Virus record (IMG/VR): IMGVR_UViG_3300015374_000004
Coordinates: 5,787 to 69,786 of that record
Length of the DNA: 64,000 nucleotides
Direction: 5' to 3' (one strand)
From: a virus
The number at the start of each line of letters is the position of its first letter. Position 1 is the first letter of the stretch. This document shows positions 1-64,000 of this stretch, piece after piece. A program made the translations under genes and the position numbers. The notes under the pieces are model-generated. The model had not been told where the DNA came from. It ran no database searches and saw only the letters and a list, made by a program, of their open reading frames with translations.

Positions 1-1964
1 TGCGCACCACGACCTACTACGGCGAGGTCCAGGACGGCGGCTCGACGAACCCCCGCCGCACCAAGAGCCGCTGCATCGTTCACAACGGGGTGAACCGCTA
101 CGCCGCGGTCGAACGGTCGGCCTCCCCCTCGAATGGCGTGGCCCGCTCCACCGACACTGGAGCGACGTGGACGGCCTGGTCGTTCGGGACCACCCGCAAC
201 TACACGGCGATGATGAAGTCGCCCCAGTACAACGCCATCTACGCAGCGGCCGACGACCGTACCGCCACCGGGGCTGACGGGGTCTACATCCTCACCGGCC
301 TCACCGGCACGGTCACAGTCACCCGCATCGACAACATCGGGACCGGCGCTCCCACCCTGGCCGATGTCCGTGATGTGTTCGTCGGCCACATCGGCACCAC
401 CGACTACGTCTATGTTGCTGTGGGGAACCTCTCCGGCTCCGATGCCGACCGCGGGGTATGGCTCTGCAAGGTCAACGCAGACCCAACGGGCGGCGGCTTC
501 GGGGCTGGGAACTTGACGTGGACCCACGTCCTCACGCCCGGCACGGCGGACAGGATCAACTGCGTCGTGGGCTACCAGCCGAACGCTGGGGCCACGCCCA
601 TCTACTTGATGGCGACGTACTTCAAGTCCTCGACGAACTCCTCGGGCACCTACACGCTGAGCCCTGGGGCTGGCGGGACGGTGAAGTCCTACCGGGTCGT
701 CGCCCAGCGCAGCGTCAACGCTGACGACGCCTCGCCTTCCTGGCTGGTGTGCTCGGGCTCGGCGAATGTCGACATGACGACTTACGCGACGACCCATCCG
801 CACGTCTTGTCCTATGTGGGTGAGACGTCGAACGAGAACGGGCGCTTCGGCGGCACGTCCTACTCCTCGCAGGATCTCGCCATCTCGGCCAACGGCCAGC
901 GCATCGTGTCGGCTGGCAAGTCCTCGCCGTGGGTGTGCGACAACCCCTGGGATGCGACGCCCATCTGGCGGCCGTTCTCGAAGGGGCTCGGCGCGCTGGA
1001 GGGCGGCTACGCCAGCATCTTCCTCCCCGAGAAGGGGTGGTGGGCGATCGCTGACGACGACCGGGGGATGTACACCTTCGGCCACATGGGCTACGTCGTG
1101 CCGGAGTGGGTGATCGCCGAGAACATCGACGGCGTCGTCTCCACCGCGAACGCCATGAACAACATCTCACTGATGGTGGACCGCGAGCGGATCCTCACTG
1201 CCCGAGAGACGGACGGCAAGGACTACATCACCACGGACGGCTGGGACTACAACGCTGCCTTCATCACGGCCGCCTCGGTGGGCACTCGCACGTTCCCTGG
1301 ACTCGGTGCGTGGCAGTGGGTGGACGGCACGTCGACCACCCGCCTCCTGGAGGTGGACTCCGCAGCGATACGCAGGGACGGCACGATCGTCGCCTCGATC
1401 CCCTCGACGGCCACCCGCGCCGAGTTCCTCCACTCCGGGAACGTCTGCTGGCTGCACTACCCGGACCTGGGCATCTATCGCTCCACCGACAACGGTGCGA
1501 CGTGGGTGCTCTGGTGGAACAACCCGATCAGCGTCAGCCAGACCGCCAAGTACTCGGGGCACATGACGCTGGAGCCGCCCAACACCCTGTGGATCACGTT
1601 CGACACGCCCGGTGTGTGGCAGGCCGTGGACGCTGACACCTCGGCCGTAGGGACGGGGATCTCCGGCTCGCGCCCTGGCACCACGAACAAGGTGACCGGC
1701 GGCGCGCTGTCCACCGGCAACGAGTACGTCTCGGGGATCTCCTTCGACCTGTGGCGGGGCGACGTGTGGGTCTGTGGCTTCGACCCGACTGGCGCTGCTC
1801 CTCCTGGGCTCTACGTCCTGCGCAAGAACACGTCGAGCGCCTGGCACGATATGACGACGCCGGAGTACCGGGAAGCCTGCATCATCCCGCAGTTCCTCAA
1901 CGTCTACGACGGCACAGCGTTCATCTCTACGGCGTCAAACGCCACGCTTCGGAGGATGGCCTGA
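1..1964 (+). CDS. BNR/Asp-box repeat (sialidase-like beta-propeller) protein, probable tail spike or fibre; 5' end lies outside the window
   Basis: Frame is open back to position 1. Two BNR motifs, 'STDTGATW' and 'STDNGATW'. The position continues the tail module seen at the window end. Confidence 0.6.
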   Translation, partial: RTTTYYGEVQDGGSTNPRRTKSRCIVHNGVNRYAAVERSASPSNGVARSTDTGATWTAWSFGTTRNYTAMMKSPQYNAIYAAADDRTATGADGVYILTGLTGTVTVTRIDNIGTGAPTLADVRDVFVGHIGTTDYVYVAVGNLSGSDADRGVWLCKVNADPTGGGFGAGNLTWTHVLTPGTADRINCVVGYQPNAGATPIYLMATYFKSSTNSSGTYTLSPGAGGTVKSYRVVAQRSVNADDASPSWLVCSGSANVDMTTYATTHPHVLSYVGETSNENGRFGGTSYSSQDLAISANGQRIVSAGKSSPWVCDNPWDATPIWRPFSKGLGALEGGYASIFLPEKGWWAIADDDRGMYTFGHMGYVVPEWVIAENIDGVVSTANAMNNISLMVDRERILTARETDGKDYITTDGWDYNAAFITAASVGTRTFPGLGAWQWVDGTSTTRLLEVDSAAIRRDGTIVASIPSTATRAEFLHSGNVCWLHYPDLGIYRSTDNGATWVLWWNNPISVSQTAKYSGHMTLEPPNTLWITFDTPGVWQAVDADTSAVGTGISGSRPGTTNKVTGGALSTGNEYVSGISFDLWRGDVWVCGFDPTGAAPPGLYVLRKNTSSAWHDMTTPEYREACIIPQFLNVYDGTAFISTASNATLRRMA

Positions 1965-2677
1965 TGGCCCTGGTTCCCTGCACAGCCGACACCGACACCA
2001 TTGACTTCGACCAGGACGTCAGCGGCAACCTGATCGCCAACGTCCGGCTGGACCCGGCTGGTGGTCTGTCCTCGACCGGCGCGGGCATCAAGGCGAACCT
2101 GGCTGCTGCTGGTGGCCTCGGGTTCGCAGGCAACACCATCCAGATCAAGGCTCAGTCCGGTGGCGGCATCGTCATGGACGGCAGCGGGGTCATCGCCCGG
2201 CAGTTGTTCACCTACACCGGATGGCGGCCGGGCCTTGGTGACAACCAGACCCACTCCCAGTCGATCCCTCGCGGCGCCCAGTTGCAGGTCGGGCCAACCC
2301 TCAGCCTCAACCTGTCGCTCGCCCCCACGATCGCCAGCGTCGTCGGGGTCGGCTTCACGTGGACCGTCAACATGAACACGAACCTCACTGGCTTCGCCCC
2401 AGCCGGGTCGTCGGTGTTCGACACGGTCACGGCCAGCCTGCAGGGCAACTTCGACAACGGCGGCTGGTTCAACGTGGACGAGGCCGCCCTCTACACCAGG
2501 GACCAGGCTGGCCTGTACTCCCTGTCCGGGCTGGTGGCAGTCGGCCTGGCCAACTCCACTGTCCACAACATGCAGGCCCGTCTCGTCGCCACTGGCGGCA
2601 CGCTGTCGGGCACGTCCATCCAGGGAGCCATCACCTCCTCCCAGCAGCGCGGCATCTACGCCCTCTACATGTCCTGA
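1964..2677 (+). CDS. Gly/Ser-rich tail fibre-like protein
   Basis: ATG overlaps the upstream stop (TGATGG). Gly-rich repeats 'AGGLGFAGNTIQIKAQSGGGIVMDGSG'. Confidence 0.5.
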   Translation: MALVPCTADTDTIDFDQDVSGNLIANVRLDPAGGLSSTGAGIKANLAAAGGLGFAGNTIQIKAQSGGGIVMDGSGVIARQLFTYTGWRPGLGDNQTHSQSIPRGAQLQVGPTLSLNLSLAPTIASVVGVGFTWTVNMNTNLTGFAPAGSSVFDTVTASLQGNFDNGGWFNVDEAALYTRDQAGLYSLSGLVAVGLANSTVHNMQARLVATGGTLSGTSIQGAITSSQQRGIYALYMS

Positions 2678-3051
2678 ACCTCGATCACGTCGAGGACGAG
2701 GCGGATCATGCCGGGGGCCACGTCCTGGCAGACGACTGGCGCGTGGAAGCGGACCCACTTGACGTACCGGCCGTCGTCATCTGGCATCACGCGGGCATCC
2801 ACCAGGCCGTCGATCGCGGCCTTGGCCAGCAGGGCGTGGGCCACAGGATCACCGAGCGACTGGCGCTTGGTGCCCTTGCAACGGTCGAAGTAGACCTCGA
2901 AGCCGAAGGGTGGCGCCACCTTCCTGGCGATGGTCATGCCAAGCCAGAAGAAGTCCTCCCTCCACTGCTTGACGATCGGTTCTCGCTTCGTCCAGTGGGA
3001 CGAGATCGCCGTGTTCACGGTCAGGGGAGCGCCACTGTGGGTGAGTCTCAT
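2665..3051 (-). CDS. rusA: RusA-family Holliday junction resolvase
   Basis: 128 aa. Motif 'DPVAHALLAKAAIDGLVDARVMPDDDGRYV' matches the RusA Asp-rich catalytic core. RBS GAAGGGA lies upstream of the ATG. Confidence 0.65.
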   Translation of the reverse strand: MRLTHSGAPLTVNTAISSHWTKREPIVKQWREDFFWLGMTIARKVAPPFGFEVYFDRCKGTKRQSLGDPVAHALLAKAAIDGLVDARVMPDDDGRYVKWVRFHAPVVCQDVAPGMIRLVLDVIEVQDM

Positions 3052-3294
3052 GGTCCCTTCAATCTAGACGGGCAGTTCTGTAGTCAGTATCCTGGCCTCA
3101 TGCGTGCTCACGAGGACATCCAAGTGGTGGTCTCGAAGTCTGCACTTCGGGATCTCCTTGACCTTGCGCGCACTGCAGCGAGGGTTCTGGGGCACAATGA
3201 TCGCGCCCTGTCGGATGCTCTGCTGGGGTGTGCCACCGAGGTCGCTCTCACCGTCGACGACCTCCCTGAACGAGTTCACTGCTGAGGAGAGATC

Positions 3295-3657
3295 ATGGGT
3301 TGTGGATGCGGTAGGAACAAGCCAGCCCTCTCTCAGGGCGCCCTCCTGCGGGGGGAGGGGGGTTACCTGACCCTCCACTACGGCGACAACGGGGTCGCGT
3401 ACGGCGGCGACCATGCCGACGAGCAGGTCATCATCGTCGCTCGGAACACCCCCGACGAGAAGGTGTTCACCAAGGACGACCTAGTCGGCGCCAGCGCCTA
3501 CGCCCGTAGCGTCCGAAAGACTCTCATCATCCAGCCCGCCAGCCTGCTTCCGGCTGCGGCGATGGAGAGCCTCTTCTCGCCTGATGTCCTCGACGCTGGA
3601 ACGACCGTCCCGGTTGAGGAGGAAGGTGACGAGGAGGAAACCCTCCAGTTCGTCTAG
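3295..3657 (+). CDS. hypothetical protein (overlaps an antisense ORF)
   Basis: Strong RBS GAGGAGA 4 nt before the ATG. Good GC3 codon usage in the first ~260 nt; codon usage degrades after about 3560. Confidence 0.4.
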   Translation: MGCGCGRNKPALSQGALLRGEGGYLTLHYGDNGVAYGGDHADEQVIIVARNTPDEKVFTKDDLVGASAYARSVRKTLIIQPASLLPAAAMESLFSPDVLDAGTTVPVEEEGDEEETLQFV

Positions 3658-3813
3658 TAGCCGGAGCACCTGATCTTCATCGAGGGTGCGCCAGGTCGTG
3701 ATGTCACGACGGAGCACCATCTGGGCCAGGTCGATCCGCTGGGTGCGGGAGAGCCCGATGTCTCGGGCCAGCAAGCGCAACTTCTTGAGTGGCGCGTCAG
3801 TAGCGTCGTTCAC
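3481..3813 (-). CDS. hypothetical protein (overlaps an antisense ORF)
   Basis: GTG start preceded by AGGAG. Codon usage is good from 3813 to about 3600 and poor in the 3' overlapping part. Confidence 0.4.
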   Translation of the reverse strand: MNDATDAPLKKLRLLARDIGLSRTQRIDLAQMVLRRDITTWRTLDEDQVLRLLDELEGFLLVTFLLNRDGRSSVEDIRREEALHRRSRKQAGGLDDESLSDATGVGAGAD

Positions 3814-3830
3814 TTCTACACTCCTGCCTC

Positions 3831-4499
3831 GTGACGGTCAGTGCTTTGGAGGAGTCCCATCTCCCATCGTACTTCACGGCTGCTACCGGGTTGGATACCC
3901 GCTGGATGGAGCGGGGGCTCTGTCGCAGCCGCAACCACGGCCAGTCGAACGCCTGGTTCCTCCAGCGGTACGACACCGACTACAGCCGGGAAGCCCTGGC
4001 TCTGGCCCTGGGTACGTGTGAGATCTGCCCGGTCCAGTGGGAGTGTGCGTCATACGCGATCGACGGTGAGTGCATCTACGGGATCTGGGCGGTCAAGCGG
4101 GACGATCGCCGGGCACTGGGGAAGAAGGTCGGCTGGCGGGAGATGATGCAGGAGGCCAAGGAGAACTGCCGCCCGGTCTCCTCAGTCATCGTGGCCATCG
4201 GTCGCGACCCCTGGCGCGGTATACAGTCTCGTCCCATGACACCCACATACGGAGCGACCCTGGCGATCGACGGCGAGCCCATCGCTGACGACGCCATCAT
4301 CATCCCCTGCGGAACCAAGTCGGTGACTGCCTACGGGTACGACCCTGAGTCGGCACGCAACGTCATCATCGGCGAGATCCTGCGGCCGACGTTCGAGGAC
4401 GACCCCAACGGCGCCCGCATCACAGGACTCAACCGGGAGACCGGGGTGTCTGAGGTGTGGACGGTGGCTCCGGGCCGCAGGTGTCATGGATGTGGCTGA
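3831..4499 (+). CDS. WhiB-like (Wbl) Fe-S transcription factor with a ~120-aa C-terminal extension
   Basis: Four-Cys pattern 'C..x..TCEICPVQWECASYAIDGECIYGIWA' matches the WhiB C-X(n)-C-X2-C-X5-C and G[IV]WGG signature. The start may lie further downstream (about 3906). Confidence 0.6.
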   Translation: MTVSALEESHLPSYFTAATGLDTRWMERGLCRSRNHGQSNAWFLQRYDTDYSREALALALGTCEICPVQWECASYAIDGECIYGIWAVKRDDRRALGKKVGWREMMQEAKENCRPVSSVIVAIGRDPWRGIQSRPMTPTYGATLAIDGEPIADDAIIIPCGTKSVTAYGYDPESARNVIIGEILRPTFEDDPNGARITGLNRETGVSEVWTVAPGRRCHGCG

Positions 4500-4798
4500 C
4501 CTGGGTGGTCGTCTTGTCCCTGGTGGTGTACCGCATCACCCGGTTCCTCATTGACGACGACCTGATCAACGAGCCTCGGGCCTGGCTGCAGCGCACCATC
4601 GCTGGCGGCGTCCGCGGCCGAGCCCTCCGCATCAAGTTGCTGGAACTGATGCAGTGCCCCTACTGCGTGTCGGTCTGGGTCGGAGCAGGCGTGGTTCTCC
4701 TCGCGAGCATTCTGAGCACAGTTCCCTACCCAGTGCTGACGTGGGGGGCAGCCTGTGGCGGTTGCATGGTGGTCTGGACGGTGGTCGAGACAGAATGA
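4490..4798 (+). CDS. DUF1360-like small membrane protein
   Basis: Two TM helices and a 'QCPYCVSVWVG' motif. Its stop overlaps the TerS start (ATGA). Confidence 0.5.
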   Translation: MWLTWVVVLSLVVYRITRFLIDDDLINEPRAWLQRTIAGGVRGRALRIKLLELMQCPYCVSVWVGAGVVLLASILSTVPYPVLTWGAACGGCMVVWTVVETE

Positions 4799-5256
4799 GC
4801 ATCATGTCCCCCGAGGAGACCCTCGCCTTCGAGAAGCGGGCCTTCCTGGAGAAGGTCAAGGACGGCGTGCCCCGCGTCCATGCGGCCATGGAACTCGGCT
4901 GGTCGCTGCGCAAGTTGGAGCGGCTGCTCCGGGAGCAGGACTTCCTGGAGATGGTCACCGACGTCGAGCAGTACGAGATCGCCGAGGTCGAGATGGTCCT
5001 CCGGGACAAGGCCAAGGCCGGGGCCATGGACGCCATCAAGATGTACCTGCTGAACAAGGCGCCCGAGCGGTGGTCGGAGCGCCGTGAGGTCAACGTCACC
5101 GGCACCTCGGCCGTGATCGTGGCTCACGTCGATGCCACCAGGAGCGCGCTGCGGGAACTGCTGGAGGATCCGTCCGCCAGAGATGCAGCCATCGCTGCGC
5201 TCATGCCCGGCGGTGTGATCGACGCGGAGGTGATCGAGGATGACGACAGCACTTGA
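4795..5256 (+). CDS. terminase small subunit
   Basis: About 153 aa. Shows the helical N-terminal and 'MYLLNKAPERW' features of actinophage TerS. Sits immediately upstream of TerL and overlaps it. Confidence 0.55.
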   Translation: MSIMSPEETLAFEKRAFLEKVKDGVPRVHAAMELGWSLRKLERLLREQDFLEMVTDVEQYEIAEVEMVLRDKAKAGAMDAIKMYLLNKAPERWSERREVNVTGTSAVIVAHVDATRSALRELLEDPSARDAAIAALMPGGVIDAEVIEDDDST

Positions 5257-6757
5257 TCCCAAGGATCAGGTGCGCCTGAGCCACATGGCTCTGCCGTCCC
5301 GCCTCGCCCAGTACGTCAGCAAGGATCTGTTCGGGTTCGAGTGGATTCCCGCGCCGCACATCGCCTACATGGAGCAGCGCGTGCTGGCCAACGTGCTGGA
5401 GCCGAAGAAGACGTTCATCTCCATCTCGATGCCGCCCCGCCACGGCAAGAGCCTGTACTGCTCAGCCGCGCTGGCAGCCTGGTTCCTGGGGATGTACCCC
5501 GAGAAGAACGTCATCCTCGTCACGTACTCGGAGGACTACGCCCTGCGGTACGGCCGTCTGGTGCGTGACATCCTCGCTCGCTACGGCAAGGAGTTGTTCG
5601 GCCGCTCGGTGAGCCGAGGCGCCAACTCGGTGACCGACTGGCAGATGGAGCGATCCCTCGGCGGGATGCTCTCCGTGGGTGTCGGGGGTGGTATCACCGG
5701 GCGTGGTGGTGACCTCATCATCATCGACGACCTGATCAAGAACCAGCAGGAGGCGCGGTCCAACGCCACCAAGTTGTTCCACAAGACAGAGTACGACGCC
5801 TCGATCCGCACCCGGTTGGAGACCGGCGGCACGATCGTTGCAGTCGCTACCCGGTGGGCGATGGACGACCTGCCCGGCCGCTGGCGAGAGATGGACGAGG
5901 CCGGTGACCAGTGGGAGTTCGTCGACTTCCCCTGCATCGCCGAGTGCCCCAAGGACGAAGACCCTGAGATCTGGCGAGATGAACTGGGTCGCAAGGACGG
6001 CGACGCTCTGTGGCCCGCGCGCCTGCCGGTCGAGGAGGCCATGAAGACGAAGGCGTCCATCGAGGAACTCGTGTGGGCCGCCATGTACCAGCAGGATCCC
6101 TCGACCCTGCAGACGGCCATGTTCCCGGCCGACAAGTGGGGCACCTACCCCTGGTACCAGCGCGACGAGGTGATGAAGAAGTGCGTGCGCTTCGTCCGAG
6201 CCTGGGACTTGGCAGCGTCCGAGGAGTCGGGCGACTGGACGGTGGGCGTGTGGATGGGGATGGGCTGGGATGGCCGCATCTACGTCCTCGACGTAGACCG
6301 CTTCCGCTCCGGCCCCACTGAGGTCGAGAACCGGGTGCTCAAGCGGGCCGAGGAGGATGGCGTCAAGACCCACGTCATCATCGAGCAAGAGAAGGCTGGC
6401 TCAGGCAAGACGGTGGTCGCCCACTACGCCCGCGTGCTGATGAACCGTGTGGTCGAGGCGATCCCGGTGACCGGCTCGAAGGATGAGCGCGCCATGATCT
6501 ACGCGGGCAAGATGGGCGCCGGGTTAGTGCTGATCCCCGACGAGATCCACTGGCGCAAGGAGTGGGTCGACGAGCACAAGTTGTTCGGCCGCATCAAGAC
6601 CGACGACCAGGTTGACGCCGCGGCCCACGGCTTCAACTACTTGGCGGACCAGGGCGGCGTGGCGAGGATCTGGTCTCCGGCCGAGATCCCCCTCAACTTC
6701 CACGCCGAGGAGCAACTACGTGCTCTCCTGGAACGAGGGGTGGTGGTGCGGCGCTAG
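5240..6757 (+). CDS. terminase large subunit
   Basis: 505 aa. Walker A-like 'SMPPRHGKS', an ATPase domain and a C-terminal nuclease domain with acidic residues. RBS GGAGGTGA. Confidence 0.8.
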   Translation: MTTALDPKDQVRLSHMALPSRLAQYVSKDLFGFEWIPAPHIAYMEQRVLANVLEPKKTFISISMPPRHGKSLYCSAALAAWFLGMYPEKNVILVTYSEDYALRYGRLVRDILARYGKELFGRSVSRGANSVTDWQMERSLGGMLSVGVGGGITGRGGDLIIIDDLIKNQQEARSNATKLFHKTEYDASIRTRLETGGTIVAVATRWAMDDLPGRWREMDEAGDQWEFVDFPCIAECPKDEDPEIWRDELGRKDGDALWPARLPVEEAMKTKASIEELVWAAMYQQDPSTLQTAMFPADKWGTYPWYQRDEVMKKCVRFVRAWDLAASEESGDWTVGVWMGMGWDGRIYVLDVDRFRSGPTEVENRVLKRAEEDGVKTHVIIEQEKAGSGKTVVAHYARVLMNRVVEAIPVTGSKDERAMIYAGKMGAGLVLIPDEIHWRKEWVDEHKLFGRIKTDDQVDAAAHGFNYLADQGGVARIWSPAEIPLNFHAEEQLRALLERGVVVRR

Positions 6758-7252
6758 CACCATGGTCTCGAACCGCTGGTGCTCAGCGAGCCCGTAGTGC
6801 CAGGGCAGCACCTCCTCGATGGGCTGCTCCCAGGGAAGCCACTCGGTGATCATGCCGCCAGAGGTGCGCCGCTGCTTCGGCCACAGGACGACCATCTCCG
6901 CTCCGGGGTGGGCCATCTGGATGAACGGCACCACATCAGCGTCGCGTCGGCGGAAGCCGAACACCCATCCCGTCTCCTTGTGAGCCACACCGAGGCCCTG
7001 GAAGGCCGGGTGCGTACGCCAGGCGTTCACCTCTCGGGCGATCCTGGTCGTCGCAGCCTGCAGGCTCCTGGGCGCCTTAGCGCCCCATTCCAGAGCCTCG
7101 ATGCACTGCTCCATCACGGCGTAGAAGAACGAGGGCAGCCCCGTCCAGTCGACCATGTCGCCATGCTGCTCGGGAAGCGAGGCCGAGTCCGCGTACTGCT
7201 TGAGCCCTCCGCAGAGGACGCTGTAGACAGCGTCCATCTGGCGGATCGTCAT
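6716..7252 (-). CDS. hypothetical protein
   Basis: ORF with typical GC3 bias. RBS AAGGTGA precedes the internal ATG (MTIRQ...). Confidence 0.45.
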   Translation of the reverse strand: MTIRQMDAVYSVLCGGLKQYADSASLPEQHGDMVDWTGLPSFFYAVMEQCIEALEWGAKAPRSLQAATTRIAREVNAWRTHPAFQGLGVAHKETGWVFGFRRRDADVVPFIQMAHPGAEMVVLWPKQRRTSGGMITEWLPWEQPIEEVLPWHYGLAEHQRFETMVLAPHHHPSFQEST

Positions 7253-7264
7253 GGTCACCTTCAC

Positions 7265-7402
7265 TGCATCGCATCCATGCAGCAGATGACGAAGTGCTCG
7301 GCGAGCGGCGGCGGCAGCCCGTTGTCCAGGCAGTGCTGGTAGAGCATGGCGTACGCAGTGGCGAGCGGGCCGTAGTGCTCGAACAGCACCGCCGCGTGCT
7401 CC
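7265..7402 (-). CDS. small hypothetical protein (45 aa)
   Basis: GTG start overlaps the ERF stop (GTGA). Good codon bias. Not in the ORF track because it is shorter than 60 aa. Confidence 0.25.
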
Positions 7403-7408
7403 GTGATC

Positions 7409-8197
7409 TCACCCAGGGCTGTCTGGGGCAGGTTCGTCACCGACCGTCACCTCCCCGAAGGCACCACGCAGGCTGTCGATGGCCTGCTCCACCGGATCGG
7501 GCTCGACAGCGGAGCCGACCGCGGCCCGCTTGCGGGTGCGCTTGGCTGGGGCCGGTGTGACCGGCTCGGCCTGGGCCTCCTGGGCCTTGATCTCACCGAC
7601 GATGGTGAGGTACTCCTCGGCCGCTGCGTAGACGTCGTACGGGGCGGCCTTCGCCCAAGCGGGCACCGTCTCGTAGCCAGCCTCGGCAGCACGAGCCCGG
7701 AGTTCGGACGTGTAGTGCCCGTTGCCCTCCGCGTCCCGCAGTTCCTTGGCCTTGGCCATGGCCTCGCGGTACGACTCGTCGGCCTTCACATCCTCCTCGG
7801 TGCGAGCCACCGTGGAGCGGTTGCCGTCGTCGTCGTCGTCGGCCGAGATGCCCAGCACCGAGCACAGCGCGTAGCGCCGAGCGTAGGTGAGTGCAGAGCC
7901 CTGGCCTTGCGAGTCGTTCTTCGGCAGGTACATCGGCATCTCGTAGGCCACGTACTCGCCTGACTCATGGAACAGGATGGTGCGCAGGGTCGGTGCGTCG
8001 TGCGTGCCGGACGGGAACTGGCTGACGGCCAGCCCGTTGGCTGCTAGCACGCTTCGCACCGCAGCGATCACGTCGCTGAGATCCGCGTACTTCGAGTTGA
8101 AGAACGGGTTCACCTTGTTCTTGGGGATGGACGTGAACTGTCCCTGCGCTGCAGCGAGTGCGGCAGCGAGGCCGCTCACACCCTCAGAAGTCGTCAT
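7409..8197 (-). CDS. erf: ERF-family single-strand annealing protein
   Basis: 'NPFFNSKYADLSDVIAAVRSVLAANGL...GSALTYARRYAL' is the characteristic ERF core. Confidence 0.8.
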   Translation of the reverse strand: MTTSEGVSGLAAALAAAQGQFTSIPKNKVNPFFNSKYADLSDVIAAVRSVLAANGLAVSQFPSGTHDAPTLRTILFHESGEYVAYEMPMYLPKNDSQGQGSALTYARRYALCSVLGISADDDDDGNRSTVARTEEDVKADESYREAMAKAKELRDAEGNGHYTSELRARAAEAGYETVPAWAKAAPYDVYAAAEEYLTIVGEIKAQEAQAEPVTPAPAKRTRKRAAVGSAVEPDPVEQAIDSLRGAFGEVTVGDEPAPDSPG

Positions 8198-9170
8198 GGG
8201 TACTCCTCTCGGTCAGAAGACGATCGACAGCCCGATCCCGGATGACGAACCGGCGGAAGCCGGGCTGTAGTCCTGTGTACTCGGCGACCAGTGCTGGATG
8301 TTCAGCGGCGAGCCGCTTCCAGTCGACCACCTCTCGGTCCTTCGTGGTTCGGAAGGACGCGACCTGCTCTCCGTCGACAGTGGCGAGGGCGTGAGGCCCC
8401 AATCTCGTGACCACAAGGTCACGAGCCTCCTCCTTCTCCTCCTTGGCTTCCTTCTCGCGGCGGCGGGCATCCTTGTACCTCGCCACTGCCTCGGCTGCTT
8501 CGGGCGGCAGTTCGACGCTGGACCCTGAGTCTCTCGGATACAACACCTGAACGTTCTCTGCTGAGAGTTCGACTCCGGGTGGTAGATCCCCGAAGGCGAT
8601 GGCCGCCATGAGTGTGTCGACGCGCTCGCACAGCGCGCTGATGGCGTCGTCGTCTCGGTCTACCTCGAATAGTGAGACGCTGAGCCGAGGCCCCTCTAGC
8701 GCTCCGATGTAGGTCGTGATGGTGTCACGGCACCACATCTGCGCCTGGGCCTGCCAGTACCAATACCGCGGGACGAGCCCGCTCAGGTTCTTGGTAGTGG
8801 TCTTGATCTCGACGTGTCGGTCGTCGTCGACCTCGTAGTCGAGGGTGGCCATGATCTGACCACGGCGGTAGAGGACGGACGGCCTGCGTAGTCGCAGACC
8901 AGTCATGGCCTCCACCTCGCTCGCCACGTAAGGCTCCAGGTTGAGCCCTCGGGCGAACATCTTGAGCGTGTCCTCGTCCAACACCTTGAAGTCGCTCCTC
9001 AACTTCTCGGTGCAGGCATCGCCGAGGGAGACGTACTCGTGCTCCCCGAACACGCAGGCCGCAAGCGAGGCGTTCCACCAGGGCTTGCGGAGTTCGAGCC
9101 AGTCCTCCTCCAGCGGAGGCAGTGGGTACGTCTCGAAGTCAGCCCTTTGCGACTCCAGAGTCCTTGTCAT
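8184..9170 (-). CDS. YqaJ-like viral recombination exonuclease (PD-(D/E)XK)
   Basis: 328 aa, paired with ERF. 'EIKTTTK' fits the catalytic D/E-x-K region. Typical Erf/exo module. Confidence 0.6.
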   Translation of the reverse strand: MTRTLESQRADFETYPLPPLEEDWLELRKPWWNASLAACVFGEHEYVSLGDACTEKLRSDFKVLDEDTLKMFARGLNLEPYVASEVEAMTGLRLRRPSVLYRRGQIMATLDYEVDDDRHVEIKTTTKNLSGLVPRYWYWQAQAQMWCRDTITTYIGALEGPRLSVSLFEVDRDDDAISALCERVDTLMAAIAFGDLPPGVELSAENVQVLYPRDSGSSVELPPEAAEAVARYKDARRREKEAKEEKEEARDLVVTRLGPHALATVDGEQVASFRTTKDREVVDWKRLAAEHPALVAEYTGLQPGFRRFVIRDRAVDRLLTERSTHDDF

Positions 9171-9390
9171 GTTCCTCCCTGTGGGTGGGGTAGATCGTTC
9201 GGCCAGCGCGGGCCTCGGCTGCCACCAGGGCGCCTTCGTCCCGCAGTTCGCCGACCAAGCGGTGGACGTAGGACAACGTCAGCCCCGTCGCGTCGGCCAG
9301 TTCTCGATAGGTCGGACCGTAGCCATGGCGTGATACATAGAGCAGCACGTGCTCGTACACCTGTTCCATGGAAGCGGCGTGGTTGCGCAT
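9139..9390 (-). CDS. winged-helix transcriptional regulator (LexA/MarR-like DNA-binding domain)
   Basis: 'YGPTYRELADATGLTLSYVHRLVGELRDEGALV' HTH. RBS GGGAGAGAG lies before the ATG. The longer upstream ORF extension is Arg/Pro junk. Confidence 0.55.
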   Translation of the reverse strand: MRNHAASMEQVYEHVLLYVSRHGYGPTYRELADATGLTLSYVHRLVGELRDEGALVAAEARAGRTIYPTHREEHDKDSGVAKG

Positions 9391-9533
9391 CTCTCTCCCT
9401 TCGTGTCCCCGGCGGGGAACCTTCGGCCGACCAATGACCACCAGTGATGGCTGTAGAAACCGTTGACGCCCCCGAGAGGCGCAGGTTCCCCTTCGGGCGG
9501 GATAGGAACCGCCCTGCCAGGGACACGAGGATC

Positions 9534-11111
9534 TTAGAGGTTGCCCAGCGAGAACTCGCTGACCAGCCCCGGCGTGGAGCCGTCGAGGCCCACCAGGTCG
9601 AGGTGGGTGGCGTCGGTCGGATCGGCGATGGTGTACCGGTTCGCGTTCATGGCCACGAACGCCGTCCGAGCGTCGATGCCGGACGTCTCCTTGTAGGCGC
9701 GGAGCGCCTGGTGCGTGTGGATGTCGCCAGCCCACGTCTCGTTGTCCGTCAGGAAGACGAACGTGTCCACGTTCAGGTGCTCCTGCGTGGCCCACAGCAC
9801 CGGGAGGCTGGCGTCGGTCCCGCCACCACCGACCCGAGCGGCGAGCAACGCCTCACGGAGCGAGGACTTCGGGCTCATCGCCAACGGGTACAGCGAGCGG
9901 TCGTAGCCGACCACGGCGCAGTGCTCCTCGGTGGCCAGGGTCACCAGACCCATCGCAGCCCCAGCCTCGCGGCAGGAGATCGGGCTTCCGATGACGTGGT
10001 TGTTCATGGACCCCGACACGTCCAGGCAGATCAGCGTCCGCTTGCCGGACGGCTTGACGGTCTGGAAGGCCAAGGTGAAAGCCTCACCGAGCGCGTCCAC
10101 GATCTTGCCCTCGGGCACCCAGGTCTTGCCGGAGCGGTAGCCCCCGCCAGAACCGTAGACAGCCGAGGCCAGGAGGAACTGCATCGGGTGGACGCGGCCC
10201 CTCTTGATCACGTCGACGTCGGTGAGCCGCTCCACGACCCGCTTCGTGGTGTCGGAGAACGGCGCGATGAGGCCCACCGTGGTCATGGTGGCGAGGTTGC
10301 GCACCATGGCCGTGATCGGCATGTCTTCGAGCAGCGCCTCCCACACAGCGGGCGAGCGCAGCGCCTCGGAAGGCACGGCCTCTCGGGGCAGGCGGTACTG
10401 GCGGATGGCCGAAGCCACCGTCAGATCGTCAGCACCCTTGGACATCTCGAAGCCACGGATGACGTCGGGCAGGTTGCCGTCAGGCGTCTTGCCGACCACC
10501 CAGGCGAGGACGTCGTTGACGCCTCCCTTGGCCACCTCGGGGTGAGCGAGGCGCAGAAGGTCACGCTGAGCCCAGCCGTCTCGCGACTGGTACTTGACCA
10601 TCTGGTAGGCGAGGTTGTCGCTGGTCTTGCCCTCGTACCACCGGGCCACGGCGCGCCGTAGGCCCCGGCCCCAACCCCTGAACTGCTCGACGTAACTCGC
10701 GAACATGAGCAGATGGGAGCCGGTACGGCACACCGTGGCGATGGCGGCCTCGCCAGCCCGGCGGGTGACGGGGTCAGCCGCACCGCAGCAGGCAGCGAGA
10801 GCGAACAGGGTGGCGTTCTGCTTGGGCGCCAGACCCAGTTCGCTGACCAAGGCCAGTTCACGGACAACGCGAGGCCCGTCCGCAGCGATGCAGCGGAGCA
10901 GGACGGTGGCGTTCTCCTTGGTGAGATCGCGCTCGGAGATGTAGGCGGTGCCCCCATCCGTGCCGAGGACCAGGAACCGGCGAAGCCGCATCCAGTCGCT
11001 CGACTCGAAGACGAACCCACCGGCCGTGTTCTGCACCATGTCGGTGCGGGTGGGGTCGGGCTCGCTCTGAGGGGTGGCACGCGTCCCGAAGGCGCGCAGG
11101 GGATCAGTCAT
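9534..11111 (-). CDS. rsr: Ro60-like RNA-binding protein (TROVE domain plus C-terminal vWA with MIDAS)
   Basis: About 525 aa. Helical-repeat TROVE region and a vWA 'LICLDVSGSMN' DxSxS motif. RBS GGAGG 9 nt before the ATG at 11111. Confidence 0.8.
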   Translation of the reverse strand: MTDPLRAFGTRATPQSEPDPTRTDMVQNTAGGFVFESSDWMRLRRFLVLGTDGGTAYISERDLTKENATVLLRCIAADGPRVVRELALVSELGLAPKQNATLFALAACCGAADPVTRRAGEAAIATVCRTGSHLLMFASYVEQFRGWGRGLRRAVARWYEGKTSDNLAYQMVKYQSRDGWAQRDLLRLAHPEVAKGGVNDVLAWVVGKTPDGNLPDVIRGFEMSKGADDLTVASAIRQYRLPREAVPSEALRSPAVWEALLEDMPITAMVRNLATMTTVGLIAPFSDTTKRVVERLTDVDVIKRGRVHPMQFLLASAVYGSGGGYRSGKTWVPEGKIVDALGEAFTLAFQTVKPSGKRTLICLDVSGSMNNHVIGSPISCREAGAAMGLVTLATEEHCAVVGYDRSLYPLAMSPKSSLREALLAARVGGGGTDASLPVLWATQEHLNVDTFVFLTDNETWAGDIHTHQALRAYKETSGIDARTAFVAMNANRYTIADPTDATHLDLVGLDGSTPGLVSEFSLGNL

Positions 11112-11169
11112 GTGGATGTTGCCTCCAGTCAAGTGGTTGACGTCCCGACCAGTTGCATCGAGAACAGGA

Positions 11170-11424
11170 CGCCTCCGGCCCGGAGGGCCAGATCTAACGA
11201 TGCGGTCAAGTGAGTGGTCCGGGGGTCGACCACGGCGAACCGTGGCGGCGGGATTTGAACACCGCTCACTTCTTGCGAAGCGTCATCCAGAGGTAACCCG
11301 AGCCTGTCGGCCCGCATCTATGTCGATGGTCGGATGGTCAAGGGTTGGCTGCGGGAACTGGTTTCATCCAGAGTGAAAGGTAACCCGCTGCCTTCGGCCC
11401 ATCCGAAGTTCTGAGGGACAGTAT
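11170..11424 (-). ncRNA. candidate Y-RNA-like (Yrl) structured ncRNA(s) between tRNA-Cys and rsr
   Basis: Non-coding 325-bp gap upstream of rsr on the same strand. Contains a T-arm-like 'GGTGTTCAAATCCCGCC', a UUCG-tetraloop hairpin (CCACGG-TTCG-CCGTGG), a cloverleaf-like closing stem AAGTGAG/CTCACTT, three copies of 'ACTCACT(T/G)GACC' and a duplicated 'CGGGTTACCT..CTGGATGA' module. Flanked by a TATACT -10 and a GC hairpin. Confidence 0.35.
11172..11187 (-). terminator. GC hairpin (CCTCCGG/CCGGAGG) downstream of the structured RNA and upstream of rsr
   Basis: Inverted repeat followed on the minus strand by CGTCCTGTTCTCG. Confidence 0.3.
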
Positions 11425-11457
11425 ACTGGAGACTGCTCACCGGTCCAGTGAGTTTCG

Positions 11458-11528
11458 AGGGGTGGGCCGGACTCGAACCGGCGTAGTCCGCTTTGCAGGC
11501 GGACGTCTAGCCACTCGACCACCACCCC
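11458..11528 (-). tRNA. tRNA-Cys (anticodon GCA)
   Basis: Minus strand 5'-GGGGTGG..TCCGC-CTGCAAA-GCGGA..GCCGG-TTCGAGT-CCGGC-CCACCCC-T. 7-bp acceptor, anticodon loop CUGCAAA, T-loop TTCGAGT. 71 nt, no encoded CCA. Confidence 0.8.
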
Positions 11529-11533
11529 GGTAG

Positions 11534-11998
11534 TCAGCCGTGAAAGGTTGCCCAGGCCCCGTACCCCGCACGGCTCCACACGTCGTACGCAGCGTTGGCG
11601 CACGCCTGCGGGTCGTAGAGCAGGTCGTACATGGACGCCTGGATGATCCCCAGCGCCAGGAGCCGCTTCTGGTGGGCGGTCCTGTTGATCTGCCACCAGC
11701 AGAAGTCATGCGTCGGCGAGACGGCCGTGAGCGTGTCCTGGGACTCCCGCCAGCAGAGCGCCGACATGACGGCCCACTGGCTCCGGGCGAACCCGGCATC
11801 CCGGAAGTATGGGTAGGCATCGGCACATGGCCGCCCGGCCGTGTCCTCAGCCTCCTCCGCGTTGAACTGGGCGACGACCTCATCGACCTTCTCTTGGCCG
11901 ATGATAGGAAGCCACTCGAAGTACCTGTTCATCTGGTTGAACGTGCAGGATGAGCAGGTCAGCACGATCACGAAGGCTGCAGCGATTGCTCGCTTCAT
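11534..11998 (-). CDS. lysozyme-like / SLT-domain lipoprotein (peptidoglycan hydrolase candidate)
   Basis: Signal peptide plus lipobox 'VLTCSSC'. 'CWRESQ...FCWWQIN' resembles the SLT/lysozyme-like E-S...Q motifs. RBS TAAGGAGAGGAAC. Confidence 0.5.
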   Translation of the reverse strand: MKRAIAAAFVIVLTCSSCTFNQMNRYFEWLPIIGQEKVDEVVAQFNAEEAEDTAGRPCADAYPYFRDAGFARSQWAVMSALCWRESQDTLTAVSPTHDFCWWQINRTAHQKRLLALGIIQASMYDLLYDPQACANAAYDVWSRAGYGAWATFHG

Positions 11999-12019
11999 GT
12001 TCCTCTCCTTACGCGCAAA

Positions 12020-12040
12020 CGCCCAGGAAAGACCTGGGCG
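12020..12040 (-). terminator. intrinsic terminator hairpin CGCCCAGG-tcttt-CCTGGGCG followed by TTTGCGCG
   Basis: Perfect 8-bp stem with a U-rich tail on the minus strand, between the 12081 gene and the lipoprotein RBS. Confidence 0.45.
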
Positions 12041-12080
12041 TCGCGCCAGGCTAGTCCGGCCCTGTCACTGGATGAAGTGA

Positions 12081-12296
12081 TCAGGCGGTGGGCCGGGAGC
12101 CTCTCCGTGGCGACGTTGGGGATGGATCGGGTTCTAACCAGTCGCATGTGTTGTCACCCCATTCGTGGTTGCAGGTGTGGTCGATGCCGACCAGCAGGAC
12201 GTGGCGCAGGCGGTTGACGGGCTTCTGCATCCGACAGACGGTGCAGACGATCCAGTCGTGGTCTGTGGTCCGGCGTCCTGGAAGGCGGATCATCAT
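12081..12296 (-). CDS. small Cys/His-rich protein (putative zinc-binding)
   Basis: 'CTVCRMQK...HTCNHEWGDNTCDW'. RBS GGAAGGA. Confidence 0.45.
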   Translation of the reverse strand: MMIRLPGRRTTDHDWIVCTVCRMQKPVNRLRHVLLVGIDHTCNHEWGDNTCDWLEPDPSPTSPRRGSRPTA

Positions 12297-12577
12297 GGGT
12301 CGTCCTTCCAGTCGGGCCAGTGCTCGTCGAGCACGGCGATGGTGTCGTCGGTGGCCCAGAGGGCCGTGGTGCCGTCGCCCCTGCTGACGATCTGGAACCT
12401 GCCATCGTCTCCACTCGCCACGACCGCCGTGATTCGGCGGCCCTCGCGAGCGGCGGCGCCAGCATGAACGAACGCCAGGTGGACGGCTTCGAGAAGCGAG
12501 CCTGCCTCCTCATCGCGGAACGGCTGGCCGTGAATGGCCAATCGCTTGTAGGCCCGCTTGTAGAGCAGGAGCCTCAT
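12293..12577 (-). CDS. hypothetical protein
   Basis: ATGA-coupled to the downstream gene. Codon bias is good. Confidence 0.45.
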   Translation of the reverse strand: MRLLLYKRAYKRLAIHGQPFRDEEAGSLLEAVHLAFVHAGAAAREGRRITAVVASGDDGRFQIVSRGDGTTALWATDDTIAVLDEHWPDWKDDP

Positions 12578-12762
12578 GGCTGGCCGAACGCCTGGGGGTA
12601 GTTCGTCGCACGCACACGACGTCGCAAGACGTTCGCTGCATGTCTGATCGCGGCCAACTCCGCGGGCTCCAACACGTCCCTGTACCGGACCAGGATCATC
12701 TCCAAGTCCGTACAGTCCGAGGCTCGCACCTCGTCGTAGATCTCAGTGTCCATCGGTTTCAT
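12574..12762 (-). CDS. hypothetical protein
   Basis: 62 aa, translationally coupled within the gene chain. Confidence 0.4.
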   Translation of the reverse strand: MKPMDTEIYDEVRASDCTDLEMILVRYRDVLEPAELAAIRHAANVLRRRVRATNYPQAFGQP

Positions 12763-13021
12763 CCTCCTCTCCTACTCCAGCAAGGCGGTTGGCGAGTGCC
12801 TCCCAGCGGTCCCAGACCTCCCAGGGCATTCGGCCCATCACCTTGATTGCGACGTCGTCGGCGCGCCAGGCGGTCATGCCGCCCCTGCGCCACTTGAGGT
12901 AGGTGCCACGAGCCACGCCGCAGATGGCGCCCTTCGTGGCGTCGGACGTGGCCTCTGGATGGTGGACTCGTAGCCACAACTCCAGAGGCTCCACGTCGAG
13001 ATGGTCGTCAACTGTCGTCAT
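12743..13021 (-). CDS. hypothetical protein
   Basis: The start 'MTTVDDH' overlaps the amidoligase stop. Confidence 0.4.
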   Translation of the reverse strand: MTTVDDHLDVEPLELWLRVHHPEATSDATKGAICGVARGTYLKWRRGGMTAWRADDVAIKVMGRMPWEVWDRWEALANRLAGVGEEDETDGH

Positions 13022-14390
13022 CGAGGAGACTCCATTCGTCGGTGTCATCGAGGTAGGCCGACTCCTCCCTCAGTCGGGGCGGGATGGGTGGCGGTCTTGA
13101 CGGCGTGCGTCGCAACCGCCTGGCCTCTTGCGCGGGGTTCAACGGTGGTCGGTTCCGCCGCCGTGGGCCGCTCCCGTTCTCGTCCCAGGCGACCTGCCAC
13201 TCCATCTCCCGGAGCAGGCGCTCGGCGCGCTCCTGTTCGATGGTCGTGGCCGTGCCGTGGAGCCACTGGTTGACGTCGTCGGTGTGTACCGACGACAGGC
13301 GTTCGGTCTGCTCCAGTTCCCGGTCAGTCTCGGTCTGCTCGACCCACTGCCAGCGGGCGGTCGGGATCTCGGCCGACTCGATGTGCCACCAGGAATCGGT
13401 GCGCCGTGGCGTCACCACCAGGCCGTCCCCCAGGTCCACGGCCACGCCGAGATCGTGGGCAGTGGTCGCGGCCTCGTAGTCGAGGTCGTCCTGCTCGCTC
13501 CATTCCTGGAGCGAGTGCGTCGGCAGCCAGGGAGTCGTGTCCCGGAAGTGCAGATGGCGCCGCACCAGTTCGGCGGCGATCGGATCGTGGGCCTCGATGT
13601 AGAGCAGGGCCGCGTCACGATCGACGCTGTAGCCCTCCGACGTGCGGCCGATGCCGTCGTCGTACCACTGGTTGCCGGTGAGCAGGAAGTCCTTCGACCA
13701 CTCGGACACCTCCTGGACGAAGTCGTGCTGCGTGAACAGCACCGAGAGCCGGGCGAACATCTCCATGCGCCAGGCGGATCGGGTGGCGTTCCATGCTCGG
13801 AACTCCGGCCGGTTGTCTGACCGGGTCAGGTTCAGCGTGACGTGGCGGTCGTTGTGCCGGATCCACGTCGCCGTCTCCGACAGGCTCCACCGCTCATCGA
13901 CGGTGTTCGGCATGTAGGAGCGGAGCATCGTGGAGATCTTGTAGTTCCCACCGCCCCGGAACACGGCCAGCGGGCCGGTGACCACCTCGCTCAGCAGCCA
14001 GTCCTCGAAGGGCAGCCACGTGAACAGCAGGTCGGTGCTGCGTGGCAGCCGCTCGTTGACCTCGCCCCAGTCACCCGAGACGTGGACGTGGAAGCCAGCC
14101 CTGGAGTCGATCTCGGCGTCGCACTCGACCAAGACGTCCTGGAGGGTCTGCATGGCGACCCTGGCCTCCTCCCAGGACGTGAACGGGCAGGAGATGATCT
14201 CTCCGGCGCACGTCGAGTCGGACTGAGCGTGGAACAGCCAGTCACCACCTGGATCGCAGAACTCGCAGTCGCAGTGGTAGTGGTGGAGGTGGTCCATCCC
14301 CGCGAGCCCTCTCTCGTTGAGGACGCGGACGACGGCCTGTGCCTCGGAGCCCAACTCGGCCTCAAAGCCGAAGGCTCGGTTCAGTGTCAT
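13008..14390 (-). CDS. amidoligase (glutamine synthetase-like COOH-NH2 ligase, Amidoligase_2-like) with a Cys-rich insert
   Basis: The N-terminal 'AFGFEAELGSE' two-Glu strand is typical of GCS2/GS-like ligases, followed by 'HYHCDCEFCD' and 'HVHVSGDWG'. Paralogous to 16323-17258. ATGA-coupled to the upstream gene. Confidence 0.55.
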   Translation of the reverse strand: MTLNRAFGFEAELGSEAQAVVRVLNERGLAGMDHLHHYHCDCEFCDPGGDWLFHAQSDSTCAGEIISCPFTSWEEARVAMQTLQDVLVECDAEIDSRAGFHVHVSGDWGEVNERLPRSTDLLFTWLPFEDWLLSEVVTGPLAVFRGGGNYKISTMLRSYMPNTVDERWSLSETATWIRHNDRHVTLNLTRSDNRPEFRAWNATRSAWRMEMFARLSVLFTQHDFVQEVSEWSKDFLLTGNQWYDDGIGRTSEGYSVDRDAALLYIEAHDPIAAELVRRHLHFRDTTPWLPTHSLQEWSEQDDLDYEAATTAHDLGVAVDLGDGLVVTPRRTDSWWHIESAEIPTARWQWVEQTETDRELEQTERLSSVHTDDVNQWLHGTATTIEQERAERLLREMEWQVAWDENGSGPRRRNRPPLNPAQEARRLRRTPSRPPPIPPRLREESAYLDDTDEWSLLDDDS

Positions 14391-14920
14391 GGCATCACCC
14401 CGTAGGCGTGTAGGTAGTCGGACTGGATGCGCTCGGCGAACATCGTCCACTCGCCGACCTCGGCGGCGTGCCAGCCGCCGTTCATCGTGACGGACGCCTT
14501 GATGACGAGGCCCACCTTCTCCTCATGGTCGAGACGGAAGTCAGCGACCGGAGCGAACCGAGGCTCGTTCACGTCGCCCAACCTCGCCCAGATGAGCAGG
14601 CGGTTCTCGACCGCACGCACCTCGTCCAGGGCTTCCAGCAGCGCCTTGCTGCGCGCCCTGGGCGAGACGTACGGGATCAGGAGGGCGGCGGTGTCCCGCC
14701 AGCGGTGGAGTCGGAAGGCCATGGTGTAGCCCCCGAACTTGCGTTCGGTCACCTCGTCGTAGGAGGTGGGCTCACCCACCACGGCGACTCGGTAGGGCGT
14801 GCGGGTGGCGACGTCCAACTCCACGAAGTTCGGGAGGTAGGACCGCAACGTGCCTGTGTCACAGAGCCTCGTCACGGCCACCATCTCGTCCGCGTTGTCG
14901 TTGTGGTTCAGCCAGCGCAT
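14387..14920 (-). CDS. hypothetical protein embedded in the amidoligase cluster
   Basis: 177 aa, ATGA-coupled on both sides. No recognisable motif. Confidence 0.45.
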   Translation of the reverse strand: MRWLNHNDNADEMVAVTRLCDTGTLRSYLPNFVELDVATRTPYRVAVVGEPTSYDEVTERKFGGYTMAFRLHRWRDTAALLIPYVSPRARSKALLEALDEVRAVENRLLIWARLGDVNEPRFAPVADFRLDHEEKVGLVIKASVTMNGGWHAAEVGEWTMFAERIQSDYLHAYGVMP

Positions 14921-14921
14921 G

Positions 14922-16265
14922 TCACTCCCTTGCTCCGGCGGGTAGTTCCAGGAGGCCGCCCTCGATGAGTTCGAGGCGGCGCTCGAAGTAGGCGCCGAGA
15001 TCTTCCTCGTCGTTGGGCTCCAACGTGTCGGAGATCACGATGATCTCGTCGTCGGCGGCGTCGTCAGGATGGGTCAACCCCTGCAGGTGCTCGGTGATGG
15101 CTGCGGCGTCGGCGGCCTGCTCGGCGTCGTAGTTGTCCACGGTGATGACCCTGGACAGGTCAGCCACCTTGTCGAGACCGTCGCACTGGATGTACCTGGT
15201 GGACAGCCTGTCGATGGGGACGACCACGTCGTCGACGACGGTGTAAGGGTCCAGCGAGATCATCACCGTCGCCAGCACTCGGCCGACATCGGTGATGATG
15301 CCGGGGAGCGGATCACGCCGCATCCCGTCGTCGCCCTTGTGGGGACGGAACCAGATCTTGTTCCCGACCACGAGGTCGTCCTCGCTGATCGGCTTGTCGT
15401 TGGCCAGGACGCTCTTCGGCTCGTCGGCCGGTTTCGTGGCCGAGGTGGTGCCTCGGTTCCACTCGATCCAGTCGTCGTCGTCGTGGCTCCAACCGCCAGC
15501 GGTGTAGGTGCTGGTGTAGGAGCGGCGGGTGTAGCCCCACGTGTCGGGGATCTCGAACTTGTCCCAGAGGAGGAAGTCGAACGTGTCCCCGTTGTACGAG
15601 CCGATGAAGCCTTCCTCGGCTTCCTCGGGCTTCGTGTCGGTCGGCTCGTTCAGGTAGATGAGACCTGCCTGGACAGCGCCAGGAGTCGAGCCGAACATGA
15701 GTGAGCCGTTCTGGCTCATGGCGTAGCAGAGGGGCGAGCCCTCGCCGCGAGCCATGTTGAGCACCAGAGGCTCTCGGACGTCGATCCACGCCGTCGCCAT
15801 GTGACCCTCGATGAGGCCCAGGGCCTCCTTCGGATCTTCGACGTTGGCCAGGGCAGCGAAGATCGCCTCGGAGTCAACCTCGGCGTACTGCGGCCACCGC
15901 TTGGCGGCGAACAAGCGCTTGTCGTTGTTCACCCACCCGTTGTGGATGCCGATGATGTGACCCGACTGGACCGGATGGTTGTTCCGGTTCACCAGCGGGT
16001 CGCCCTGAGTCGCCAGTCGGGTGTGGATGAGGGCCAAGCGAGCGCCCTCTCCGATTCCCGGCCTGCTGTCGAAGAACTGGCCCGCGGCAACGGGGGCCTT
16101 CGACAACTTGACTCGACCGCTCGCTGACACCCGAACGACGCCTGTGGCGTCGCGGCCTCGATGCTCGATCGAGAGGCCCATCGTGCGCACCATCCTTGCG
16201 ATGCGCGACGGGTCGAGGTCGGCGTAGTCGAGCGGCGACAGGACAAAGCCTGCGATTCCGCACAT
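14922..16265 (-). CDS. class II (Ntn) glutamine amidotransferase domain protein with an acidic C-terminal domain
   Basis: 'MCGIAGFV' places the nucleophile Cys at position 2, so the start must be at 16265 rather than the upstream Met. 'GIHNGWVNN' also present. Confidence 0.65.
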   Translation of the reverse strand: MCGIAGFVLSPLDYADLDPSRIARMVRTMGLSIEHRGRDATGVVRVSASGRVKLSKAPVAAGQFFDSRPGIGEGARLALIHTRLATQGDPLVNRNNHPVQSGHIIGIHNGWVNNDKRLFAAKRWPQYAEVDSEAIFAALANVEDPKEALGLIEGHMATAWIDVREPLVLNMARGEGSPLCYAMSQNGSLMFGSTPGAVQAGLIYLNEPTDTKPEEAEEGFIGSYNGDTFDFLLWDKFEIPDTWGYTRRSYTSTYTAGGWSHDDDDWIEWNRGTTSATKPADEPKSVLANDKPISEDDLVVGNKIWFRPHKGDDGMRRDPLPGIITDVGRVLATVMISLDPYTVVDDVVVPIDRLSTRYIQCDGLDKVADLSRVITVDNYDAEQAADAAAITEHLQGLTHPDDAADDEIIVISDTLEPNDEEDLGAYFERRLELIEGGLLELPAGARE

Positions 16266-16322
16266 GTGTTCTATGTGCCTCACTTTCTGCGGGATCCACC
16301 CGCGGTAGGACACGTGTCCGTG

Positions 16323-17258
16323 TCAGAGGGAGTTCTGGACCAAGTCCATCAACTTGGCCTCGTGGGTCTGCGAGCCGGGAACCCGGTCGTCGAGGAACAG
16401 CGCCACCTCGCTGAATGCCCGCCTCGGGCGGCCAGCGCGTACGACCTTCTGTGCCTCGCCCACCGTGATGTCGCCGTGCCGGTCGTGCATGAGTGATGCC
16501 CAGCGGGTCATCGCCAGGCTCATGTTGACGTGGAACGGGATCCACCCGGACTCGCGGGGCGAGTTCCAGATCCGGTACTCGACCGTGGCGTTGCGGGGCG
16601 ACACCCAGGAGGAACCGTTGTGGTACTCCCGGAGCGCCTGCGACGCGCCCCAGACGTTGGTCTCGTCGGGGCGGCCGTTGTAGTACCGGACCTCATCGCC
16701 TCCACCGGCACCCACCTTGAGCCACTGCTCGCGGAACGTGCCCATGTGCAGGCCGGTCCACCGGCCGATCGCCCGGCGATCGCTCGCCCCCACGTGGATG
16801 TGGTTGCCAGCGTCACGCCCGACGCGGTGCCAGTTGGATGCGTCGGCGATGTGGGAGAACTGGGCGTCGAACTCGGCCAACTCCTCCATGTCGGAGGGGC
16901 TGGTCACCCGCAGGATGCGGGAGACGAACTCCGCCGAGACGGTGCAGTCCTCCTGGGCTGCGAACAGCCCGAAGTCGCGGTCGTAGTCGCACAGGCTGCA
17001 GTCGCAGTGGTAGGCGTGGAGACGGCCGCAGCGGTCGCTGTAGCAGTCGCACGTGCCGTTGCAGCACGAGCAGTCGTCCTCGCCGCACCCGCAGTTGTCG
17101 TAACCACAGGTGTTCCGCGAGTAGCCATCGGCGAAGTCGGGGTCGACGAACCCGAGCCGCATCATCTCGGATACGGCCGTGTCCGCGTCACCGATCATCT
17201 CCAGTTCGATGCCGAACGCCGGGGTGTCAACCCGGACGTCTTGCGCGGTCTTTGCCAT
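16323..17258 (-). CDS. amidoligase paralog (GS-like COOH-NH2 ligase) with an extended Cys-rich insert
   Basis: 'AFGIELEMIGDAD', Cys cluster 'CGCGEDDCSCCNGTCDCYSDRCGRLHAYHCDCSLCD' and 'HIHVG'. Start carries the conserved GAGAGGAGGTGA motif. Confidence 0.55.
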   Translation of the reverse strand: MAKTAQDVRVDTPAFGIELEMIGDADTAVSEMMRLGFVDPDFADGYSRNTCGYDNCGCGEDDCSCCNGTCDCYSDRCGRLHAYHCDCSLCDYDRDFGLFAAQEDCTVSAEFVSRILRVTSPSDMEELAEFDAQFSHIADASNWHRVGRDAGNHIHVGASDRRAIGRWTGLHMGTFREQWLKVGAGGGDEVRYYNGRPDETNVWGASQALREYHNGSSWVSPRNATVEYRIWNSPRESGWIPFHVNMSLAMTRWASLMHDRHGDITVGEAQKVVRAGRPRRAFSEVALFLDDRVPGSQTHEAKLMDLVQNSL

Positions 17259-17305
17259 CGTTGTTTCACCTCCTCTCGACGGCCTAGTAGGGACAGGATC
17301 AGCGC

Positions 17306-17869
17306 CTACATGTAGGCGACGATGGCGGCGAAGTTGCCCGCAGCGACCAGTTCGTCTGCTCGCTGGGTGGCCAGGTGCAGGACGGCGAAGTTCGCCACGT
17401 CCAAGGCGTCGGTGCCCGCCAGGTTGGCGGCCCGATCACGGAGGTTGGCGACGAAGTCGCGTGCCCGCTGCTCGTCGGAGTCGTTGCACGACTCCTCGAA
17501 GATCTCGGTCACGACGGCGTTCGTCATCCAGCGGGTCAGGTCGGACCAGTTGTAGTTCCTGGTCGAATCCAGGATCTTCACGATGGTCAGATCGACCAGC
17601 CCTTCGCTGTGCTCGTAGCCAGGCGTCACGACCATGGAGACCATGAAGCCGTGCGACTCCCAGGTCGTGCCCAGGCGTGTCGCGTCGACGTAGCCAGCCA
17701 CGTCGCGGCCGCTGTTGGGATACAGCGACTCACGGCTCTGCCGTGTGCGCAGAGCGCTCGCGGTGGCCTTGACGGTCCAGCCGAACACGCTGTCGTGATC
17801 GAGGGTGGTGTTGTACCCCCAGGCGCACGAGCCGACCGTGACGGAGTCGTACTCGGTCAGATAGATCAT
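17306..17869 (-). CDS. hypothetical protein
   Basis: Conserved start motif GAGAGGAGGTGAGAACATATG. Confidence 0.45.
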   Translation of the reverse strand: MIYLTEYDSVTVGSCAWGYNTTLDHDSVFGWTVKATASALRTRQSRESLYPNSGRDVAGYVDATRLGTTWESHGFMVSMVVTPGYEHSEGLVDLTIVKILDSTRNYNWSDLTRWMTNAVVTEIFEESCNDSDEQRARDFVANLRDRAANLAGTDALDVANFAVLHLATQRADELVAAGNFAAIVAYM

Positions 17870-18128
17870 ATGTTCTCACCTCCTCTCTGGCGGGACGCAC
17901 GCAGAGAGCCCAGCCCCAGGAGTGCAAGGCTTTGACGGTCACACTCCTGCCGTGCCGTCCGGGTTGCGTGCGTCCCCCACAGGGGAGGTCAGACGAAGGG
18001 GTCTGCCTGCTCGTCGTCAGGCACTCGGATCCACACCTTCATGGTGTCGTCCGGGCGCGTCAGCGCGAGGTACAGGCAGAACCCGAGGGCCGCCAGCACA
18101 CACAGGCTGACGGCCACACCGAGCAGGT

Positions 18129-18494
18129 TCACCACGCCGTGGCGTCTGTGGCCACGATGTTGATCGCCTGAGCCCCCGCGGTGTTCTGCAGGGTGCCGAG
18201 GCGGAAGTTGTCCGTGCCGATGCCGGGCATGTTGCCCCGCCAGCAGTCGTCGACGGCGTTGGAGCCACCCATGAGCGGCCCACAGTTCTCGTGGACGAGG
18301 ATCAACTTCTGGCCCGGCAGACGGGTGCAGAGACCCGCGTTGTTGGTCAGGGCCACGATGGCCTTGCCATCCTGCGTCTGGCCACAGTAGGCCGGATCGT
18401 CGATCCGGGCATCCGGCTGAGGCGGCACGCAGGCTGCGACCACGGTGATCGCACTGCCGATGATGGCGGCGCGACCGAAGTTCTTGCGGTTCAT
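18129..18494 (-). CDS. secreted Cys-containing small protein
   Basis: Signal peptide 'MNRKNFGRAAIIGSAITVVAAC' and 6 Cys. Start motif GGGAGGTGAACATATG. Confidence 0.5.
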   Translation of the reverse strand: MNRKNFGRAAIIGSAITVVAACVPPQPDARIDDPAYCGQTQDGKAIVALTNNAGLCTRLPGQKLILVHENCGPLMGGSNAVDDCWRGNMPGIGTDNFRLGTLQNTAGAQAINIVATDATAW

Positions 18495-18647
18495 ATGTTC
18501 ACCTCCCTTCGAGGTGATGATGGGCGCGGATTGTGAAGGAAGATCCGCGCCGGGCGGAAAGACACGTGTTCGTAACGTGTCAGGTCAGGAGCCCCGCGAT
18601 GATCAGCACCAAGGCGAGGACGAAGTTGATCTTCGAGCCGGTGGGGA

Positions 18648-18848
18648 TCACGGCATGGCGCTCACGTAGAGCACCTGAGTCCTCTGGGCCTCGGCCGCCG
18701 CCCGGACCCCCCGGACGAAGGCGGTGCGCTGCACCGTCTCGTACGTGAACTCGGGCATCTGGAACGTGGTCACGTCCCCATCGGCCGTGATCGAGATCAC
18801 GGTCACCTGGGACTCGGACTCGACGATGATGATCGTCTTGATGAACAT
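18648..18848 (-). CDS. small hypothetical protein (66 aa)
   Basis: ATG 3 nt after GAGAGGAGGTGA. It is the C-terminal part of the longer track ORF 18648-19199, whose upstream part is Arg/Pro junk. Confidence 0.45.
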   Translation of the reverse strand: MFIKTIIIVESESQVTVISITADGDVTTFQMPEFTYETVQRTAFVRGVRAAAEAQRTQVLYVSAMP

Positions 18849-18898
18849 GTCACCTCCTCTCAGGAGAACGCACGGCCCCTCCAGGCCGCGCGTTCTGC

Positions 18899-19342
18899 TC
18901 AGAGCGGGCGGGGAACGTCGGACGGCCACGCCAGGTCGTTGCGCGCGGCGAACTCGCGCGCCCGGCGCAAGAACTCCGGCATGAACTGCTCGGGGCCATC
19001 GCCCTCGGCGAACGCTTCCTGGCCGGGGCCGTCGTGGCACGACTGGAACGCCGACAGGGTCTCGGCGTTGAGGCCGTCGAACAGGGCCTTGATGGCCACG
19101 TAGCGGTCGTCGTCGGCGGTCAGCAGCACGTAGATGCCGTGGCCCTCCAACTCGCCGGGTTCGTAGACATCGTCGGGGATCGAGTGGCCGATGGCGCACC
19201 GGACCTCGAAGAACGAACCGTCCTCGGCGTACTTCGCCGTGCGGTAGGCGCAGGTCACTCCGTCGTGGGCGTAGGTGCCCTGGGCGACGATCCCACGCAC
19301 TCCCGCGTCGAAGACGTCCTGGAGCGTGAGTGAGTTGCTCAT
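18899..19342 (-). CDS. hypothetical protein
   Basis: Start 'MSNSLTLQ' lies after GAGAGGAGGTGATTAC. Confidence 0.45.
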   Translation of the reverse strand: MSNSLTLQDVFDAGVRGIVAQGTYAHDGVTCAYRTAKYAEDGSFFEVRCAIGHSIPDDVYEPGELEGHGIYVLLTADDDRYVAIKALFDGLNAETLSAFQSCHDGPGQEAFAEGDGPEQFMPEFLRRAREFAARNDLAWPSDVPRPL

Positions 19343-19548
19343 GTAATCACCTCCTCTCTGCAGGGGGCTCAACCCGGAGGCGGGGCCGGGGAGCCCCCTG
19401 CAGGGGGGAGGGGACGTTTCTGCTCAGGAACGGCGCACACTCCGGCGCGACCGGCTAGTACGCCGTCCCGAGCAGATGTTTCACGTGAAACTCGCCAGTG
19501 CGAGCACGGCGGCGAGGCAGAGGCTCACGAGGAGCCAGGGGAACCGCG

Positions 19549-19728
19549 TCATGGCCAGTACCCCATATCGAGACGGTGGCGGGTGCCGGATGCGGCCACG
19601 TCGCAAGTCCTCGGCATGTTGCCCAGGTTCTCCTGCCAGGAGCAGCCACAGACGACGATGACGTCGCCGACCCTCGCGCCTGGATAGGCGGTGACGACGA
19701 CGGTGACCTTCGGCTCGTGCTCGTTCAT
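19549..19728 (-). CDS. small hypothetical protein (~59 aa, MNEHEPKVTVVV...)
   Basis: Not in the ORF track. ATG 6 nt after GAGAGGAGGTGA. Good GC3. Confidence 0.4.
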   Translation of the reverse strand: MNEHEPKVTVVVTAYPGARVGDVIVVCGCSWQENLGNMPRTCDVAASGTRHRLDMGYWP

Positions 19729-19899
19729 GGGTTCACCTCCTCTCTGGAGAGGCGCTCAGCGGGCTTCGGGTACTGGGCCTCGGCGGCCGTTCTCCTACGC
19801 CCTCGGATTCCTGAGAACCCCTCCAGGGGGGAGGTGGGTAGTTCTGAGCCTCACTCTGTCCTGCCTCCCACGAGCACATCCCACCAGTTCGGCGAGAGT

Positions 19900-20300
19900 T
19901 GATCGACTGCCTCGCGAGCCCGACATACAGGCTTCCCTGGCGATTATCGGGAGGGGGGGGTGGGGGGGGCCACCATCATTTCTCTCCCCTGGGGGAAAGT
20001 CGATGGGGGGGCCGCTGTCGCGGCTTCCCACCCTCGACCTCAACTGGAGGTTTAGGGTGAACCTCGACGTCAACCTCGACTGCAGGTAGAGGGTTGCACT
20101 GGGCAGTGCCAGATTCGACCTCGACTGGAGGGTTAGGTTGAGGGTTCACTGAGAGTGAGGATTCTGACCACAGAGAGTGTGGGTCTCTCAGTGTGGTCAG
20201 CGAAGGTGACAACGAGCACTGAGAGTGAGAGTGAGTGTGAATCCTGGTCTCACTCTGTCCTGGCGTCCCGCGGCACTTCCCACCAGTACGGCGGCCGTGG
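19900..20300. repeat. repeat-rich non-coding strand-switch region (poly-G tracts, ~35-bp 'CGACCTCGACTGGAGGnTTAGG' direct repeats, 'CACTGAGAGTGAG' repeats, ~45-bp imperfect direct repeat at 19845 and 20250)
   Basis: Seen directly in the sequence. No ORF with coding bias. Confidence 0.6.
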
Positions 20301-20353
20301 CACTCTGGTGCTGGCGGCCGCCGTGGCCGCCCACGACAGACAGGACAGAGACC

Positions 20354-21826
20354 ATGACCCGACAGGACCCGAATCGGCTCTGGACGGCCGCCGCGCTCGC
20401 GGCGCTCGCTCAGGCCGACAGAGAGACAGACGCGTGGCTCGCTGACCACGACCCACAACCACCTACCGACCACCGCGGACTGACCGCCTACCGACTGCAG
20501 GGCGGCACGATCACCAGGACCCGGCCGGAGGTTGTGACGCCAGTGCTGACGCCAGCGCTGACGGACGACCAGGCCGACGCGCTGGTGGCCGCTGGTGGCT
20601 CGCTGGTGACGTGGAACGGCCGCACCTACGACGGCGCTCTGAGCGAGGCGCTGGGCACAGAGCCGTCGTTTGACTACGTGACCCAACACGCGACCACCCC
20701 CCACCGCGACCGCGGCGCGTTCACGCGGTGGCCGCTGGTCCGTGTCCGCCGTGTCGACCGTGACACTGGCGGCCGCACGTACGTCAGTGCGCTGGTGCCC
20801 GCGGCCGATGCGACCGTGGTGCAGCGCCGTGCGAGCGCCGTGCCGCTGGTGCTCACTGAGACACGGCCGCGGGTGGTCCGTCGCTCCGGCGTGGTGACCA
20901 TGCACAGCGAGCACAGCGGCCGCACGTACCGGCACGCGGTCAGCGTCACTGTCCGCGGACGGCGCGCCGTGGTGGACGGTACGGCGCCGTGGGTCAGCGA
21001 CCGCGTGGTCAGCGAGCTGCAGTCGCGGCGCCGTGGGCGGACCACCGCGAGGCGCTCGCTGGGATGGTGGAGCGAGTCCACCTACGCCGCGGGTCCAGAG
21101 AGCACCAGGACGGTCCTGGTGGCCGCCTACCGCGTGCAGAGCCACCGCGAGCACCGTGACAGCGGACAGCGGATCTACGGCGCTCTGAGCGCCGCTGACA
21201 GGCTCCACAGCGAGGCGCTGACAGTGTGCGAGGCGCTGCAGCGCACCTACGGCGCGGCGCCGCTGGTCGTGCGGAGCATCGGCGGGACCATCCTCCCGGC
21301 CGCCTACACGGCTGGGATGCTGGCGGCCGATGCGCTGCAGAGCGAGCCGTGGTCGGGTCCGGTGGCCGCACGCGACTGGACGGTCGCCGTGCCTGAGCGG
21401 ATCACGGTGGAGCGCACGATCCCAGCGCTTGACCTGACCCATCGCCCGGCCGACGCGACCGCCTGGCACCTACCGGAGCGGAGCCACGCGAGCACTGGCG
21501 TCGGCAGGACCGGCCGCCCGCCTGTCACGGACGCTGACGCGGTGGCAGTCCTGTCACCAGCGGCCGTGCGAGCACGGCTGACCAGTAGCCCAGAGGCGGC
21601 CGCCTGGTGCGCCCGCCTACTGCAGGCGACAGAGCGCGTCGCGGTCAGTCCTGGTGCCAGCGTCAAGGTGGGCGCTGGCGTCACGCTGACGTTCGACCCT
21701 ACGGCGCTAGACCAGGCGACAGCGCTGACGTTCACTGAGGCGGCCACCGGCCGGTCCTGGTCAGGATCCTGGCGTGGCCGCCGTGCGCTAGCCCAGCGTG
21801 CGGCCGTTGCAACGCTGACCCGGTAG
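20354..21826 (+). CDS. hypothetical protein (490 aa)
   Basis: Non-repetitive sequence with good codon bias. The upstream part of the listed ORF overlaps the repeat region, so the start is placed at the Met at 20354. Confidence 0.5.
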   Translation: MTRQDPNRLWTAAALAALAQADRETDAWLADHDPQPPTDHRGLTAYRLQGGTITRTRPEVVTPVLTPALTDDQADALVAAGGSLVTWNGRTYDGALSEALGTEPSFDYVTQHATTPHRDRGAFTRWPLVRVRRVDRDTGGRTYVSALVPAADATVVQRRASAVPLVLTETRPRVVRRSGVVTMHSEHSGRTYRHAVSVTVRGRRAVVDGTAPWVSDRVVSELQSRRRGRTTARRSLGWWSESTYAAGPESTRTVLVAAYRVQSHREHRDSGQRIYGALSAADRLHSEALTVCEALQRTYGAAPLVVRSIGGTILPAAYTAGMLAADALQSEPWSGPVAARDWTVAVPERITVERTIPALDLTHRPADATAWHLPERSHASTGVGRTGRPPVTDADAVAVLSPAAVRARLTSSPEAAAWCARLLQATERVAVSPGASVKVGAGVTLTFDPTALDQATALTFTEAATGRSWSGSWRGRRALAQRAAVATLTR

Positions 21827-21844
21827 GCGCACTGACGCACTGAC

Positions 21845-21885
21845 GTTCGGCCGCCCGCTGGCACTGTCTGGCGGGCGGCCGAACC
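21845..21885 (+). terminator. 14-bp perfect-stem GC hairpin (GTTCGGCCGCCCGC...GCGGGCGGCCGAAC)
   Basis: Sits immediately after the stop at 21826. Confidence 0.45.
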
Positions 21886-22024
21886 GCGCCCGGTCTGCCA
21901 TCGACCCGGTGGGTGCTCCGCACTAGGGCGAGAGGCTGCTGCCAAGAATGAATCGCTTGCCATAACCCCCATAAGCGACAGCGAAACCCGTTTCCGGGTA
22001 AGCAGCGGGTGTTATGCTTGCGTT

Positions 22025-22225
22025 ATGCCCAGACCCCGTCTGTACTCAGTCCCCACGAAGGCGGTGACCCTGCGGATCCCCGAGACCCATCTCGCCTGGC
22101 TTGACCTGTACTGCAAGTCCAAGGGTCGTTCCCGCTCGCTGGGGGTCGCCAAGGTGATCGAGCAGTTGCCGATCAAGGCTGTCACCGGCACTGTGCGCTT
22201 CGCCGAGAAGGACGTCGTGCCGTGA
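22025..22225 (+). CDS. ribbon-helix-helix (CopG/Arc-like) DNA-binding protein
   Basis: 'VTLRIPETHLAWLDLYCKSKGRSRSLGVAKVIEQ'. The start is embedded in GTTATG direct/inverted repeats. Confidence 0.55.
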   Translation: MPRPRLYSVPTKAVTLRIPETHLAWLDLYCKSKGRSRSLGVAKVIEQLPIKAVTGTVRFAEKDVVP

Positions 22226-22698
22226 GTGAGCGCAACATCATCCACGATCCGGTCAGTTCTCGGCCTCGCAACGGGGCCAACGAGCCTTTGGGGGATCTGA
22301 CGGAGACGCCTTACTCACCCGCCGACCATCTGGACTGGCTGCTGCGGCAACTCAAGGCCGACTCCCAGTTCCCGGTGGAGGTGTACGTCGATGGGATCGA
22401 CACCCATGCCGTCGCGGCCGAAGTTGAGCGGTTGCGGGCCGCGGCACACGACGACTGGGGGACCGCCCCGGAGAAGGGGCATGAGTACGACGACCTGATC
22501 GCCGCGCTTCCCGGCCACCTTCGGTCGAGGATCTGCCACGACGAGATGTACTGCCCGGTGCCGGAGCGCGACTTCGACCACGGCCACACCAACTGCCTGC
22601 TCTTTGGGCTGGCGGCGGCCGAGATCGAGTCCCTTCGGGCCGTGCGCGACGAGATGTACGACTACTTGAAGAAACTGGTGAAGGGAGACCCGGAATGA
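22222..22698 (+). CDS. hypothetical protein
   Basis: Overlapping start-stop coupling. Coding bias. Confidence 0.45.
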   Translation: MSERNIIHDPVSSRPRNGANEPLGDLTETPYSPADHLDWLLRQLKADSQFPVEVYVDGIDTHAVAAEVERLRAAAHDDWGTAPEKGHEYDDLIAALPGHLRSRICHDEMYCPVPERDFDHGHTNCLLFGLAAAEIESLRAVRDEMYDYLKKLVKGDPE

Positions 22699-22895
22699 GC
22701 CCCGAGCAGCGGCTCCTCATGCCGATCTGGCTACCCCCCGAGCCTTCCCTCCGGTGCGACATGTGCCTCCACTTCCACTCGGCCCACGCCATCCAGGTGA
22801 ACTCGGCCGGGTCGCACACCTTCTGCCAGGTGCCGGGCTGCACGTGCCGCCTGATCATCACCAGCGCCAAGTTGTTCTGGGACAACCGGCGATGA
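22695..22895 (+). CDS. small Cys/His-rich protein
   Basis: 'CDMCLHFHSAH...CQVPGCTC'. Confidence 0.4.
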   Translation: MSPEQRLLMPIWLPPEPSLRCDMCLHFHSAHAIQVNSAGSHTFCQVPGCTCRLIITSAKLFWDNRR

Positions 22896-22999
22896 ACACC
22901 TGGCTCGCCATCGTGGGCGGCCTCATCATCGGCGCCGCCATCCGCATCATCATGCTGCTCGAAGACATCCGCGACGACGCCAGGGACCGGTTCAAGTGA
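22892..22999 (+). CDS. small membrane peptide (35 aa)
   Basis: ATGA overlap. Single TM 'WLAIVGGLIIGAAIRIIMLL'. Confidence 0.35.
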   Translation: MNTWLAIVGGLIIGAAIRIIMLLEDIRDDARDRFK

Positions 23000-23142
23000 A
23001 CGTCGCCGTCTTCCTGCTCAAGGTGTTCGTCTTCATGGCCTTGCAGCCGATCATCCACGTGTTGGCCTGGCTCGCGCTGGGCATGAGCCTGGGCATCCTG
23101 TGTGCCCTCATCTACGTCGGCCCCCGCAAGGAGCGAACATGA
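22996..23142 (+). CDS. small membrane peptide (48 aa, GTG start)
   Basis: GTGA overlap with the previous gene. TM 'VFLLKVFVFMALQPIIHVLAWLALGMSLGILCALIYV'. Ends in an ATGA overlap with the next gene. Confidence 0.3.
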   Translation: MNVAVFLLKVFVFMALQPIIHVLAWLALGMSLGILCALIYVGPRKERT

Positions 23143-23324
23143 GTACGCCCAAGTTCTTCACCGACGCCCAGCGCGTCACACTCAGGCTCCCAGCCACCCA
23201 CGTCAGCGCGCTCGACGCCTGGTGTGAGCGCAGAGGCGTGAGCCGCAACGTCGCCATCTGCCGCCTCATCGAGGCGTGCCACTTCGACGGCCAGCCCCTC
23301 ATCGCTTCGGAGGACAGACTGTGA
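23139..23324 (+). CDS. ribbon-helix-helix DNA-binding protein (paralog of the 22025 gene)
   Basis: 'VTLRLPATHVSALDAWCERRGVSRNVAICRLIE'. Confidence 0.5.
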   Translation: MSTPKFFTDAQRVTLRLPATHVSALDAWCERRGVSRNVAICRLIEACHFDGQPLIASEDRL

Positions 23325-23641
23325 GCCCCATCGACCTCGGCCCCGGCCAGTCCTACGCGCTGGTCATCACCCGCCGCCCTGACGGCACCATCGTCGAGAC
23401 CTGGTTCCCTGACGTCGTGCTCGTCGCCACTCCCATGGTGGTGCCTGGCGCGGTGTGGGAGGACATGGACGCCACCATCGTCGACCCCGACCGCATCGAC
23501 CACTGGTCGATCGACGGCATCGCCCGCTCTAACGGCAGCGGCTACGCCATGGCCCAGCGGATCCTCGACGCCGACGACCGGCGCACCCTGGCCACCCACG
23601 TCTCCCACTACCGCTCGCCCTTCTGGTCCAACAACCAGTAA
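23321..23641 (+). CDS. hypothetical protein
   Basis: GTGA-coupled to the upstream gene. Confidence 0.4.
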   Translation: MSPIDLGPGQSYALVITRRPDGTIVETWFPDVVLVATPMVVPGAVWEDMDATIVDPDRIDHWSIDGIARSNGSGYAMAQRILDADDRRTLATHVSHYRSPFWSNNQ

Positions 23642-23710
23642 GCAGCCAGGCGTATACTGCTCGTAGACCCCGGTAACGGTCCGCCAGTCCCCCCTTGGCG
23701 GTTCGGCCGG

Positions 23711-23840
23711 GGTCTTCCTATTCAGCGGCGCACGCCTCGCAGACCTGCAACTCGGGCAGTTCCTCGTCGCGGGTGACGACGCCTTCGTAGGCGACCGGCA
23801 CACCATGCGGGCAGTAGACGGCCTGCATCTTCGCGTCCAT
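23711..23840 (-). CDS. small Cys protein (42 aa, MDAKMQAVYCPHGVP...CEACAAE)
   Basis: RBS CAGGAGATGTG. TGATG coupling with the upstream gene. Confidence 0.35.
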
Positions 23841-24073
23841 CACATCTCCTGTTCGAGCAGCACCACGGTAGCCGCCTCGTGGAGCGCCTCGCAGAGGTGG
23901 AACACCTGCTCGGCTGGGAAGATCAGGTCGAAGCGCTCCATCACGCCCTCGTCGTCAGGGCGCGCGACCCAGATCTTGACGCAAGGCTGGCCCTCCAGCG
24001 TCCCGCCTTCGATGTGGACACCTTCGGTCCATTCGCTCACTAGCCGGTGGCCTCGATGTAGGTCTTGCGCCAC
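23840..24073 (-). CDS. hypothetical protein
   Basis: Coding bias, but the exact start is uncertain. Confidence 0.35.
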   Translation of the reverse strand: MAQDLHRGHRLVSEWTEGVHIEGGTLEGQPCVKIWVARPDDEGVMERFDLIFPAEQVFHLCEALHEAATVVLLEQEM

Positions 24074-24510
24074 ACGGCGACGTTGGTGGCGTTGAAGGAC
24101 GAGTAGTGGCCCGAGCCCCGTCCGAAGACCGGGGCGGTGTCCAGGTGGAAGTCCAGCACCAAGATCGTGTGCTCGTTCGGGTCACCTGTGATCTTCACCA
24201 CCGGCAGCGCCCGGCCCGAGTCGCGAGACGGGATCACGCAGGCGGTCCAGAAGGCCCAGCCGTTGGCGTTCCAGAACGTGTCGACCGTCGAGTACGGCGC
24301 GTGGAGCGTCGGGTCGGCCGGTTCGGCCAGGATGGCGCAGGAGTGGGGCTCCGGCCGCGGCGGCTTGGCGAGCGGGTCCACGGCCGAGGACCAGAAGATC
24401 TCCTTGAACAGGTAGGTGACCGGCGGCGGGACCGGCGGCGGGGTGATCGCTGGTTCGCAGGCTGTGCCGACGAACACGATGGCGAGGGCGGCGAGGATGG
24501 CGCGCTTCAT
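24040..24510 (-). CDS. lipoprotein with a Pro-rich linker
   Basis: 'MKRAILAALAIVFVGTAC' lipobox followed by 'PPPVPPPV'. Confidence 0.5.
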   Translation of the reverse strand: MKRAILAALAIVFVGTACEPAITPPPVPPPVTYLFKEIFWSSAVDPLAKPPRPEPHSCAILAEPADPTLHAPYSTVDTFWNANGWAFWTACVIPSRDSGRALPVVKITGDPNEHTILVLDFHLDTAPVFGRGSGHYSSFNATNVAVWRKTYIEATG

Positions 24511-24905
24511 CTCAGTGCATCTCCTGGGCAGGCTTGGGGTGGGACGCCGACGAACATGGCCTGGTCGTAGTTGGCGTAGTAGCGGTCACCGAGGTCGGGC
24601 CGGTACCAGCAGAAGTACGGGGCGTGGGCCGGGTCATAGGGGCCGACGTACCAGTAGTTGCAGGAGCGGTCGAGCCACATGATCTTCCGCTGGTCCTTGG
24701 TGGACGGCAGCAGGAAGATCGGCCGTCCGGTGGGGACCGGGCGGGTGTAGGTGTCCGGGAAGACGTCCTTGCACTGGCTGATCGGGGTGACCGGCGGCAG
24801 CACAGGGACCGGAGGCGGGGGTGGCGGGGTGATGCCCGGCTCGCAGGCCCCCACCGTGAAGATCGCGGTGAAGCCGAGCGCGCCGATGAACGCTCTCAGA
24901 GCCAT
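24507..24905 (-). CDS. lipoprotein with a Pro-rich linker (paralog)
   Basis: 'FTVGAC' lipobox followed by 'PPPPPPVPVLPPV'. Confidence 0.5.
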   Translation of the reverse strand: MALRAFIGALGFTAIFTVGACEPGITPPPPPPVPVLPPVTPISQCKDVFPDTYTRPVPTGRPIFLLPSTKDQRKIMWLDRSCNYWYVGPYDPAHAPYFCWYRPDLGDRYYANYDQAMFVGVPPQACPGDALR

Positions 24906-25053
24906 GATTCCTCCTCGTCCATCTTCTTGGTCTGGTGCTTGATGATCTGCCTCAGTTCCCAGTCCACCGTCTTGCGGTGGTCCAGGTGCTCCTGGATGCA
25001 GAAGATCAGGAGACCGGCGATCAGCCCGGCGATGATCCCCATGGCGACGGCGT
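24896..25053 (-). CDS. small membrane protein (~52 aa)
   Basis: 'MLFYAVAMGIIAGLIAGLLIFCIQ...'. Contains the RBS for the next gene. Confidence 0.35.
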
Positions 25054-25062
25054 AGAACAGCA

Positions 25063-25323
25063 TCAGCCTCGAACCCCTCTCATGAAGCCCTCGATGGCGG
25101 CCTTGGACATCTCCAACTGGGCCACGAAGCCCCAGGCGTCGATGTTCCCGTTCTTGTACTTGGTGGCAGCATCGTTCAACTCGGCGGTCACGTCCATGAC
25201 GGCCTCGCCGAACTGCTTGTTCTGCTGGTCGATGGTGCCGGTGAGCGGATACATGTTGATGTCACGCCCGTCTACAACCCGCTTGAGTTCAACGGAGCCC
25301 ACCACAGCCCTCCATCCCGGCAT
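25063..25323 (-). CDS. hypothetical protein
   Basis: 86 aa with coding bias. Confidence 0.4.
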   Translation of the reverse strand: MPGWRAVVGSVELKRVVDGRDINMYPLTGTIDQQNKQFGEAVMDVTAELNDAATKYKNGNIDAWGFVAQLEMSKAAIEGFMRGVRG

Positions 25324-25347
25324 ACGACATTCTCCCAGAAGATGTTG

Positions 25348-25515
25348 CTACTGCAACGGATGTTCGTCGGTCTCGTCCACACCCGCGACCGCCTCGGCGA
25401 TCCGGTGGGCGTTGAGCACTTCCCTGATGGCGGCGGCCTCGTACCACTTCCGGCGCCCACACAGGCGCTTGACGTAGGCCGACTCCTCCTCGTTGAGGTA
25501 CAGCGTGACGATCAT
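25348..25515 (-). CDS. ribbon-helix-helix regulator, probably expressed from a leaderless mRNA
   Basis: 'MIVTLYLNEEESAYVKRL...WYEAAAIREVL'. TATACT lies 6 nt upstream of the ATG. Divergent from the 25561 gene. Confidence 0.5.
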   Translation of the reverse strand: MIVTLYLNEEESAYVKRLCGRRKWYEAAAIREVLNAHRIAEAVAGVDETDEHPLQ

Positions 25516-25560
25516 GTAGCCAGTATACGGCGGTGTGCTGACTGGGTGTATCCTGGAGAC
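25516..25560. promoter_or_regulatory. divergent promoter/switch region (TATACT -10 for the leaderless RHH gene and RBS for the + gene)
   Basis: 45-bp gap between divergent starts containing the CAGTATAC palindrome. Confidence 0.4.
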
Positions 25561-25914
25561 ATGACCTGGCACATCCATTCACCACTGGGACGCTTCGGCG
25601 TCTCGGCACCCGGCGCCAAGCGCAAGCGTCAACTGGCCGAGAAGGAGCAGGAGCGACAGGAGTTGCTCGCCGACCTCCGGCAGAAGGCGTTCTTGGAGGC
25701 CACCCAGCCTCGGACCACCTACGTCCCCCTCACCGGCAACTCCGTCCTGTACCAGGGGCTCCACATCCAGCCCCTCCCTCCGTCGCACTCGAACGTGGTC
25801 CAGGAGTACCTCCGTCAGCATCACATGGAGTGGAAGGATCTGACGTCCGAGGATGCCCACCAGATCGTGGAGATCTACGCCCGCATGATCGCGGACGGCC
25901 ACGAGATCTCATAG
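25561..25914 (+). CDS. hypothetical protein
   Basis: Start 'MTWHIHSPLG'. 118 aa. Confidence 0.45.
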   Translation: MTWHIHSPLGRFGVSAPGAKRKRQLAEKEQERQELLADLRQKAFLEATQPRTTYVPLTGNSVLYQGLHIQPLPPSHSNVVQEYLRQHHMEWKDLTSEDAHQIVEIYARMIADGHEIS

Positions 25915-25922
25915 GAGGAGAC

Positions 25923-26135
25923 ATGGAGAACGAGACCATGAAGGCCGAGGCCGAGCCTCTCGACCTCAAGGAGGCCGCCCGGCGCGCCTCGGCGGCCGTT
26001 AAGGGCCTGAACGAGGTGGCGGGCGTGCGGCGCTCGAAGCACACCGGCTCGGTGGTCCCCCCGGACCTGCGCAAGCAGCGGAACCGAGCCAAGGCCAAGC
26101 GGGCCCGCGCCAGCCGGAAGATCAACCGTGGCTGA
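25923..26135 (+). CDS. small basic protein
   Basis: C-terminus 'RKQRNRAKAKRARASRKINRG'. Confidence 0.4.
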   Translation: MENETMKAEAEPLDLKEAARRASAAVKGLNEVAGVRRSKHTGSVVPPDLRKQRNRAKAKRARASRKINRG

Positions 26136-27093
26136 GGTCGTCTACCTCGGCAACTTCCAGCACGACCACTGCACCGAGGTCCACCTCGCCAGGGAGATGC
26201 AGGCCAACGGCCACCGGGTGAGCAAGGTCCAGGAGCCTCACGACGCCAACGAGCGGTTCGTGCGGCGCCTGGAGGCCAAGGTGTCGAACCTCAAGCCCGA
26301 CCTGTTCCTCTGGACGAGGACGTGGGGCCTGCCACCGATGGCGACCGACACGTGGCGACGGTTCGAGGAGAAGGGCATCACCACCGCCTCCTACCACCTC
26401 GACCTGTACCTGGGGCTCAAGCGGGCCGAGAAGATGCGCCGCGACCCGTTCTGGACGACCGGCTACGTCTTCACGCCGGACGGCAACGCCTCCAGCGAGC
26501 GCTACTTCCACTCCATGGGCATCAACCACTGGTTCATGCCGCCCGCGGTCGTCTCCGACGCCGTACATGAGGGCATCAGGATGCCTGAGTACGTCTCCCC
26601 GCTGGCCTTCGTCGGCTCGTGGAAGAACTACCACCCCGAGGAGTGGCCGTTCCGCCAGACGATGGTGCTGTGGCTCCAGAGGCGCTACCAGAGGGAGTTC
26701 GCCGCCTGGGGGGCCAACGGCCGGGGCACGATCCGTGAGGGCCACCTGAACGACCTGTACGCCTCGGTGAAGGTCGTGGTCGGCGACAACCTCTCCCTGC
26801 GGGGCAACACCCACTACATCTCCGACCGCTACTTCGAGACGCTGGGCCGCGGCGGCTTCCTGGTCGCCCCCTACGTCCAGATCCTCGACGAGTTGGGCTT
26901 CGTCCACGGCGAGAACATCTGGACGTATCGCTCGGCCGACCTGTCGGACCTGGAGTACCAGATCAAGGTCACCCTCGCCCTACCGCCCGAGCGGCGCAAG
27001 GAGATCGTCGCCAACGCCATGGCCTTGATCAAGGAGCGACACACGTACCGCCATCGCCTGCAGAAGGCGTTCGAGATCATGGGAGTGCAGTGA
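26128..27093 (+). CDS. glycosyltransferase (CgeB/DUF3880-like)
   Basis: 321 aa. The C-terminal 'YISDRYFETLGRGGFLVAPY' resembles the CgeB-type GT domain. First gene of the glycosylation cassette. Confidence 0.45.
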   Translation: MAEVVYLGNFQHDHCTEVHLAREMQANGHRVSKVQEPHDANERFVRRLEAKVSNLKPDLFLWTRTWGLPPMATDTWRRFEEKGITTASYHLDLYLGLKRAEKMRRDPFWTTGYVFTPDGNASSERYFHSMGINHWFMPPAVVSDAVHEGIRMPEYVSPLAFVGSWKNYHPEEWPFRQTMVLWLQRRYQREFAAWGANGRGTIREGHLNDLYASVKVVVGDNLSLRGNTHYISDRYFETLGRGGFLVAPYVQILDELGFVHGENIWTYRSADLSDLEYQIKVTLALPPERRKEIVANAMALIKERHTYRHRLQKAFEIMGVQ

Positions 27094-27605
27094 AACTCAT
27101 CATCGGCGCAGGACAGGAGAGGATGGAGGGCTGGACGACGGTCGACATCGACCCCGCCAACGAACCTGACATCGTGGCCAGCGCAGACGACCTGAACATG
27201 ATCCCCGACTGGACCGTCGAGGAGATCCGCGCCGTCGACATCCTGGAGCACATGCCCTACCGCACGGTGGGCAAGACGCTGGGCGAGTGGCGCCGAGTGT
27301 TGAAGCCCGGCGCGCTGGCCTTCATCCAAGTCCCGGACGCCGGGACGGTGATGCACTGGTGGGTGAGCCGTGACCCGAGGCTCCTGCAGCGGATCCCCGA
27401 GGAGATGGAGCGGACGTTCATGAACGGGGTCAACTGGCGGCTGATGGGCGGCCAGGACGACGCCTACGGCGACTGGACGTACAACGTCCACTACACGCTG
27501 TTCTCGGCGGCCAGCCTGACCAAGGCCGTGGCCGACGCAGGCTTCCGGCTCCGGGAGATCAACACCGACACCCACCCCAACCTGTACTGCTGGGTGAGCG
27601 CGTGA
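27090..27605 (+). CDS. SAM-dependent methyltransferase
   Basis: 'KLIIGAGQERMEGWTTVDIDP', glycine-rich motif I. Confidence 0.5.
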   Translation: MKLIIGAGQERMEGWTTVDIDPANEPDIVASADDLNMIPDWTVEEIRAVDILEHMPYRTVGKTLGEWRRVLKPGALAFIQVPDAGTVMHWWVSRDPRLLQRIPEEMERTFMNGVNWRLMGGQDDAYGDWTYNVHYTLFSAASLTKAVADAGFRLREINTDTHPNLYCWVSA

Positions 27606-28279
27606 TCACGATCATCTCTCCCCACCTCGACGACGCCGTGCTGTCGCTGGGTGACTTCCTGGCGCGCAACGAGGTGCCGGTCTCGGTTGTCACCGTGCTC
27701 GCTGGCATCCCCGGCTTCCTGCCGCTCACCAAGTACGACTTCGACTGCGGCTTCTCGTCAGGAGCCGAGGCGATGGGACGCAGGCGGGTCGAGGACAAGG
27801 ACGCTCTGGCCTTCCTCCGCTGTGAAGCCCACCACCTCGACTTCCTGGACATGCAGTACGGCATCGAGCAGAACCCGGAGCAGATCAAGGCCGCGCTCAA
27901 GCCGCACCTCGACATGGCCTTCGGTCCGGTGTACGTCCCGCTCGGCCTCGTCCACCCGGACCACGAACTGGTCGCCCGCTGTGCGATGGAGATGCTCCTC
28001 CCCCAGGAGGGCAGGGAGATCTTCGTCTACGAGGACGCACCGTCGCGGGTGCTGTACCCCGAGTCGGTCAGGGAGGCGATCCTGCTTCTCGGCGGTCGGG
28101 GCTGGGTAGTGAGTGACGCGATCTACGTCCCGCAGGAACTAGACCTGATGCGGCGGAAGATGCAAGCCATCCATCACTACCGCTCCCAACTATGGTCCCT
28201 CGATCTCGCATCGTCCCTAGCCCCGGAGAGGATCCACCCAGTGGTCCCCTCCCGCGTCTTGGAGGAGATCCCGTCATGA
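27602..28279 (+). CDS. LmbE/PIG-L family N-acetylglucosaminyl deacetylase
   Basis: 'IISPHLDDAVLSLG' (PIG-L 'HPDDE') and 'HPDHE' motifs. Confidence 0.6.
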   Translation: MITIISPHLDDAVLSLGDFLARNEVPVSVVTVLAGIPGFLPLTKYDFDCGFSSGAEAMGRRRVEDKDALAFLRCEAHHLDFLDMQYGIEQNPEQIKAALKPHLDMAFGPVYVPLGLVHPDHELVARCAMEMLLPQEGREIFVYEDAPSRVLYPESVREAILLLGGRGWVVSDAIYVPQELDLMRRKMQAIHHYRSQLWSLDLASSLAPERIHPVVPSRVLEEIPS

Positions 28280-28788
28280 GGCTGAACTTGGGTTGCGGCC
28301 TCGACGTCCGTGAGGGCTGGGTCAACATCGACTGCGAGCCCTCGGGCAACGGTGCGGTCGTCCTGATGGACGTCGTCAAGGAGGGGATCCTCTACGACAG
28401 CGGCTCGGTCGACTTCATCTTCATGGGGCACATGCTTCACATGGTCGAGCCCGACTCCGTGCCAAAGTTGCTCGGGGAGTGCCATCGAGTCCTCCGTCCC
28501 GGTGGCGCTCTCCGCATCGTCGAGATGGACTTCGAGAAGGCGATCGTCAACTGGCAGAAGGGGAACGACGAGTGGTTCCCGGTCGCTGACGAGATCGAGC
28601 GGACTCTCGACGGCAAGTTGCTGCGCTACCTCACCTGGCACGGCACGCGCCGGTCGCTGTACACGCCCCTCTACCTGTTCTCGCTGTTCACGGACACGGA
28701 CTTCGAGCACTTCGGCCTCGGCCGGTACGGCGACTGCGAGTTGGACGCCAGAGAGTCGGAGTCCGTCGTCTTCGAGGCCATCAAGTGA
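28276..28788 (+). CDS. SAM-dependent methyltransferase (Methyltransf_11-like)
   Basis: 'LNLGCGLDVREGW', 'LRPGGALRIVE'. Confidence 0.55.
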   Translation: MRLNLGCGLDVREGWVNIDCEPSGNGAVVLMDVVKEGILYDSGSVDFIFMGHMLHMVEPDSVPKLLGECHRVLRPGGALRIVEMDFEKAIVNWQKGNDEWFPVADEIERTLDGKLLRYLTWHGTRRSLYTPLYLFSLFTDTDFEHFGLGRYGDCELDARESESVVFEAIK

Positions 28789-29771
28789 CACGGCTGGCGT
28801 TGATCGCCAGGGCAGACAACGGCGGGCTCGGCAACCAGACGTGGGAGATGGCGAACCACCTCAAGCCGGAGAAGGTGCTCGTCGTCCACTCCCGGCACAT
28901 CACGAGGGGTCACGCCGACGTCTCTCGGTACGTCGACTCCGAGGCCGAGGTGCGCATCACCCCGAGAGGGCCGACAGACGCCGAAGCGCGCTGGCTCTGC
29001 TACGGGATCGACAAGATCCTGACCGCGGAGACGTTCTACGGCACAGCGATCCCCACCGCAGCGCGCAGACGGGGCGTGCTGACCATCAACCACTGCAACC
29101 CGGAGATGTTCAGGGCCACCGACACGGCCGACGTGAACCTGGCGCCCACCGACTGGCGCATGGACAGGCTGCCGAAGGGCACCCGAGTCGTCCCGATGCC
29201 GGTGGTGATGGCGTCGGACGAAGGCTGGGACGGCCACAGGACCATCTGCCACGTCCACTCGGACGCCATGTGGGACCGCAACGGGACCGGCGACCTGCTC
29301 GATGCGCTCCAGTACCTCCACGAGTCGACCTTGGTGACGATCCTGGGCGGCAAGGCGGGCTACGAGGAGATCGGCAAGGCCACCGTCATCTGGCTCGGCC
29401 CCATCCAGGACTCCTACAAGATCGCATGGAAGCAGATGAGGGGGATCTTCGTGCTGCCTCGGCGCTTCGGAGGGCTCTGTCTGCCCATCCAGGAGGCCGC
29501 AGCGCGCTCCAGACCCATCATCACGACCAACGTGGGGCCTCAGAACAAGTGGCAGGGCGCCGCGCTGGTCCCTGCGAGCGTCAGGAGCATCGAAACGATG
29601 CCCGGAGGCCGATTCGAGGTCTACCAGTGCTCTCCGAGGGGTCTTGCGCACGAAATCGAGCGCGTTCTGACCATTCACGGCCCTCTGCTGGCGAAACGGG
29701 CCTCCGAATGGGCCTCAGAGCGGTCTTGGGAGGCTCTGGGGCCTCTCTGGACCTCGATCTGCCGTGATTAG
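28785..29771 (+). CDS. glycosyltransferase family 4 (GT-B)
   Basis: The E-X7-E region 'RRFGGLCLPIQEAAARSRPIITT'. Confidence 0.55.
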   Translation: MTRLALIARADNGGLGNQTWEMANHLKPEKVLVVHSRHITRGHADVSRYVDSEAEVRITPRGPTDAEARWLCYGIDKILTAETFYGTAIPTAARRRGVLTINHCNPEMFRATDTADVNLAPTDWRMDRLPKGTRVVPMPVVMASDEGWDGHRTICHVHSDAMWDRNGTGDLLDALQYLHESTLVTILGGKAGYEEIGKATVIWLGPIQDSYKIAWKQMRGIFVLPRRFGGLCLPIQEAAARSRPIITTNVGPQNKWQGAALVPASVRSIETMPGGRFEVYQCSPRGLAHEIERVLTIHGPLLAKRASEWASERSWEALGPLWTSICRD

Positions 29772-30471
29772 CCTCCTGGTGCCCTTCCGGCCCGGAGATC
29801 CGGTCCGAGACCGCCTCTGGAGGCACGTGAAGGGCCTCTGGAGGGCCGCAGCGCCCGATTGGGAGTTGATCTGGGCCTCAGACGACCCAGATGGCCCCTG
29901 GCGCAAGGGTGTGGCCGTCCAGAGGGCTCTGAGCGCCTCCACAGGCGAGATCGTGGCCGTCATCGACGCCGATACGTGGATTCCGGGCGTGTTCGAGGCC
30001 GTGGAGCGCGTCCAGAGCGGCCAGACGTGGGTCAGGAGCCACCATCAGGTGCTCAGACTGACCCAGGAAGCCACCGAGAAGGTGCTCCTGGGAGCCCATA
30101 TCAGCCTCGTCGGGGGGTACCCGGAGAACCTCGTGGACCCTCCGTACACCCAAACGGCGGCCGGAGCGGGCACTGTGTGCCTCAGATCGGTCATCGAGGA
30201 CATTCCCATCGACTGCCGTTTCGCTGGCTGGGGAGGGGAGGATTCGGCCTGGGCGGACGCTCTGACGACCTTCTACGGCCCCGCGAGCCGTGTGAACGAC
30301 TTCTGCTACCACCTGTGGCACCCTCCGGCGCCCAGAATCGGCCCCAAGATCGGTTCAGACCTCTCGAACCAACTCCGCATCCGCTACAAGCAGGCGTTTC
30401 GCAACAGAGAGGCCACAAGGGTCCACGTCGAGGCCGGGAGGTATCACTCCCGGCACTTCGACGTCGTCTGA
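29764..30471 (+). CDS. glycosyltransferase family 2
   Basis: 'ISLLVPFR' and a DxD motif 'VIDADTW'. Confidence 0.55.
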   Translation: MISLLVPFRPGDPVRDRLWRHVKGLWRAAAPDWELIWASDDPDGPWRKGVAVQRALSASTGEIVAVIDADTWIPGVFEAVERVQSGQTWVRSHHQVLRLTQEATEKVLLGAHISLVGGYPENLVDPPYTQTAAGAGTVCLRSVIEDIPIDCRFAGWGGEDSAWADALTTFYGPASRVNDFCYHLWHPPAPRIGPKIGSDLSNQLRIRYKQAFRNREATRVHVEAGRYHSRHFDVV

Positions 30472-30475
30472 GGTA

Positions 30476-30760
30476 CTACCGCAGGTTGCGGAAGGGATCG
30501 GCGCCCAGATCGGGCATCGGACCGGTCCCGTTGGCCATCTTCGGTATCACCAGGCCGCCCCGGCGCCTCTGCAGCGCCTCGTAGAGCCACTGCTCCACGT
30601 TCTCCTCGAAGAAGTAGTGGGACTCCTGGGACTGGGTGTTGAAGATCAACACCCAGCGCTCCGTGCCGTCAGGGAGGGTTGCGGTGGCCTCCCTGACGGT
30701 GAACGGCACTGGTGCCGGTTGGACGATGGGGACGTTGTCCCCCGGCAACTGTGTGGTCAT
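30476..30760 (-). CDS. hypothetical protein
   Basis: 94 aa with coding bias. Confidence 0.4.
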   Translation of the reverse strand: MTTQLPGDNVPIVQPAPVPFTVREATATLPDGTERWVLIFNTQSQESHYFFEENVEQWLYEALQRRRGGLVIPKMANGTGPMPDLGADPFRNLR

Positions 30761-31440
30761 GCCAGCCGACGCCTGGTGGCGTAGACGAGCAGCCCACCGA
30801 GGGCCAGGGCCACCAGGGCAACCGGCGCAGCGTTGGAGCCCTTCCCGGTCGCGGGCAGCGTGGCCGGGGAGACCGTGGCCGATGCGGCCGTGGTCGGGGT
30901 GGTGGCCACCGTGGTCTGCCCAGGGACCGTGGTCGCGGGGACCGTGGTCGTCGGCGTGGTGGTGGTGGAGACGACCTGCGAGGCGCAGACGTACGGGCCA
31001 CCGACTCGGCCGTTGGCCTGACCGTTGCCAGTGAAGACGGCCTTGATGTCGATCTGGCCGCAGCCGACCGTGAAGGTCAGCGTGACCGGGCCGACCGAGT
31101 TGGCCGGGAAGGTGCCGGACACGTCTGAGTCCACCGCGCCGCCCGCACCCGAGGTGCCCTCATGGGCGACCACTCGGATCGGGAACGGCTGGGGCACCGG
31201 CTTGTCCAGGGTGTAGGTGACCGTGGAGCCCTTGCCGTCCGCGGGGACGTTGAGCACGATGGTCACGGTCCGCTGCAGCGTCCCGAAGGTGAACGTCTTC
31301 GAGTTGGTGCAGGTCACCGGGGCCTGCTGGATCTTCTGGTTCCCCCCGCAGAGCGGGAAGGACTGGGCTTGGGCGTGACCGGCTACTGCCGCCCCCCCGA
31401 AGGAGAGGACGGCAGCGACGGCCACGAGGGTCTTCCTCAT
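30757..31440 (-). CDS. LPXTG cell-wall-anchored surface protein with a Thr/Pro-rich stalk
   Basis: N-terminal signal peptide. C-terminal 'LPATG' + hydrophobic segment + 'RRRLA'. Confidence 0.65.
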   Translation of the reverse strand: MRKTLVAVAAVLSFGGAAVAGHAQAQSFPLCGGNQKIQQAPVTCTNSKTFTFGTLQRTVTIVLNVPADGKGSTVTYTLDKPVPQPFPIRVVAHEGTSGAGGAVDSDVSGTFPANSVGPVTLTFTVGCGQIDIKAVFTGNGQANGRVGGPYVCASQVVSTTTTPTTTVPATTVPGQTTVATTPTTAASATVSPATLPATGKGSNAAPVALVALALGGLLVYATRRRLA

Positions 31441-31442
31441 GG

Positions 31443-32453
31443 TTAGCCTCCTGCTACGGCTGCGGCGGCGGCGTCAGCCGTGCCGGTCGTGTTGACGATG
31501 ATGGGTGACTTCCCATCGGTGATGATCACCTTGACTCCGGGGGCGATCTTGTCGATGTAGTGCGACGTGATCAGTTCCGGCGTCAAGGACTGTGCCACAA
31601 GGTTGTTCGCTGCGGCCTCCGCTTCGGCCGCGATCTTCACGGACTCGGCGGAACCCTTGGCGGTCTCGATGGCCTGGTTGGCCTGAGCGGTGGCTGTGGC
31701 GACCTGAGCCTGGGCCTCCTGGGCCTTCTGCTTGGCAGCCTGCTTGTCCTCGATGGACTGCTTGTACTGCTTCGAGAAGTCCAGGTTGTCGATCAGCAGG
31801 TCGTTGACCGTGATCGAGTACTTGCGCAGATCCTCCGCGAGCCGAGCCTTGACGGCCTTGCGGATGTCCTCTCGGTGCGGAGCGATCTGGTCAGCCGTGT
31901 AGGGGACCGTCTCCTCCTTGAAGAAGTTGTGGACCCTCGCGGGCACCAGCACCTCGAACCAGTTCTTGCCGACGTTCTTGAACAAGTCCTGGACCTTGTT
32001 CTTGTCCAAGGAGTAGTTCAGGGTGACGTCGAAGAACACGTCCTGGGTCTCTGACGAGAAGGCCACGATCTCCTGGCCCTGGCCCTTGTCCTTCTGGAAC
32101 CGGTACTTCTGCACCTTGATCGACTGCTTCGACAGCGACTCCCAGGGCGGCAAGATCTGCACGCCAGGGTCACGTTGGCCGACGATCTTCCCGAACCGGT
32201 AGACGACCCCGACTTCACCGGAGCCGACCGTATGGAACGAGAAGAAGGCCGTGACCAGCAGCCACAGGAAGAAGCCTGCGCCGAAGACGGCCATCCCGCG
32301 AGCAGGGGTGCCCTCGTACTTGTAGACGGGCTCCCCCCTCTGTCGGGTCTCGTAGTCGTCTTCGACCTTGCTGCTGGCTGCCAGGGCTCCCACAGCGGAG
32401 AGCCCCAGCAGGAGCAGGGATACGAGGATCCAGCCGATCATCACGCAGCCCAC
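31443..32453 (-). CDS. SPFH/Band-7 (stomatin/prohibitin-like) membrane protein
   Basis: N-terminal TMs. 'GEVGVVYRFGKIVGQRDPGVQILPPW' SPFH core and a coiled-coil C-terminus. Confidence 0.65.
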   Translation of the reverse strand: MGCVMIGWILVSLLLLGLSAVGALAASSKVEDDYETRQRGEPVYKYEGTPARGMAVFGAGFFLWLLVTAFFSFHTVGSGEVGVVYRFGKIVGQRDPGVQILPPWESLSKQSIKVQKYRFQKDKGQGQEIVAFSSETQDVFFDVTLNYSLDKNKVQDLFKNVGKNWFEVLVPARVHNFFKEETVPYTADQIAPHREDIRKAVKARLAEDLRKYSITVNDLLIDNLDFSKQYKQSIEDKQAAKQKAQEAQAQVATATAQANQAIETAKGSAESVKIAAEAEAAANNLVAQSLTPELITSHYIDKIAPGVKVIITDGKSPIIVNTTGTADAAAAAVAGG

Positions 32454-33262
32454 CAGTTCGGCAGGCGGTGGCCCCCACGGCCGGAGTTGATGACGTCGAC
32501 CGCAGCCGCAGCCACCGACTGAGCCTTGGGCCGACCGGTCGCCCGGCGGATGCCCTCAGCCCGCTGGAGCAGGCCCCGAGCGCCTCCACGAGCACTGCCC
32601 AACTTGCGGGCAGCCTCCTCGTCGACGAGAGCGTCGCCGTAGCGGTTCATCAGGAGGCCGAAGCCAGCCACGATGTTGCCAGCGGGCTCCTTGCCGTAGG
32701 CGAGGTTGATGAACTTGAGGACTCGGTCGAGCCCCTCGGAGCCGTTCTCGTCCCAGATGCGACGGAGGGCTGCGAGGCAGCGGATGTGGGTGATGTCCGT
32801 GGCTTCATCCCCGTTGGAGCCGGTCGAGCCAGCGACGGGGACGGCGTAGCCGTTCTCGAAGCAGATCCGAGCGATCTCGTTCTCGGGCACCCGTCCGGCC
32901 TGGACGGCGACCTTGAACTTGTCGTTGGGGGAGACGTTCAGGCGGTCGTTGCGCCGCAGGAACATCTCAGCCTCCTCCTGCTCGGAGAGGCCCTCACGGA
33001 CTTCGCACTCGATCATCTGATCGTTCCAGCCCATGGCGCGCAGTGCGGCGACACGGTGCTGGCCGTCGATGACGTAGTACCAGCCGTCCCGGAAGGACAT
33101 GACGGGGTAGCCGAGTTCGTCCGGGTCGAACTCACTGGCGAGGTAATCCACGAAGTGGCTTCGCAGATCCCGCTGGGTGAGGGGAGAGACTCGGATCCGC
33201 TCGATGGGCACCCAACGGATGTCCCCCGTTCGGACGAGCCGCTCACGTGTTTGCGTGGGCAA
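32441..33262 (-). CDS. ParB-like nuclease domain protein
   Basis: 'YYVIDGQHRVAALRAMG' is the ParB/Srx N-terminal motif. Confidence 0.55.
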   Translation of the reverse strand: MPTQTRERLVRTGDIRWVPIERIRVSPLTQRDLRSHFVDYLASEFDPDELGYPVMSFRDGWYYVIDGQHRVAALRAMGWNDQMIECEVREGLSEQEEAEMFLRRNDRLNVSPNDKFKVAVQAGRVPENEIARICFENGYAVPVAGSTGSNGDEATDITHIRCLAALRRIWDENGSEGLDRVLKFINLAYGKEPAGNIVAGFGLLMNRYGDALVDEEAARKLGSARGGARGLLQRAEGIRRATGRPKAQSVAAAAVDVINSGRGGHRLPNWWAA

Positions 33263-33941
33263 GGTTCATCTCCTTGATGAAGCGGGTGATCACCCGCATG
33301 TGGGTTCGGGCGACGGACGAGAACTCGGCCGCCACTTCTGGGCTCACGTCTTCGGGGTTGGCGATGGCGAGCCCGGCCACCACCCCGTCCAAGTGGCCGA
33401 GCATCTCGACCACGACCTTGTCGGACTGCGGATTGCGAGCCCGATCGTTCTTGCCGAGGATCTCGTCATGCACGGAGTTCATGCCGCACATGCCCCGTTC
33501 GAGGCAGACCAGCAACGCGTGATCGAACTCCTCCTGGGTGGCTCGGGCGAAGGCCAGCGAGGCGCTCCTCGCGTCACTGGCAGGCAGGATGTCCTTGAAC
33601 GACGGGATGCCCCTCATCGACTTGTCGGACTGGCCTCTGATTCTGAGGACGCCCTTCTCCTGCATGGCGAAGACCCGCTGGCCGATGGCCCGCTCCAGAC
33701 GCCGGGTGGCTTCCATGACCACCAGGCACTCGTCGGAGTAGGCGTCCCCACCTTGCGTGTGGCGGAAGTGGAAGACGATGGCGGCCCCGGCATCACGCTG
33801 AGCGATCAGGTACTCGATCTGCTGGATGTGGCCGGTGAGCGTTGTCATGGAGATCATCTCGCGGGCCGCTCTGGTGGCCTGCTGGGCGACTTCCCCGAGG
33901 GGGAGGTTGCGCATTCCGTTGGAGACGCTGACGAGGTTCAT
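33243..33941 (-). CDS. hypothetical protein (between ParB-like and MTase; possible nuclease partner)
   Basis: ATGA-coupled to the MTase stop. The N-terminal 190 aa of the listed ORF is Arg/Pro junk. Confidence 0.4.
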   Translation of the reverse strand: MNLVSVSNGMRNLPLGEVAQQATRAAREMISMTTLTGHIQQIEYLIAQRDAGAAIVFHFRHTQGGDAYSDECLVVMEATRRLERAIGQRVFAMQEKGVLRIRGQSDKSMRGIPSFKDILPASDARSASLAFARATQEEFDHALLVCLERGMCGMNSVHDEILGKNDRARNPQSDKVVVEMLGHLDGVVAGLAIANPEDVSPEVAAEFSSVARTHMRVITRFIKEMNLAHANT

Positions 33942-34648
33942 GGGAGCCTCATGTGGATGATCCACTCCGAGGAGGGGCGAGCCTCCCGGTTGGCGCCGTC
34001 CTTGTAGCGCTTGGTCTTGACGGGGACGCCGTCGACCATCACCCAGCCACGCTGGCCGAAGTTGGCCACCCACCAGGAGACGACCGGGTGCTCGATGCCG
34101 TCGTGAAACAGGTTCGAGACGTTCAGCGCCAGGTTGGCGGGGCGCAGCATCACCCTTGTCACCGCGATGGCGACGTCGGAGTGGATGCGCTTGTACTCGG
34201 GGCTCCAGAAGTAGTGCCCTGCCCCGTTTCCCGGCGTGACCGGACGGTTGAGGCTGAGGGCGTAGCCCCTGCGTCTGGGGTGCTTCCCTGTGGCGGCACG
34301 CTCGGCCTGTTCGGCCTGCGTGCCCAGGTAGTTGTCGGCGAATCGGTTGCCGTAGTCGGGGCTGGTGACGATGGCGTGAGGACGGGGCAAGAACGAGCGC
34401 CCGCCGTTCACTGAGACGTTCTCCGGGTTGAGCGGGGCCACAGTAAGAGTGGTGGAATCCCCCCAGGCGGTGCGCTCGTGCATCTTCGCCCAGGGCTCCT
34501 CGATCTCGATGCCCCACGTGTCGTCGCGTCCCATCTCGTGGATCAGCCCCGTACCGGCGTAGGGATCCAGGATCGGCCCCTCCCAGTCCTTTGTCAGGGC
34601 TGAGAGTTGGGCCAGGATCTCCTTCGAGAACGGTGCGGGATGGCTCAT
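33938..34648 (-). CDS. DNA methyltransferase (N6-adenine or N4-cytosine type)
   Basis: Motif I 'ILDPYAGTG' and motif IV 'VTSPDYG'. Leaderless-type start 7 nt after TATACT. Confidence 0.6.
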   Translation of the reverse strand: MSHPAPFSKEILAQLSALTKDWEGPILDPYAGTGLIHEMGRDDTWGIEIEEPWAKMHERTAWGDSTTLTVAPLNPENVSVNGGRSFLPRPHAIVTSPDYGNRFADNYLGTQAEQAERAATGKHPRRRGYALSLNRPVTPGNGAGHYFWSPEYKRIHSDVAIAVTRVMLRPANLALNVSNLFHDGIEHPVVSWWVANFGQRGWVMVDGVPVKTKRYKDGANREARPSSEWIIHMRLP

Positions 34649-34693
34649 GGGAAACAGTATACGGTCAACTGCTTACCGACGAACCATGCGAAC

Positions 34694-34867
34694 TCAGTCT
34701 TCGTAGACGTGATGGACCTTCACAGAGCACTCCGGGAAGAACTCGTTCATCTCCTTGAGGTAGCGAGTGAGTTCTTCGGACTGCCCTGGATCGAACACAC
34801 GTTCGACGGTGTCAGTCGTGCCCGGCATACGCACGGTCACTTCCCACCGGATCAGGTTCTTGATCAT
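34694..34867 (-). CDS. small hypothetical protein
   Basis: RBS GGGAGGAGC before 'MIKNLIRWEV'. Confidence 0.4.
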   Translation of the reverse strand: MIKNLIRWEVTVRMPGTTDTVERVFDPGQSEELTRYLKEMNEFFPECSVKVHHVYED

Positions 34868-35048
34868 TGTGCTCCTCCCACCACACGCAGCGGAGCCGCT
34901 CGCCATCGCGAACGACAGTCACCCGCTGGCCGTGTGGCTTGTGAACACAGCGGATGAGGAAGGTGGCTCCGGGCTTGGTCTGCGGCCGCAGCCGGACCAG
35001 TAGCCCGCAGCAAGGGATACGTGAGTTCAGGACTTGAAGCCTGGGCAT
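34812..35048 (-). CDS. small hypothetical protein
   Basis: RBS AAGGAGC before the ATG. The 3' end overlaps the downstream gene. Confidence 0.35.
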   Translation of the reverse strand: MPRLQVLNSRIPCCGLLVRLRPQTKPGATFLIRCVHKPHGQRVTVVRDGERLRCVWWEEHNDQEPDPVGSDRAYAGHD

Positions 35049-35347
35049 CGGTGCTCCTTGAAGAAGGGGAGGTTGGACACGTCAGGACGTTCGTCCTCAC
35101 GCAGTGGATAGGCGATGTGGCCAGCGAAGAAGAAGTCCCCGCCGACGACAGCATCCGGCTCGAAGGACATCTCCTGCCCAAGGGCGACGATGTCCACGCC
35201 GGAACCGGAGAGATACGCCTTGCGGACCAACTGGCCGCACTGCTTGCACTTCTCCGGCTGGGGCTCGGTGTTCTTCTCCTTGCTGGCGTGGCGGACCTTG
35301 TCCTCGGCGGCCCAGTCTGTCCCGAAGGAGGGCTCGACCCAGGTCAT
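35027..35347 (-). CDS. hypothetical protein with a CxxC motif
   Basis: 'EKCKQCGQLV'. Confidence 0.35.
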   Translation of the reverse strand: MTWVEPSFGTDWAAEDKVRHASKEKNTEPQPEKCKQCGQLVRKAYLSGSGVDIVALGQEMSFEPDAVVGGDFFFAGHIAYPLREDERPDVSNLPFFKEHRCPGFKS

Positions 35348-35706
35348 TCGTTCACCGCGTCGATGTAGGCCCGAGCCAGCGAGGTGGTGGCCGAGGGCAC
35401 CCACGCTCCGTGGGCAGCCGAGACCTTCTGCACGAGATCCTGGAAGGTGCCGTGACCAGCCTCGACCTGGCGCTCGGTGGACACGATGGTCAGTTCGCAG
35501 AAGGCCGTGAGGGCGCAGAGCGCGCCGTAGGTGGCGGCCCGCTGCTCGACGTTGTCGGAGCAGCCCTGCGCGACCAGTTCGGCGATCCGGGCCAGGTAGT
35601 GGTCCGTGAAGGAGATCGCCATGTCCTTGACGCGAGCGTGGGGGGTCATCACCTCCTCGGCGGTGTCACCGGAGGCCACTTTCAAGACCCAGCCGTCGTC
35701 ATTCAT
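35344..35706 (-). CDS. hypothetical protein
   Basis: 120 aa, coupled starts. Confidence 0.4.
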   Translation of the reverse strand: MNDDGWVLKVASGDTAEEVMTPHARVKDMAISFTDHYLARIAELVAQGCSDNVEQRAATYGALCALTAFCELTIVSTERQVEAGHGTFQDLVQKVSAAHGAWVPSATTSLARAYIDAVNE

Positions 35707-35848
35707 GGGGTACGTCCTTGTTGATGATGGCCGACAGCAGGAGCCGCCGGACGGTGGATGAGATGCCTTCCCCCGGCCTGGCCTGAGCGATGATCTGCTC
35801 CTTGAGCCAGCCGGGGATCTTGACGTTGAGGTGGTACTCGTCTTCCAT
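35699..35848 (-). CDS. ribbon-helix-helix protein
   Basis: 'HLNVKIPGWLKEQIIAQARPGEGISSTVRRLL'. Confidence 0.45.
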   Translation of the reverse strand: MEDEYHLNVKIPGWLKEQIIAQARPGEGISSTVRRLLLSAIINKDVPHE

Positions 35849-36165
35849 CAGATCCTCGACAGCATGAGCCCGACTTCGCGAGCCCACTCAGAGTGGTTGT
35901 GGGCGAAGACGTGGTGGCGATCGCAGAGGCAGCGGAGGTTGGCGGGCTCGTTGGCGCCCCGGACCCGGCGACCCTTGGCATGGTGGACGACGAGGTGCCC
36001 GGCGCACAGCCAGACGTTGGGGATCTCGGGCGGCTCGGCCTTGCGGTCGGCGTAGCGGCCGAACTCACACCCGCGCTCAAGGATCTGAGGGGTGACGGCG
36101 TCGAGTTCCTTCTGGAAGTTCCGTAGCCGCTGGCTCGGGCCTCGCTTGATCTGGGTCCGTTTCAT
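35848..36165 (-). CDS. HNH endonuclease
   Basis: 'CEFGRY...NVWLCAGHLVVHH...NLRCLCDRHH'. Confidence 0.55.
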   Translation of the reverse strand: MKRTQIKRGPSQRLRNFQKELDAVTPQILERGCEFGRYADRKAEPPEIPNVWLCAGHLVVHHAKGRRVRGANEPANLRCLCDRHHVFAHNHSEWAREVGLMLSRI

Positions 36166-36332
36166 TTGCCCTCCGCGAATCGCTGAACGGCAGGTCGTTC
36201 GAGTAGCCACCGGATACCGTCAGCGTTCGACTGCGGTGTCTCGGTGTCGGCCTCCAGCCGATCCAGCACCGCCTGCAGGGTGTCCATCTGAGTGTCGGTG
36301 ATCCTGATGCACAGGTGGTGTGGGTAACGCAT
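36162..36332 (-). CDS. ribbon-helix-helix protein, leaderless start
   Basis: 'CIRITDTQMDTLQAVLDRLE'. TATACT lies 6 nt upstream of the ATG. Confidence 0.45.
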   Translation of the reverse strand: MRYPHHLCIRITDTQMDTLQAVLDRLEADTETPQSNADGIRWLLERPAVQRFAEGK

Positions 36333-36495
36333 GGAGACAGTATACGTCAGGACGCTCAACGGGGGAGGAAGCGGCCGGGTGTACCATGCCCCGGAACGCG
36401 AAGAACCCCCGGCTTCCGCTCCGGGGGTTCTTCCTACGACCTGATGAGGAGGTCCATGTGAAGACTACCAGCGACCGCTCACCGGGGGGACCGAA

Positions 36496-37164
36496 GTGAG
36501 CGCCGAGGCCATGGGCTGGGTGTTCCGGCACTCGCCCTACAAGGGGGCGGCCTTCGTCGTCCACCTGGCCATCGCGGACAGCGTCAACGACCAGAACGAC
36601 AACGAGTTCTGGATGTCGCAGGCCAGGCTGTGCGAGAAGGCGAGAACGAGCCACGCCACGACAGAGCGGGCCGTGAAGGCACTCCGGGATGACGGACTCC
36701 TCACGCTCTTGGAGGACAACTCGACGGCTGGAAAGCCTTGCCGTTACCGATTCGAGATGCCTCCGAGGGTCCCTCATGGTGAGGGAGGGGGTCCCTCACA
36801 GGGAGTCACCCGGGTCCCTCATGGTGAGGGACAAACCCAAAGAACAACCCAAGAGAACCCAATAACGCGCGCCTCACGTGAGTTCGAGGCGTTCTGGGCG
36901 ATGTACCCGAGGAAGGTTGGGAAGCCTGCCGCCCTCAAGGCATTCAGGTCTCGCGCGTCGGACGCTCTGATGCAGGGAACGGTCAGATGGGCTGAGTTCT
37001 GGGCGCGGTCGAAGACTGAGATCAGGTTCATCCCGCACCCCTCGACCTTCCTGAACCAGGAGCGGTATCTGGACACGCCGCCGGTCCAGGAGGAGATCTC
37101 TCCGTGGGGTCCAGGCCGCGGCCAGCGGACCGCTGGCGGGGACTGGGTGCCGGTCGATGTCTGA
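36496..37164 (+). CDS. winged-helix replication initiator / replisome organiser-like protein with internal iterons
   Basis: N-terminal HTH 'ARLCEKARTSHATTERAVKALRDDGLL'. The gene contains 3 palindromic DNA iterons. Sits directly upstream of the helicase. Confidence 0.5.
   Translation: MSAEAMGWVFRHSPYKGAAFVVHLAIADSVNDQNDNEFWMSQARLCEKARTSHATTERAVKALRDDGLLTLLEDNSTAGKPCRYRFEMPPRVPHGEGGGPSQGVTRVPHGEGQTQRTTQENPITRASREFEAFWAMYPRKVGKPAALKAFRSRASDALMQGTVRWAEFWARSKTEIRFIPHPSTFLNQERYLDTPPVQEEISPWGPGRGQRTAGGDWVPVDV
36766..36831. repeat. three 20-bp palindromic iterons (GGGTCCCTCA-TGG-TGAGGGA) inside the initiator gene, candidate origin
   Basis: Two perfect copies at 36766-36785 and 36812-36831, plus a variant at 36788-36804. 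Confidence 0.55.
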
Positions 37165-38485
37165 TCCGCGAGTCCCGCCGCACGACATGGGCGCCGAGAC
37201 GTCCGTGCTCGGAGCCTGTCTGCTTTCAGCCCAGGCGTTGGCCGACGTCCTGCCGATCCTCCTGGCTGAGGACTTCTACAAGCCTGCCCACCAGTACGTG
37301 TTCGACGCCATGCTCACCTTGTACGCGAAGGGCGTTCATGTTGACGCTGTGTCAGTAGCAGGCTTACTGACTGATGCGTCAGTCTTTGATGACATCGGCG
37401 GGACCGGGCTCCTGCTCGACTTGCAGATGACCACGCCAGCGATCTCCTCGGCGAAGTCCTATGCCGAGCGCGTCGTGAGGATGTCACGCCTCCGGGCCGC
37501 CATCAGCGCCACCAGCGAAGTCCTCGACGCCGTGTACGACGGCAAGGATCCTGACGTCGTCGTCGACCTGCTGGCCTCGCTCGCTGACGACCGGCGGCTC
37601 GTGCCGCGTGAGATCTCCCTCCCGGCGGACTACCAGCGCGCCGCCGAGTTCAGGGCCATGCTCGACCAGGAGATCGAAGGCGGCGAGTGGATCGTCCCCT
37701 CGATCCTGCGGAAGATGTGGCGGGCGCTCGTGGTCGGGGCCGAGGGCGGCGGCAAGTCGACCATCTTCCGCCAGATGGCCACGCTCGTCGCCAACGGGAT
37801 GCACCCGTTCTCCTCCGGCTACCACAAGATCACCCCGCGCCGCTGCCTGGTGATCGACGCCGAGAACCCGGTCGACATCATCCAGGACCAGTTCGACCTG
37901 ATCGACGAGTGCGCCGGGATGCCCCTGAGCCACTCAGAGAACCTGTGGATCTGGCGGTTGGAGGGCGGAATCAACCTGCGTGAGCGCACCGCCCAGATGC
38001 ACATGGAGCGCATCCTCCAGGACTGCCAGCCCGAGTTCGTCACCATGGGGCCGGTGTACAAGATGTACGCCAACGGCAAGACCGACATGGAGCAGTCAGC
38101 CAACGAGTTCCTCTCGGTGATCGACAACTTCCGCAAGCGGTTCGGCTTCGCCGTGATGATCGAGCACCACGCCCCGAAGGGCTCGAACGGCGAGCGGGAC
38201 ATCGTCCCCTTCGGCTCCTCGACCTGGCTCCGCTGGCCGGAGTTCGGCATCAGGCTCAGGGGCATGGACCTGGACGCTCAGATGCGTCCCCACAAGATCC
38301 TGGTCGGCCGCTTCCGTGGTGACCGGCCGAACGCCCAGTGGCCCACGATCCTTCACCGCGACCGCAAGCAGTCGATGATCCCCTGGGTTGGAGAGTGGCC
38401 GACAGGGACGTTCAGAGATCCATCAGCCAAGCGTCCAGAGCCACCCTCAGTCGGGGACTCAGATCGCAGGGACGGTGGGTCATAA
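37157..38485 (+). CDS. DnaB-like replicative helicase (DnaB N-terminal domain + RecA-like AAA_25 ATPase)
   Basis: 'SVLGACLL...YKPAHQYVFDAM' DnaB N-terminus. Walker A 'GAEGGGKST'. Confidence 0.65.
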   Translation: MSDPRVPPHDMGAETSVLGACLLSAQALADVLPILLAEDFYKPAHQYVFDAMLTLYAKGVHVDAVSVAGLLTDASVFDDIGGTGLLLDLQMTTPAISSAKSYAERVVRMSRLRAAISATSEVLDAVYDGKDPDVVVDLLASLADDRRLVPREISLPADYQRAAEFRAMLDQEIEGGEWIVPSILRKMWRALVVGAEGGGKSTIFRQMATLVANGMHPFSSGYHKITPRRCLVIDAENPVDIIQDQFDLIDECAGMPLSHSENLWIWRLEGGINLRERTAQMHMERILQDCQPEFVTMGPVYKMYANGKTDMEQSANEFLSVIDNFRKRFGFAVMIEHHAPKGSNGERDIVPFGSSTWLRWPEFGIRLRGMDLDAQMRPHKILVGRFRGDRPNAQWPTILHRDRKQSMIPWVGEWPTGTFRDPSAKRPEPPSVGDSDRRDGGS

Positions 38486-38969
38486 GATCTGCTGCCACGG
38501 CATCGGCCACGCTGCGCGCTGAGGCGTGGCCGGTGCTGAGGGGCTCACCGGTCCACCGGTCTGACTTGTACTGACGTACCATGGCGATCGCTTCCCTGAC
38601 GGTCGTGGTAGGCCCCACGTCTCCACACTCGGTCAGGGCCGTCAGGGAAGCCTGGTCGATGGCCCGCAGCGCGTAGAGCGCCTGCCAAGGACGGGGGAGC
38701 CTGGCCAGCGTGGCCTCGTCGAGGTTCGAGTACGCCTGGTAGATCCTCATGTACCGGCTAGCGGTGTCGAGCCCGAACGGCAGTTCGTCCTCCACCCACG
38801 CCTCGTACGCCTGGCGGCCCATGTCCTCCTTGCCGATCAGCAGGAGGCGCCCGATCTCCATGACAGCCCGGCTGGCCGCCTCGTAGATCTGCCTGGTGAG
38901 GGTGTCCCGGTCTATCGCCGGGGCTACCACGACCACGTCTACACTCGCCACGTGGAGATTCTGGCCCAT
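38412..38969 (-). CDS. hypothetical protein
   Basis: 185 aa. Start uncertain. Confidence 0.35.
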   Translation of the reverse strand: MGQNLHVASVDVVVVAPAIDRDTLTRQIYEAASRAVMEIGRLLLIGKEDMGRQAYEAWVEDELPFGLDTASRYMRIYQAYSNLDEATLARLPRPWQALYALRAIDQASLTALTECGDVGPTTTVREAIAMVRQYKSDRWTGEPLSTGHASARSVADAVAADLMTHRPCDLSPRLRVALDAWLMDL

Positions 38970-39386
38970 GGGGCGTGCCGTCTATGCGACGCGTGGACTC
39001 CGCGAGTCATCCTCGAGCGGACCCGAGGGGTGTGCGAGTCCTGCGTGAGCCAAGGGCTGACGTCCCGGCCGATACGCGTCAAGATGGGTGGGGCGCCAGT
39101 CGTTGTTTCCACCCGGCGCTGGCGCTCCACCAAGGGCAGGAAGACGAACCGCAACGCAGTGCGTGCTGCCCACACCGCGGCGATGAAGCGTCTGCGTGAC
39201 GCCTTCCCCGAGATCTACCGGCTGATCTACATGGAGGAGCGGGCCAAGCGTGGCCTGCAGCCGGTGCCGATCGACCTGCCCTGCCTCGATCACGAGCGCC
39301 ATGCTCGGGAGATGGCGGCTGCCGGGGTGGACTTCGACATGGATGCTGTGGTCGGCGCTCTGCGTGACGCCGGGATCGAGGACTGA
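38952..39386 (+). CDS. hypothetical Cys-rich protein (zinc-finger)
   Basis: 'CRLCDAW...CESC'. Confidence 0.35.
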   Translation: MEILAHGACRLCDAWTPRVILERTRGVCESCVSQGLTSRPIRVKMGGAPVVVSTRRWRSTKGRKTNRNAVRAAHTAAMKRLRDAFPEIYRLIYMEERAKRGLQPVPIDLPCLDHERHAREMAAAGVDFDMDAVVGALRDAGIED

Positions 39387-40894
39387 TGGTCACGTTCAGG
39401 ACGCGCAAGCAGCAGCCCGAGGTAACGATCGCCTCGACCCGCATCCAGAACCCCAACCAGTTGATCCGCTCCCGGCCGTCGTTCTCTGTCACCGACCAGC
39501 GGGCGTGGACCTGGTACGACCGGATCGGCGAGGTCCACTTCGGGCTCAACAACGGAGCGCGCGAGTGCTCCCGAGCGAACCTGATGGCCGTCAAGTGGAA
39601 CAGCCCCGACGACTTCACCGAGCAGTCCGGCTACCCCCAGGATCTCGTGATGTCGCTCCAGTCGGAGCACGGCGGCACCCCCACCCTCATCAGCCGGTAC
39701 TACCTGAACTCCAAGGTGACCGGCGACGGCTACATCTACGGCTTCCCGGAGGCTCCAGAGTCCCCGTACATGTGGTTCGACTTCCTCTCCACGGACGAGT
39801 TGCAGTCCTCGAACGCTGTCGACCCGAACGCCCCGATCTGGCGTGTCCGCCAGCCGGAGGCCACTGGCACCACCGTCGACAACAAGCAGGTCGTCAACCT
39901 CAACACCGACATCCTGATCCGGCTCTGGAACCCGCACCCCCGGTACTCCAACGTGGCCGACTCGTCACTCAAGGCGCTGGACCTGATCTGCGAGGAACTC
40001 GACCTCCTGACTCAGTCCCTCAAGGCGAAGATCACCTCCCGCCTGGCGATGGCCGGGATCCTCTACATCGCCGACCGGCTCCAGATCGTGCCGACCGAAC
40101 CGCCCAACGGCGACCCCAACCGGCTCAGCGAAGACCCGCTGATGGACTACATCATCCAGATGTTCACCACGGCGATCATGCACCCGGACGAGCCCTCGGC
40201 GATCATGCCGATCCTCCTCCGTGGCCCGCAGGCCGAGGTCGACCAGTTGATCAAGTGGATCCCGCTCGACAGGGAGATCTTCGCCACTGACATCTCCCAG
40301 CGCGACGAACTCATCAAGCGCATCCTCCACGGCCTCGATCTCCGGCCCGAGCAGGTCGAGGGCTTCTCGGAGTCCAACCACTGGTCGGCGTGGTCGACAC
40401 AGGACGTCCACCTCAAGGTCGACGTCACCCCGGACCTGGTGGCGCTCTGCTGGGCGCTCACCAAGGACTTCCTCTGGCCGCAGTTGCTTGAGTCCCCCGA
40501 CTTCACCGACAAGGCCAACGTCAGGGACTACTCGCTGTGGTTCGACCTGGCCAACCTAACCGTGCGGCCGAACCGCACCGAGGAGTTCAACCAGTTGGCC
40601 GCGGGCGCCGCCGTGAGCCGTGCCGCCCAGCGCGCCGCAGCCTCCGTGCAGGAGGAGGACGCCCCCGACGACATCGAAGAAGTGCGCATGATCGGATGGA
40701 AGACGGGTGACCCGTACTTGTTCCTCTGGAAGAACCCCGAGGCCGAGGAGATCGACTTCACGAAGATCAAGGGGGCATCGCCGCCAGGCCCGGATCCGAG
40801 CACCGCGCCGGATAGTTCGGTGGGTCCAGGTAATGACAGGGGCGCTCCTGGGGCGGGAGACTCAAACGCACCGCGGTCAGAGCAGCCGCAGTAA
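39386..40894 (+). CDS. portal protein
   Basis: 502 aa. Its position heads the structural module. Acidic/Gly-Pro-rich C-terminus. Confidence 0.55.
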   Translation: MVTFRTRKQQPEVTIASTRIQNPNQLIRSRPSFSVTDQRAWTWYDRIGEVHFGLNNGARECSRANLMAVKWNSPDDFTEQSGYPQDLVMSLQSEHGGTPTLISRYYLNSKVTGDGYIYGFPEAPESPYMWFDFLSTDELQSSNAVDPNAPIWRVRQPEATGTTVDNKQVVNLNTDILIRLWNPHPRYSNVADSSLKALDLICEELDLLTQSLKAKITSRLAMAGILYIADRLQIVPTEPPNGDPNRLSEDPLMDYIIQMFTTAIMHPDEPSAIMPILLRGPQAEVDQLIKWIPLDREIFATDISQRDELIKRILHGLDLRPEQVEGFSESNHWSAWSTQDVHLKVDVTPDLVALCWALTKDFLWPQLLESPDFTDKANVRDYSLWFDLANLTVRPNRTEEFNQLAAGAAVSRAAQRAAASVQEEDAPDDIEEVRMIGWKTGDPYLFLWKNPEAEEIDFTKIKGASPPGPDPSTAPDSSVGPGNDRGAPGAGDSNAPRSEQPQ

Positions 40895-40903
40895 GGAGTT
40901 CTC

Positions 40904-42202
40904 GTGGACATCACCTACGGCTCGGTCGCAACCAGTGCCCCGGAGGGCTTCCTGCCCCAGAGGGTTCACTTCCCTACCTTGGCCCGCCTCAATGAGGGGA
41001 CCAAGGAAGGTGGCATGAGCCGGACGATCTTCGGCTCCGGCTTCTCGGTCCGCGAACTGCCGCTCTCCATCGCCGCCCAGTTCCAGACCGGCGGCGGCCA
41101 CGACGGTGCGTTCGCTGTGGGTCGGCTCGACTCCGTGAAGGTCGACGGCAACAACGTCGAGGGCTGGGGCTGGCTGGCCGACACCGAGGAGGGGCGCAAG
41201 GCGTACAACGGCGTGAGGCTCGGCTACCTCCGCGGCAACTCGATCGACATGGCTGACGTGACGGTCGAGGTCGACTTCCAGTGGGAGGACATGGAGGCGC
41301 CGATCCTCGTCAACTTCGTCGAGTCCCGCATCGCAGCCACGACGCTCGTGATGACCCCGGCCTTCGCCTCCGCTTCGGCTGAGATCGAGAACGAGATCAT
41401 GGCCTCGATGAGCGTGGGCGACTTCACCATCGCCGGTACTGACTGGTACGTCAGTATGGACGAGGCGCCGCCGGTCGACGGCTGGAAGATGGAACTGGCT
41501 GCCTCGGCAGGGATCGTGGTTCCGAGGGAGGCGTTCTTCCAGAAGGAGCCCAACGAGGCGACGCCGATCACCATCGACGAGAACGGCTGGGTCTACGGCC
41601 ACCTCGGCACGTGGGAGGGCTGCCACAACGGCTGGGTTGACCGCTGCGTGCGCATCCCCCGCTCCGGCACGAACTACTCCCACTACTGCAAGTCCACCGT
41701 CCTGACGGATAGCGGCCCGGTCCACACCGGCCCGATCTTCCTACTCGGCGGCCACGAGTTCACCCGCGAGGCGATCAACAACGCCTGCGCCGACGTCAAG
41801 AACGCGTGGGCCGACGTACGCGTAGTTGACGGCATCTTCGGTCCCTGGATCTCCGGCATCGTCCGGCCGGGCATCGCCGAGGAGGCCGTCTACGCCGCTC
41901 GGGCCAGCCGGATCTCCGGCCACTGGCTCAAGGGCGAGTTGTACGCCGTCTGCTCGGTGAACGCCGAGGGCTTCGACGTGCCGCGGGCACGCTTCGAGAC
42001 CGACAGCGACAACGAGGTCGAGTACCTCGCCGCCTCGTTCGACGTGACCTGTGGTTGCGACGAGACCGTGGTGGTCGAGGATCTCGGCCTGGAGCACCTC
42101 ATCAGCCGCATCAGAGAGACACTCGGAGATCCCGATGGCAGCAGCGAAGAAGGCAGCAACACCAGCGAAGCGAGTGGCCAAGAAGGCAGCGCCCAGGGTT
42201 GA
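40904..42202 (+). CDS. putative capsid maturation protease / head morphogenesis protein
   Basis: RBS AAGGAG, GTG start. Lies between the portal and capsid genes. Confidence 0.4.
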   Translation: MDITYGSVATSAPEGFLPQRVHFPTLARLNEGTKEGGMSRTIFGSGFSVRELPLSIAAQFQTGGGHDGAFAVGRLDSVKVDGNNVEGWGWLADTEEGRKAYNGVRLGYLRGNSIDMADVTVEVDFQWEDMEAPILVNFVESRIAATTLVMTPAFASASAEIENEIMASMSVGDFTIAGTDWYVSMDEAPPVDGWKMELAASAGIVVPREAFFQKEPNEATPITIDENGWVYGHLGTWEGCHNGWVDRCVRIPRSGTNYSHYCKSTVLTDSGPVHTGPIFLLGGHEFTREAINNACADVKNAWADVRVVDGIFGPWISGIVRPGIAEEAVYAARASRISGHWLKGELYAVCSVNAEGFDVPRARFETDSDNEVEYLAASFDVTCGCDETVVVEDLGLEHLISRIRETLGDPDGSSEEGSNTSEASGQEGSAQG

Positions 42203-42413
42203 GCCCGAGGAGGCGCCCATCCTCTTGGAGGACGTGCGCTCACCGGAGGAGTCCCTCACCGCGGCCGCTACCCAACTGGCCCTTGACTGGCTCTACCGTG
42301 AGGCGTTCAAGTACGGCGCCCGCCACCACACTCGCATCATCGTGGACCAGGCCCAGATCCCCCGAGAGGTGAAGGCCGTCCTCCTCGAAGTCATCGAGCG
42401 CAACAACGACTGA
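42136..42413 (+). CDS. Lys/Ala-rich small protein (scaffold- or histone-like)
   Basis: 'MAAAKKAATPAKRVAKKAAP'. Overlaps the end of the previous gene. Confidence 0.3.
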
Positions 42414-42485
42414 TCTGTCGACTGGCCTCGCCCACGTGAGCCACACTTCGACACCAAGGACATACCGCGCTACTAGGAGGCGGCG

Positions 42486-44219
42486 ATGCTCAAGTTCCCC
42501 GAGGTTCCCTCGGATCTTTCGGCAGTGGACGACGCGGCGCTTGAGGCGCTGCGTGCCGAACTGCACCGGAAGTTGTCGGTCGTCGCCAGCGGTGACTACG
42601 AGCCGGAGGCCGGTGACATCGGCCTTGTCGGTGCGGCCACTGCCGGTCACGAGTCGGTGAAGGCAGAGATCGCCAAGCGTGAGGCCGCCTCGGCCAACGC
42701 CCAGGCCGTCCTCGCCGCCGCCGCCGCTTCGGTGGCTGTGGCCGACCCGGAGGATGACGAAGACACGGACGGTGATGGCGACGTCGATGAGGATGACGTC
42801 ACCGAGGCCGACGACGAGGTCGATACGGGTGCCGCCACCCACGTCGACGAGGTCGAGCCCGACACCGAGATCGAGGCTGAGGTCGACGCCGAGAGCGCCG
42901 AGTCCCTCGCCGTCGCCTCCACGGCCAACGGTCGGCGCACCCCCCAGAAGGGCGTGGGCGCCAAGACCCGCCCGCTGAGTGGCGCTCCGAAGGGTGCGGT
43001 CACCGCCTACGACGGCGTGCCCGGCAAGAAGGCCGGTGAGTCCTTCGACTCCTGGAAGGACGTGTCCTTCGCCCTCCAGGAGCGTGGCCGCAGCGTCGGT
43101 GCGAGCAAGGATCTGGTCCCGGTGGCTGGCGTCAAGGCCAACTACGCCAAGGACCGGGTGCTGCTGGACACCGCCTCGACCAACACCTGGAACCTGAGCC
43201 GGTTCGAGCCGGACGAGATCCAGGCGGCCCTGTGCGCTCCCTGCACGCCGTACTACAACCTCTCCTGCCAGAACACGGACCGCCGCCCGGTGTTCAACAG
43301 CCTGCCCCAGTTCCAGGCTCCCAGGGGTTGCGTGAGCATCTACCCGTCGCCGTCGCTCTCCGACATCACCACCGGCTACGGCCTGTGGGACAAGGACGAC
43401 GACGCTGACAGCAACGCCACGAAGGCGGCCTGCCAGACGATCGCCTGCGCCACGCCGACCGAGTACTTCTTCTACGGCGTGTACCGCTGCATCACCATCA
43501 AGAACATGCTGCAGATGACCTTCCCGGAACTGGTCGAGGCGTACCTCAACCGGCTCGCGGCGGCCACGGCCCGCATGGCCGAGAAGCAGTTGCTCGACCT
43601 GATGGGCTCGGCGGTCAACCACATCACGGCTCCGAGCCGGGTGTACGGCGCCTACGAGACGCTGGCCTCCACGCTGCTGATGTACATCACCGGCTACCAG
43701 GAGCGGCAGCGGTGGGACTTCGACTCCATCGACATGTGGGCTCCTCGCTGGCTGGCGAACGCCCTCCGCATGGACATGTTCCTCCACCGCAACACGAACG
43801 GCGGCCGCAAGACGGTGCCGAGCCTCTCCGAGGTCAACGGGATGCTGGCCAACGTCGGTGTCAACCCGCACTGGTTCATCGACACCCCGTCCTGGGGCAT
43901 CGCTGCTCCGACGCAGGGCACTGGTGCGAGCAACCTGATCACCTGGCCGGACAGCGTGAGCGTCCTGCTGGCGCCTCCGGGGAAGTTCGCCCTGATCGAC
44001 CGTGGGGAACTGCGGATCGGCGTGACCGGCAACAACATCTACCGGGACAACACCTCGAACAGCCGCAACGAGTTCACCATGTTCTTCGAGACCTTCGAGG
44101 GGATCGTGGACACTGACTCCTGCCCGGCCGACATGCTGAACGTGCCGCTCTGCTACAACGGCGCTCAGGTCGCCGACGTGGATGCGGACTGCGACGGTCG
44201 AGACCTGCTGTCGACCTGA
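42486..44219 (+). CDS. major capsid protein with an N-terminal acidic scaffold-like (delta) domain
   Basis: RBS AGGAGG. 577 aa. The N-terminal 160 aa are D/E-rich and coiled-coil; the remainder is consistent with an HK97-fold MCP. Confidence 0.55.
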   Translation: MLKFPEVPSDLSAVDDAALEALRAELHRKLSVVASGDYEPEAGDIGLVGAATAGHESVKAEIAKREAASANAQAVLAAAAASVAVADPEDDEDTDGDGDVDEDDVTEADDEVDTGAATHVDEVEPDTEIEAEVDAESAESLAVASTANGRRTPQKGVGAKTRPLSGAPKGAVTAYDGVPGKKAGESFDSWKDVSFALQERGRSVGASKDLVPVAGVKANYAKDRVLLDTASTNTWNLSRFEPDEIQAALCAPCTPYYNLSCQNTDRRPVFNSLPQFQAPRGCVSIYPSPSLSDITTGYGLWDKDDDADSNATKAACQTIACATPTEYFFYGVYRCITIKNMLQMTFPELVEAYLNRLAAATARMAEKQLLDLMGSAVNHITAPSRVYGAYETLASTLLMYITGYQERQRWDFDSIDMWAPRWLANALRMDMFLHRNTNGGRKTVPSLSEVNGMLANVGVNPHWFIDTPSWGIAAPTQGTGASNLITWPDSVSVLLAPPGKFALIDRGELRIGVTGNNIYRDNTSNSRNEFTMFFETFEGIVDTDSCPADMLNVPLCYNGAQVADVDADCDGRDLLST

Positions 44220-44290
44220 CCTAGACCACGATGCGAGACTTGGACCGCCCTTCGGGGCGGTCCTTCTCGTTCTAGCCAAGGAGCCCAAAC

Positions 44291-45082
44291 GTGGCTGTCA
44301 CCGGCTTTGGTCCCGTCATCCAGTTGCCGACCCCCGCACTGCGGGATGTCGGTCTCCTGCTGGACAACATCCCCCGCCCTGGGATCGACTCGCGGTGGCC
44401 GTTGGGTGTCAAGTTCCAGCCCTTCGACTTCACGGCCCTGCTGTTCAACGACTCGGACTGCGCGCCGACGAACTTGCCCGGCACGAACCGGACGTTCCCG
44501 ACCGTCGTCGAGCAGCCCGCCTTCTCGATCTGGGATGCCGTCAAGTGCTCCACGCTGTGGATGACGCCCCAGGAGTTGGAGGACAACGTCCGCTACCGCT
44601 GGCCGAACCTCATCTCCTACGCCTTCGCCCAGGAGTTGCTCACCAGCAACGCCTCGGGTGGTCACAGCCTCCAGGACGACGACGTCGACCTCGGTGCCTC
44701 GGCCTCGGTTCAGGTCGCTCTGGCTGAGGCCGAGGAGTTCCTGGCGCTCAACCTCAAGAACTCCGTGGGGCTCGTCCACATGTCGCCGAGCCTCCTGGCC
44801 TACGCCGTGGCCAACAACCATGTCTTCCGCCGGGGCAACACGTACTACACGCCTGGCGGCCACATCGTGATCGCCGACGCTGGCTACCAGGTTGCTGAGA
44901 CCACCACCTCGGTCATGTACGTCACCGGCCCGGTGTTCTACGCCATGACGGACGTGGAGTCCTTGGGAGCCCCGTACTCGAACCTGGACCGGACGCACAA
45001 CGACTACCGGGCGCTCCAGATGGCCTACGGGATCCTCCTGTTCGACCCGGCTCTCGTGCGCTCCACGACGGTCACGAAGTGA
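44291..45082 (+). CDS. head-tail connector/adaptor candidate
   Basis: RBS AAGGAG, GTG start. Position after the MCP. Confidence 0.4.
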   Translation: MAVTGFGPVIQLPTPALRDVGLLLDNIPRPGIDSRWPLGVKFQPFDFTALLFNDSDCAPTNLPGTNRTFPTVVEQPAFSIWDAVKCSTLWMTPQELEDNVRYRWPNLISYAFAQELLTSNASGGHSLQDDDVDLGASASVQVALAEAEEFLALNLKNSVGLVHMSPSLLAYAVANNHVFRRGNTYYTPGGHIVIADAGYQVAETTTSVMYVTGPVFYAMTDVESLGAPYSNLDRTHNDYRALQMAYGILLFDPALVRSTTVTK

Positions 45083-45795
45083 CCCTGACGGTCGCCTGCT
45101 CCCGGTGGGTGGAGGCAGAGGATCTGCCCACCGACTGCGTCTGCAACATCACAGACGACGACGTCATCGACGACGTCCTGGACGGCGTGTCCGACATCCT
45201 CACGATGCTCTCCGGCTTCGCTTACTACGGCGTCTGCACCGAGCGCACCATCCGTCCCTGCCGCGGCTGCTGGTGCGGGGCGTGCCCAGGGTGCTGTGAG
45301 ATCGACTCGATCCCGTTGCGTGGCCCGGTGGTCTCCGTCGACGAGGTGAAGATCGACGGTGTCGTCATCGCGCCCTCCGAGTACATGCTCCTGAGCCGCA
45401 ACCGGCTGATGCGTGTCTCGACCGATGGCGCCCGGCGCGCGTCGTGGCCGCAGAACCAGCACGTCTGGGCCGAAGACACCGAGGTCGGCACCTTCTCGAT
45501 CACGTACTCCTTCGGCCACGACCCCCTCCCGTACTTCGCCAGGGCCGCTGCCATCGAGTTGGCGTGCGACCTCCTCAAGACCTTGACCCCCAACTCCAAG
45601 AGCCGTCTCCCGGCCAACGCGACGAACGTCTTCTTCCAGGGGACGCAGGTCTCACTCCAGACCCGCGCTGAGGCCGTCAGGGAGGGCGCTACGTACCTCA
45701 CGAGGGTCTCGGGACTCCTCAGCGCGGCAGGAGGCCGTCAGGCCGGTGTGTACTCGCCGGACGGCCTGGGCGCATGGGTGTTCCCGAGGGCCTGA
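45079..45795 (+). CDS. structural protein (head-tail joining)
   Basis: Position and coupled start. Confidence 0.4.
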   Translation: MTLTVACSRWVEAEDLPTDCVCNITDDDVIDDVLDGVSDILTMLSGFAYYGVCTERTIRPCRGCWCGACPGCCEIDSIPLRGPVVSVDEVKIDGVVIAPSEYMLLSRNRLMRVSTDGARRASWPQNQHVWAEDTEVGTFSITYSFGHDPLPYFARAAAIELACDLLKTLTPNSKSRLPANATNVFFQGTQVSLQTRAEAVREGATYLTRVSGLLSAAGGRQAGVYSPDGLGAWVFPRA

Positions 45796-45861
45796 TCTGT
45801 CGACTGGGGCACCCCCGACGCGGGAACATGACCCCAGTACGTTCTCGAAGGGAGCGACAAC

Positions 45862-46578
45862 ATGGCCACGAATCTCGCCGGTGACTTCTGCATCCAGCAG
45901 TACGGCGTTTGCCACCTGCGGGTCAGTCGGCTGGGGTCGAACTGTGCGCCGCTGACGGGCGCGAACAACGGCGCTGTCTCGGCGTCGATCCTGACCCTCA
46001 CGGCTTCCCCGGAGATCGAGGAAGGGCAGGCGTACGAGTTCAAGAACGGCTGCGGTGTTCTCATCGCGAACGCTCTGGACTGCGACCGGATCAAGCGGTG
46101 GAACCTGACCGGTGAACTCCTGACGTTCGACTACGAACTCCTGGAGATCATGTTCGGCGGCGAACTGATCACAGGCGCGGTCGCCTCGTCCTTCGCTGGT
46201 GAGGTCATCGGCTGGGCGAGCCCCGGCTCGACGGCTGACTGCTCGAACGGTGCGGCGCTTGAGGTCTGGACCAAGATCTCGGTGGGTCCGGGCTCCTGCA
46301 CCCCGGCCGCCAACCCCCCGCTGTTCACCCGGCACATCTTCCCGAAGGTGGTCTTCACTCCCGGCGACAAGACCATCGAGAACGACATCGCTCGGGTAGC
46401 GTTCACTGGGAAGGCCGTGGAGAACCCGGCCTGGGGCAACGGGGCGTTCAACGACTACCCCGGCGTCTACCCCGGTCCGCTGGAGAGCGGCTACTTCCAG
46501 TTCGTCGAGGCTGCCATGCCTTCCGGTGTCACCACCGCCGGTTGTGGCTACGTGACGGTGCCTGCCGACGCATCCTGA
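45862..46578 (+). CDS. major tail protein candidate
   Basis: 238 aa. Position 4 genes before the tape measure. Confidence 0.4.
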   Translation: MATNLAGDFCIQQYGVCHLRVSRLGSNCAPLTGANNGAVSASILTLTASPEIEEGQAYEFKNGCGVLIANALDCDRIKRWNLTGELLTFDYELLEIMFGGELITGAVASSFAGEVIGWASPGSTADCSNGAALEVWTKISVGPGSCTPAANPPLFTRHIFPKVVFTPGDKTIENDIARVAFTGKAVENPAWGNGAFNDYPGVYPGPLESGYFQFVEAAMPSGVTTAGCGYVTVPADAS

Positions 46579-46642
46579 TCTCATGTGGGTGAGGGGACGA
46601 GGGCCTCGCTTCGGCGGGGCCTTCGTCGCGTAAGGTGGGCCG

Positions 46643-47191
46643 ATGCCGTACCCCAACAACGCCTGCTCCGGTGAGGAGATCCCGCAGCCGTGCTGCACGA
46701 CGTTGTGGGACCAGGGTGTTGATCTCCTGACCGTCGTAGCCGACGAACTGGCGCAGTGCATCGTCACGTCCTCGTGCTGCCAGGGCGGGATGCGCATGTT
46801 CATGTCGCTCGGCACGCCGCAGACGTGGCAGACGGACATCCTCTGCGTCTACCTCCAGGGCTTGGTGTACTCCTCGGGCACCTTCCAGTCCTCTGGCTCC
46901 TTCGCCCGCCTCCCGCTGGCTCGTGCGCAGTGGGTGGTGTACCTGATGGAGTCCTGCTACCCGAACGTCACCGAGGACGGCGACACGCCCAACGACGACG
47001 TGCTCCACATCGTCAACGAGCACGCCTACGCTCACGGTGAGGCGATCTACCGCGCAGTGGTGCGGTCCGTGCAGCCCGGCGGTGTGTTCGGAGCCTGTCA
47101 GGACTTCGCCCTCGGCTCCCTGGCGCCCATCCTGCCCATCGCGGGCTCAGCGGGATGGACGTTCAACGTCCAGATGCAGGTCGCGCTGTGA
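46643..47191 (+). CDS. structural protein
   Basis: Position within the structural module. Confidence 0.4.
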   Translation: MPYPNNACSGEEIPQPCCTTLWDQGVDLLTVVADELAQCIVTSSCCQGGMRMFMSLGTPQTWQTDILCVYLQGLVYSSGTFQSSGSFARLPLARAQWVVYLMESCYPNVTEDGDTPNDDVLHIVNEHAYAHGEAIYRAVVRSVQPGGVFGACQDFALGSLAPILPIAGSAGWTFNVQMQVAL

Positions 47192-47685
47192 AGGTCTCAG
47201 GCTCCCTCTCCGGGGCCGGGGCGATGGCTGATGCTGTCGAGCGGTTCGGCCGCCGGTCGATGGCCCGGCGTCTCAACGTCCAGGGCAACAACGCCATCAA
47301 GTTCGCCCAGAACTCAGCGAACCGCAACCTCAAGAAGTCCTCGGGCCGCTACGCCGCTTCGATGCGCGCCGAGTACACCGGTCTCAACGAGTCACTGGGT
47401 GCCGGAGCGATGACGGTGACGCTCAAGAACAACTCGGCCAACGTGTTTCGCATCGAGTACGGCACCAGGGACCACGACATCTTCCCGCAGAGCGAGGACG
47501 GGAAACTGTCGTGGCCTGCGGAGCGTTCCCGCAAGGGCGTGCCGTTCCGTGGCGCAGTGGGCCAGGGCGTCCACCATCCCGGTCAGCCAGCGCTCCACAT
47601 CATGGAGAACGCGATCCGCCTGGCCTTCAACGAAGGGTTCAAGGGGCAACTCGGCCGAGGGGTAGTTCGGTTCTCCGTTCGGTAG
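47155..47685 (+). CDS. structural protein
   Basis: Position within the structural module. Confidence 0.4.
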   Translation: MDVQRPDAGRAVKVSGSLSGAGAMADAVERFGRRSMARRLNVQGNNAIKFAQNSANRNLKKSSGRYAASMRAEYTGLNESLGAGAMTVTLKNNSANVFRIEYGTRDHDIFPQSEDGKLSWPAERSRKGVPFRGAVGQGVHHPGQPALHIMENAIRLAFNEGFKGQLGRGVVRFSVR

Positions 47686-47702
47686 ACGCGTATACTCCCG
47701 CC

Positions 47703-48119
47703 ATGCCCTCACCCAAGCCCTTCAACATGGATGCTGTAGTCAGCGAGAAGATCGCTGCGAACGCGGCCAAGGCAGAGATCAGAGACTTCGACCTCCTGGG
47801 GAGGACGTGGCACGCCACCACTGCTCCCTCCGTCACCGCAGTCCTCGACGCCATGAACGATCCGACCGGGGCATCGGCGCAGAACTTCCTGCTCTCGATG
47901 ATCGTCCCGGAGGAGCGGGTGGCGTTCAAGGACACGATGGCCATGACGGTCGGCTTCGACGGCGACGTCTTCTCCGAGGTGCTCAACAACCTCGCTGAAC
48001 TCGTGGCAGAGCGCCCTACCGAGCCGTCGTCCGCCTCATCGCCTACCTCGCGCAGCCGCACGTCAGGCTCGCGGTCGACGGTCAACTCATCCGTAGCGGA
48101 CAGCGACTCGCTGGACTGA
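47703..48119 (+). CDS. tail assembly chaperone (G-like); the 3' part probably bypassed by a -1 frameshift
   Basis: Start 'MPSPKPFN'. Sits upstream of the tape measure. The C-terminal 35 aa in frame 0 are low-complexity. Confidence 0.45.
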   Translation: MPSPKPFNMDAVVSEKIAANAAKAEIRDFDLLGRTWHATTAPSVTAVLDAMNDPTGASAQNFLLSMIVPEERVAFKDTMAMTVGFDGDVFSEVLNNLAELVAERPTEPSSASSPTSRSRTSGSRSTVNSSVADSDSLD

Positions 48120-48334
48120 CCCTCCAGGAGATGATGGCGCTCGCATGGGCGCACATGATCGAAGGGGCCTCCAACGAGTCCATCCAGAACGCCTGGGAAT
48201 CGCTCCTGGCGGAGAACACCGAGGATGCAGCCGTCGCTGGCGGCGGGGTCACCCTCTCCATGGTGGACCAACTCCGACAGGAGAGAGAGCGAATGATGGA
48301 GGCCGCGGCAACTAGCATCCCGCCCAATGTCTGA
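47999..48334 (+). CDS. tail assembly chaperone -1 frame extension (GT-like)
   Basis: The -1 frame is open from 47999 to 48334 and overlaps the tape measure start. Standard G/GT arrangement. Confidence 0.35.
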   Translation, partial: TRGRAPYRAVVRLIAYLAQPHVRLAVDGQLIRSGQRLAGLTLQEMMALAWAHMIEGASNESIQNAWESLLAENTEDAAVAGGGVTLSMVDQLRQERERMMEAAATSIPPNV

Positions 48335-51300
48335 TGTGAGCGGCGGCAGCCTGGAGTTCGAGGTCGTCGCCAACGTCAGCGACGTCACCTCCGGTGCCAA
48401 GACGACCCAGAAGGCCGTCGAGACCGTAGCCAAGTCGGTCAAGGATCTGGAGTCCACTACTACCAGGTTCGGGTCTCACGCCCGGACCACCTTCTCCGGG
48501 GTCGGTGCGGCGATCCAGGCGTCGCTCGGCAAGTCCGGGATCAAGGCGGCCAGCGCCTCCGTCAACCAGTTGGAGAAGGACATCCTGGCCCTACGGGCCA
48601 CCTTCGGCGCTCGGGCTGGCCAGTTCTCGGCCCTGGGGATCGACCCCAAGAACCTGGCTCTCCTCCAGAACCAACTGGACAAGTTGCTGAACCTCCAGCG
48701 GAGGATCAAGGCCGAGAACACGGCGGGCACGCTGACAGGAGACAGGCTCAAGGGCTTCGTCAACGAGTTCGAGTCGATCCGCAAGGGCGTCACCTCCGAG
48801 ACCGCCTCGATCCAGTCGGTCATCAAGAACCTGACCGCCCAGCAGACTCAGCAGGCTCAGACGCTCCGGGCTGCATCCCAGGTCCAGAACGAACTCCAGA
48901 AGATCGCAGCCCGCGCTGCCAACTCCACGGCCCAGAAGAACCTGGCTGGAACGAACGTCCAGAACGCCATCGCTGCTCGCTCCGCAGCGAAGCAGGCCAC
49001 GCAGGCGCAGGCCGCCGAACTCTCCCAGCAGAAGATCCTCCAGCAGCGGATCCAGCAGGAGGGGCTGAACTCAGCGAAGGTCGCCGGTCAGCAGCGGGGG
49101 GCGATCACCCGAGCAACCCTGGAGACGATCGGTCGACTGGAGCGAGCCACCGGAGCGGTGGTCAAGGGGATCGCCTCCACCACGGTCGGCGCGATCGGCA
49201 AGGTGTGGGACGGCCTGGTCGGTTCGGTCAGCCGCACCATGCACCGCCGGGAGGAGGTCATCTCCGGCGGGCTCAAGAACGAGACCCGTCTGTTCCAGCA
49301 GGCGTCCGTCGTCCAGCAGAAGGCGCAGCAGGGCTTCCTTGGCATTGGGGTCCGCCAGGCTGCGTTCGTCGGAGGCGGCCTCGGCCTCGTTGGCGCGCTC
49401 AAGAACACCTTCACCCTCGGTGCCGACTTCGCTCAGGGTCTCCGAGTCCTCCAGGCGCAGTTGGGGCTCACCGACGCGGAGATGAATAACGTCCGCAAGA
49501 CGGCCATCGACTTGGGCAACGACATCACCCTGCCGGGCGTCTCGGCCAAGGACGCCGCAGCGGACATCCAGTTGCTCGCCAAGCAGTTCGCCTCCCTCGG
49601 CCCGGCCGCTGTCACCGCAGCCCAGGACGCAGCCAAGGGCACTCTGCAGTTGCAGATCGCCACCCAGGCCACCGCGGATGAAGCGGCTCGACTGGTTGGC
49701 GCGTCAGTCAACATCTTCAAGATCCCGGCGCAGCAGGCCACGCAGGTCGCCGACCAGATCGCCCAGGCTCTCGCCAAGTCCGCGGGTATCTCGGTCACGG
49801 AGTTCACCCAGGGCTTCACCCAGGCCGCTGCCGTCTTCGAGCAGTTCGTCGGTCCCGGCGAGGACGCCACCAACACCCTGATCGACTTCAACACCGCCCT
49901 GGCCGCGTTGGCCAAGGGCGGCCTCATCGGGTCGGACGCCGGTACGTCACTACGGCAGTTCTTCCTCCAGGCCAACCGTGGCACCGACGAGTCCGTCACC
50001 GCCCTGGACGAACTGACGAAGCGTGCTGGTGAGACGGGCTCGGCCTTCTTCACCTTGGAAGGCAAGTCCCGGCCCTTCGTCGACACGCTGAACATCCTGC
50101 GTCGTGGCCTGGAGGGCCTGACCGCCGAGCAGCGAGCCAACACCCTGCAGACGTTGTTCGGATCGGACGCCACTCGTGCCGCCTCGATCCTCCTGGACCA
50201 GAACGGCTTCGAGTATCAGAAGTTGAGGGACCAGATCGCGGACTCCACTGGAGCGGCGGCGAAGTTCGCCAACGCTCAGTCCGGCGGTCTCCGGCGAGCC
50301 TTCGACGCCATCTCGTCCTCCATCGAGACCGCACAGATCCAGATCTTCGAGTTCGTCGACAAGACCTTGGGTCCGCTCGCGCTTGGCTTCGCCGACTTCT
50401 TCTCGAAGTTGATCTCCGGCAGCGGCGCCTTCGAGATCATTCGGCGTGGCCTGCTTGGTGTCGCTGCCGGTCTTGGGGCGATCATCGCCGTCAAGGTCGG
50501 CGTCGAGGTGCTCGGGCTCCTGGCCAAGACCCTGCCGTTGCTGATCACCCCGTTCGGCCTCCTCTCCGTGCTGGCGGCCGGACTGGGCGCGGCCTTCGTG
50601 ATCGCGTCCAAGTCCTCGAAGGGGTTCTCCGAGACCCTCAAGACGATGGGCGAGCAGGCCAAGATCGCCGCTGGCTTCCTCAAGGATCAGTTGGCCAAGG
50701 GCTTCGAGATCGTGGGTCGCACGATCAAGCCCGTCCTCGACGAGTTGATCCCAGGGTTCAAGGAACTGAGCCGGATCTTCTCCCTGTTCGCTCTCGCCAC
50801 CAAGGACGGAGGGCTGGGGTTCGGTCTCCAGGTGTTGGCCAAGTCGCTGCAGACCTTTGCCCGCCAGACATTGGCCGACCTGGCTCAGCGGTTCCCGATC
50901 GTCCAGCGCGGCCTCGACGACATCCGCCACGTCATCGAGAACCTCGTGCCGCTCGGTCGGCGGCTCCGTGAGTTCGGCGCCATCTTCCAGAACGCGTTCG
51001 CCACCGTTCGCACGGACGGGTTGGTCGCTGGCCTCAAGACCCTGGGCGCCTCGCTGTTCAACGTCATCAAGGCGGACATCCAGCAGATCAACTTCAAGGA
51101 GATCGGTCGGCTCCTGTCGACCAACCTCGGCCGTGCCCTGACCGGCGCTGGTCTCGGTGCTGTCGCTGGTGGCGTGATCGCTGGTCCCATCGGCGCCGCG
51201 CTCGGCGCTGCCATCGGGGCGGGGATCGGGCTGGCCCTGCCGACGATCCGCAACGCCCTGGTGCGGCTGTTCACCTCGATCGACCCGGCCGCACTGTTCG

Positions 51301-54300
51301 GCAAGTTGCTGGACGGCGTCCACAAGTTGGGCGAGACGATCGGCAAGATCATCTCCTCGAAGAACTTCATCCTCGGTGTGGCTGGCATCGCCGCTGCTGC
51401 CGCCGCGATTGCCGTCCAGTTCATCACCGGCTTTGTCGGTGGGATCTTCTCCCACCTCGGCCAGGTCGCTCAGGCTGGTGCGGCAATCCTCAACGCCCTG
51501 TTCGATCAGAACTCGATCGTCAAGGCCGTGGTCGCCCTGGCCATCTTGCTGCGCAAGCAACTGATCGGCGCCTTCACCTCGAACAAGGTCGGTGAGGAAG
51601 CGGGCAAGGTCGTGGCCAAGAACGTGGCCGACGGCGCGGCGAAGAACCTCCCGACCACCCTCGGCTCCCGGCTCAAGGGTCTTGGTACGTCGATCGGCGC
51701 AGCGTTCAAGGATCTGGGCTCGAAGGCCGCCAACGGTCTGACCGTCGCACTCTCCGCTGGACTGTCCGGCTCCGCGCTCGGCGGGGCCTCCTCGAACCTG
51801 GAGAAGGGCCTCGGCATCGCCGGAGTCCTCGGCTCTGTCGCTGCCGGTGCATCTGTCGCTGGCCCTGCCGGTGCCGCTGCTGCCGGTGGCATCGCGCTGC
51901 TCACCACGGCCATCGCCCAGAACGCCAAGGCTGCCGCCGAGGCGAAGGGCCTCATGCTCCAGTACAAGGACGCCATCACCCAGACGGGGGATGCGGGCAA
52001 GGGCACCGCCGACGTCCTCGGGGTCAACCTCACTGGGGCGAGCAAGCAGGTCAAGAAGGATCTGGCGGCCGTTGGGTTCACGGTCGAGGACTTCAACAAG
52101 GCGATCCAGGCCGGGAAGTCCAAGGAGTTCCTGGACGACCTGAACAACAAGTTGGAGGGCGTCTTCCACGCTCTCGACTCGAAGGGGAACCTGGCCCGGA
52201 ACCAGAACGTCTTCGAGTTCCTCGACAAGCAGGTCAAGGCGTTCCAGGGCTCCTTGAAGGACATCAAACTGGACGAGGCCCTCAACCCGAAGGGCATCGG
52301 CAGGGGGTTCGACTTCGGCGCGATCACTCATGGCCTTGTCGACATCGGCACGAAGGCGGCCGAGGCACGACGCCAGGAGTTGGAGGTAGCGAAGGATCTC
52401 CAGGCGCAGAGGTTGGAGGCCACCCTTACCCGGCTCAGGACGAAGGCCGAGAACATCACAGAGGCAGCGCAGACGGCCCGCACCAAGTTGGCCGAGTTGA
52501 TCGCTGGCCAGACGCAAGAGGTCACCCCGGTCCAGGCCACCGACACGGCCATCATCAACACGCAGGCGACCGCAGCCGATGTCCAGAAGGCAATCACGGA
52601 CGGCGTCTTCTCTGCTGTCGGTTCGGCTGAGTTCCAGCAGGCGATCGGCTCGTTCAACGTCGATGTGGGCACTGCCTTCACCACCGCCCTGACCTCTGCT
52701 GATCCGGGCACCGCGCTACAGCAGTCGTTCGACAAGCAGGCGTTCGCCATCAACCAGATGGACGTCTCGCCGGACGCCAAGAGCCTGCTCCTCCAGAACC
52801 TCCAGGCCGACTTCGATCGAGCCAAGGAGAACATCCCGGTCGGCGTCGGTATCCGCGCCGACGAGGCGACCGCGGCTGGTCTGGAGGCCCAGGCCAAGGC
52901 GGCAGAGGCCGCCGCCCAGAACCAGATTCCGATCGGGTCCGTCGCCGACATCGACACCGCTCAGGCCGCGGGCCGTAACGCTCAGAAGGCTGCCGCTGAT
53001 GCTGCGGTGGCACAGGCTGGCGATGGCATCCCGCTCAAGTTCAAGGCCGAGCGAGAGATGGCGATCCAGGACGCCAAGAACGCCGCTGGTGAAGCAGCGA
53101 AGGCAGCGAGTGATGCGATCGCCTCCGGGAGTCAGGCGGCTGGCGCCGCCCTGCCCACCGGGCTGGCCCAGGGCATCCTCGGTGCCAGTGGCACTGCGTC
53201 CAGCGCGGCGTCCACCATGGCCGATCAGACAGTTCAGGCAGCGAAGTCGCGGCTGGGCGTGTCGTCTCCGTCCACCGTCTTCCAGGCGATGGGCGTCAAC
53301 GTCGGCCAGGGTCTCGTCGCTGGTATGCGGTCCCAGACCGGGGCCGTGAACGCCGCTGCGTCCTCGATGGTCTCTGGTGCCGCCGCAGCGGCATCGAGGG
53401 GCCTGACGTCCTTCAACGCGATCGGTCGCAACATCGTCCTCGGTATCGCCAACGGCATCCGCTCTGCTTCGACTGTCGTGGTGAAGGCCGTGACCGCCAC
53501 GGCTGGATCCCTGGTGCAGACGATGCAGTTGGCCTTGAAGATCGGCTCGCCGTCGAAGGTGTTCATGGGGATTGGCGAGGACGTCATGGCCGGTCTCGTC
53601 AAGGGCATCGAGGCCGGTGGCTCTGAGGTCGTGAGCGCGATCAGCAGTGTGGCCACGGCCATGATCAACTCGACCCGCAACGCGGCGAACAGCATCCCCG
53701 ACGCGCTGGGCACACTGTTCGACGACGCCTTCTCCCGCTTCGCCGTCAGCGGTGGCTCGAACACGGCGAAGGCCGTGAACGGCTTCAACGATGCCATCCA
53801 CGACGTGTTCCTCCAGGTTGCCCAGAACGCCAAGACCCTGTGGGACGCAGCCTCGAAGGAAGCGGGCGCCCGCTCGACCGAGGAGAACATGCTCCTGTTC
53901 TTCCAGGAGCAGTTCCAGTCCCTCTCCGGCGGCACGGTGTTCGGTCGAGCCAACATCGACGCCATCACGAAGGCCGTCGACGCCATCAAGCAGATCGGTG
54001 ACTCGCTCCTGGAGCAGGGCTTCTCCGCTCAGCAGGCCGCCGACCAACTCCTCAACTACCGCGCCGCCCTCATCCAGATCGCCACCCAGGCCGGTATCGC
54101 CGGACCCGAGGTGGCGGCCCTCATCGACTCGCTCGGGCTGAGCACCACCAGCCTCACCGACTTCGTGAACCAGGCGAACCGGCTAAACCAGATCGTGGCC
54201 GAAGGGCAGCGCCGGACGACGGCCGGGACCGACATCACCCCCCTCGTTCCTGGGCCGAACGCGGTGCAGCAGTTCAACGAGATCAACCTGGTCATTCCCC

Positions 54301-54365
54301 ACGGTGACCCCCAGGCCGTATCTTTGGCGGTCGTGAACCGTCTGGCGCAGGACATCCGCCGATGA
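48327..54365 (+). CDS. tape measure protein
   Basis: 2012 aa. Ala/Gln/Leu-rich coiled coils with central hydrophobic segments. Confidence 0.75.
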   Translation: MSDVSGGSLEFEVVANVSDVTSGAKTTQKAVETVAKSVKDLESTTTRFGSHARTTFSGVGAAIQASLGKSGIKAASASVNQLEKDILALRATFGARAGQFSALGIDPKNLALLQNQLDKLLNLQRRIKAENTAGTLTGDRLKGFVNEFESIRKGVTSETASIQSVIKNLTAQQTQQAQTLRAASQVQNELQKIAARAANSTAQKNLAGTNVQNAIAARSAAKQATQAQAAELSQQKILQQRIQQEGLNSAKVAGQQRGAITRATLETIGRLERATGAVVKGIASTTVGAIGKVWDGLVGSVSRTMHRREEVISGGLKNETRLFQQASVVQQKAQQGFLGIGVRQAAFVGGGLGLVGALKNTFTLGADFAQGLRVLQAQLGLTDAEMNNVRKTAIDLGNDITLPGVSAKDAAADIQLLAKQFASLGPAAVTAAQDAAKGTLQLQIATQATADEAARLVGASVNIFKIPAQQATQVADQIAQALAKSAGISVTEFTQGFTQAAAVFEQFVGPGEDATNTLIDFNTALAALAKGGLIGSDAGTSLRQFFLQANRGTDESVTALDELTKRAGETGSAFFTLEGKSRPFVDTLNILRRGLEGLTAEQRANTLQTLFGSDATRAASILLDQNGFEYQKLRDQIADSTGAAAKFANAQSGGLRRAFDAISSSIETAQIQIFEFVDKTLGPLALGFADFFSKLISGSGAFEIIRRGLLGVAAGLGAIIAVKVGVEVLGLLAKTLPLLITPFGLLSVLAAGLGAAFVIASKSSKGFSETLKTMGEQAKIAAGFLKDQLAKGFEIVGRTIKPVLDELIPGFKELSRIFSLFALATKDGGLGFGLQVLAKSLQTFARQTLADLAQRFPIVQRGLDDIRHVIENLVPLGRRLREFGAIFQNAFATVRTDGLVAGLKTLGASLFNVIKADIQQINFKEIGRLLSTNLGRALTGAGLGAVAGGVIAGPIGAALGAAIGAGIGLALPTIRNALVRLFTSIDPAALFGKLLDGVHKLGETIGKIISSKNFILGVAGIAAAAAAIAVQFITGFVGGIFSHLGQVAQAGAAILNALFDQNSIVKAVVALAILLRKQLIGAFTSNKVGEEAGKVVAKNVADGAAKNLPTTLGSRLKGLGTSIGAAFKDLGSKAANGLTVALSAGLSGSALGGASSNLEKGLGIAGVLGSVAAGASVAGPAGAAAAGGIALLTTAIAQNAKAAAEAKGLMLQYKDAITQTGDAGKGTADVLGVNLTGASKQVKKDLAAVGFTVEDFNKAIQAGKSKEFLDDLNNKLEGVFHALDSKGNLARNQNVFEFLDKQVKAFQGSLKDIKLDEALNPKGIGRGFDFGAITHGLVDIGTKAAEARRQELEVAKDLQAQRLEATLTRLRTKAENITEAAQTARTKLAELIAGQTQEVTPVQATDTAIINTQATAADVQKAITDGVFSAVGSAEFQQAIGSFNVDVGTAFTTALTSADPGTALQQSFDKQAFAINQMDVSPDAKSLLLQNLQADFDRAKENIPVGVGIRADEATAAGLEAQAKAAEAAAQNQIPIGSVADIDTAQAAGRNAQKAAADAAVAQAGDGIPLKFKAEREMAIQDAKNAAGEAAKAASDAIASGSQAAGAALPTGLAQGILGASGTASSAASTMADQTVQAAKSRLGVSSPSTVFQAMGVNVGQGLVAGMRSQTGAVNAAASSMVSGAAAAASRGLTSFNAIGRNIVLGIANGIRSASTVVVKAVTATAGSLVQTMQLALKIGSPSKVFMGIGEDVMAGLVKGIEAGGSEVVSAISSVATAMINSTRNAANSIPDALGTLFDDAFSRFAVSGGSNTAKAVNGFNDAIHDVFLQVAQNAKTLWDAASKEAGARSTEENMLLFFQEQFQSLSGGTVFGRANIDAITKAVDAIKQIGDSLLEQGFSAQQAADQLLNYRAALIQIATQAGIAGPEVAALIDSLGLSTTSLTDFVNQANRLNQIVAEGQRRTTAGTDITPLVPGPNAVQQFNEINLVIPHGDPQAVSLAVVNRLAQDIRR

Positions 54366-55603
54366 CGCACCACATGCAGTGGCTCTACACCACGTCGGAT
54401 ACGGGGACTTGCGAGATCTTCAACGGTGAGCGGCTGCTGGCCAACCTGCGCCACACCGATGCCTGCGGGATCTTCACGGTGTCGGGGACCGACTGCAAGT
54501 GGTCGAACGGGATCTTCCCGCTGATGCTCGACGTCGGCTCACTGGACGGGAACGGCGTCAACGACTGGCCGTACCTCGACTTCACCGGAGGGGTCACCGA
54601 CCTCTCCAACCCGGCGCCGTGGTGGGATGGCGTGAACGGCTCCCCGTCCTCTCGTGGCTACGGGTTCTGGATCGAGGAGTGGACCGGGCTCGACTCGGCT
54701 CACGTGACCCGCGCCGTGTCCCAGCGCGCTGGTCGGCTGGGTGGTGCGAACTTCGGGCCACTCACCTCCGGTAGCCGCGTGTGGAAGATGAACGTGATCC
54801 TGGTTGGTGCTGACGGCGGCGCCCTGGAGGCCATGTTCCGCTGGCTGGAGACCACGCTGTTCGACTGCTGCAACGCCTGCGGTGGCGAGGAGATGCTGAT
54901 CCGCACCTCCTGTCCTCCTCAGTCGGAGCCCGCAGTCGACGTGTACCGAGCCCGCGGTGCTGCGCTGATCGAGGGCCTCACGTGGGAGGAGCCGCCCATC
55001 GAGCGGCTCGGCTGTCTGATGCGGCGAGTGTCATTCACCATCGGCGTCGCCGATCCGTGCCTGTACGCCTGTGCTGAGTCGTGCGTCAATCAGCAGCCCT
55101 TCGACTTCCTCGCTCCCTGCGTCCCCATCCACCTCTGGATCGGCTGCAACGTGACCTGCGCCGAGATGGAGCCCTACCGGATCTGCTGCCCGATCGACGC
55201 TGCGAGCCAGGGCCTCACCTCACCAGTCGTCACCCTGGAGAACGAGGGCACGCTCCCCACGTCCGCGGTGCGCATCTACGGGATGACTGACCCGCTCAAC
55301 ATCGGCTGCGATCCGTGCTCGCTGGTGGTGCAGCAGAACATCGTGACCCACCCGATCCCGCCCGGCTCAGCGCTACGGATTGACTCGTCTCAGCGCAAGG
55401 TGCTGTTCCGCTCCCCCGACACCGGCCAGGAGTGGGTGGACGGCACGGCCTTCCTCAACCCGGAGCCTGGGTTCGCTCCTTCGTTCCTGTCGCTGGCCGG
55501 TGGTCTGCCGGGCTGGGTCGCCGTCGAGCCCGTCTCCTTCTGCGGCAGCCTGGACGATCTCCTGATCTCCGTCGACATCGTGAGCCGAGTGGGATGCTGC
55601 TAA
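54362..55603 (+). CDS. distal tail protein candidate
   Basis: Immediately after the TMP with a coupled start. Confidence 0.45.
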   Translation: MTHHMQWLYTTSDTGTCEIFNGERLLANLRHTDACGIFTVSGTDCKWSNGIFPLMLDVGSLDGNGVNDWPYLDFTGGVTDLSNPAPWWDGVNGSPSSRGYGFWIEEWTGLDSAHVTRAVSQRAGRLGGANFGPLTSGSRVWKMNVILVGADGGALEAMFRWLETTLFDCCNACGGEEMLIRTSCPPQSEPAVDVYRARGAALIEGLTWEEPPIERLGCLMRRVSFTIGVADPCLYACAESCVNQQPFDFLAPCVPIHLWIGCNVTCAEMEPYRICCPIDAASQGLTSPVVTLENEGTLPTSAVRIYGMTDPLNIGCDPCSLVVQQNIVTHPIPPGSALRIDSSQRKVLFRSPDTGQEWVDGTAFLNPEPGFAPSFLSLAGGLPGWVAVEPVSFCGSLDDLLISVDIVSRVGCC

Positions 55604-57874
55604 GTGACCGCCATCCCTCGCTACGTCTCCACGGCGCCAGAGGCCGCAGCGCGGATCGCCGGGTTCATCTTCGGGGATGGCAACCCCGACCACACTGACA
55701 CCGTCCTCACCGGGTCGCCGATCGCCTTCACGGCGCTGAACACCACCGGCTGGACGCACGACGAGTGCGTTCGCTGCGCCGGGATCCTGTCCTGGGTGAA
55801 CGGCACCGACTACCGGCTCCCCGCCAACGGCAACTTCATCTGCAAGCGGGACTCGCTGTACGCCGCTCTCGGCATCTCCAGCCCCACCTTCGACATGTAC
55901 CACCGGGCTCTCGCGCCCCAGGGCGGCTTCACGCCGACCAGGGTGCAACTCGAAGCCTTCATGGCCTCGCTGATCGAGACCGAGGGCTCGGCTTCCACCG
56001 CTCCTCCCAAGGTGTTCGACGAGGCACGCGGTGGGATCTACGACCAGCGCATCGACAACCTCGTGCTGACGATGAACACCCAGAGCCTCGGAGCGTTCCG
56101 CTCAGGCGTGGCCGTCAAGTGCTCGTTGGCCGCGCTCGATGCGTTCCCGATGCCGCTCATCTCGGCTGTGCGCTATCCCGGTACCACGCCAGCCGACTGG
56201 CCTGACGGTGCGCCCCCGCCGCCCGACGAGACTGCTCCTGCTGTCCCGACCGGCCTGGCCGCCACTCCCGGCACGAACTCGGTGGCCCTCTCGTGGACGG
56301 TGAACGTCGAGCCGGACCTGGCTGGCTACATCCTCTACCGCAACGGTGACACCGAGGTCTACATCGGAGCCACGCCGTCGTTCATCAACTCCGGCCTACC
56401 TGCTGGCATCGAGGTCAGTTACCAGGTCGCCGCGTTCGACGTGAGCGAGAACGCCAGCGCTCTCTCTGACCCGGTCTTCGCCACGCCGCTCGGCGCTGCT
56501 GCTCCACCGCCTGCCGCACCGACCAGCCTGGCCGCTTCACCATCCTCGACGTCCGTCTCGCTGACGTGGACGAACTCGGTCACCCCTGGCGTGGTGTCGC
56601 ACCGCGTGTACCGGGGTTCCCTCCTGGTGGGCACCGTCTCTACACCCACAGCCTTCTTCGTGGACACCGGGCTGGACCCCTCCACCTCGTACTCGTACCG
56701 CGTCACCGCGGTCAACCCTGACGGTGGCGAGTCGGCCTCCACGCCCTTCATCACCGTCACGACCCTGTTCGGCACGGTCGGCCCGCCGGACATCACCACC
56801 ATCCCGATCTTCATCGTCTCCCAGATCGGGTGCCCCGAGAACTACGCCGTCTACGTGGCGAACCGCAGCGGCACGACGCTGCTCTCCGAGTTGCCCTTCA
56901 CGTCCCTCAACTGGACACGCGAGATGGACGAGGTCTCGTCCTGTGACGTCACCCTCGATCTGGTCAACGGTTACCAGGACTGCTGCCGCGCTGTCCGCGG
57001 CATGGTGCGGTGGGGCCACGAGATCGTGGTGTACCGGGAGGGCGTGCGGGTGTGGACCGGGCCGCTCGTCGACATCCTTCCTGACGGTCAGAACATCCAA
57101 CTCCGCGCCCAGGACAAGATGGCCTGGCTCGGCGTGCGTGTCGTCTGGGAGCCGGGCCTCGACTACCCGGACCCCGGCGAGGAGATCTCGCTCATCTTCA
57201 ACGACGTGATCTTCAACGCCATGCAGCCCGACAACGAGCCCGGCCTGATCGCTGCGGCTCTGCCGACCGGCATCCGGGCTGCTCGGACCTACGCCACCAA
57301 CCCGCCTGTGATCGCTCTCGATGCTGTCCAGGAGTTGGCCAGGACCGGCGTCGACTACACGATGATCGGTCCGAACCTGGTGGCTGGTTCCTTCGTGATC
57401 CCCGCCTCCCCGATCTCGTTCATGACCGACCAGGCGCTCGCCGAGTTGCCCAAGGTCGAGTTGCTCGGGGCTAACTACGCCAGCCAGTGGTTCGTCACCG
57501 GGGATCCGACCCAGAACATCAGGTCCACCTACGGTGGCGCGGACGGCACCGCTGGACTGGTGGTGCGCATCGCCCAGGAGGACACGATCAAGGACCAGGC
57601 GTCGCTGGATCAGAACGCCAAGACGCGCTGGGAGTTGACCAACGCCCCCTTGATCGCTGAGGCGACCTTGTCGCTCAACCCCACGGCTCCGCTGCCGGTG
57701 GAACTGGCGGTGCCCGGCGCCGTGGTGAACCTCTCGCTCGTGGAGTCCTGCTACCCCATCGAGGGTCTGTTCCGCATCAAGCGGTTCGAGTTCTCGGTGA
57801 GCAGTGGTGATGGCGGGGTGTCAGAGAGCGTGTCGATGACGGTCCAGCCTCTCGGCACGGAACTGGTGACCTGA
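55604..57874 (+). CDS. minor tail protein with two fibronectin type III-like domains
   Basis: 'PTGLAATPGTNSVALSWT...YILYRNG' and 'PTSLAASPSSTSVSLTWT...HRVYRG'. Confidence 0.5.
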   Translation: MTAIPRYVSTAPEAAARIAGFIFGDGNPDHTDTVLTGSPIAFTALNTTGWTHDECVRCAGILSWVNGTDYRLPANGNFICKRDSLYAALGISSPTFDMYHRALAPQGGFTPTRVQLEAFMASLIETEGSASTAPPKVFDEARGGIYDQRIDNLVLTMNTQSLGAFRSGVAVKCSLAALDAFPMPLISAVRYPGTTPADWPDGAPPPPDETAPAVPTGLAATPGTNSVALSWTVNVEPDLAGYILYRNGDTEVYIGATPSFINSGLPAGIEVSYQVAAFDVSENASALSDPVFATPLGAAAPPPAAPTSLAASPSSTSVSLTWTNSVTPGVVSHRVYRGSLLVGTVSTPTAFFVDTGLDPSTSYSYRVTAVNPDGGESASTPFITVTTLFGTVGPPDITTIPIFIVSQIGCPENYAVYVANRSGTTLLSELPFTSLNWTREMDEVSSCDVTLDLVNGYQDCCRAVRGMVRWGHEIVVYREGVRVWTGPLVDILPDGQNIQLRAQDKMAWLGVRVVWEPGLDYPDPGEEISLIFNDVIFNAMQPDNEPGLIAAALPTGIRAARTYATNPPVIALDAVQELARTGVDYTMIGPNLVAGSFVIPASPISFMTDQALAELPKVELLGANYASQWFVTGDPTQNIRSTYGGADGTAGLVVRIAQEDTIKDQASLDQNAKTRWELTNAPLIAEATLSLNPTAPLPVELAVPGAVVNLSLVESCYPIEGLFRIKRFEFSVSSGDGGVSESVSMTVQPLGTELVT

Positions 57875-58320
57875 TGTCAGCCCGCGCTCTTGGCTCTCTG
57901 GATCGTGCGCTCAAGGAAGTCCTCGCGGACTTCGAGCGGAGGATCACCGAACTCTCGAACCGTCGTGGTTTCGGTGGCGGTGGCCAGTCGGTCACGTTGC
58001 CCGGCGTCCCCACCGTCAACATCTCCCTTGTCCACGGCTCAGACACCACCATCGTCCTCACGTTCCGGGACAGGGCCACGAACACGCTCATCAACTGGAC
58101 CGGGCAGACCTTCACTGCTCGGGCGTACTCCGGCGTGGGAGGCTCGGTGCTGGCCACCGCGACCACGTCACACAATGGCTCCGGTGGGGCCGTCACGATC
58201 GTCTGGCCAGCCACACAGACGGTCTTGCTGGCTGTCGGCCTCACCGGGGTCTGGGATCTCAAGGCGTCACCGCTCGGTCAGACTGTGGCCATCGGTTCGT
58301 TCATCGTGCAGGGAGTCTGA
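57874..58320 (+). CDS. minor tail protein
   Basis: Position within the tail module. Confidence 0.4.
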   Translation: MSARALGSLDRALKEVLADFERRITELSNRRGFGGGGQSVTLPGVPTVNISLVHGSDTTIVLTFRDRATNTLINWTGQTFTARAYSGVGGSVLATATTSHNGSGGAVTIVWPATQTVLLAVGLTGVWDLKASPLGQTVAIGSFIVQGV

Positions 58321-58847
58321 TGGCAACGGGAGAACGGGTCTACATGGCGCCCATGTGGCAGCCGCTCGATGGGTCCGCGAACAACGTCACCCCGGCCGGT
58401 GTCACGATCGCAGGCTCCACGACGCAGAAGATCCAGATCCCCGTCTGGGCATTCGACGGCGCGGGCTCGACGGCTGAGTACCTGTGCATCACCACGGTCT
58501 GCCCGGTCGACTACGCCTCCGGCGGATCCATGTACATCTACTGGACGATCAACTCCACGACCTCGGCGAACGTGGTGTGGCAGGTCCAGGTCCAAGCCAT
58601 CACCGCCGCTGACGCTGACACGCCGTTCGAGCACGCCTGGTCCACCGCGGCCACCACCACGTCAGCCGTGAACACCACGGAGGCTCGCCGCCTCATCCTC
58701 ACCAGTGCCATCAGCCTCAACATGGACTCGGCGGCCGCTGGAGATCTGCTGTCCTTCCTGTTGTTCCGTGACCCTGCCAACGGCTCAGACACTTCCAGCG
58801 TCGACGCTGAGATGGTCGCTGCGGTCTTCCAGTACACGACGACGTAG
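58320..58847 (+). CDS. minor tail protein
   Basis: Position within the tail module. Confidence 0.4.
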   Translation: MATGERVYMAPMWQPLDGSANNVTPAGVTIAGSTTQKIQIPVWAFDGAGSTAEYLCITTVCPVDYASGGSMYIYWTINSTTSANVVWQVQVQAITAADADTPFEHAWSTAATTTSAVNTTEARRLILTSAISLNMDSAAAGDLLSFLLFRDPANGSDTSSVDAEMVAAVFQYTTT

Positions 58848-58853
58848 GCCGCC

Positions 58854-60179
58854 ATGGCCATCACGTTCAACGGCACCACCGACGAGATCCAGTTCACTGG
58901 CGCGGCGGCATGGCCCACGTGGACAGGGATCACGGTTGCCTGCCTGTTCTACAAGAACGCCAGTTCCGCCGTTCAGAACCTCTACCTCGCTGACGCCACC
59001 GGCTCGCCCGCTGACATCAGGCTCTCGTTCTCTGCCACCGACAAGATCCGCCTCTTTCTCAACGGCACCAACGCTGCTGGAGCGAACACCTTCGGCACCG
59101 GCCAGCACCTCGCTGGAGCCATCAAGGGGACCGGCCTCGTAGCGCCTTCCTTCCCCTACATCACGCCGCTGGGTGGCACGTGGGCCGTCGACACCACCGC
59201 GACGGTCCTCAATGACCCCACCACCACCGCCCCCGGCGTAGCGGAGACGCTCGGCTCGCAGAACGGGTCGTCCTTCTTCAACGGCGACATCACCGCCCTG
59301 GGGGTCTGGAGCCGCGCTCTGGGGCTCGATGAGTTCAAGAGCCTGCTCGACATCGGCTACAAGAACTGGTGGACAGTCCCCGGCTGCGCGCGGCTGTTCG
59401 TGCTCGACCAGCACTCCACCTCCACCAAGGTCATCGACCTGGCGGGGTCAGGGGCCAAGGAGTCCACCCGCACCGGCACGTCGATCGCCACCCGCTCCGT
59501 GCCCATGGCGAGGATGCACGGTCGCTACTGGCAGATCGAGCAGAGGCTCGCCGCCACGGCCGTCAACGTCGCTGCTGGGTCGGCCTCAGCGACAGGTACG
59601 GCCTACACCGCGGCGCTCACCCTCTCCGGCTCTGCTGCGAACGCGAGTGGTACTGGCTCGGCGAACACTCCTGCCCCCTCAATCAGCGTCAATGCGGGCG
59701 CGGTCAGTGGCTCCGGGACGGCGTTCAACGCCACGGTCTCCACGGCCGCGAGCATCACGGTCAACGCTGGTTCGGCCAGTGCCACCGGCTCTGCCTACGC
59801 GGCTACTCTCACCCTCAGCACCGCTGGTGGAGCCAGTTCGGGGACCGCTACCGCAGGCGGCCCTTCTTCTAGCATCTCGGTCGGAGCAGGAGCCGGTTCC
59901 GCCAGCGGGGCCGCATTCAACGCCACCGTCTCGACGGCCGCGTTCCTCTCCGTCAACGCTGGAGCGGCCTCTGGTACGGGCACGGCGTACGACGCCACCG
60001 TCACCACGCTGTCGACGACCAACCCGGCAGCCCAGCGGGCGTTGGGTGCCGGGTCGGCCTACAACGCGACCGTACACATCGTGTCGGGGGGGAATCTGCA
60101 CCAGGCGTACGACGTCTTCCTCGGGTCCAGCGCGGACATCCTCATCACCCTCACCCCATCTGCGGACCTGCTCCTCTAG
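58854..60179 (+). CDS. tail fibre protein with tandem Ala/Ser/Thr/Gly-rich ~33-aa repeats
   Basis: Repeats 'NAGSASATGSAYAATLTLS', 'NAGAVSGSGTAFNATVSTAA', ... Confidence 0.45.
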   Translation: MAITFNGTTDEIQFTGAAAWPTWTGITVACLFYKNASSAVQNLYLADATGSPADIRLSFSATDKIRLFLNGTNAAGANTFGTGQHLAGAIKGTGLVAPSFPYITPLGGTWAVDTTATVLNDPTTTAPGVAETLGSQNGSSFFNGDITALGVWSRALGLDEFKSLLDIGYKNWWTVPGCARLFVLDQHSTSTKVIDLAGSGAKESTRTGTSIATRSVPMARMHGRYWQIEQRLAATAVNVAAGSASATGTAYTAALTLSGSAANASGTGSANTPAPSISVNAGAVSGSGTAFNATVSTAASITVNAGSASATGSAYAATLTLSTAGGASSGTATAGGPSSSISVGAGAGSASGAAFNATVSTAAFLSVNAGAASGTGTAYDATVTTLSTTNPAAQRALGAGSAYNATVHIVSGGNLHQAYDVFLGSSADILITLTPSADLLL

Positions 60180-60197
60180 GTCGCGTACCATCTGACC

Positions 60198-60569
60198 ATG
60201 CCTGCCCTCGCCTGCGCCGTAGAGACCCCCGCCGGGCACGTCCCCGAGCAGGACATCGAGATCACGGCCGGGGATGACGCCACCATCATCTTCGAGTTCC
60301 GCTGGGGTAATACCGGGCGGCTGAGGGATTGGACCGGCTGGACGTTCTCCTCGCTGCTCAAGGACTCCCTGGGCGGGACGATCATGGCCACCGGCACTGT
60401 GACCCACAACGGTACTGGTGGTCAGTTGCAACTGGTCTACCCCTCCAGTGATACCGCCCTGCTCACGGACGGTGACAGCGGCGTGTATGACATCGAGGGC
60501 GTCGACTCCGGCACCGCGGTCCACACCGTCCTCCGTGGCACCGCCATCTACAAGGGATCCGTCACCTGA
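60198..60569 (+). CDS. tail-associated protein
   Basis: Position within the tail module. Confidence 0.35.
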   Translation: MPALACAVETPAGHVPEQDIEITAGDDATIIFEFRWGNTGRLRDWTGWTFSSLLKDSLGGTIMATGTVTHNGTGGQLQLVYPSSDTALLTDGDSGVYDIEGVDSGTAVHTVLRGTAIYKGSVT

Positions 60570-60572
60570 TCT

Positions 60573-60935
60573 ATGGCGCCTGAGCACGGCTGCGGCCAGA
60601 ATGGCGGCGTGTCCGCTGTGCTCCTGACGCCGCCGAAGATGGAGTGGTACTGCCCGAACTGCTCGGCGCGGCGGGTCACCAAGGCTCGCATCAACCCCGG
60701 CGACTCCGTCTCCGAGATCCACATCTGCCCCGGCCTCAAGGGCGTCTGGGCTCCGCTGGTCCCGGTAGGAGTCAAGGCCAAGGTGACGGCGAACCTCCGT
60801 GAGGACTATGTCGGCCCGCTCGACATCCCCCAGAGGAACGACGAGGGCCAGGTGATCATGTCGGTCACGGCTGAGCGCGACGAAGGTACGGACCTGGTGG
60901 TCCTTGCCCCGACCGCGGTCTACAAGTTGGGCTAG
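60573..60935 (+). CDS. hypothetical protein with a CPNC motif
   Basis: 'WYCPNCSARR'. Confidence 0.35.
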   Translation: MAPEHGCGQNGGVSAVLLTPPKMEWYCPNCSARRVTKARINPGDSVSEIHICPGLKGVWAPLVPVGVKAKVTANLREDYVGPLDIPQRNDEGQVIMSVTAERDEGTDLVVLAPTAVYKLG

Positions 60936-60943
60936 GAGGTCCA

Positions 60944-61216
60944 GTGTCAGACACCGCAGAGTTCTACGTGACGATGGCCGAGATGGAGCGTCGGCTCGCG
61001 GACGCGGTCGCCAACAAGGCGACCGACCCGGAGACGTACCAGGCGGTCAGCACGGAGTTCGCCGAGTGGCGGCGCGACGTGAAGATCCTCTCCGGTCGCA
61101 AGGGCAGCGAGTTCGCCCTGGCGGTCAAGGAGGGCCGTGAGGACGACCTGATCGCTGAGGGTCGATCCGCTCTGTCCGTGGCGCTTGACGCCGTAGTCGT
61201 CACCGAGGAGGGCTGA
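60944..61216 (+). CDS. hypothetical protein
   Basis: 90 aa. Confidence 0.35.
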   Translation: MSDTAEFYVTMAEMERRLADAVANKATDPETYQAVSTEFAEWRRDVKILSGRKGSEFALAVKEGREDDLIAEGRSALSVALDAVVVTEEG

Positions 61217-61683
61217 TGGCCTGGTCCGATTCCCGTTGGTTCATCTCGCTGGTCAAGGATGCGCTGGACAACACGTCCGCCATTGATCTTGGAAGCGACA
61301 CCCCGAAGATCGCTCTATTCGACAACTCGATCACTCCTGATCGCACTGTTTCAAGCGCCAACAGCGCTTACGCTGCAGGCGTTTGGGCGTCAGGCGGGGT
61401 GTCGGATGCGACCGGTTGGCCCGCTGCTGGCCGTCCGCTGGTGTCTGCTACCTGGACTCAGTCGTCCGGGACGGCGACGTACGACGCCAACGACACGGCA
61501 AGTGCGAACTCCAACACCACCCTCGCAGCCTTCTTTGGCTGCCTGAACTACGACGACACATTGACTACCCCCGTAGCGGATCAGGGCATCTCATTCAACT
61601 ACTTTGGCGGATCGAACAGCGTGACCGCCGGTAGTGCGACCGTGGTGTGGAATGCCTCTGGCATCTGCGCCATCACGGTGTAG
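61216..61683 (+). CDS. tail fibre-associated protein
   Basis: Position within the tail module. Confidence 0.35.
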   Translation: MAWSDSRWFISLVKDALDNTSAIDLGSDTPKIALFDNSITPDRTVSSANSAYAAGVWASGGVSDATGWPAAGRPLVSATWTQSSGTATYDANDTASANSNTTLAAFFGCLNYDDTLTTPVADQGISFNYFGGSNSVTAGSATVVWNASGICAITV

Positions 61684-61686
61684 CGC

Positions 61687-62151
61687 ATGTCCCGCATCAT
61701 CAGGATCACCACAGAAGGCGAAGAAGCCGTAGGGGCTTCGACAGCGGAGACGCTCGTGCAGTTCCGCGGTGTCACCACGTTGAAGTTGGAGGTGGCAGAG
61801 TTCAACGCCTCGGCCGACTACACGACGGACGCCACCGGGATCGTCGCCTGGTCGCTCGTCTACCAGTCGACGGACGGCACCGCCACCGGAGCGTCGGAGA
61901 TCCCCGGCGACCCGGACGACCCGACCCCGGCGATCACCGGGTTCAACTCCTTCTCGGCTGAGCCGACCACCTCGTCCACCATCATGGAGGGCCACTTCAA
62001 CTGCAACGGCGGCGAGGTGTACAGGTACTACGCCGAGGGTGACGGGATCACCATCGACAGCGCCACCTCGTCCCGCATCGGCCTGGTGGTAACCTCCGAC
62101 AAGGCGTGCAACATGAAGGCGACGCTGGGATTGAGGGTGATGTCCGCATGA
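61687..62151 (+). CDS. hypothetical structural protein
   Basis: Position within the tail module. Confidence 0.35.
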   Translation: MSRIIRITTEGEEAVGASTAETLVQFRGVTTLKLEVAEFNASADYTTDATGIVAWSLVYQSTDGTATGASEIPGDPDDPTPAITGFNSFSAEPTTSSTIMEGHFNCNGGEVYRYYAEGDGITIDSATSSRIGLVVTSDKACNMKATLGLRVMSA

Positions 62152-62489
62152 CCGTGCCGTCCGTGGCCGAACTTCGCCGCAAGGTGTCCGAAGCGGCCGA
62201 GCCGTTGGAGCACCCGACGAAGACGGGCTATCACAACGTCGAGCAGAACATCCGCCTCGCGAACAAGCCCCACAAGTACGGGAAGGTCGTCTACTTCGAC
62301 GGCGGCGCTGTCGGGATCAAGAACGATGGCAAGTTGCTCGTGGCCCGCGGGTCCGACCACGGCGACTCGATCTGGGCGCTCGCCCAGCACCTCGGGTTCG
62401 TCGACTTCGGCCCGGACGTCACGGTCGACGAGGTGACTGCCGACGAGTTCAAGGCGCTGCAGACCGCCAAGGTCACTCCGAAGCAGTAA
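62148..62489 (+). CDS. hypothetical protein
   Basis: ATGA overlap with the previous gene. Confidence 0.35.
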   Translation: MTVPSVAELRRKVSEAAEPLEHPTKTGYHNVEQNIRLANKPHKYGKVVYFDGGAVGIKNDGKLLVARGSDHGDSIWALAQHLGFVDFGPDVTVDEVTADEFKALQTAKVTPKQ

Positions 62490-62501
62490 GGGCGGTCCTG
62501 A

Positions 62502-63308
62502 ATGGCCGCCTCGTTCGTCAAGGAGGTAGCGCAGACAACCAGCACGTCTGCTGGTACGACTGTGAACCTCACAGTTGCCGCGGGCGGTGTCGCGCTCGGC
62601 GACGTGATCGTCATCCTCGGCGCCGCCGACAACAGCGGTACGTCCGGCGCGGCGACGACCGTGTCTGCCGCCGACAACCACGCTGGCACCACCAACGTCT
62701 ACACGCTCCGCACCCCGCAGGGGATCGCCGATCCTGGCGCCGCGTCTGCTGGCGCGCAGGCGTGCATCCTTCACTGCCCGGTGACGACGGCCCTGTCCGC
62801 GGGCGACGTCATCCAGGTCACGTTGGGCAACTCGACCACGTCGAAGGCGTTCGTCGCTGAGCAGTTCACCGGCCTGCGGACCGACTCCGGGCTGTTCCTC
62901 CCCGGCTCGTATGCGACGGACGACAATGAGACTGGTCAGGTCGTCTCCCTGTCGACGACCCCGGCGCGCGCCGGGCAACTCGTCATCGGCTGTGTGGCGA
63001 TCGAAGGTCTCGCTGCCGACTCGTTTACGAACGACTCCGACACGACGAACGGGTCGTGGGTGGCGCTCACCGCCCGCTACGGCGACACCGGCACAGCGAC
63101 GACGTCGATGGGTGTCCGCGGGTTCTACAAGATCGTCAACGCTCCCGGCACCCAGACGTGGGGGAGCGCCACGATGCTTGGCACCGGTCGCGACCACTGC
63201 GGCGCGATCGTCACGCTCGACATCCCGTCCGACCCGCGCAAGGTGATCGGGGTCGGCTCCGAGATCCCGCACCGGACAATGGTCGCCATGAGGGGGCGAG
63301 GCCGATGA
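62502..63308 (+). CDS. tail fibre/receptor-binding candidate
   Basis: Position. Gly/Thr-rich. Confidence 0.35.
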   Translation: MAASFVKEVAQTTSTSAGTTVNLTVAAGGVALGDVIVILGAADNSGTSGAATTVSAADNHAGTTNVYTLRTPQGIADPGAASAGAQACILHCPVTTALSAGDVIQVTLGNSTTSKAFVAEQFTGLRTDSGLFLPGSYATDDNETGQVVSLSTTPARAGQLVIGCVAIEGLAADSFTNDSDTTNGSWVALTARYGDTGTATTSMGVRGFYKIVNAPGTQTWGSATMLGTGRDHCGAIVTLDIPSDPRKVIGVGSEIPHRTMVAMRGRGR

Positions 63309-64000
63309 CCGGGTTCTCGAAGCAGCAGCGAGCCCCGCACCGCCGCTCCCTCTCTCACGTCCGTCGCTACCTGGAGCCGCCCGTCCCGATCGTCGGCACG
63401 ATCGGCGCCCAGTTCAACGGGACGTCCAGCCTGATCGACTGCGGCGGCAACGACTTCACCGCGACCGCCTTCACGCTCGGCCTGTACTGGCAGCCAGGGT
63501 CGATCACCGGCTCCAACATCTACGTCCCGTTCGAGATGATCGACGCGAACAGCGACCGGCTCGGGTTGGCGATCGACAACAGCGGCCCGTTCATCATCAT
63601 CGACTGCGCCGGAGCCAACGCCTTCTATACCGGCGGTCAGATCGCGGCGAACACGTTCTACGCCACGTTCGTCACGAAGGCAGCCGGGTCGGCGACGCCC
63701 CGCTATCACACGACCAGCGACGGGACGAACTGGTTCCACACCAACTTCGGTGCTGCTCTCGGCGACCCGACCGGGACGATCACCCGGATCACGCTCGGCG
63801 CCGAACACCTCGATGCCGTCACGCAGAAGTACTTCCTCGGTGGCATCTGGATGGCTGGCATGTGGGCCGAGGACACGACCGATGGCACCTGCCAGACCTA
63901 CATCGACTACAACGTGCTCGCCGCGAAGACGAACGCCCAGTTCTTCACGAACACGTCGCTGATCAACGCTGGCACAGTCGTCGACTCCGGTGCGACAGGC
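63305..64000 (+). CDS. tail protein, 3' end outside the window
   Basis: Open to the window end. Plausibly continues toward the gene at the window start. Confidence 0.35.
   Translation, partial: MTGFSKQQRAPHRRSLSHVRRYLEPPVPIVGTIGAQFNGTSSLIDCGGNDFTATAFTLGLYWQPGSITGSNIYVPFEMIDANSDRLGLAIDNSGPFIIIDCAGANAFYTGGQIAANTFYATFVTKAAGSATPRYHTTSDGTNWFHTNFGAALGDPTGTITRITLGAEHLDAVTQKYFLGGIWMAGMWAEDTTDGTCQTYIDYNVLAAKTNAQFFTNTSLINAGTVVDSGATG

Follow-up and report, generated by a model that had tools for sequence, protein, structure and literature searches.

What does the 625-bp stretch without genes that separates two divergent gene blocks of this phage do: does it start DNA replication, or does it control the genes on either side? 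Both functions were proposed in a first-pass annotation, which described the stretch as a repeat-dense, poly-G-containing strand switch. We examined it within the window, by which we mean the whole 64-kb (64,000-nucleotide) stretch of viral DNA analysed, and compared it with the few loci elsewhere that carry a related neighbouring gene.

The non-coding gap and its phage

The genes and limits needed to place the gap are as follows.

5234-6757: large terminase gene
19549-19728, minus strand: 59-aa gene, first of the leftward block, with ATG at 19728 and Shine-Dalgarno sequence (SD) GGAGG (plus-strand CCTCC at 19736-19740)
19729-20353: non-coding gap of 625 bp between the divergent gene blocks
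20354-21826, plus strand: 490-aa orphan gene, apparently monocistronic
21847-21884, plus strand: GC-rich hairpin directly 3' of the 490-aa gene, likely a terminator as read from the sequence
32441-33265: ParB-like gene
36496-37164: replication-initiation gene (phrog_270, E 9e-33; O-like families also match)
Elsewhere in the window: genes for a portal, a capsid protein, Erf, WhiB, Ro60/TROVE and a DnaB-like helicase, and a 2023-aa tape-measure-sized ORF

The window has a G+C content of 66%. Its portal is only ~27% identical to portals of Gordonia, Microbacterium and Mycobacterium phages, and neither megablast nor blastn found a DNA match to the window among 50,697 phage records; together these results point to an uncultured phage of Actinobacteria without close sequenced relatives. 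The window sequence is also present on a 72,349-bp JGI contig and on Logan and ENA contigs, and these copies (L001-L003), being >99.98% identical to it, offer no divergence for comparison. Three assemblies, produced by different assemblers and pipelines from libraries that are possibly related, show no difference across the gap.

The gap runs from the ATG of the minus-strand 59-aa gene (19728) to the ATG of the plus-strand 490-aa gene (20354), and independent gene callers applied to the identical contigs left it without genes. A non-coding region of ~600 bp had been proposed here, and this description holds, with a measured length of 625 bp. Small ORFs in the gap were considered as candidate genes and rejected: a GC-frame signal extends over 19930-20170, but the translations are low-complexity junk rich in R, G and P. 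The distances between blocks conserved with the relative L005 (13 and 9 nt in a local alignment), which are not all multiples of three, also count against a coding reading. For the 59-aa leftward gene no family match was found.

Elements shared with distant relatives

The 490-aa protein belongs to a very small family. Profile searches of Pfam, PHROG and PDB gave no match for the family, and tblastn against phages, pattern scans of viral and metagenome contigs and two word-index searches recovered only the protein itself. An exhaustive HMMER search of 1.84 billion representatives yielded only two homologues, of 429 and 479 aa and ~30-37% identical. The AlphaFold model of the 490-aa protein was unusable (pLDDT 36). 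Relatives were also sought through a 147-aa neighbour, which led to a single relative on a 951-bp contig ending short of the region.

The loci of the homologues, referred to below as L005 and L006 (the latter with L007), are divergent junctions of the same type. The leftward gene block of L005 stops 494 bp short of the homologue, and in L006 and L007 at least 450 bp of repeat-dense sequence precede it. A GC-rich hairpin follows the family gene in all three loci. The only genes common to the window and the related loci are the family gene and, in L006, a small downstream gene resembling ribbon-helix-helix (RHH) proteins. Since no other genes are shared, the non-coding region and the 490-aa gene appear to behave as one module, a comparison that draws on two or three distant loci only.

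The repeats and structured elements within the gap are listed here from left to right; elements without a strand are unstranded.

19850-19894, plus strand: bracketing repeat D2, copy 1, with CTCACTCTGTCCTG at its left end, which is box-like when read on the opposite strand
19910-19921: palindrome element CCTCGCGAGCCC, which holds the perfect 8-bp palindrome CTCGCGAG
19949-19969, plus strand: GGGA-G8-T-G8 tract, GGGAGGGGGGGGTGGGGGGGG, 21 nt and also a homopurine mirror repeat
19959-19984, plus strand: terminator-like hairpin GGTGG-GGGGGG-CCACC followed by ATCATTTCTC, from a consensus scan only
19991-20024, plus strand: second G-tract, G5 AAAGTCGAT G7 (19991-20011), with hairpin GCCGCTGTCGCGGC
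20034-20141, plus strand: three 27-nt direct repeats (TCGACCTCRACTGGAGG..TAGGGT-like) starting at 20034, 20070 and 20115
20147-20235: array of four 13-bp boxes with consensus CACKGAGAGTGAG, starting at 20147, 20169, 20217 and 20223
20164-20200: 37-bp palindrome within the box array
20249-20293, plus strand: bracketing repeat D2, copy 2

The 13-bp boxes are the element most widely shared. Repeats of CACTGAGAGTGAG had been noted before and are indeed present, as two exact copies and two copies with two mismatches clustered at 20147-20235; only three further sites with at most two mismatches exist elsewhere on both strands of the 64 kb, compared with four within 89 bp here. Upstream of the family gene the window has four copies of CACKGAGAGTGAG (at most two mismatches), L005 has five and L006 nine, and outside these upstream arrays the L005 and L006 contigs carry no copy. 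Box-array spacing is 36-38 bp in L005 and L006, and in all three loci the arrays stop ~115-140 nt before the start codon of the family gene. The boxes are in plus orientation in the window, all minus in L005 and in both orientations in L006, and this variation points to recognition of the boxes as double-stranded DNA. Scans of viral and genome collections with pairs of boxes returned only chance matches and CRISPR-like arrays of Paenibacillus.

The 27-nt repeats are 74-89% identical to one another, are spaced by 36 and 45 bp and were not found in L005 or L006. Five CCTCGAC boxes within ~35-bp direct repeats had been described; the boxes do sit in direct repeats, but there are four exact copies (20032, 20062, 20074 and 20119), besides TTCGAC, CTCAAC and GTCAAC variants, and the repeats are 27 nt long. 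Across the window the heptamer occurs 53 times versus 27 expected. The ~45-bp repeat said to bracket the region was borne out with shifted coordinates (19850-19894 and 20249-20293 rather than 19845-19890 and 20250-20298): its two 45-nt copies are 80% identical, with a direct-repeat score of 18 versus 9.4 ± 1.1 and a maximum of 13 in 200 dinucleotide shuffles (0/200).

The palindrome and G-tract are shared with L005. CCTCGCGAGCCC is identical there at 12 of 12 positions and lies at the collinear position, which alone corresponds to p ~0.01 (3/300 shuffles), and two further copies of CTCGCGAG occur in the window. The collinear counterpart of the G-tract in L005 is GGGGA-G8-A-G8 (21 nt, 95%, E 0.002). 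When the two elements are chained, the alignment of CCTCGCGAGCCC plus GGG(G)A-G8-N-G8 between the window and L005 scores 39 versus 21.7 ± 2.5 for shuffled sequences (0/300), yet the L005 protein is only ~34% identical to the 490-aa protein. The orientation of the tract relative to the family gene is also the same in both. Other blocks did not stand up as conserved elements: block 5 (CTGGGGrArwTCGAwG), which follows the G-tract, was not significant (139/300 shuffles), and the start/SD block (GAGAGGAGGTGA..ATG) is the generic gene-start consensus of both the window phage and L005.

Within the window, only the two G8 runs at 19949-19969 reach a length of eight, and 190 bp of the target region contain 4 of the 26 G/C runs that are at least six long. 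The top G4Hunter site of the window is 19945-19969 (score 2.88, runner-up 2.04), and 19949-19969 is one of only two plus-strand sites that fit the canonical G-quadruplex motif (four G3+ tracts with loops of 1-7 nt). The earlier suggestion of poly-G runs with G-quadruplex potential is thus supported at the level of the motif only, and the first run reads G8-T-G8 instead of G7-T-G8. The terminator consensus scan that picked out the hairpin at 19959-19984 gave 1 match versus 0.4 expected, and this hairpin has a stem of only 5 bp and a weak T run.

Tracts of this form are not confined to the family. Scanning viral contigs for GGGAG8NG8 gave 74 loci, most with poly-G artefacts at contig ends. Natural-looking loci, all in long intergenic regions, are those on L023, L026/L065, L028, L054 and L080, and we treat them as leads, not relatives. 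In several cases a terminase gene is 50-170 nt away from a natural-looking copy. On two contigs unrelated to the window, a natural-looking G3AG8AG8 lies beside six DnaA-box-like repeats (L054) or beside an AT-rich, repeat-flanked stretch (L023). When viral contigs were searched for CTCGCGAGCC..G8 as a route to a wider family, 8 matches came back, at or below a rough chance estimate that was not computed by a tool, so no wider family is established.

These observations raise the possibility that the G-tracts mark a physical end or packaging site of the genome, or that sequencing or assembly produced them as a poly-G artefact. Contigs often break at homopolymers, and one copy of the window sequence (L003) ends exactly at the G-tract; the abundance of contig-end artefacts among the 74 loci and the copies close to terminase genes fit such an origin of the tract. 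Nevertheless, we regard it as very improbable, because the tract covers just 21 nt between unique flanking sequences, carries no adaptor, is the same in the three assemblies and recurs collinearly in L005, which comes from an unrelated run. In addition, the large terminase gene of the window phage is 13 kb away, and the other G/C runs of the region belong to hairpins.

The region had been expected to lose its significance if it were not conserved among related phages. Non-conservation is refuted by the box array in all three loci and by the palindrome and G-tract in L005. As the relatives share the divergent layout, the box array and, in L005, the palindrome and G8-N-G8, the region is partly conserved and under selection.

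Candidate promoters, leaders and RHH-like genes

The features that bear on gene expression around the gap are the following.

19734-19836, minus strand: long inverted repeat in the leftward 5' leader, with arms at 19734-19759 and 19811-19836
20245-20353, plus strand: rightward 5'-UTR hairpin, in which CUCUGUCCUG (20253-20262) pairs with CAGGACAGAG (20341-20350) just before the ATG
21999-22225, plus strand: TAAGCA-N8-TATGCT-N6-ATG motif and leaderless 66-aa RHH-like gene (22025-22225)
23139-23324, plus strand: second RHH-like paralogue, 61 aa (Pfam RHH_1, E 0.005)

The TA dinucleotide is strongly depleted in the window (observed/expected 0.41). Counting both strands, the 64 kb contain just 74 TANNNT hexamers, many of them forming a recurrent TRAGCA-N8-TATACT-N6-ATG motif at leaderless gene starts. 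The target region has just two TANNNT hexamers, TAGGGT (20053-20058) and TAGGTT (20134-20139), both on the plus strand in repeat units 1 and 3, the latter 7 nt upstream of the first box. L005 has TAGCGT and TACCGT inside its box array. These positions fit TAGGGT and TAGGTT as candidate -10 elements of a rightward promoter embedded in an operator array.

Folding of the leaders was compared with shuffled sequences. The arms of the leftward leader are 26 nt long and 81% complementary, and as RNA the leader would pair CACCUCC with the SD GGAGGUG; its predicted fold has a ΔG of -57.4 kcal/mol (z -3.0, 0/200 shuffles). The equivalent leader in L005 has a ΔG of -62.6 (z -5.3, 0/200 shuffles), and CACC(U/C)CC pairs with the SD GGAGGUG in both phages. 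The sequences of the inner stems are not the same, nor are the first leftward genes related. On the rightward side the arms of the UTR hairpin are 100% complementary (ΔG -63.6, z -3.9, 1/200 shuffles).

From such folds it could be argued that the elements act mainly as RNA, in long structured 5' UTRs or a non-coding RNA whose hairpins and RNA G-quadruplex would regulate how the flanking genes are translated or how stable their transcripts are. Both strands of the whole region fold better than shuffles (z -3.1 for the plus strand and -5.2 for the minus strand), the SD-masking hairpin is kept in L005, in the rightward hairpin of the window D2 is paired with sequence around the start of translation, and the constant orientation of the G-tract relative to the family gene would also suit a transcript. 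We nonetheless consider this account rather unlikely. Box orientation flips among the relatives, the equivalent rightward UTR folds in L005 and L006 are not significant versus shuffles, and inverted repeats in DNA give good fold scores on either strand, transcribed or not. Rfam 15 gave no match at the gathering threshold (the best, skipping-rope, reached 19.7 versus 36.7 bits, E 0.1) and found nothing on L005, L006 or L083. For a covariation test of the rightward UTR, the three poorly aligned sequences are too few to inform.

The order box array, family gene, hairpin and leaderless RHH-like gene is common to the window and L006, where TATACT-N6-ATG precedes the RHH-like gene at the same relative position. 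The small RHH-like proteins resemble one another, and the 61-aa and 66-aa ones of the window are 37% identical. Weak Pfam matches, each in one of three paralogues or orthologues and below the gathering score where the score was shown, are to RHH_1 (E 0.005), Arc (E 0.003) and FitA-like RHH (E 4e-4), and the PHROG category 'transcriptional repressor' was matched at E 0.0015. An AF2 model of the 61-aa protein has a beta-alpha-alpha fold with core pLDDT ~85, and its top Foldseek matches are Arc, CopG, MazE and NikR, all at E>1. The RHH assignment, based on these profile matches and the model, is weak but consistent. Each RHH-like gene has its own promoter-like motif and is followed by an overlapping gene, and for this reason the RHH-like proteins may regulate only their own small operons.

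An RHH-like protein next to an array of many short repeats also recalls partition loci, since the parC-parM-parR layout consists of a repeat array, a large gene and a small RHH gene, the order seen here. The region would then be a centromere-like site for partition or nucleoprotein assembly, which the RHH-like protein would organise in partnership with the 490-aa protein, on the model of parC-parM-parR or the omega/ParG systems. We think this scarcely probable: no actin-like, ParA-like or tubulin-like signature was found in the 490-aa protein, its gene is separated from the RHH gene by a hairpin and a second promoter, the phage has a separate ParB-like gene at 32441-33265, and no integrase or plasmid-prophage feature was found among the genes scanned.

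The reading that we prefer, with a probability of about one half, is that the region is a modular, divergent promoter/operator cassette that acts in cis and travels with the rare 490-aa orphan gene. Such a cassette would comprise an operator-like box array, an SD-masking leader, the conserved palindrome with G8-N-G8 and lineage-specific repeats. The divergent layout and the box arrays in L005 and L006/L007, together with the palindrome and G8-N-G8 in L005, favour the regulatory hub of the first-pass annotation. Several points stand against the cassette: a sigma-70 promoter scan of 19000-21000 found none, the phage's own TRAGCA-N8-TATACT-N6-ATG motif was not found in the target region, the rightward UTR hairpin is not significant in the relatives, and the RHH-like proteins may serve their own operons only.

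If the cassette reading is correct, the CACKGAGAGTGAG boxes would be operators for a phage protein, either the 490-aa protein or the downstream RHH-like protein, and would lie over or just downstream of a rightward promoter whose -10-like sequences TAGGGT and TAGGTT are in or beside the repeats. A leftward promoter is expected near 19847-19852, and its transcript would start with a ~100-nt hairpin masking the ribosome-binding site of the first leftward gene, so that this gene would be translated only once the hairpin is unfolded or processed by an RNase. In the interval that separates the presumed promoters, CTCGCGAG and G8-T-G8 could form a structure-prone spacer (G-quadruplex, triplex or cruciform). 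Whether such a spacer would sense or buffer the negative supercoiling produced by divergent transcription, or would act as a roadblock or terminator, is conjecture and the least supported step of the scheme.

The origin question and known systems

Is the region instead, or in addition, an origin of replication? The following feature outside the gap bears on this question.

36767-36831: three palindromic 20-bp iterons, spaced 22-23 bp, inside the initiator gene (36496-37164)

The initiator gene lies directly upstream of a DnaB-like helicase gene and overlaps its start. Judged by gene content and repeats, the iterons, initiator and helicase form a classical lambda-like arrangement and are the canonical origin candidate of this phage.

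An origin in the gap, primary or secondary, would use the three direct repeats, the boxes or both as iterons for the 490-aa protein as initiator. The stretch at 20111-20260 has 53% GC, the second-lowest value of any 150-bp stretch of the window; this is still a high GC content, and the stretch falls on the box array. It would serve as the unwinding element, and G8-T-G8 would stabilise a primer-giving R-loop or hybrid G-quadruplex. Repeats, a local GC minimum, palindromes and a G-tract do make up an origin-like architecture, and a cis element inherited together with one gene resembles an ori-initiator pair. The tracts beside DnaA-box-like or AT-rich sequences on L054 and L023 also fit, and a precedent exists in mitochondrial CSB II (G6AG8), which acts through formation of a hybrid G-quadruplex and R-loop (PMC3488243, PMC4176368, PMC5027508).

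Even so, we judge an origin here unlikely. An initiator with its own iterons is encoded elsewhere, and the 490-aa neighbour resembles no initiator family in Pfam, PHROG or PDB. The DnaA box TTGTCCACA with at most two mismatches occurs 134 times versus 137 expected, and the two copies in the target region, with two mismatches each, are at chance level. The 27-nt repeats are not conserved, and their spacing of 36 and 45 bp (36-38 bp for the relatives' arrays) shows no helical phasing at the classical ~22 bp. Promoter scans identified no promoter upstream of 19949 that reads rightward into the G-tract. GC skew, which had been suggested as a means of locating the origin, tracks the direction of transcription and carries no information on its position. 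Because of the initiator and iterons elsewhere, the chance-level DnaA boxes, the neighbour without an initiator signature and the uninformative skew, the origin proposed in the first-pass annotation is demoted to an unlikely reading in favour of 36767-36831.

A more speculative variant, drawn by analogy and in our view improbable, is that the palindrome and G8-N-G8 form a new co-transcriptional cis element of phages, the counterpart of CSB II. The non-template G-strand and the nascent RNA might then form a hybrid G-quadruplex or R-loop that stops transcription. Such an arrest could conceivably leave a primer or act as a supercoil-sensitive switch, and possibly provide a second, transcription-primed origin tied to the 490-aa protein.

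The control regions of uncultured actinobacterial phages are almost unknown, and what is new here is a defined family of 13-bp boxes, an SD-masking leader and a conserved palindrome with G8-N-G8, all tied to a gene family with three known members among ~15 billion predicted proteins. Should the boxes prove to be operators, they would open a way to the role of the orphan protein and to how this phage group regulates its early genes. Action of the G-tract through a G-quadruplex or R-loop, if real, would be a rare case in a bacterial virus, and a testable one. If the region is a simple promoter/operator region, the result is ordinary but useful for annotation, and the origin would then be annotated at 36767-36831.

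Among known systems, the lambda-type origin (iterons and an AT-rich stretch, associated with the O gene) and iteron plasmid origins by rep resemble the region in their direct repeats, GC minimum, palindromes and co-inheritance of a cis element with one adjacent gene. They differ in that the window has its O-like initiator with internal iterons elsewhere; beside the region, the adjacent gene bears no sign of an initiator, the relatives lack the 27-nt repeats and DnaA boxes do not exceed chance. CSB II and the G-run of ColE1 RNA II share with it an interrupted G-tract of nearly the same form, conserved across divergent relatives in a non-coding control region. However, CSB II is transcribed by a T7-like mitochondrial enzyme whereas a bacterial multisubunit RNA polymerase would act here, and a transcript through the phage tract, a primer-to-DNA transition and a link to an origin are hypothetical.

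The leftward leader can be compared with SD-sequestering leaders such as that of lambda N, which is RNase III-sensitive and is processed or opened to allow translation. In both cases a long stable stem stands upstream of the first gene of an operon, early-looking in this phage, and an anti-SD sequence pairs with the SD. The stem here is very stable (about -57 to -63 kcal/mol), and, in contrast to such leaders, its inverted repeat could act as DNA.

The closest parallel to the cassette reading is with the operator arrays of RHH proteins (P22 Arc/Mnt immI, pMV158 CopG, pSM19035 omega and ParR/ParG). There are clear differences: the boxes here are 13 bp long, are spread over 90-280 bp and are candidate operators by sequence; the proteins are only weakly assigned to RHH families (Pfam E 4e-4 to 5e-3, Foldseek E>1); the RHH genes have their own leaderless promoters and possibly serve other operons; and the conserved neighbour is a 490-aa orphan protein. 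The phage region and the RHH arrays have in common clustered short direct and inverted repeats in a promoter region (a presumed one in the phage), a small RHH-like gene in cis and a repeat number that varies among relatives; each of the three loci has its cluster of short repeats ahead of the family gene, and in the window and L006 an RHH-like gene lies downstream of it.

Initiator gene, Ro60 locus and other window genes

The window's most canonical origin candidate is an array of palindromic iterons within the replication-initiation gene, and this gene overlaps the beginning of one for a DnaB-like helicase. These and other notable features are as follows.

Features of the window
36767-36831: three palindromic 20-bp iterons, GGGTCCCTCATGGTGAGGGA, at a spacing of 22-23 bp
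36496-37164: replication-initiation gene (phrog_270, E 9e-33)
14922-16322 (-): class II glutamine amidotransferase gene, in the leftward block
26011-30471 (+) and 30757-31473 (-): three glycosyltransferase-like genes and an LPXTG-anchored protein gene, right of the leftward block
3350-3362: smaller G6-A-G6 tract, GGGGGGAGGGGGG, inside predicted ORF 3286-3657

A WhiB-like gene lies about 450 nt downstream of the G6-A-G6 tract. The amidotransferase, glycosyltransferase-like and LPXTG-anchored proteins may serve in DNA or cell-surface modification. The locus at 9534-11528 (-) carries, side by side, a Ro60 orthologue with TROVE and Ro60 vWA domains (E 1e-44 to 1e-48) and a tRNA-Cys gene (11457-11528); a promoter-like TATACT site at 11425 (-) has no ATG after it. 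This locus may constitute a phage-borne Ro/Y-RNA-like pair.

G-rich sequences in other viral contigs

Many IMG/VR contigs have long poly-G, of G17 or more, at their start or end, often with poly-C after it, and such contig ends make up most of the 74 viral loci that matched the GGGAG8NG8 pattern. They resemble artefacts of sequencing or assembly and contaminate searches for G-rich motifs of any kind. Natural-looking GGGAG8AG8 tracts were also observed in unrelated viral contigs, within long stretches between genes.

Natural-looking GGGAG8AG8 tracts (contig, position)
L023, 5586
L026, 6861 / L065
L028, 3723
L054, 6435
L080, 13480
L048, 60

In every case examined the flanking gene has the tract on its sense strand. 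That of L054 directly follows a DnaA-box-like repeat, ATGTGGATAAC, present in six copies, and precedes a small-terminase-like gene by 58 nt; that of L028 lies 50 nt before a gene whose 554-aa product was judged by eye, from its sequence, to be large-terminase-like. The L023 tract is flanked by an AT-rich stretch on one side and by inverted repeat arrays on the other.

CTCGCGAGCC followed by G/C runs was also found at L083 (1200-1320), L145 (reverse strand, 1240-1290) and L148-L152. In L083 there are two copies, both with a G/C-run hairpin after them; the hairpin of the second copy is perfect (C7TC4-TTCG-G4AG8). The L145 sequence G8CTTCGAATCTTGGG is similar to G8TCTCGAATCTGGGG of L005, a contig encoding a distant homologue of the window's 490-aa orphan, and in a group of phages with 37% GC a TTGACA/TAATAT promoter stands just after a GC island, GCTCGCGAGCCG8AGGGTGGGCCC. 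Kinship of these loci outside the window and L005 is unproven because the matches are at or below chance expectation in number.

A 951-bp contig from run SRR26290486 (L004) encodes a protein related to the window's 147-aa gene product, at about 65% identity, indicating that this run contains a closer relative of the phage, which could give the sequence still needed for a comparison of the intergenic region 19729-20353.

Promoter-like motif and RHH-like genes

A promoter-like motif, T[AG]AGCA-N8-TAT(A/G/C)CT, recurs in the window.

Motif positions in the window
Plus strand: 22013, 23653, 47691, 3088, 25549
Minus strand: 11425, 25527, 34661, 36344

In most cases an ATG follows the motif by exactly 6 nt, a spacing that implies, from sequence, that these genes would have leaderless mRNAs. 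The window is strongly depleted in TA dinucleotides (observed/expected 0.41), and both strands of the 64 kb hold only 74 TANNNT hexamers. TATACT sites of the same kind occur in L083 and, at 2349, in L006, another contig with a distant orphan homologue.

Each ribbon-helix-helix-like (RHH-like) gene is overlapped by 4 nt by the next gene, which encodes 158 aa in the 22025-22698 unit of the window, 106 aa in its 23139-23641 unit and, in L006 (2361-2773), a membrane protein of 87 aa. This layout recalls antitoxin-toxin or small autoregulated operons.

Follow-up and report, generated by a model that had tools for sequence, protein, structure and literature searches.

A six-gene glycosyltransferase, methyltransferase and LmbE deacetylase operon of an uncultured actinophage and its predicted role in virion glycosylation

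The viral DNA analysed here (64,000 nucleotides, positions 5,787 to 69,786 of IMG/VR record IMGVR_UViG_3300015374_000004; the whole stretch is referred to as the window) carries a compact block of genes for glycosyltransferases (GTs), methyltransferases (MTs) and a deacetylase, which raises the question of what these enzymes modify. The window represents a novel, uncultured actinophage: it carries a WhiB gene, and its capsid protein shows at most 30% identity to those of isolates. The block comprises the following genes:

25561..25914, + strand: small ORF, 117 aa, gene call present on the identical Logan contig
25923..26135, + strand: small basic ORF, 70 aa, 8-bp overlap with the ORF1 start
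26128..27093, + strand: ORF1, soluble GT-B glycosyltransferase, 321 aa (PF13524 Glyco_trans_1_2)
27090..27605, + strand: ORF2, small class I SAM methyltransferase, 171 aa (Methyltransf_23)
27602..28279, + strand: ORF3, LmbE/PIG-L family zinc de-N-acetylase, 225 aa (PF02585 PIG-L)
28276..28788, + strand: ORF4, small class I SAM methyltransferase, 170 aa (Methyltransf_11)
28785..29771, + strand: ORF5, divergent GT4-like GT-B glycosyltransferase, 328 aa (Glyco_trans_1_4)
29764..30471, + strand: ORF6, GT-A type glycosyltransferase, 235 aa (DAD at residues 68-70, WGGED at 156-160)

The six cassette genes (26128-30471, + strand) form one translationally coupled operon, as proposed in a sequence-only reading of the window. 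All six ORFs are present and every one of the five junctions overlaps, by 4-8 bp, while the gene order had to be corrected to GT, MT, LmbE, MT, GT, GT. The third-position GC (GC3) of the six ORFs ranges from 0.83 to 0.96. None of them is a pseudogene, and an identical copy of the cassette is carried by a Logan contig of the independent assembly SRR4027998. None of the six proteins contains a transmembrane segment. For ORF4, the start is most likely the ATG at 28276, notwithstanding the longest ORF from 28192, since this start yields an ATGA overlap with ORF3 and the homolog-like N-terminus MRLNLGCG; it also agrees with the Logan-contig gene call and the N-termini of homologs. Based on their GC3 values of 0.87 and 0.93, both small upstream ORFs (25561-26135) are probably part of the same operon. 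The first, which showed no match to Pfam or NCBIfam, is the head of the + strand block and a possible first gene of the operon, and the second, for which no family match was found, is probably co-translated with the cassette.

Three of the cassette proteins are glycosyltransferases, two of the retaining type with a GT-B fold, as seen in high-confidence structure models, and one of the GT-A type with a DxD motif. ORF1 matched PF13524 with 62.2 bits (cut-off 25, E-value 6.9e-17) and phrog_28745 'glycosyltransferase' with 1.9e-36; its previous description as a CgeB-like GT is correct with respect to the GT, the CgeB likeness holding as a PF13524 match only. More than 1000 homologs of ORF1 were found, many of them fusions with Methyltransf_23, the MT type of ORF2 (Rosetta-stone). 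ORF1 and ORF5 are the two conserved core GTs. ORF5 matched Glyco_trans_1_4 with 32.1 bits (cut-off 27, 1.6e-7), comprises a conserved PRRxGGLxLPxxEA motif and showed a profile match to 7qsg (E 0.0018); tblastn against phage isolates gave no match. The family calls of the sequence-only reading (three GTs, two MTs, LmbE) were recovered by Pfam and PHROG, except that the Pfam match of ORF6 to Glycos_transf_2 (19.6 bits) lies below the threshold of 23.3. ORF6 matched phrog_1721 'galactosyl transferase' with 8e-9 and showed 38% identity to GTs of the Streptomyces phages Satis and Kradal. With counterparts in few related cassettes only (L006, L021, L031 and L085), it is an accessory cassette member.

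The two methyltransferases are paralogs with 27% identity. ORF2 matched Methyltransf_23 with 31.9 bits (cut-off 27, 1.4e-7) and shows a GxG motif at residues 6-8; ORF4 matched Methyltransf_11 with 35.2 bits (cut-off 21.2, 2e-8) and is the core methyltransferase kept most often. ORF3 matched PIG-L with 36.6 bits (cut-off 28.2, 7.6e-9), and its motifs SPHLDD (residues 6-11) and HPDH (residues 118-121) are intact. All motifs named earlier were located, HLDD at nt 27623-27634, HPDH at 27953-27964 and the DxD of ORF6, which reads DAD, at 29965-29973. The catalytic residues H8, D10, D11, H118, D120 and H121 of ORF3 are invariant across 41 homologs, and the nearest solved relatives of its family are the GlcNAc deacetylases Dbv21 and Orf2* (profile, E 5e-30 to 5e-29). 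Together with the ORF1-methyltransferase fusions, these observations make the earlier suggestion of a de-N-acetylated, methylated hexosamine reasonable. A tblastn search of 50,697 phage genomes with ORF3 gave no match, i.e. the deacetylase was found in none of the sequenced phage isolates searched, while LmbE relatives are encoded on 76 IMG/VR contigs.

A collinear core of ORF1, a methyltransferase and ORF5, with or without LmbE, was found on more than 75 metagenomic viral contigs, and in nearly all of the 76 LmbE-encoding contigs ORF1, MT, LmbE and ORF5 are collinear. The cassette versions of a Nocardia nova prophage, one ENA contig and L095-L106 contain no LmbE. Since LmbE is missing from many related cassettes, its partner GT is uncertain. 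In relatives of the window phage the core is part of the head-tail structural module, with head genes on one side and tail genes on the other, and in L003, L004, L008-L011, L014, L023 and L095-L106 it is placed directly among homologs of the capsid, adaptor and tail-tube genes of the window phage. A low-GC version (L038) does not visibly adjoin structural genes. In the window phage, the cassette is an isolated + strand block outside the structural module, with the portal gene ~9 kb and the capsid gene ~12 kb downstream. A Micromonospora homolog is located within a PKS, P450 and GT gene cluster.

The Gordonia phages GodonK, Forza and Sixama and the Streptomyces phage TurkishDelight share the lineage of the window phage and encode homologs of its capsid, adaptor and tail-tube proteins. 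In these cultured relatives, different GT genes occupy the corresponding module position, and the virion proteins terminate in GS or AS. Their GT families differ from those of the cassette (GodonK gp81 is a GT2). In phiRKBJ001-like Streptomyces phages, a GT-methyltransferase pair adjoins the tailspike, the GT being an ORF1 homolog (32% identity). The GT clusters of both groups contain neither LmbE nor an ORF5-type GT, and no experimental tests of these clusters were found in the literature. In view of the position of the conserved core within the head-tail module of relatives, virion glycosylation is the best-supported role of the cassette, for which two virion proteins are considered as acceptors:

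42486..44219, + strand: major capsid protein, 577 aa (phrog_777, 7.9e-45)
45862..46578, + strand: major tail (tube) protein, 238 aa (phrog_792, 1.2e-25)

Chaperone and tape measure genes follow the tail-tube gene, whose product ends in ...GYVTVPADAS, the terminal Ser of which is the predicted main glycan acceptor. The capsid protein, whose C-terminus is a possible second acceptor, ends in ...DLLST and therefore in Thr, not Ser. In all 15 distinct relatives with a cassette-containing module, the last two residues of the tail-tube protein are AS or GS. Among isolates, a final Ser was found in the tail-tube protein of 4/4 phages with GTs in the module versus 1/5 without, and in the capsid protein of 4/4 versus 0/5, an association that may partly reflect shared ancestry, since Ser-ending is common in the tail-tube family (84 of 135 representatives, 62%) and the compared loci are related. 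The capsid proteins end in GS or TS in the isolates with module GTs and not in those without; the capsid C-termini of relatives are ...LAS, TGS, LGS, APS, YQS or AAS. In GodonK, Sixama and Forza, a GS end occurs on four different virion proteins. In Che8 and Corndog, the C-termini of the capsid and tail-tube subunits read GS, GS, GS and DS and, according to PMC12619734, are glycosylated. The earlier statement that actinophage GT cassettes glycosylate capsid and tail proteins agrees with what PMC11600133, PMC12363180 and PMC12619734 report, citing Freeman 2023, for capsid and tail-tube subunits.

Altogether, it is assumed, with a probability of roughly 0.55, that the cassette O-glycosylates the C-termini of virion subunits in the cytoplasm, attaching a hexosamine glycan that is methylated and partly de-N-acetylated. 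The soluble enzymes would act on the subunits inside the host cell, prior to or in the course of virion assembly. At the C-terminal end of the tail-tube protein (...PADAS), one GT would transfer a HexNAc to the Ser hydroxyl, GlcNAc being the most likely sugar; the same step would probably also glycosylate the capsid protein at its C-terminal Ser/Thr (...LLST). Removal of the N-acetyl group by ORF3 would lead to glucosamine, ORF1 and ORF6 would extend the glycan, and ORF2 and ORF4 would add methyl groups, either to O or to the amine exposed by deacetylation. Throughout this scheme we infer the donor sugars, the order of the enzymes and O- versus N-methylation.

Two-step modules of GT4 and LmbE enzymes comprise BshA/BshB, MshA/MshB, PIG-A/PIG-L and the aminoglycoside GT with 2'-N-acetylparomamine deacetylase; by analogy with the first three pairs, ORF5 is the candidate initiating GT. 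While these modules act on malate, inositol, phosphatidylinositol and 2-deoxystreptamine, the acceptor of the cassette is probably a protein. Furthermore, the cassette contains extra GTs and MTs instead of a subsequent ligase or acyltransferase, and LmbE is dispensable in many of its relatives. Orf2* (teicoplanin) and Dbv21 (A40926) are glycopeptide pseudoaglycone deacetylases, whose substrate is a GlcNAc O-linked to a peptide residue. At ~270 aa, both enzymes process a cross-linked heptapeptide antibiotic that has yet to be N-acylated, whereas ORF3 comprises 225 aa, is phage-encoded and has no acyltransferase partner.

Other targets have to be considered in view of the following genes:

24040-24905, - strand: two poly-Pro lipoprotein-like ORFs
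30757..31440, - strand: phage-encoded LPXTG cell-wall protein (TIGR01167, 18.6 bits, cut-off 15.9)
31443-32453, - strand: Band-7 protein
58854..60179, + strand: repeat protein rich in Ala/Gly/Ser/Thr, 441 aa, encoded after the minor tail genes

The first three entries flank the cassette and are envelope-related; the LPXTG protein shows a signal peptide, a Thr/Pro-rich TTTTPTTTVPATTVP stalk, an LPATG motif, a TM segment and an RRRLA tail. These neighbours, the separation from the structural module and the teichoic-acid-type Glyphos_transf domains present in related cassettes would fit a remodelling of the host cell envelope, in which the LPXTG protein with its Thr/Pro-rich stalk or, at the cytoplasmic face, a polymer of the wall is glycosylated, e.g. 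for superinfection exclusion or receptor masking. Nonetheless, this is unlikely, as homologs of the LPXTG, Band-7 and lipoprotein genes were undetected in related cassette loci, relatives carry the cassette within the head-tail operon, the cassette contains no flippase, polymerase, GT-C enzyme or membrane segment, and the presence of GTs is tracked by the terminal-Ser pattern of virion proteins. That pattern, as the co-varying conserved feature, also argues against the repeat protein at 58854-60179 as the main acceptor of a virion glycan, the target proposed by the sequence-only reading. Its S+T content is 25% (peak 43% in 30 aa) and degenerate protein repeats are visible, with no DNA tandem repeat in the gene. 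However, the protein matched no Pfam or PHROG family, its homolog was undetected in cassette-bearing relatives and no tie to the cassette was found, which makes this acceptor rather improbable.

It is very improbable that the GTs glycosylate modified DNA bases like the T4 alpha-/beta-glucosyltransferases and thereby evade restriction: the likeness is generic GT-B, with higher scores for other GT4 enzymes, and the window ORFs scanned include neither a dCMP/dUMP hydroxymethylase nor a homolog of thymidylate synthase. Such a role is also a poor match for a deacetylase and two small methyltransferases of the sugar type, and for the position of related cassettes within structural modules. An equally slight chance is given to the synthesis of a small-molecule glycoside (a mycothiol-/bacillithiol-like thiol or an aminoglycoside-/glycopeptide-like metabolite) as an auxiliary metabolic function. 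The pairing of GT4 and LmbE follows the MshA/MshB and BshA/BshB logic, LmbE is nearest to natural-product deacetylases, and the cluster around the Micromonospora homolog points in the same direction. Yet neither the cassette nor the window ORFs scanned provide a Cys ligase, acyltransferase, aglycone-forming enzyme or exporter (a flippase was likewise not found among these ORFs), three GTs and two MTs favour an oligosaccharide, and the synteny with virion genes is conserved.

Like Che8 gp108-110 and Corndog gp35-38 (Freeman et al. 2023, Cell Host Microbe 31:1216), the cassette combines several soluble GTs with a methyltransferase component in an actinophage, and the Corndog GT genes, situated between portal and protease, are embedded in the structural module as in the window phage's relatives. 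Ser-ending is shared with the tail-tube protein of the window phage and with the tail-tube and capsid proteins of its cassette-in-module relatives, while the window capsid ends in Thr. Over its full length, ORF6 weakly matches Corndog gp37 and Che8 gp109. In contrast, ORF1, ORF5, both methyltransferases and LmbE showed no detectable similarity to Che8 or Corndog enzymes; identity with that cassette was rejected, five of six enzymes having no detectable counterpart there. The Che8 and Corndog systems lack a deacetylase, and their methyltransferase (Corndog gp35, C-terminal half of Che8 gp108) is larger and of another type. Glycosylation has been shown experimentally in Che8 and Corndog, whereas it is a prediction for the window cassette. 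The cassette thus resembles known mycobacteriophage virion glycosylation with mostly different enzymes. If the proposed function is true, tail and head of this phage would be coated with glycans as shown experimentally for Che8 and Corndog, but with a different chemistry.

Strong coding signal was found in six plus-strand open reading frames of the region 26128-30471, with a third-position GC of 0.83-0.96, and at every junction of this cassette the start of a gene overlaps the preceding stop by 4-8 bp. The genes, referred to as ORF1 to ORF6, encode in this order a glycosyltransferase (GT), a SAM methyltransferase, an LmbE/PIG-L deacetylase (LmbE), a second methyltransferase and two further GTs. 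An independent assembly, SRR4027998, contains an identical copy with the same gene calls, in which ORF4 starts at 28276 and two small genes are called upstream:

25561-25914, plus strand, small upstream gene
25923-26135, plus strand, small upstream gene with an 8 bp overlap with ORF1

Based on coding signal, protein families, motifs and the identical copy, the coupled six-gene cassette described in the sequence-only reading is confirmed, the ORF4 start and the two upstream genes being small corrections, and the motifs HLDD, HPDH and DxD named there were all found. Simple scans of the operon surroundings revealed no promoter or terminator. None of the six proteins contains a membrane segment or signal peptide; the 19-residue hydropathy maximum is at most 1.2 in five of them, and the value of 1.77 for ORF3 is confined to a conserved Rossmann core strand. 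As judged from the sequence, the cassette products are soluble, co-translated enzymes with intact catalytic motifs.

ORF1 lies above the gathering score of PF13524 (Glyco_trans_1_2), the sole Pfam family reported for it, comprises a GT-B fold and matched a glycosyltransferase family in PHROGs with 1.9e-36. Its earlier designation as "CgeB-like" holds as long as it is read as PF13524 membership only. For ORF5, PF13692 (Glyco_trans_1_4) reached 32.1 bits compared to a threshold of 27, while PF00534 was slightly under threshold with 25.2 compared to 26.4 bits. The two-Rossmann-domain GT-B fold is present in the predicted model of ORF5, and the second Glu of the E-x7-E motif (E237) is invariant, while the position of the first Glu lies inside a PRRFGGL stretch without Glu. 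Searches of PDB sequences with ORF1, ORF5 and ORF6 gave nothing useful; since sequence search was insufficient, the structural relatives of ORF1 and ORF5 were determined via fold comparison. The AlphaFold models from deep alignments were confident, with a pLDDT of 96.2 for ORF1 and 94.6 for ORF5. According to these models, both are two-domain GT-B enzymes nearest to retaining GT4-type transferases, with differences too small for an assignment of donor or acceptor. In the case of ORF6, the Pfam model Glycos_transf_2 remained under its gathering score (19.6 compared to 23.3 bits) and covered residues 46-75 only. The protein contains DAD at residues 68-70 and WGGED at residues 156-160, matched phrog_1721 ("galactosyl transferase") with 8e-9 and is 38% identical to proteins annotated as GTs in Streptomyces phages. 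The assignment of ORF6 as a GT2/GT-A glycosyltransferase is backed by the DxD motif and the GT-annotated relatives, but not by the sub-threshold Pfam model.

ORF3 matched PF02585 (PIG-L) with 36.6 bits compared to a threshold of 28.2 (E 7.6e-9) and carries SPHLDD at residues 6-11 and HPDH at residues 118-121, with H8, D10, D11, H118, D120 and H121 invariant across 41 homologs. The ORF3 family profile matched the glycopeptide GlcNAc deacetylases Orf2* and Dbv21 with about 5e-30, while the matches to BshB and diacetylchitobiose deacetylase were far weaker. By homology, ORF3 is assigned to the LmbE/PIG-L family with a predicted activity as GlcNAc-glycoside de-N-acetylase. ORF2 matched Methyltransf_23 (31.9 bits, threshold 27) and ORF4 Methyltransf_11 (35.2 bits, threshold 21.2), and both show the glycine-rich motif I at residues 6-8 (GAG and GCG, respectively). 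Going by these matches, the two are class I SAM-dependent methyltransferases; they are paralogs.

The window is a novel actinobacteriophage with a GC content of 65-66%. The best matches of its capsid protein belong to phages of Arthrobacter, Microbacterium, Gordonia and Mycobacterium, and its identity does not exceed 30% across the 50,697 deposited phage genomes searched. The main virion and packaging genes are as follows:

5240-6757, plus strand, large terminase
39386-40894, portal
42486-44219, capsid protein
45079-45795, head-tail adaptor
45862-46578, major tail protein
tape measure protein of 2012 aa

Minor tail proteins, WhiB, ERF and YqaJ recombination proteins and a Ro60 homolog are also encoded. 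The terminase gene is located about 33 kb from the portal/capsid module; since two minus-strand blocks and the cassette block lie in between, the genome alternates between strand blocks. The N-terminus of the capsid protein (42486-43000, plus strand) comprises an Ala- and acid-rich extension of about 170 residues (…DPEDDEDTDGDGDVDEDDVTEADDEVD…), possibly a fused scaffold or delta domain that is cleaved off during maturation. A ParB-like protein (DUF6551, phrog_1033) is encoded at 32441-33262 on the minus strand. The 64 kb showed no integrase, a hint of a lifestyle that is extrachromosomal or strictly lytic. The Ro60 ortholog (9534-11132, minus strand) contains TROVE and vWA domains (E 1e-44 to 1e-48), and a tRNA-Cys (11457-11528, minus strand, 63 bits) is located about 325 bp away from its start codon. 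Rfam gave the tRNA only, and no Y RNA beside the Ro60 gene reached the gathering score. A further minus-strand gene (14922-16313, 463 aa) encodes a class II glutamine amidotransferase domain resembling the N-domain of GlmS (phrog_4736, 1e-20), followed by a C-terminal half without assignment, and this protein could feed hexosamine synthesis. Since the amidotransferase domain alone matched and no SIS domain was found, its role as a GlmS-like hexosamine supplier was not adopted.

In the comparison with the 50,697 phage genomes, the cassette DNA gave no match by megablast or blastn, and tblastn gave none for ORF5 or for LmbE, the latter searched with the version of the window and that of the low-GC metagenomic viral contig L038. 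Due to the missing LmbE match, the full cassette is considered absent from these genomes. Among isolates, ORF1 matched in nine Streptomyces phages only, where it adjoins a tailspike and a methyltransferase gene. IMG/VR scans with the single proteins ORF1 and ORF3 revealed no close relatives. The alignment-based scan of IMG/VR found an LmbE relative in 76 viral contigs, nearly all of which carry collinear ORF1, methyltransferase, LmbE and ORF5 genes as determined by tblastn with the window proteins. In metagenomes, 665 homologs of ORF3 (E up to 0.001) and more than 1000 of ORF1 were obtained. The module ranges from high-GC contigs (35-45% identity) to contigs of about 32% GC (25-33% identity), in which it is expanded by an NAD-dependent sugar epimerase/dehydratase, an FkbM methyltransferase and a GT47-like protein. 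An eight-gene cassette of about 32% GC is present in L038 (6901-13259) and about 50 similar IMG/VR loci, with the order in L038 of GT, NDP-sugar epimerase/dehydratase, MT11, FkbM methyltransferase, LmbE, GT47-like protein, unknown protein and GT4-like protein; no structural genes visibly adjoin cassettes of this type.

Cassettes lacking LmbE occur in an ENA contig, in the related loci L095-L106 and, directly ahead of the terminase, in a prophage of Nocardia nova SH22a, and bear an FkbM methyltransferase, a two-domain GT or a Glyphos_transf-like protein. This distribution indicates a core of ORF1, methyltransferase and ORF5, with LmbE and ORF6 as accessory members. A fused Methyltransf_23 domain is present in many of the ORF1 homologs, and this fusion ties ORF1 and ORF2 to one product. 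Four Sorangium chromosomes (L110-L113, about 11.6-12.2 Mb) carry a 39%-identical, stand-alone ORF1 homolog at a conserved position; the other cassette genes are absent from these loci, which offer no functional clue. The ORF1 family is therefore not exclusive to phages.

Further relatives were found by an alignment-based locus search with a six-sequence tail-tube alignment as query. In the related loci L003, L004, L008-L011, L014, L023 and L095-L106, the cassette lies directly among homologs of the capsid, adaptor and tail-tube genes of the window and of the protein encoded at 44291, and precedes the chaperones and the tape measure gene. Other GT genes occupy the equivalent place in the cultured phages GodonK, Forza, Sixama and TurkishDelight, which comprise the same structural gene families, and the mycobacteriophage Corndog carries a methyltransferase and three GTs between portal and protease. 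In the window, the cassette has been displaced to a plus-strand block of its own, with the portal gene about 9 kb and the capsid gene about 12 kb downstream. The cassette is conserved as a module and, in relatives, is syntenic with virion genes.

A possible acceptor was observed at the C-termini of these virion proteins. For the mycobacteriophages Che8 and Corndog, the passages of later articles that cite the original study describe capsid and tail-tube subunits as glycosylated at their C-termini (Freeman 2023 as cited in PMC11600133, PMC12363180, PMC12619734). The four subunits end in ...TGS, ...DGS, ...VGS and ...GDS; in the window, the tail tube ends in ...GYVTVPADAS and the capsid protein in ...DLLST. 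The endings in further phages are as follows:

C-terminal Ser in tail-tube and capsid proteins of metagenomic loci and isolates
Metagenomic loci (distinct ones) that carry the cassette inside the module: tail tube 15/15 (AS or GS); capsid Ser in most loci having a capsid gene
Isolates with GT in the module (GodonK, Sixama, Forza, TurkishDelight): tail tube 4/4; capsid 4/4
Isolates without GT in the module (RoadKill, Pumpernickel, DSL-LC01, Atuin, Cece): tail tube 1/5; capsid 0/5

Among the control isolates, RoadKill has no GT annotated in its whole genome, and the other four have none in the module. In the cultured Gordonia phages GodonK, Sixama and Forza, with GTs in the same module, a terminal GS is common to four consecutive virion proteins (capsid protein, the one following it, tail tube and adaptor), which looks like a shared modification tag; no description of these endings was found in the literature searched. 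The C-termini of TurkishDelight are TS for the capsid and AS for the tail tube. Within the tail-tube family, 84 of 135 full-length representatives are Ser-terminal, which is far above any background frequency. Since the loci compared are phylogenetically related and the citing articles give only the C-termini of capsid and tail tube as published sites, to which cryo-EM studies added nothing, the terminal Ser as glycan acceptor is treated as a well-motivated prediction and not as a result. The sequence-only reading had proposed the Ser/Thr-rich fibre (58854-60179) as target. For this protein no homolog was detectable in cassette-bearing relatives, nor any link comparable to the terminal Ser, and it is considered an unsupported target; its gene contains no DNA tandem repeat.

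Taken as a virion-modifying pathway, the cassette would act in the cytoplasm, where a GT-B enzyme would add HexNAc to the hydroxyl group of the terminal Ser of the tail tube and probably also to the capsid C-terminus. By analogy to the GT4 and LmbE pairs BshA/BshB, MshA/MshB and PIG-A/PIG-L, ORF5 is the candidate initiating GT. The acetyl group would then be removed by ORF3, the glycan extended by ORF1 and ORF6, and hydroxyls or the freed amine methylated by ORF2 and ORF4, with donor sugars, enzyme order and methylation site all as we infer them. Since no acyltransferase or ligase is present, the amine would either be left unmodified or receive methyl groups.

The regions flanking the cassette encode several proteins of cell envelope type:

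24040-24510 and 24507-24905, minus strand, adjacent small proteins with lipoprotein-like N-termini (…VGTAC and …VGAC) followed by poly-proline (PPPVPPP, PPPPPPVPVLPP), without family matches
30757-31440, minus strand, sortase substrate with signal peptide, globular domain, Thr/Pro-rich stalk (STTTTPTTTVPATTVPGQTTVATTPTT), LPATG, TM helix and RRRLA tail
31443-32453, minus strand, Band-7/SPFH (HflK/C-like) protein, anchored in the membrane, whose coiled C-terminus is rich in Ala and Gln; its gene adjoins the LPXTG gene

The LPXTG protein at 30757-31440 matched TIGR01167 above the cut-off, is encoded two genes away from the cassette, on the other strand, and may serve superinfection exclusion or as a surface decoy.

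The most serious rival to virion glycosylation is a remodelling of the host cell envelope by the cassette enzymes, as suggested by the flanking LPXTG wall protein with its Thr/Pro stalk, the Band-7 protein and the two lipoprotein-like open reading frames, and by teichoic-acid-type domains in related cassettes. However, no homologs of these envelope-type neighbours were detected at related cassettes, and the operon comprises no export or membrane machinery. A serotype conversion of the Gtr type was rejected based on the lack of membrane proteins in the operon, which contains no flippase, GT-C enzyme or polyprenol-phosphate GT. Glycosylation of DNA as by the T4 enzymes AGT and BGT was rejected as the main reading since no hydroxymethylase was found; Thymidylat_synt or related domains were absent among the window open reading frames scanned with Pfam or PHROGs, a subset of all those in the window. 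A thiol (mycothiol or bacillithiol) or natural-product pathway would require ligase, acyltransferase or aglycone genes, and was rejected due to their absence; in particular, no Cys ligase (MshC/BshC) is present in the cassette or the window open reading frames scanned.

Compared to the enzymes of Che8 and Corndog, only ORF6 gave a match, which is weak and full-length (Corndog gp37 with E 5e-4 and Che8 gp109 with E 1e-3 in an 8-sequence database), while the other five cassette enzymes showed none. The deacetylase is new relative to the Che8/Corndog context. By analogy, the cassette would work like the Che8/Corndog system without being a member of it. Literature covering LmbE, phage, glycosyltransferase and capsid together gave no description of such a cassette.

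Altogether, we tentatively propose, with a probability of roughly one in three, a widespread and undescribed family of phage virion-glycosylation cassettes in which the C-terminal Ser is a general glyco-tag and the LmbE versions add a de-N-acetylated amino sugar to virions. The family would consist of an ORF1-type GT-B enzyme, a small methyltransferase and an ORF5-type GT4-like enzyme, with or without LmbE. A free C-terminal Ser (-GS/-AS) on the tail tube, the capsid and sometimes the adaptor would be read by these and other actinophage GT systems, and LmbE-bearing versions would give the virion surface a cationic or N-methylated amino sugar.

To our knowledge, demonstrations of phage virion glycosylation are limited to a few mycobacteriophages, and we know of no report of a de-N-acetylated amino sugar on any phage particle. 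Virion glycosylation of mycobacteriophages is reported to shield the particles from antibodies. The cassette core occurs in many environmental phages, and if the cassette serves the same end by means of unrelated enzymes and an amino sugar, glycan coats of phages would be more common and chemically more varied than known. The interest of the finding would rise with a confirmation of the amino-sugar chemistry and of the terminal Ser as a tag. From the C-terminal Ser signature, glycosylated phages and the proteins that carry the glycan could be recognised simply by sequence, with uses in phage annotation, in choosing or engineering therapeutic phages and in the design of protein-glycosylation tags.

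Follow-up and report, generated by a model that had tools for sequence, protein, structure and literature searches.

A conserved leftward operon with a phage-specific three-gene insertion, predicted in an uncultured actinobacterial phage

The block of minus-strand genes described here is probably a conserved leftward operon of non-structural genes, served by two promoters and carrying an insertion of three genes specific to this phage. This view is based on which genes are present, on their conservation and synteny, and on the promoter motifs, as observed in the phage and in five related genomes.

Phage and general features of the block

The window (the whole stretch of 64 000 nucleotides analysed) is a rotated part of a self-closing contig of 72 349 bp. 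It belongs to an uncultured actinobacterial phage of roughly 72 kb, assembled as a circle, with genes for the large terminase, portal, major capsid protein and tail proteins. The host, assigned from one gene family (the LPXTG homologues, see below) and a WhiB-like gene, is probably a member of the uncultured Acidimicrobiales.

The 5.9-kb minus-strand block that the earlier note placed between rightward operons is real: minus-strand genes are contiguous over 30476-36359 and are flanked on both sides by plus-strand genes. The block converges with a glycosylation operon on the left (end at 30471) and diverges from the replication genes on the right (from 36496). Its 13 genes are tightly packed, neighbours abutting or overlapping, and every one has a coding-type GC3 (0.70-0.91). 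The base composition is that of the remaining genome, and a terminator scan of the block found none inside it. All the genes named earlier are present, but five had been left out (35344-35706, 35027-35347, 34812-35048, 34694-34867 and 30476-30760). The features of the block are, from right to left:

36339..36358, minus strand: predicted promoter P1; TGAGCG box (36358-36353), 8-nt spacer, -10 hexamer TATACT (36344-36339)
36162..36332, minus strand: first gene, small RHH-like protein; 56 aa from ATG 36332, 65 aa if from TTG 36359; GC3 0.74
35848..36165, minus strand: putative HNH-type endonuclease, 105 aa; start overlaps the stop of the preceding gene
35699..35848, minus strand: small protein with an RHH-like pattern; 49 aa, 62 aa from GTG 35887
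35344..35706, minus strand: phage-specific 120-aa protein; GC3 0.88
35027..35347, minus strand: conserved small protein, 106 aa, with CxxC...HxC residues
34812..35048, minus strand: small protein, 78 aa, in the source annotation; L004/L005 homologue (37% identity)
34694..34867, minus strand: small protein, 57 aa; start position uncertain
34656..34675, minus strand: predicted promoter P2; TAAGCA box (34675-34670), 8-nt spacer, TATACT (34661-34656)
33938..34648, minus strand: orphan DNA amino-methyltransferase, 236 aa
33243..33941, minus strand: all-helical protein, labelled 'unknown' earlier, 232 aa; conserved partner of DUF6551 ParB-like proteins
32441..33262, minus strand: ParB/sulfiredoxin-fold protein (DUF6551), 273 aa; IDGQHR motif
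31443..32453, minus strand: SPFH/Band-7 membrane protein, 336 aa; N-terminal membrane segments, SPFH domain, Ala/Gln/Glu-rich helix
30757..31440, minus strand: sortase substrate, 227 aa; signal peptide, LPATG motif, membrane helix, RRR tail
30476..30760, minus strand: last gene, 94 aa; GC3 0.89

Promoters

The hexamer TATACT occurs seven times in the window (0.82 expected). Two of these sites are on the minus strand inside the block, each 6-7 nt ahead of an ATG: ATG 36332 sits 6 nt past the hexamer of P1, giving a leaderless start, and the methyltransferase ATG 34648 sits 7 nt past that of P2. The upstream box and the spacing to the ATG are common to several sites of the phage. At the position matching P1, the relatives have a TATACT or TACACT promoter; P2 has counterparts in L004, L098 and L108, ahead of the methyltransferase gene or of the gene preceding it. 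A generic sigma-70 promoter scan gave no matches. From the hexamers, boxes and spacing we infer that P1 and P2 are leaderless promoters of the TATACT type. The block does have such starts, as the earlier note stated, but the type is in use throughout the phage genome and is not specific to the block.

Transcription, its timing and the roles of the products are predictions from these features. Host RNA polymerase would initiate at the two promoters, P1 giving rise to small, probably DNA-binding proteins, the HNH nuclease and further small proteins, and P2 to the methyltransferase and then to envelope-bound proteins.

Comparison with related phages

The block was compared with those of five metagenomic phages (L004, L097, L098/99, L100/101 and L108), which are related to this phage at about 45-55% protein identity. 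In all five it occupies the same site and points the same way, with the replication genes on one side and the glycosylation operon on the other, and homologues were found of the first small protein, the HNH protein, the 106-aa protein, the methyltransferase and the LPXTG protein. Comparison with related phages had been suggested as a check on the variability of the block; it finds three genes (33941-31443) variable and the core conserved. On the evidence of these genomes the block is a conserved operon and not an island, only three of the 13 genes being variable cargo.

Morons are extra, independently transcribed units in phage genomes (PMC3594210), and the block had been proposed to be an accessory island of this kind. 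That the whole of it is a horizontally acquired, dispensable moron with host-interaction and anti-phage cargo is unlikely, and for the core genes this reading is largely refuted. The block lies on the opposite strand between rightward operons and has promoters of its own, as a moron might, but these promoters are of the genome-wide type and the order and position of the core genes are conserved in the five relatives. Its surface and membrane proteins, orphan methyltransferase and ParB-like protein would suit such cargo; against this, PADLOC yields no defence-system match except weak generic ones for the methyltransferase and the HNH protein, and none for the SPFH, ParB-like or helical proteins, so that a role in anti-phage defence finds no backing. 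Three genes are indeed missing from the relatives, but no terminator bounds them and the composition does not differ from that of the genome. The conserved operon is the preferred reading.

Small proteins and the HNH protein

The genes behind P1 had been described as an HNH nuclease flanked by two RHH proteins. The HNH protein has no Pfam match, but it is 44-51% identical in the five relatives, its HH...N...HH and Cys residues are invariant, and its profile matches the HNH domain of IscB (E 0.0033); further weak matches are to ZorE and to IscB HNH. This lends weak support to the HNH label. The RHH labels fared less well: the two small proteins align in register with a set of known RHH proteins, but hhalign gives probabilities of only 6.8% and 1.6%, and neither has Pfam or PDB support. 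Homologues of the first protein occur in L004, L097, L100 and L108; none was detected in the relatives for the second (35699..35848). The 120-aa protein has no family matches and no tblastn match in the relatives. The 106-aa protein, possibly a zinc ribbon, has homologues in L004, L097 and L100/101.

DNA methyltransferase

The methyltransferase itself falls below every Pfam threshold; the profile of its family matches solved N4/N6 DNA methyltransferases (2zie, E 5.6e-8; 8s9n, E 1.7e-6). Together with the conserved motifs, namely motif I (DPYAGxG) with HPAxF ahead of it and the catalytic motif IV (SPDY), this bears out the earlier label. Motifs I and IV are shared with the orphan phage N4/N6 amino-methyltransferases (Pfam N6_N4_Mtase; TTHA0409 2zie, 8s9n, DpnA, CcrM), as is the lack of a restriction-type partner nuclease, but the order, with I before IV, is permuted relative to the beta-class N4/N6 enzymes that the protein resembles.

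The protein is about 50% identical in the five relatives. More than 80 viral loci carry members of the family, which is frequent beside phage replication genes; among the 80 whose neighbourhoods were counted, 13 have DnaB-like genes nearby and none has a nuclease partner or a ParB gene beside the methyltransferase. Palindromes of the restriction type are avoided to an extreme degree in the phage genome (AGCT, 1 against 211 expected; GCCGGC, 0 against 66 expected), which implies strong restriction pressure. From this we infer that the enzyme serves in anti-restriction: it would mark the phage DNA and so protect it from host restriction enzymes. Its role may instead be regulatory.

The phage-specific insertion

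The helical, ParB-like and SPFH genes (33941-31443, 2.5 kb) separate the methyltransferase gene from the LPXTG gene and have neither a promoter nor a terminator to themselves. They are absent from all five relatives and are therefore variable cargo. Only six genomes were compared, which does not formally separate gain from loss; gain by the window phage is favoured, since an undisturbed methyltransferase-LPXTG junction is seen in five lineages that have diverged to different extents. Like a moron, the stretch is found in one phage and missing from its relatives; unlike a moron, it shows no compositional shift and has genes coupled to those on either side. The cassette would be expressed on the transcript shared by the methyltransferase and LPXTG genes.

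Two of the earlier labels are confirmed by Pfam: SPFH (PF01145, E 1.7e-30) and ParB-like (PF20188, DUF6551, E 4.8e-14, with a match to phrog_1033). The ParB-like protein is 35-40% identical to early-operon proteins of mycobacteriophages and a Gordonia phage, and the helical protein matches the partner encoded upstream in each of three cultured phages (hhalign probability 98.7-99.2%). By these similarities the two genes form a module that is also present in early operons of temperate mycobacteriophages and is unrelated to the methyltransferase. In Whouxphf (cluster F1, gp46-gp47), prophiGD02-2 (gp11-gp12) and the Gordonia phage Kuwabara (gp54-gp55), the gene for a helical protein (230-300 aa) overlaps the DUF6551 gene that comes next, whose product is 34-40% identical to the ParB-like protein here. 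The two lie between cro or antirepressor genes upstream and excise downstream, in phages that bear an integrase. The pair of the window differs in lying between methyltransferase and surface-protein genes, with no detectable integrase; it was probably borrowed from early operons of temperate actinophages. CTP or ATP is bound by DUF6551 fusions (bioRxiv 10.1101/2025.10.10.680097), and the pair is likely to be a nucleotide-gated DNA-binding pair.

The ParB-like, helical and methyltransferase proteins had been grouped as a triad that could act jointly in modification, restriction or anti-restriction. [quoted passage not shown] Such a module is nevertheless very unlikely: the LPXTG gene directly follows the methyltransferase gene in all the relatives, the other two genes accompany it neither there nor in the 80 viral loci, and the pair has no adjoining methyltransferase in Whouxphf, Kuwabara or prophiGD02-2. 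The adjacency is a result of the insertion.

It is equally improbable that the block serves immunity or maintenance in a temperate or plasmid-like prophage, with an RHH repressor acting at divergent promoters and ParB serving in partition. Several promoters and a hairpin or palindrome that is conserved lie in the divergent intergenic region, the first gene product is RHH-like and a ParB-fold protein is present; but the RHH fold is unproven, the ParB-like gene is missing from all the relatives and its homologues belong to early lytic operons and not to partition loci, and the 72-kb genome yielded no integrase, ParA or recognizable repressor.

The third protein of the cassette would be an SPFH membrane scaffold. 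Its closest non-self relative (48% identity) is of bacterial type and adjoins rpsU on a bacterial chromosomal contig. Band-7-like proteins of large Streptomyces phages (Stigma gp133, Comrade gp132) share the SPFH domain and N-terminal membrane anchoring, but only 27-30% identity over about half of the protein.

The LPXTG surface protein

The sortase-anchored protein recognized earlier is borne out by anchor matches above cut-off (PF00746, 22.1 bits, cut-off 20; TIGR01167, 18.6 bits, cut-off 15.9). Its middle part is an Ig-like beta-sandwich (about residues 30-152) followed by a Thr/Pro-rich linker. Signal peptide and sorting signal are retained in all the relatives; some other phage homologues have no anchor. 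Uncultured Acidimicrobiales have chromosomal surface proteins about 50% identical to it, encoded in a housekeeping context. In the relatives, lipoproteins are neighbours in the same slot, so that the far end of the operon appears as a slot for envelope proteins, which fits a role at the host surface. The idea of host-interaction cargo stands to this extent, but the gene is conserved and not accessory. Lysogenic conversion is unsupported, because no integrase was found.

The LPXTG protein would copy a surface protein of the host. After export, the host sortase would anchor it in the wall, and there it could alter the infected cell's surface, for instance by blocking other phages or re-adsorption of progeny. 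Envelope proteins encoded by phages and altering the cell surface include Llp of T5 and the LPXTG protein SasX of a Staphylococcus aureus prophage. Another is the lipoprotein Ltp of Streptococcus thermophilus phage TP-J34 (PMC3952083). The protein of the window is like them phage-encoded and, by prediction, exported and tethered to the host envelope, and the lipoproteins of the relatives share its slot. It has no sequence or specific fold similarity to them, being a host-derived Ig-like sortase substrate of an actinobacterial phage without integrase, and it is conserved throughout the phage group, not sporadic.

Whether the LPXTG gene and the glycosylation operon constitute one functional unit, in which a host-like, possibly glycosylated wall-anchored protein remodels the cell surface, is doubtful. 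In six of six related phages, LPXTG-family genes and a homologous glycosylation operon run convergently, as they also do in L087, a phage whose terminase is unrelated and whose capsid identity is only 25%; yet convergent transcription is not joint, an anchor-less homologue in L109 adjoins a different operon, and the chromosomal homologues are not beside glycosyltransferases. The LPXTG protein has a Thr/Pro-rich linker, a type of segment that carries O-glycans in actinobacteria, but the glycosylation enzymes have no export signals and resemble the virion-glycosylation sets of mycobacteriophages, which act in the cytoplasm. The last gene of the conserved operon (30476..30760) has a homologue in L100 (36% identity).

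Organization of the minus-strand block

All credible genes between positions 30476 and 36359 are on the minus strand, and the opposite-strand block described in the earlier note largely stands. The source annotation and our own reading both give 13 genes, and adjacent genes mostly overlap, by 1–56 nt.

Table. Genes of the block in order of transcription, and neighbouring units.
36332–36162, minus: first gene, small RHH-like protein, 56 aa
36165–35848, minus: second, HNH-type protein, 105 aa
35848–35699, minus: third, small RHH-like protein, 49 aa
35706–35344, minus: fourth, protein without assigned function, 120 aa
35347–35027, minus: fifth, small conserved protein, 106 aa
35048–34812, minus: sixth, small protein, 78 aa
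34867–34694, minus: seventh, small protein, 57 aa
34648–33938, minus: eighth, methyltransferase, 236 aa
33941–33243, minus: ninth, helical protein without assigned function, 232 aa
33262–32441, minus: tenth, ParB-like protein, 273 aa
32453–31443, minus: eleventh, SPFH protein, 336 aa
31440–30757, minus: twelfth, LPXTG protein, 227 aa
30760–30476, minus: thirteenth and last, protein without assigned function, 94 aa
ends at 30471, plus: neighbouring glycosylation operon (PIG-L deacetylase, two methyltransferases, glycosyltransferases)
36496, plus: neighbouring replication unit, opening with an HTH protein, followed by a DnaB-like helicase (37157), then the portal (39368)

A 26-nt direct repeat (88% identical) is present at 33264–33289 and 34745–34770. 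The encoded peptides are similar, with TRFIKEMN towards the end of the 232-aa protein and TRYLKEMN within the 57-aa protein. The repeat may be the trace of a recombination event or may have arisen by chance.

Conservation of the block in related phages

Five related metagenomic phages were retrieved by searching for exact copies and homologues of the methyltransferase and LPXTG proteins: L004 (70.6 kb), L097 (23 kb), L098/L099, L100/L101 and L108. Their portal, capsid and DnaB proteins, where present, are 44–55% identical. According to tblastn, a single layout is common to all five. The replication genes run in one direction, with the portal beyond; the divergent arm carries a small first protein, the HNH protein, small genes including that of the 106-aa protein, the methyltransferase (49–53% identical) and, directly after it, an LPXTG-family gene. 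This gene is followed by a variable tail and then by convergent glycosyltransferase genes. The genes of the 232-aa, ParB-like and SPFH proteins are absent from all five relatives (tblastn), and in their place the methyltransferase stop overlaps or closely precedes the LPXTG start.

Since the layout is kept in the five relatives, the block belongs to the phage backbone, and its variable part here is 33941–31443. It had been proposed that the block as a whole is an accessory island or moron; the whole block is present in the five relatives, and the present/absent pattern is found only for 33941–31443. No promoter motif or terminator of their own accompanies the added genes at the edges of the insertion. 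The inserted genes overlap their neighbours by 4–20 nt, and the second promoter of the block lies upstream of the conserved methyltransferase, not of the insertion. The deviant base composition expected of a moron or island is not observed either: the GC content of the block (0.64–0.67) does not depart from that of the genome elsewhere, and GC3 is 0.70–0.91 for every block gene, like in the remaining window, and 0.84–0.91 for the inserted genes. The block is organized as a conserved operon with two promoters, whose far end accommodates envelope proteins. Lineage-specific cargo is limited to three genes, which arrived as an insertion within the operon rather than as a moron, an event of the ordinary kind of phage mosaicism.

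With its surface, membrane, ParB and methyltransferase genes, the block resembles a defence island, yet most of it is conserved phage backbone. The component models of PADLOC-DB v2 gave no match for the ParB-like, 232-aa, LPXTG and small proteins, only a spurious JetA match for the SPFH protein (E 0.0077), and only weak generic matches for the methyltransferase and HNH proteins. Nothing in this database links the block to a known defence system, contrary to the defence cargo suggested previously, and with no system match the block was rejected as a defence system.

The variable tail contains a small lipoprotein in L004 and a lipoprotein metallophosphoesterase in L100 and L108. The L100 slot (5973–8486) also holds a homologue of the 94-aa last gene of the window and, further on, an RtcB RNA ligase, so that the cargo at the post-LPXTG position is variable. 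In L004, the DnaB homologue (5539–6799) is distributed over two reading frames, and an ORF called on the opposite strand takes its place in the source annotation; the split is probably an indel error, the assembly being apparently long-read judging by the contig name.

Methyltransferase and avoidance of palindromes

Pfam gave no match for the methyltransferase of the window (PF01555 included), even at E up to 10; PF01555 is carried by four distant homologues. An alignment of 22 family sequences shows conservation of motif I, LDPYAGxG (D28, P29 and G32 invariant; A31 and G34 at least 90% conserved), and of motif IV, TSPDYGNR (S96, Y99, G100, N101 and R102 invariant; T95 and P97 at least 90% conserved). 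With the family profile, matches were obtained to DNA N4/N6 methyltransferases of solved structure: 2zie (E 5.6e-8), 8s9n (E 1.7e-6), DpnA and CcrM. The AdoMet-binding motif I, the catalytic motif IV and these matches support the original annotation as a DNA methyltransferase. Motif I aligns to the C-terminal part of the solved enzymes and motif IV to their N-terminal SPPY, indicating a permuted order.

Relatives of this methyltransferase are encoded by at least 83 viral contigs. None of the 80 viral loci fetched has a ParB-like, 232-aa, SPFH or LPXTG gene nearby, and a DnaB-like gene is close to the methyltransferase in 13 of them, which characterizes it as an orphan, replication-associated phage enzyme. 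No cognate restriction endonuclease is adjacent to it; the 105-aa HNH gene is 1.2 kb upstream, with four to five genes between. The triad of ParB-like protein, 232-aa protein and methyltransferase that had been suggested as one module does not hold on the evidence of the 80 loci and the five relatives: the methyltransferase belongs to the backbone, and the ParB pair was imported.

Palindromes were counted in the whole genome, composed of the window and positions 11500–19725 of L105, the contig containing the window.

Table. Avoided palindromes in the phage genome.
AGCT: observed 1, expected 211
GCCGGC: observed 0, expected 66
CTCGAG: observed 1, expected 48
CCCGGG: observed 1, expected 43
AGGCCT: observed 0, expected 31
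TCCGGA: observed 0, expected 24
ATCGAT: observed 0, expected 20

Such extreme avoidance of restriction-type palindromes points to strong restriction pressure. We infer that the methyltransferase protects the phage DNA from restriction, with which the avoidance is in agreement. The words TCGA and ACGT are slightly over-represented in the genome.

Promoters and divergent intergenic region

The hexamer TATACT is found seven times in the window (0.82 expected), a number reached in none of 100 shuffles. Five sites share the box T[ACG]AGC[AG], an 8-nt spacer and TATACT, and at four of these five the gene-opening ATG is 6–7 nt past the hexamer. Two of them belong to the block:
box 36358, TATACT 36344–36339, ATG 36332, minus: P1, promoter of the first gene
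box 34675, TATACT 34661–34656, ATG 34648, minus: P2, promoter of the methyltransferase gene

The leaderless TATACT-type starts noticed earlier are therefore real, the ATG being 6–7 nt after the hexamer at both P1 and P2. The TATACT-type motif also heads other units of the genome (11439, 21999, 23639, 25541 and 47691); it is thus the general promoter type of this phage and no mark of an island. A generic sigma-70 promoter scan gave no site, indicating that it misses this promoter type. Judging from the sequence, transcription would start from the TATACT promoters, and the relatives have TATACT or TGTACACT leaderless promoters at the equivalents of P1 and P2.

Genome-wide, the promoter family can be described as ggT[ACG]AGC[AG], an 8-nt spacer and TATACT (or TATGCT or TAGTCT). 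Its sites are at 11420–11439, 21999–22024, 23639–23658, 25522–25541, 34656–34675, 36339–36358, 36456–36481 and 47691–47696, and at most of them an ATG 4–7 nt downstream makes the gene leaderless. The spacing of the upstream box is unusual, being much too near for a -35 element, and the box may be a regulator site. The promoters of the relatives, TGTATACT or TGTACACT, are without it.

The divergent region separating the block from the replication genes contains a hairpin (36400–36433) with a perfect 13-bp stem and an 8-nt loop (GAAGAACCCCCGG / CCGGGGGTTCTTC). Its position is kept in four contigs of the relatives (L004 7705–7738, L097 7264–7289, L100 2607–2640 and L101 2391–2424). The core CCCCCG/CGGGGG is constant and the outer stem varies jointly on both sides, a pattern that points to a structural element, of RNA or DNA. 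A plain terminator was rejected because no gene converges on the hairpin. An extra box-type promoter on the minus strand (36451–36481; TGAGCG, then TAGTCT) is opposite the start region of the replication gene at 36496, and is followed by a seven-codon ORF (MDLLIRS) running into the hairpin; it could produce a short antisense or leader transcript controlling the replication operon.

Inserted genes

The SPFH label is firm, with PF01145 scoring well above its Pfam cut-off (106.8 bits versus 23.6; E 1.7e-30; profile positions 2–176 of 176). Most relatives in cultured phages are the ‘band-7-like membrane proteins’ of large Streptomyces phages (27–30% identity). A search of viral contigs for SPFH relatives gave no match, and a search of metagenome contigs gave one short bacterial contig. 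The nearest other relative found (48% identity) has the genes of ribosomal protein S21 and a LuxR regulator as neighbours on a bacterial contig, which makes a bacterial origin of the gene likely.

The ParB-like protein matches PF20188 (DUF6551) with 52.9 bits (cut-off 26.8), possesses the motif IDGQHR and has weak matches to sulfiredoxin and SbnI. The designation ParB-like holds for its DUF6551 domain, of ParB/Srx fold and with IDGQHR, but does not extend to a canonical ParB. A ParABS partition system is not supported: no ParA-type protein appeared in any genome scan, and the match is to DUF6551, not to canonical ParB.

The word-indexed search for relatives of the 232-aa protein returned only the protein itself, and an exhaustive search nine weak matches; it has no similarity to a nearby DUF3102 protein. 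By hhalign, the profile of these nine relatives matches the gene that directly precedes the DUF6551 gene in each of three cultured phages, whose ParB-like proteins are 34–40% identical to that of the window.

Table. Comparison of the 232-aa protein profile with upstream partners of DUF6551 genes.
prophiGD02-2 gp11: hhalign 98.75%, E 1.5e-16
Whouxphf gp46: hhalign 99.2%, E 8.6e-20
Kuwabara gp54: hhalign 98.7%, E 2.9e-16

In these phages, the pair is located in the early lytic operon, past cro-type/antirepressor genes and ahead of excise. The 232-aa protein was modelled as all-helical (pLDDT 85), and a structure search with the model found no informative neighbour. An HTH-like stretch inserted in two aligned homologues hints that the family may bind DNA. 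According to a recent preprint, CTP or ATP is bound by fusions of the ParB-CTPase fold of DUF6551 type in phages (10.1101/2025.10.10.680097). We infer that the 232-aa and ParB-like proteins constitute a nucleotide-gated DNA-binding pair acting early on phage DNA. A conserved partner is now identified for the widespread, uncharacterised DUF6551 ParB-like proteins of mycobacteriophages, and the pair can be tested in Mycobacterium smegmatis phages.

HNH-type and small RHH-like proteins

The 105-aa HNH-type protein, kept in all relatives, has no Pfam match. Its profile matches the IscB HNH domain at E 0.0033, and H61, H62, N72, C79, C81, H84, H85 and H91 are invariant in five sequences. The two small proteins on either side of it show a strand-helix-helix-like pattern; they have no Pfam match (E up to 10) and no PDB match, and hhalign against seven RHH proteins placed the strand and first helix in register, but with probabilities of 6.8% and 1.6%; none of these comparisons was significant. 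For the small proteins of the block in general, no meaningful Pfam match appeared even at E up to 10.

LPXTG protein and glycosylation operon

The LPXTG protein ends with LPATG, 21 mainly hydrophobic residues and RRRLA. Both anchor models pass their cut-offs (PF00746, 22.1 bits versus 20; TIGR01167, 18.6 bits versus 15.9), and the description as a sortase-anchored LPATG protein is thereby supported. The N-terminus, MRKTLVAVAAVLSFGGAAVAGHAQA, is a secretion signal as read straight from the sequence, and a low-confidence non-globular segment in the structure model. A beta-sandwich follows at about residues 30–152 (confident model, pLDDT mostly >90), then a disordered Thr/Pro linker, LPATG, a membrane helix and the basic tail. 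The LPXTG proteins of all five relatives keep the complete sorting signal.

Homologues about 50% identical are encoded in chromosomes of uncultured Acidimicrobiales, with three copies in one 4.7-Mb genome. No other phage genes are present at these chromosomal loci; one homologue is flanked by L25 / Pth / adenylate-kinase-like genes and Mfd / MazG. The phage thus captured the gene of a host surface protein, and its hosts are probably Acidimicrobiales. The LP[ATV]TG signals of the chromosomal homologues imply that such a host would possess a sortase. A further copy, 51% identical, is found in the otherwise unrelated contig L087, with a different terminase and a capsid identity of 25%.

The six-gene glycosylation operon of the window (26011–30471; glycosyltransferases, PIG-L deacetylase and two methyltransferases) is common to L087 (12610–17674) at 35–45% identity. 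These two operons, and that of L004 (12226–19594), each converge on an LPXTG-family gene. Several phage homologues of the LPXTG protein, P0033, P0034 (contig L109, 760–1377), P0035 and P0037, stop with IPATK, IPATR or IPATE, right where the sorting motif lies, and do not have the Gly, membrane helix and basic tail; with the anchor absent, they would be secreted, not anchored. In L109, the anchor-less homologue adjoins an amidotransferase operon instead.

It is plausible that the LPXTG protein remodels the surface, for example for exclusion or receptor masking. We regard as improbable the fuller proposal that Acidimicrobiales phages have fixed a captured sortase-anchored Ig-like host protein and display it during infection to mask the receptor or exclude competitors. 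The LPXTG gene would then always be beside a glycosylation operon and always co-transcribed with the orphan methyltransferase, and the host-like wall protein would be displayed, perhaps glycosylated. If true, an apparently non-temperate phage would thereby possess a conserved mechanism of exclusion or decoy that depends on sortase, of which we know no described case. Retention of a sortase substrate of host origin throughout a phage lineage is a candidate new route of surface remodelling.

General features of the phage genome

The phage is recognizable as tailed by its large terminase (5240–6757), portal, major capsid protein and tail proteins, the last encoded at 55604–57874 and downstream. 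When the block and window positions 1–25000 were searched for near-identical DNA in cultured phages, only a 40-bp match appeared, in the ParB-like gene, and a portal-based search of viral contigs gave no match. The window is a rotated slice of the JGI contig Ga0132258_10000254 (L105; 72,349 bp), on which its end and start are 8,226 bp apart (L105 11499 and 19726). Both map with 0 mismatches, and the resulting map is a circle of about 72.2 kb.

Neither the genome scans nor the precomputed annotations revealed an integrase, a recombinase or a ParA, and a temperate lifestyle was rejected as no integrase was detected in the genome scans. A WhiB-like transcription factor gene (3831–4499, plus strand) near the terminase indicates an actinobacterial host. 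The collections searched yielded no cultured phage–host system for Acidimicrobiales, and the present data give a first gene-level view of a phage group probably infecting soil Acidimicrobiales.

The large terminase is about 33 kb from the portal (39368), an unusual layout, and the interval holds recombination, RNA-related, glycosylation and replication genes. A recombination pair, composed of an ERF-family recombinase and a RecE-like exonuclease, is encoded at 7409–9170 (minus strand). A tRNA-Cys gene (11457–11528, within 9534–11528, minus strand) is directly upstream of a box/TATACT promoter and the gene of a 532-aa protein with a match to Ro-like RNA-binding proteins of phages (phrog_850, E 1.5e-72). 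In bacteria, Ro proteins act together with tRNA-like Y RNAs, and by analogy the pairing of the tRNA-Cys and Ro-like genes may be functional.
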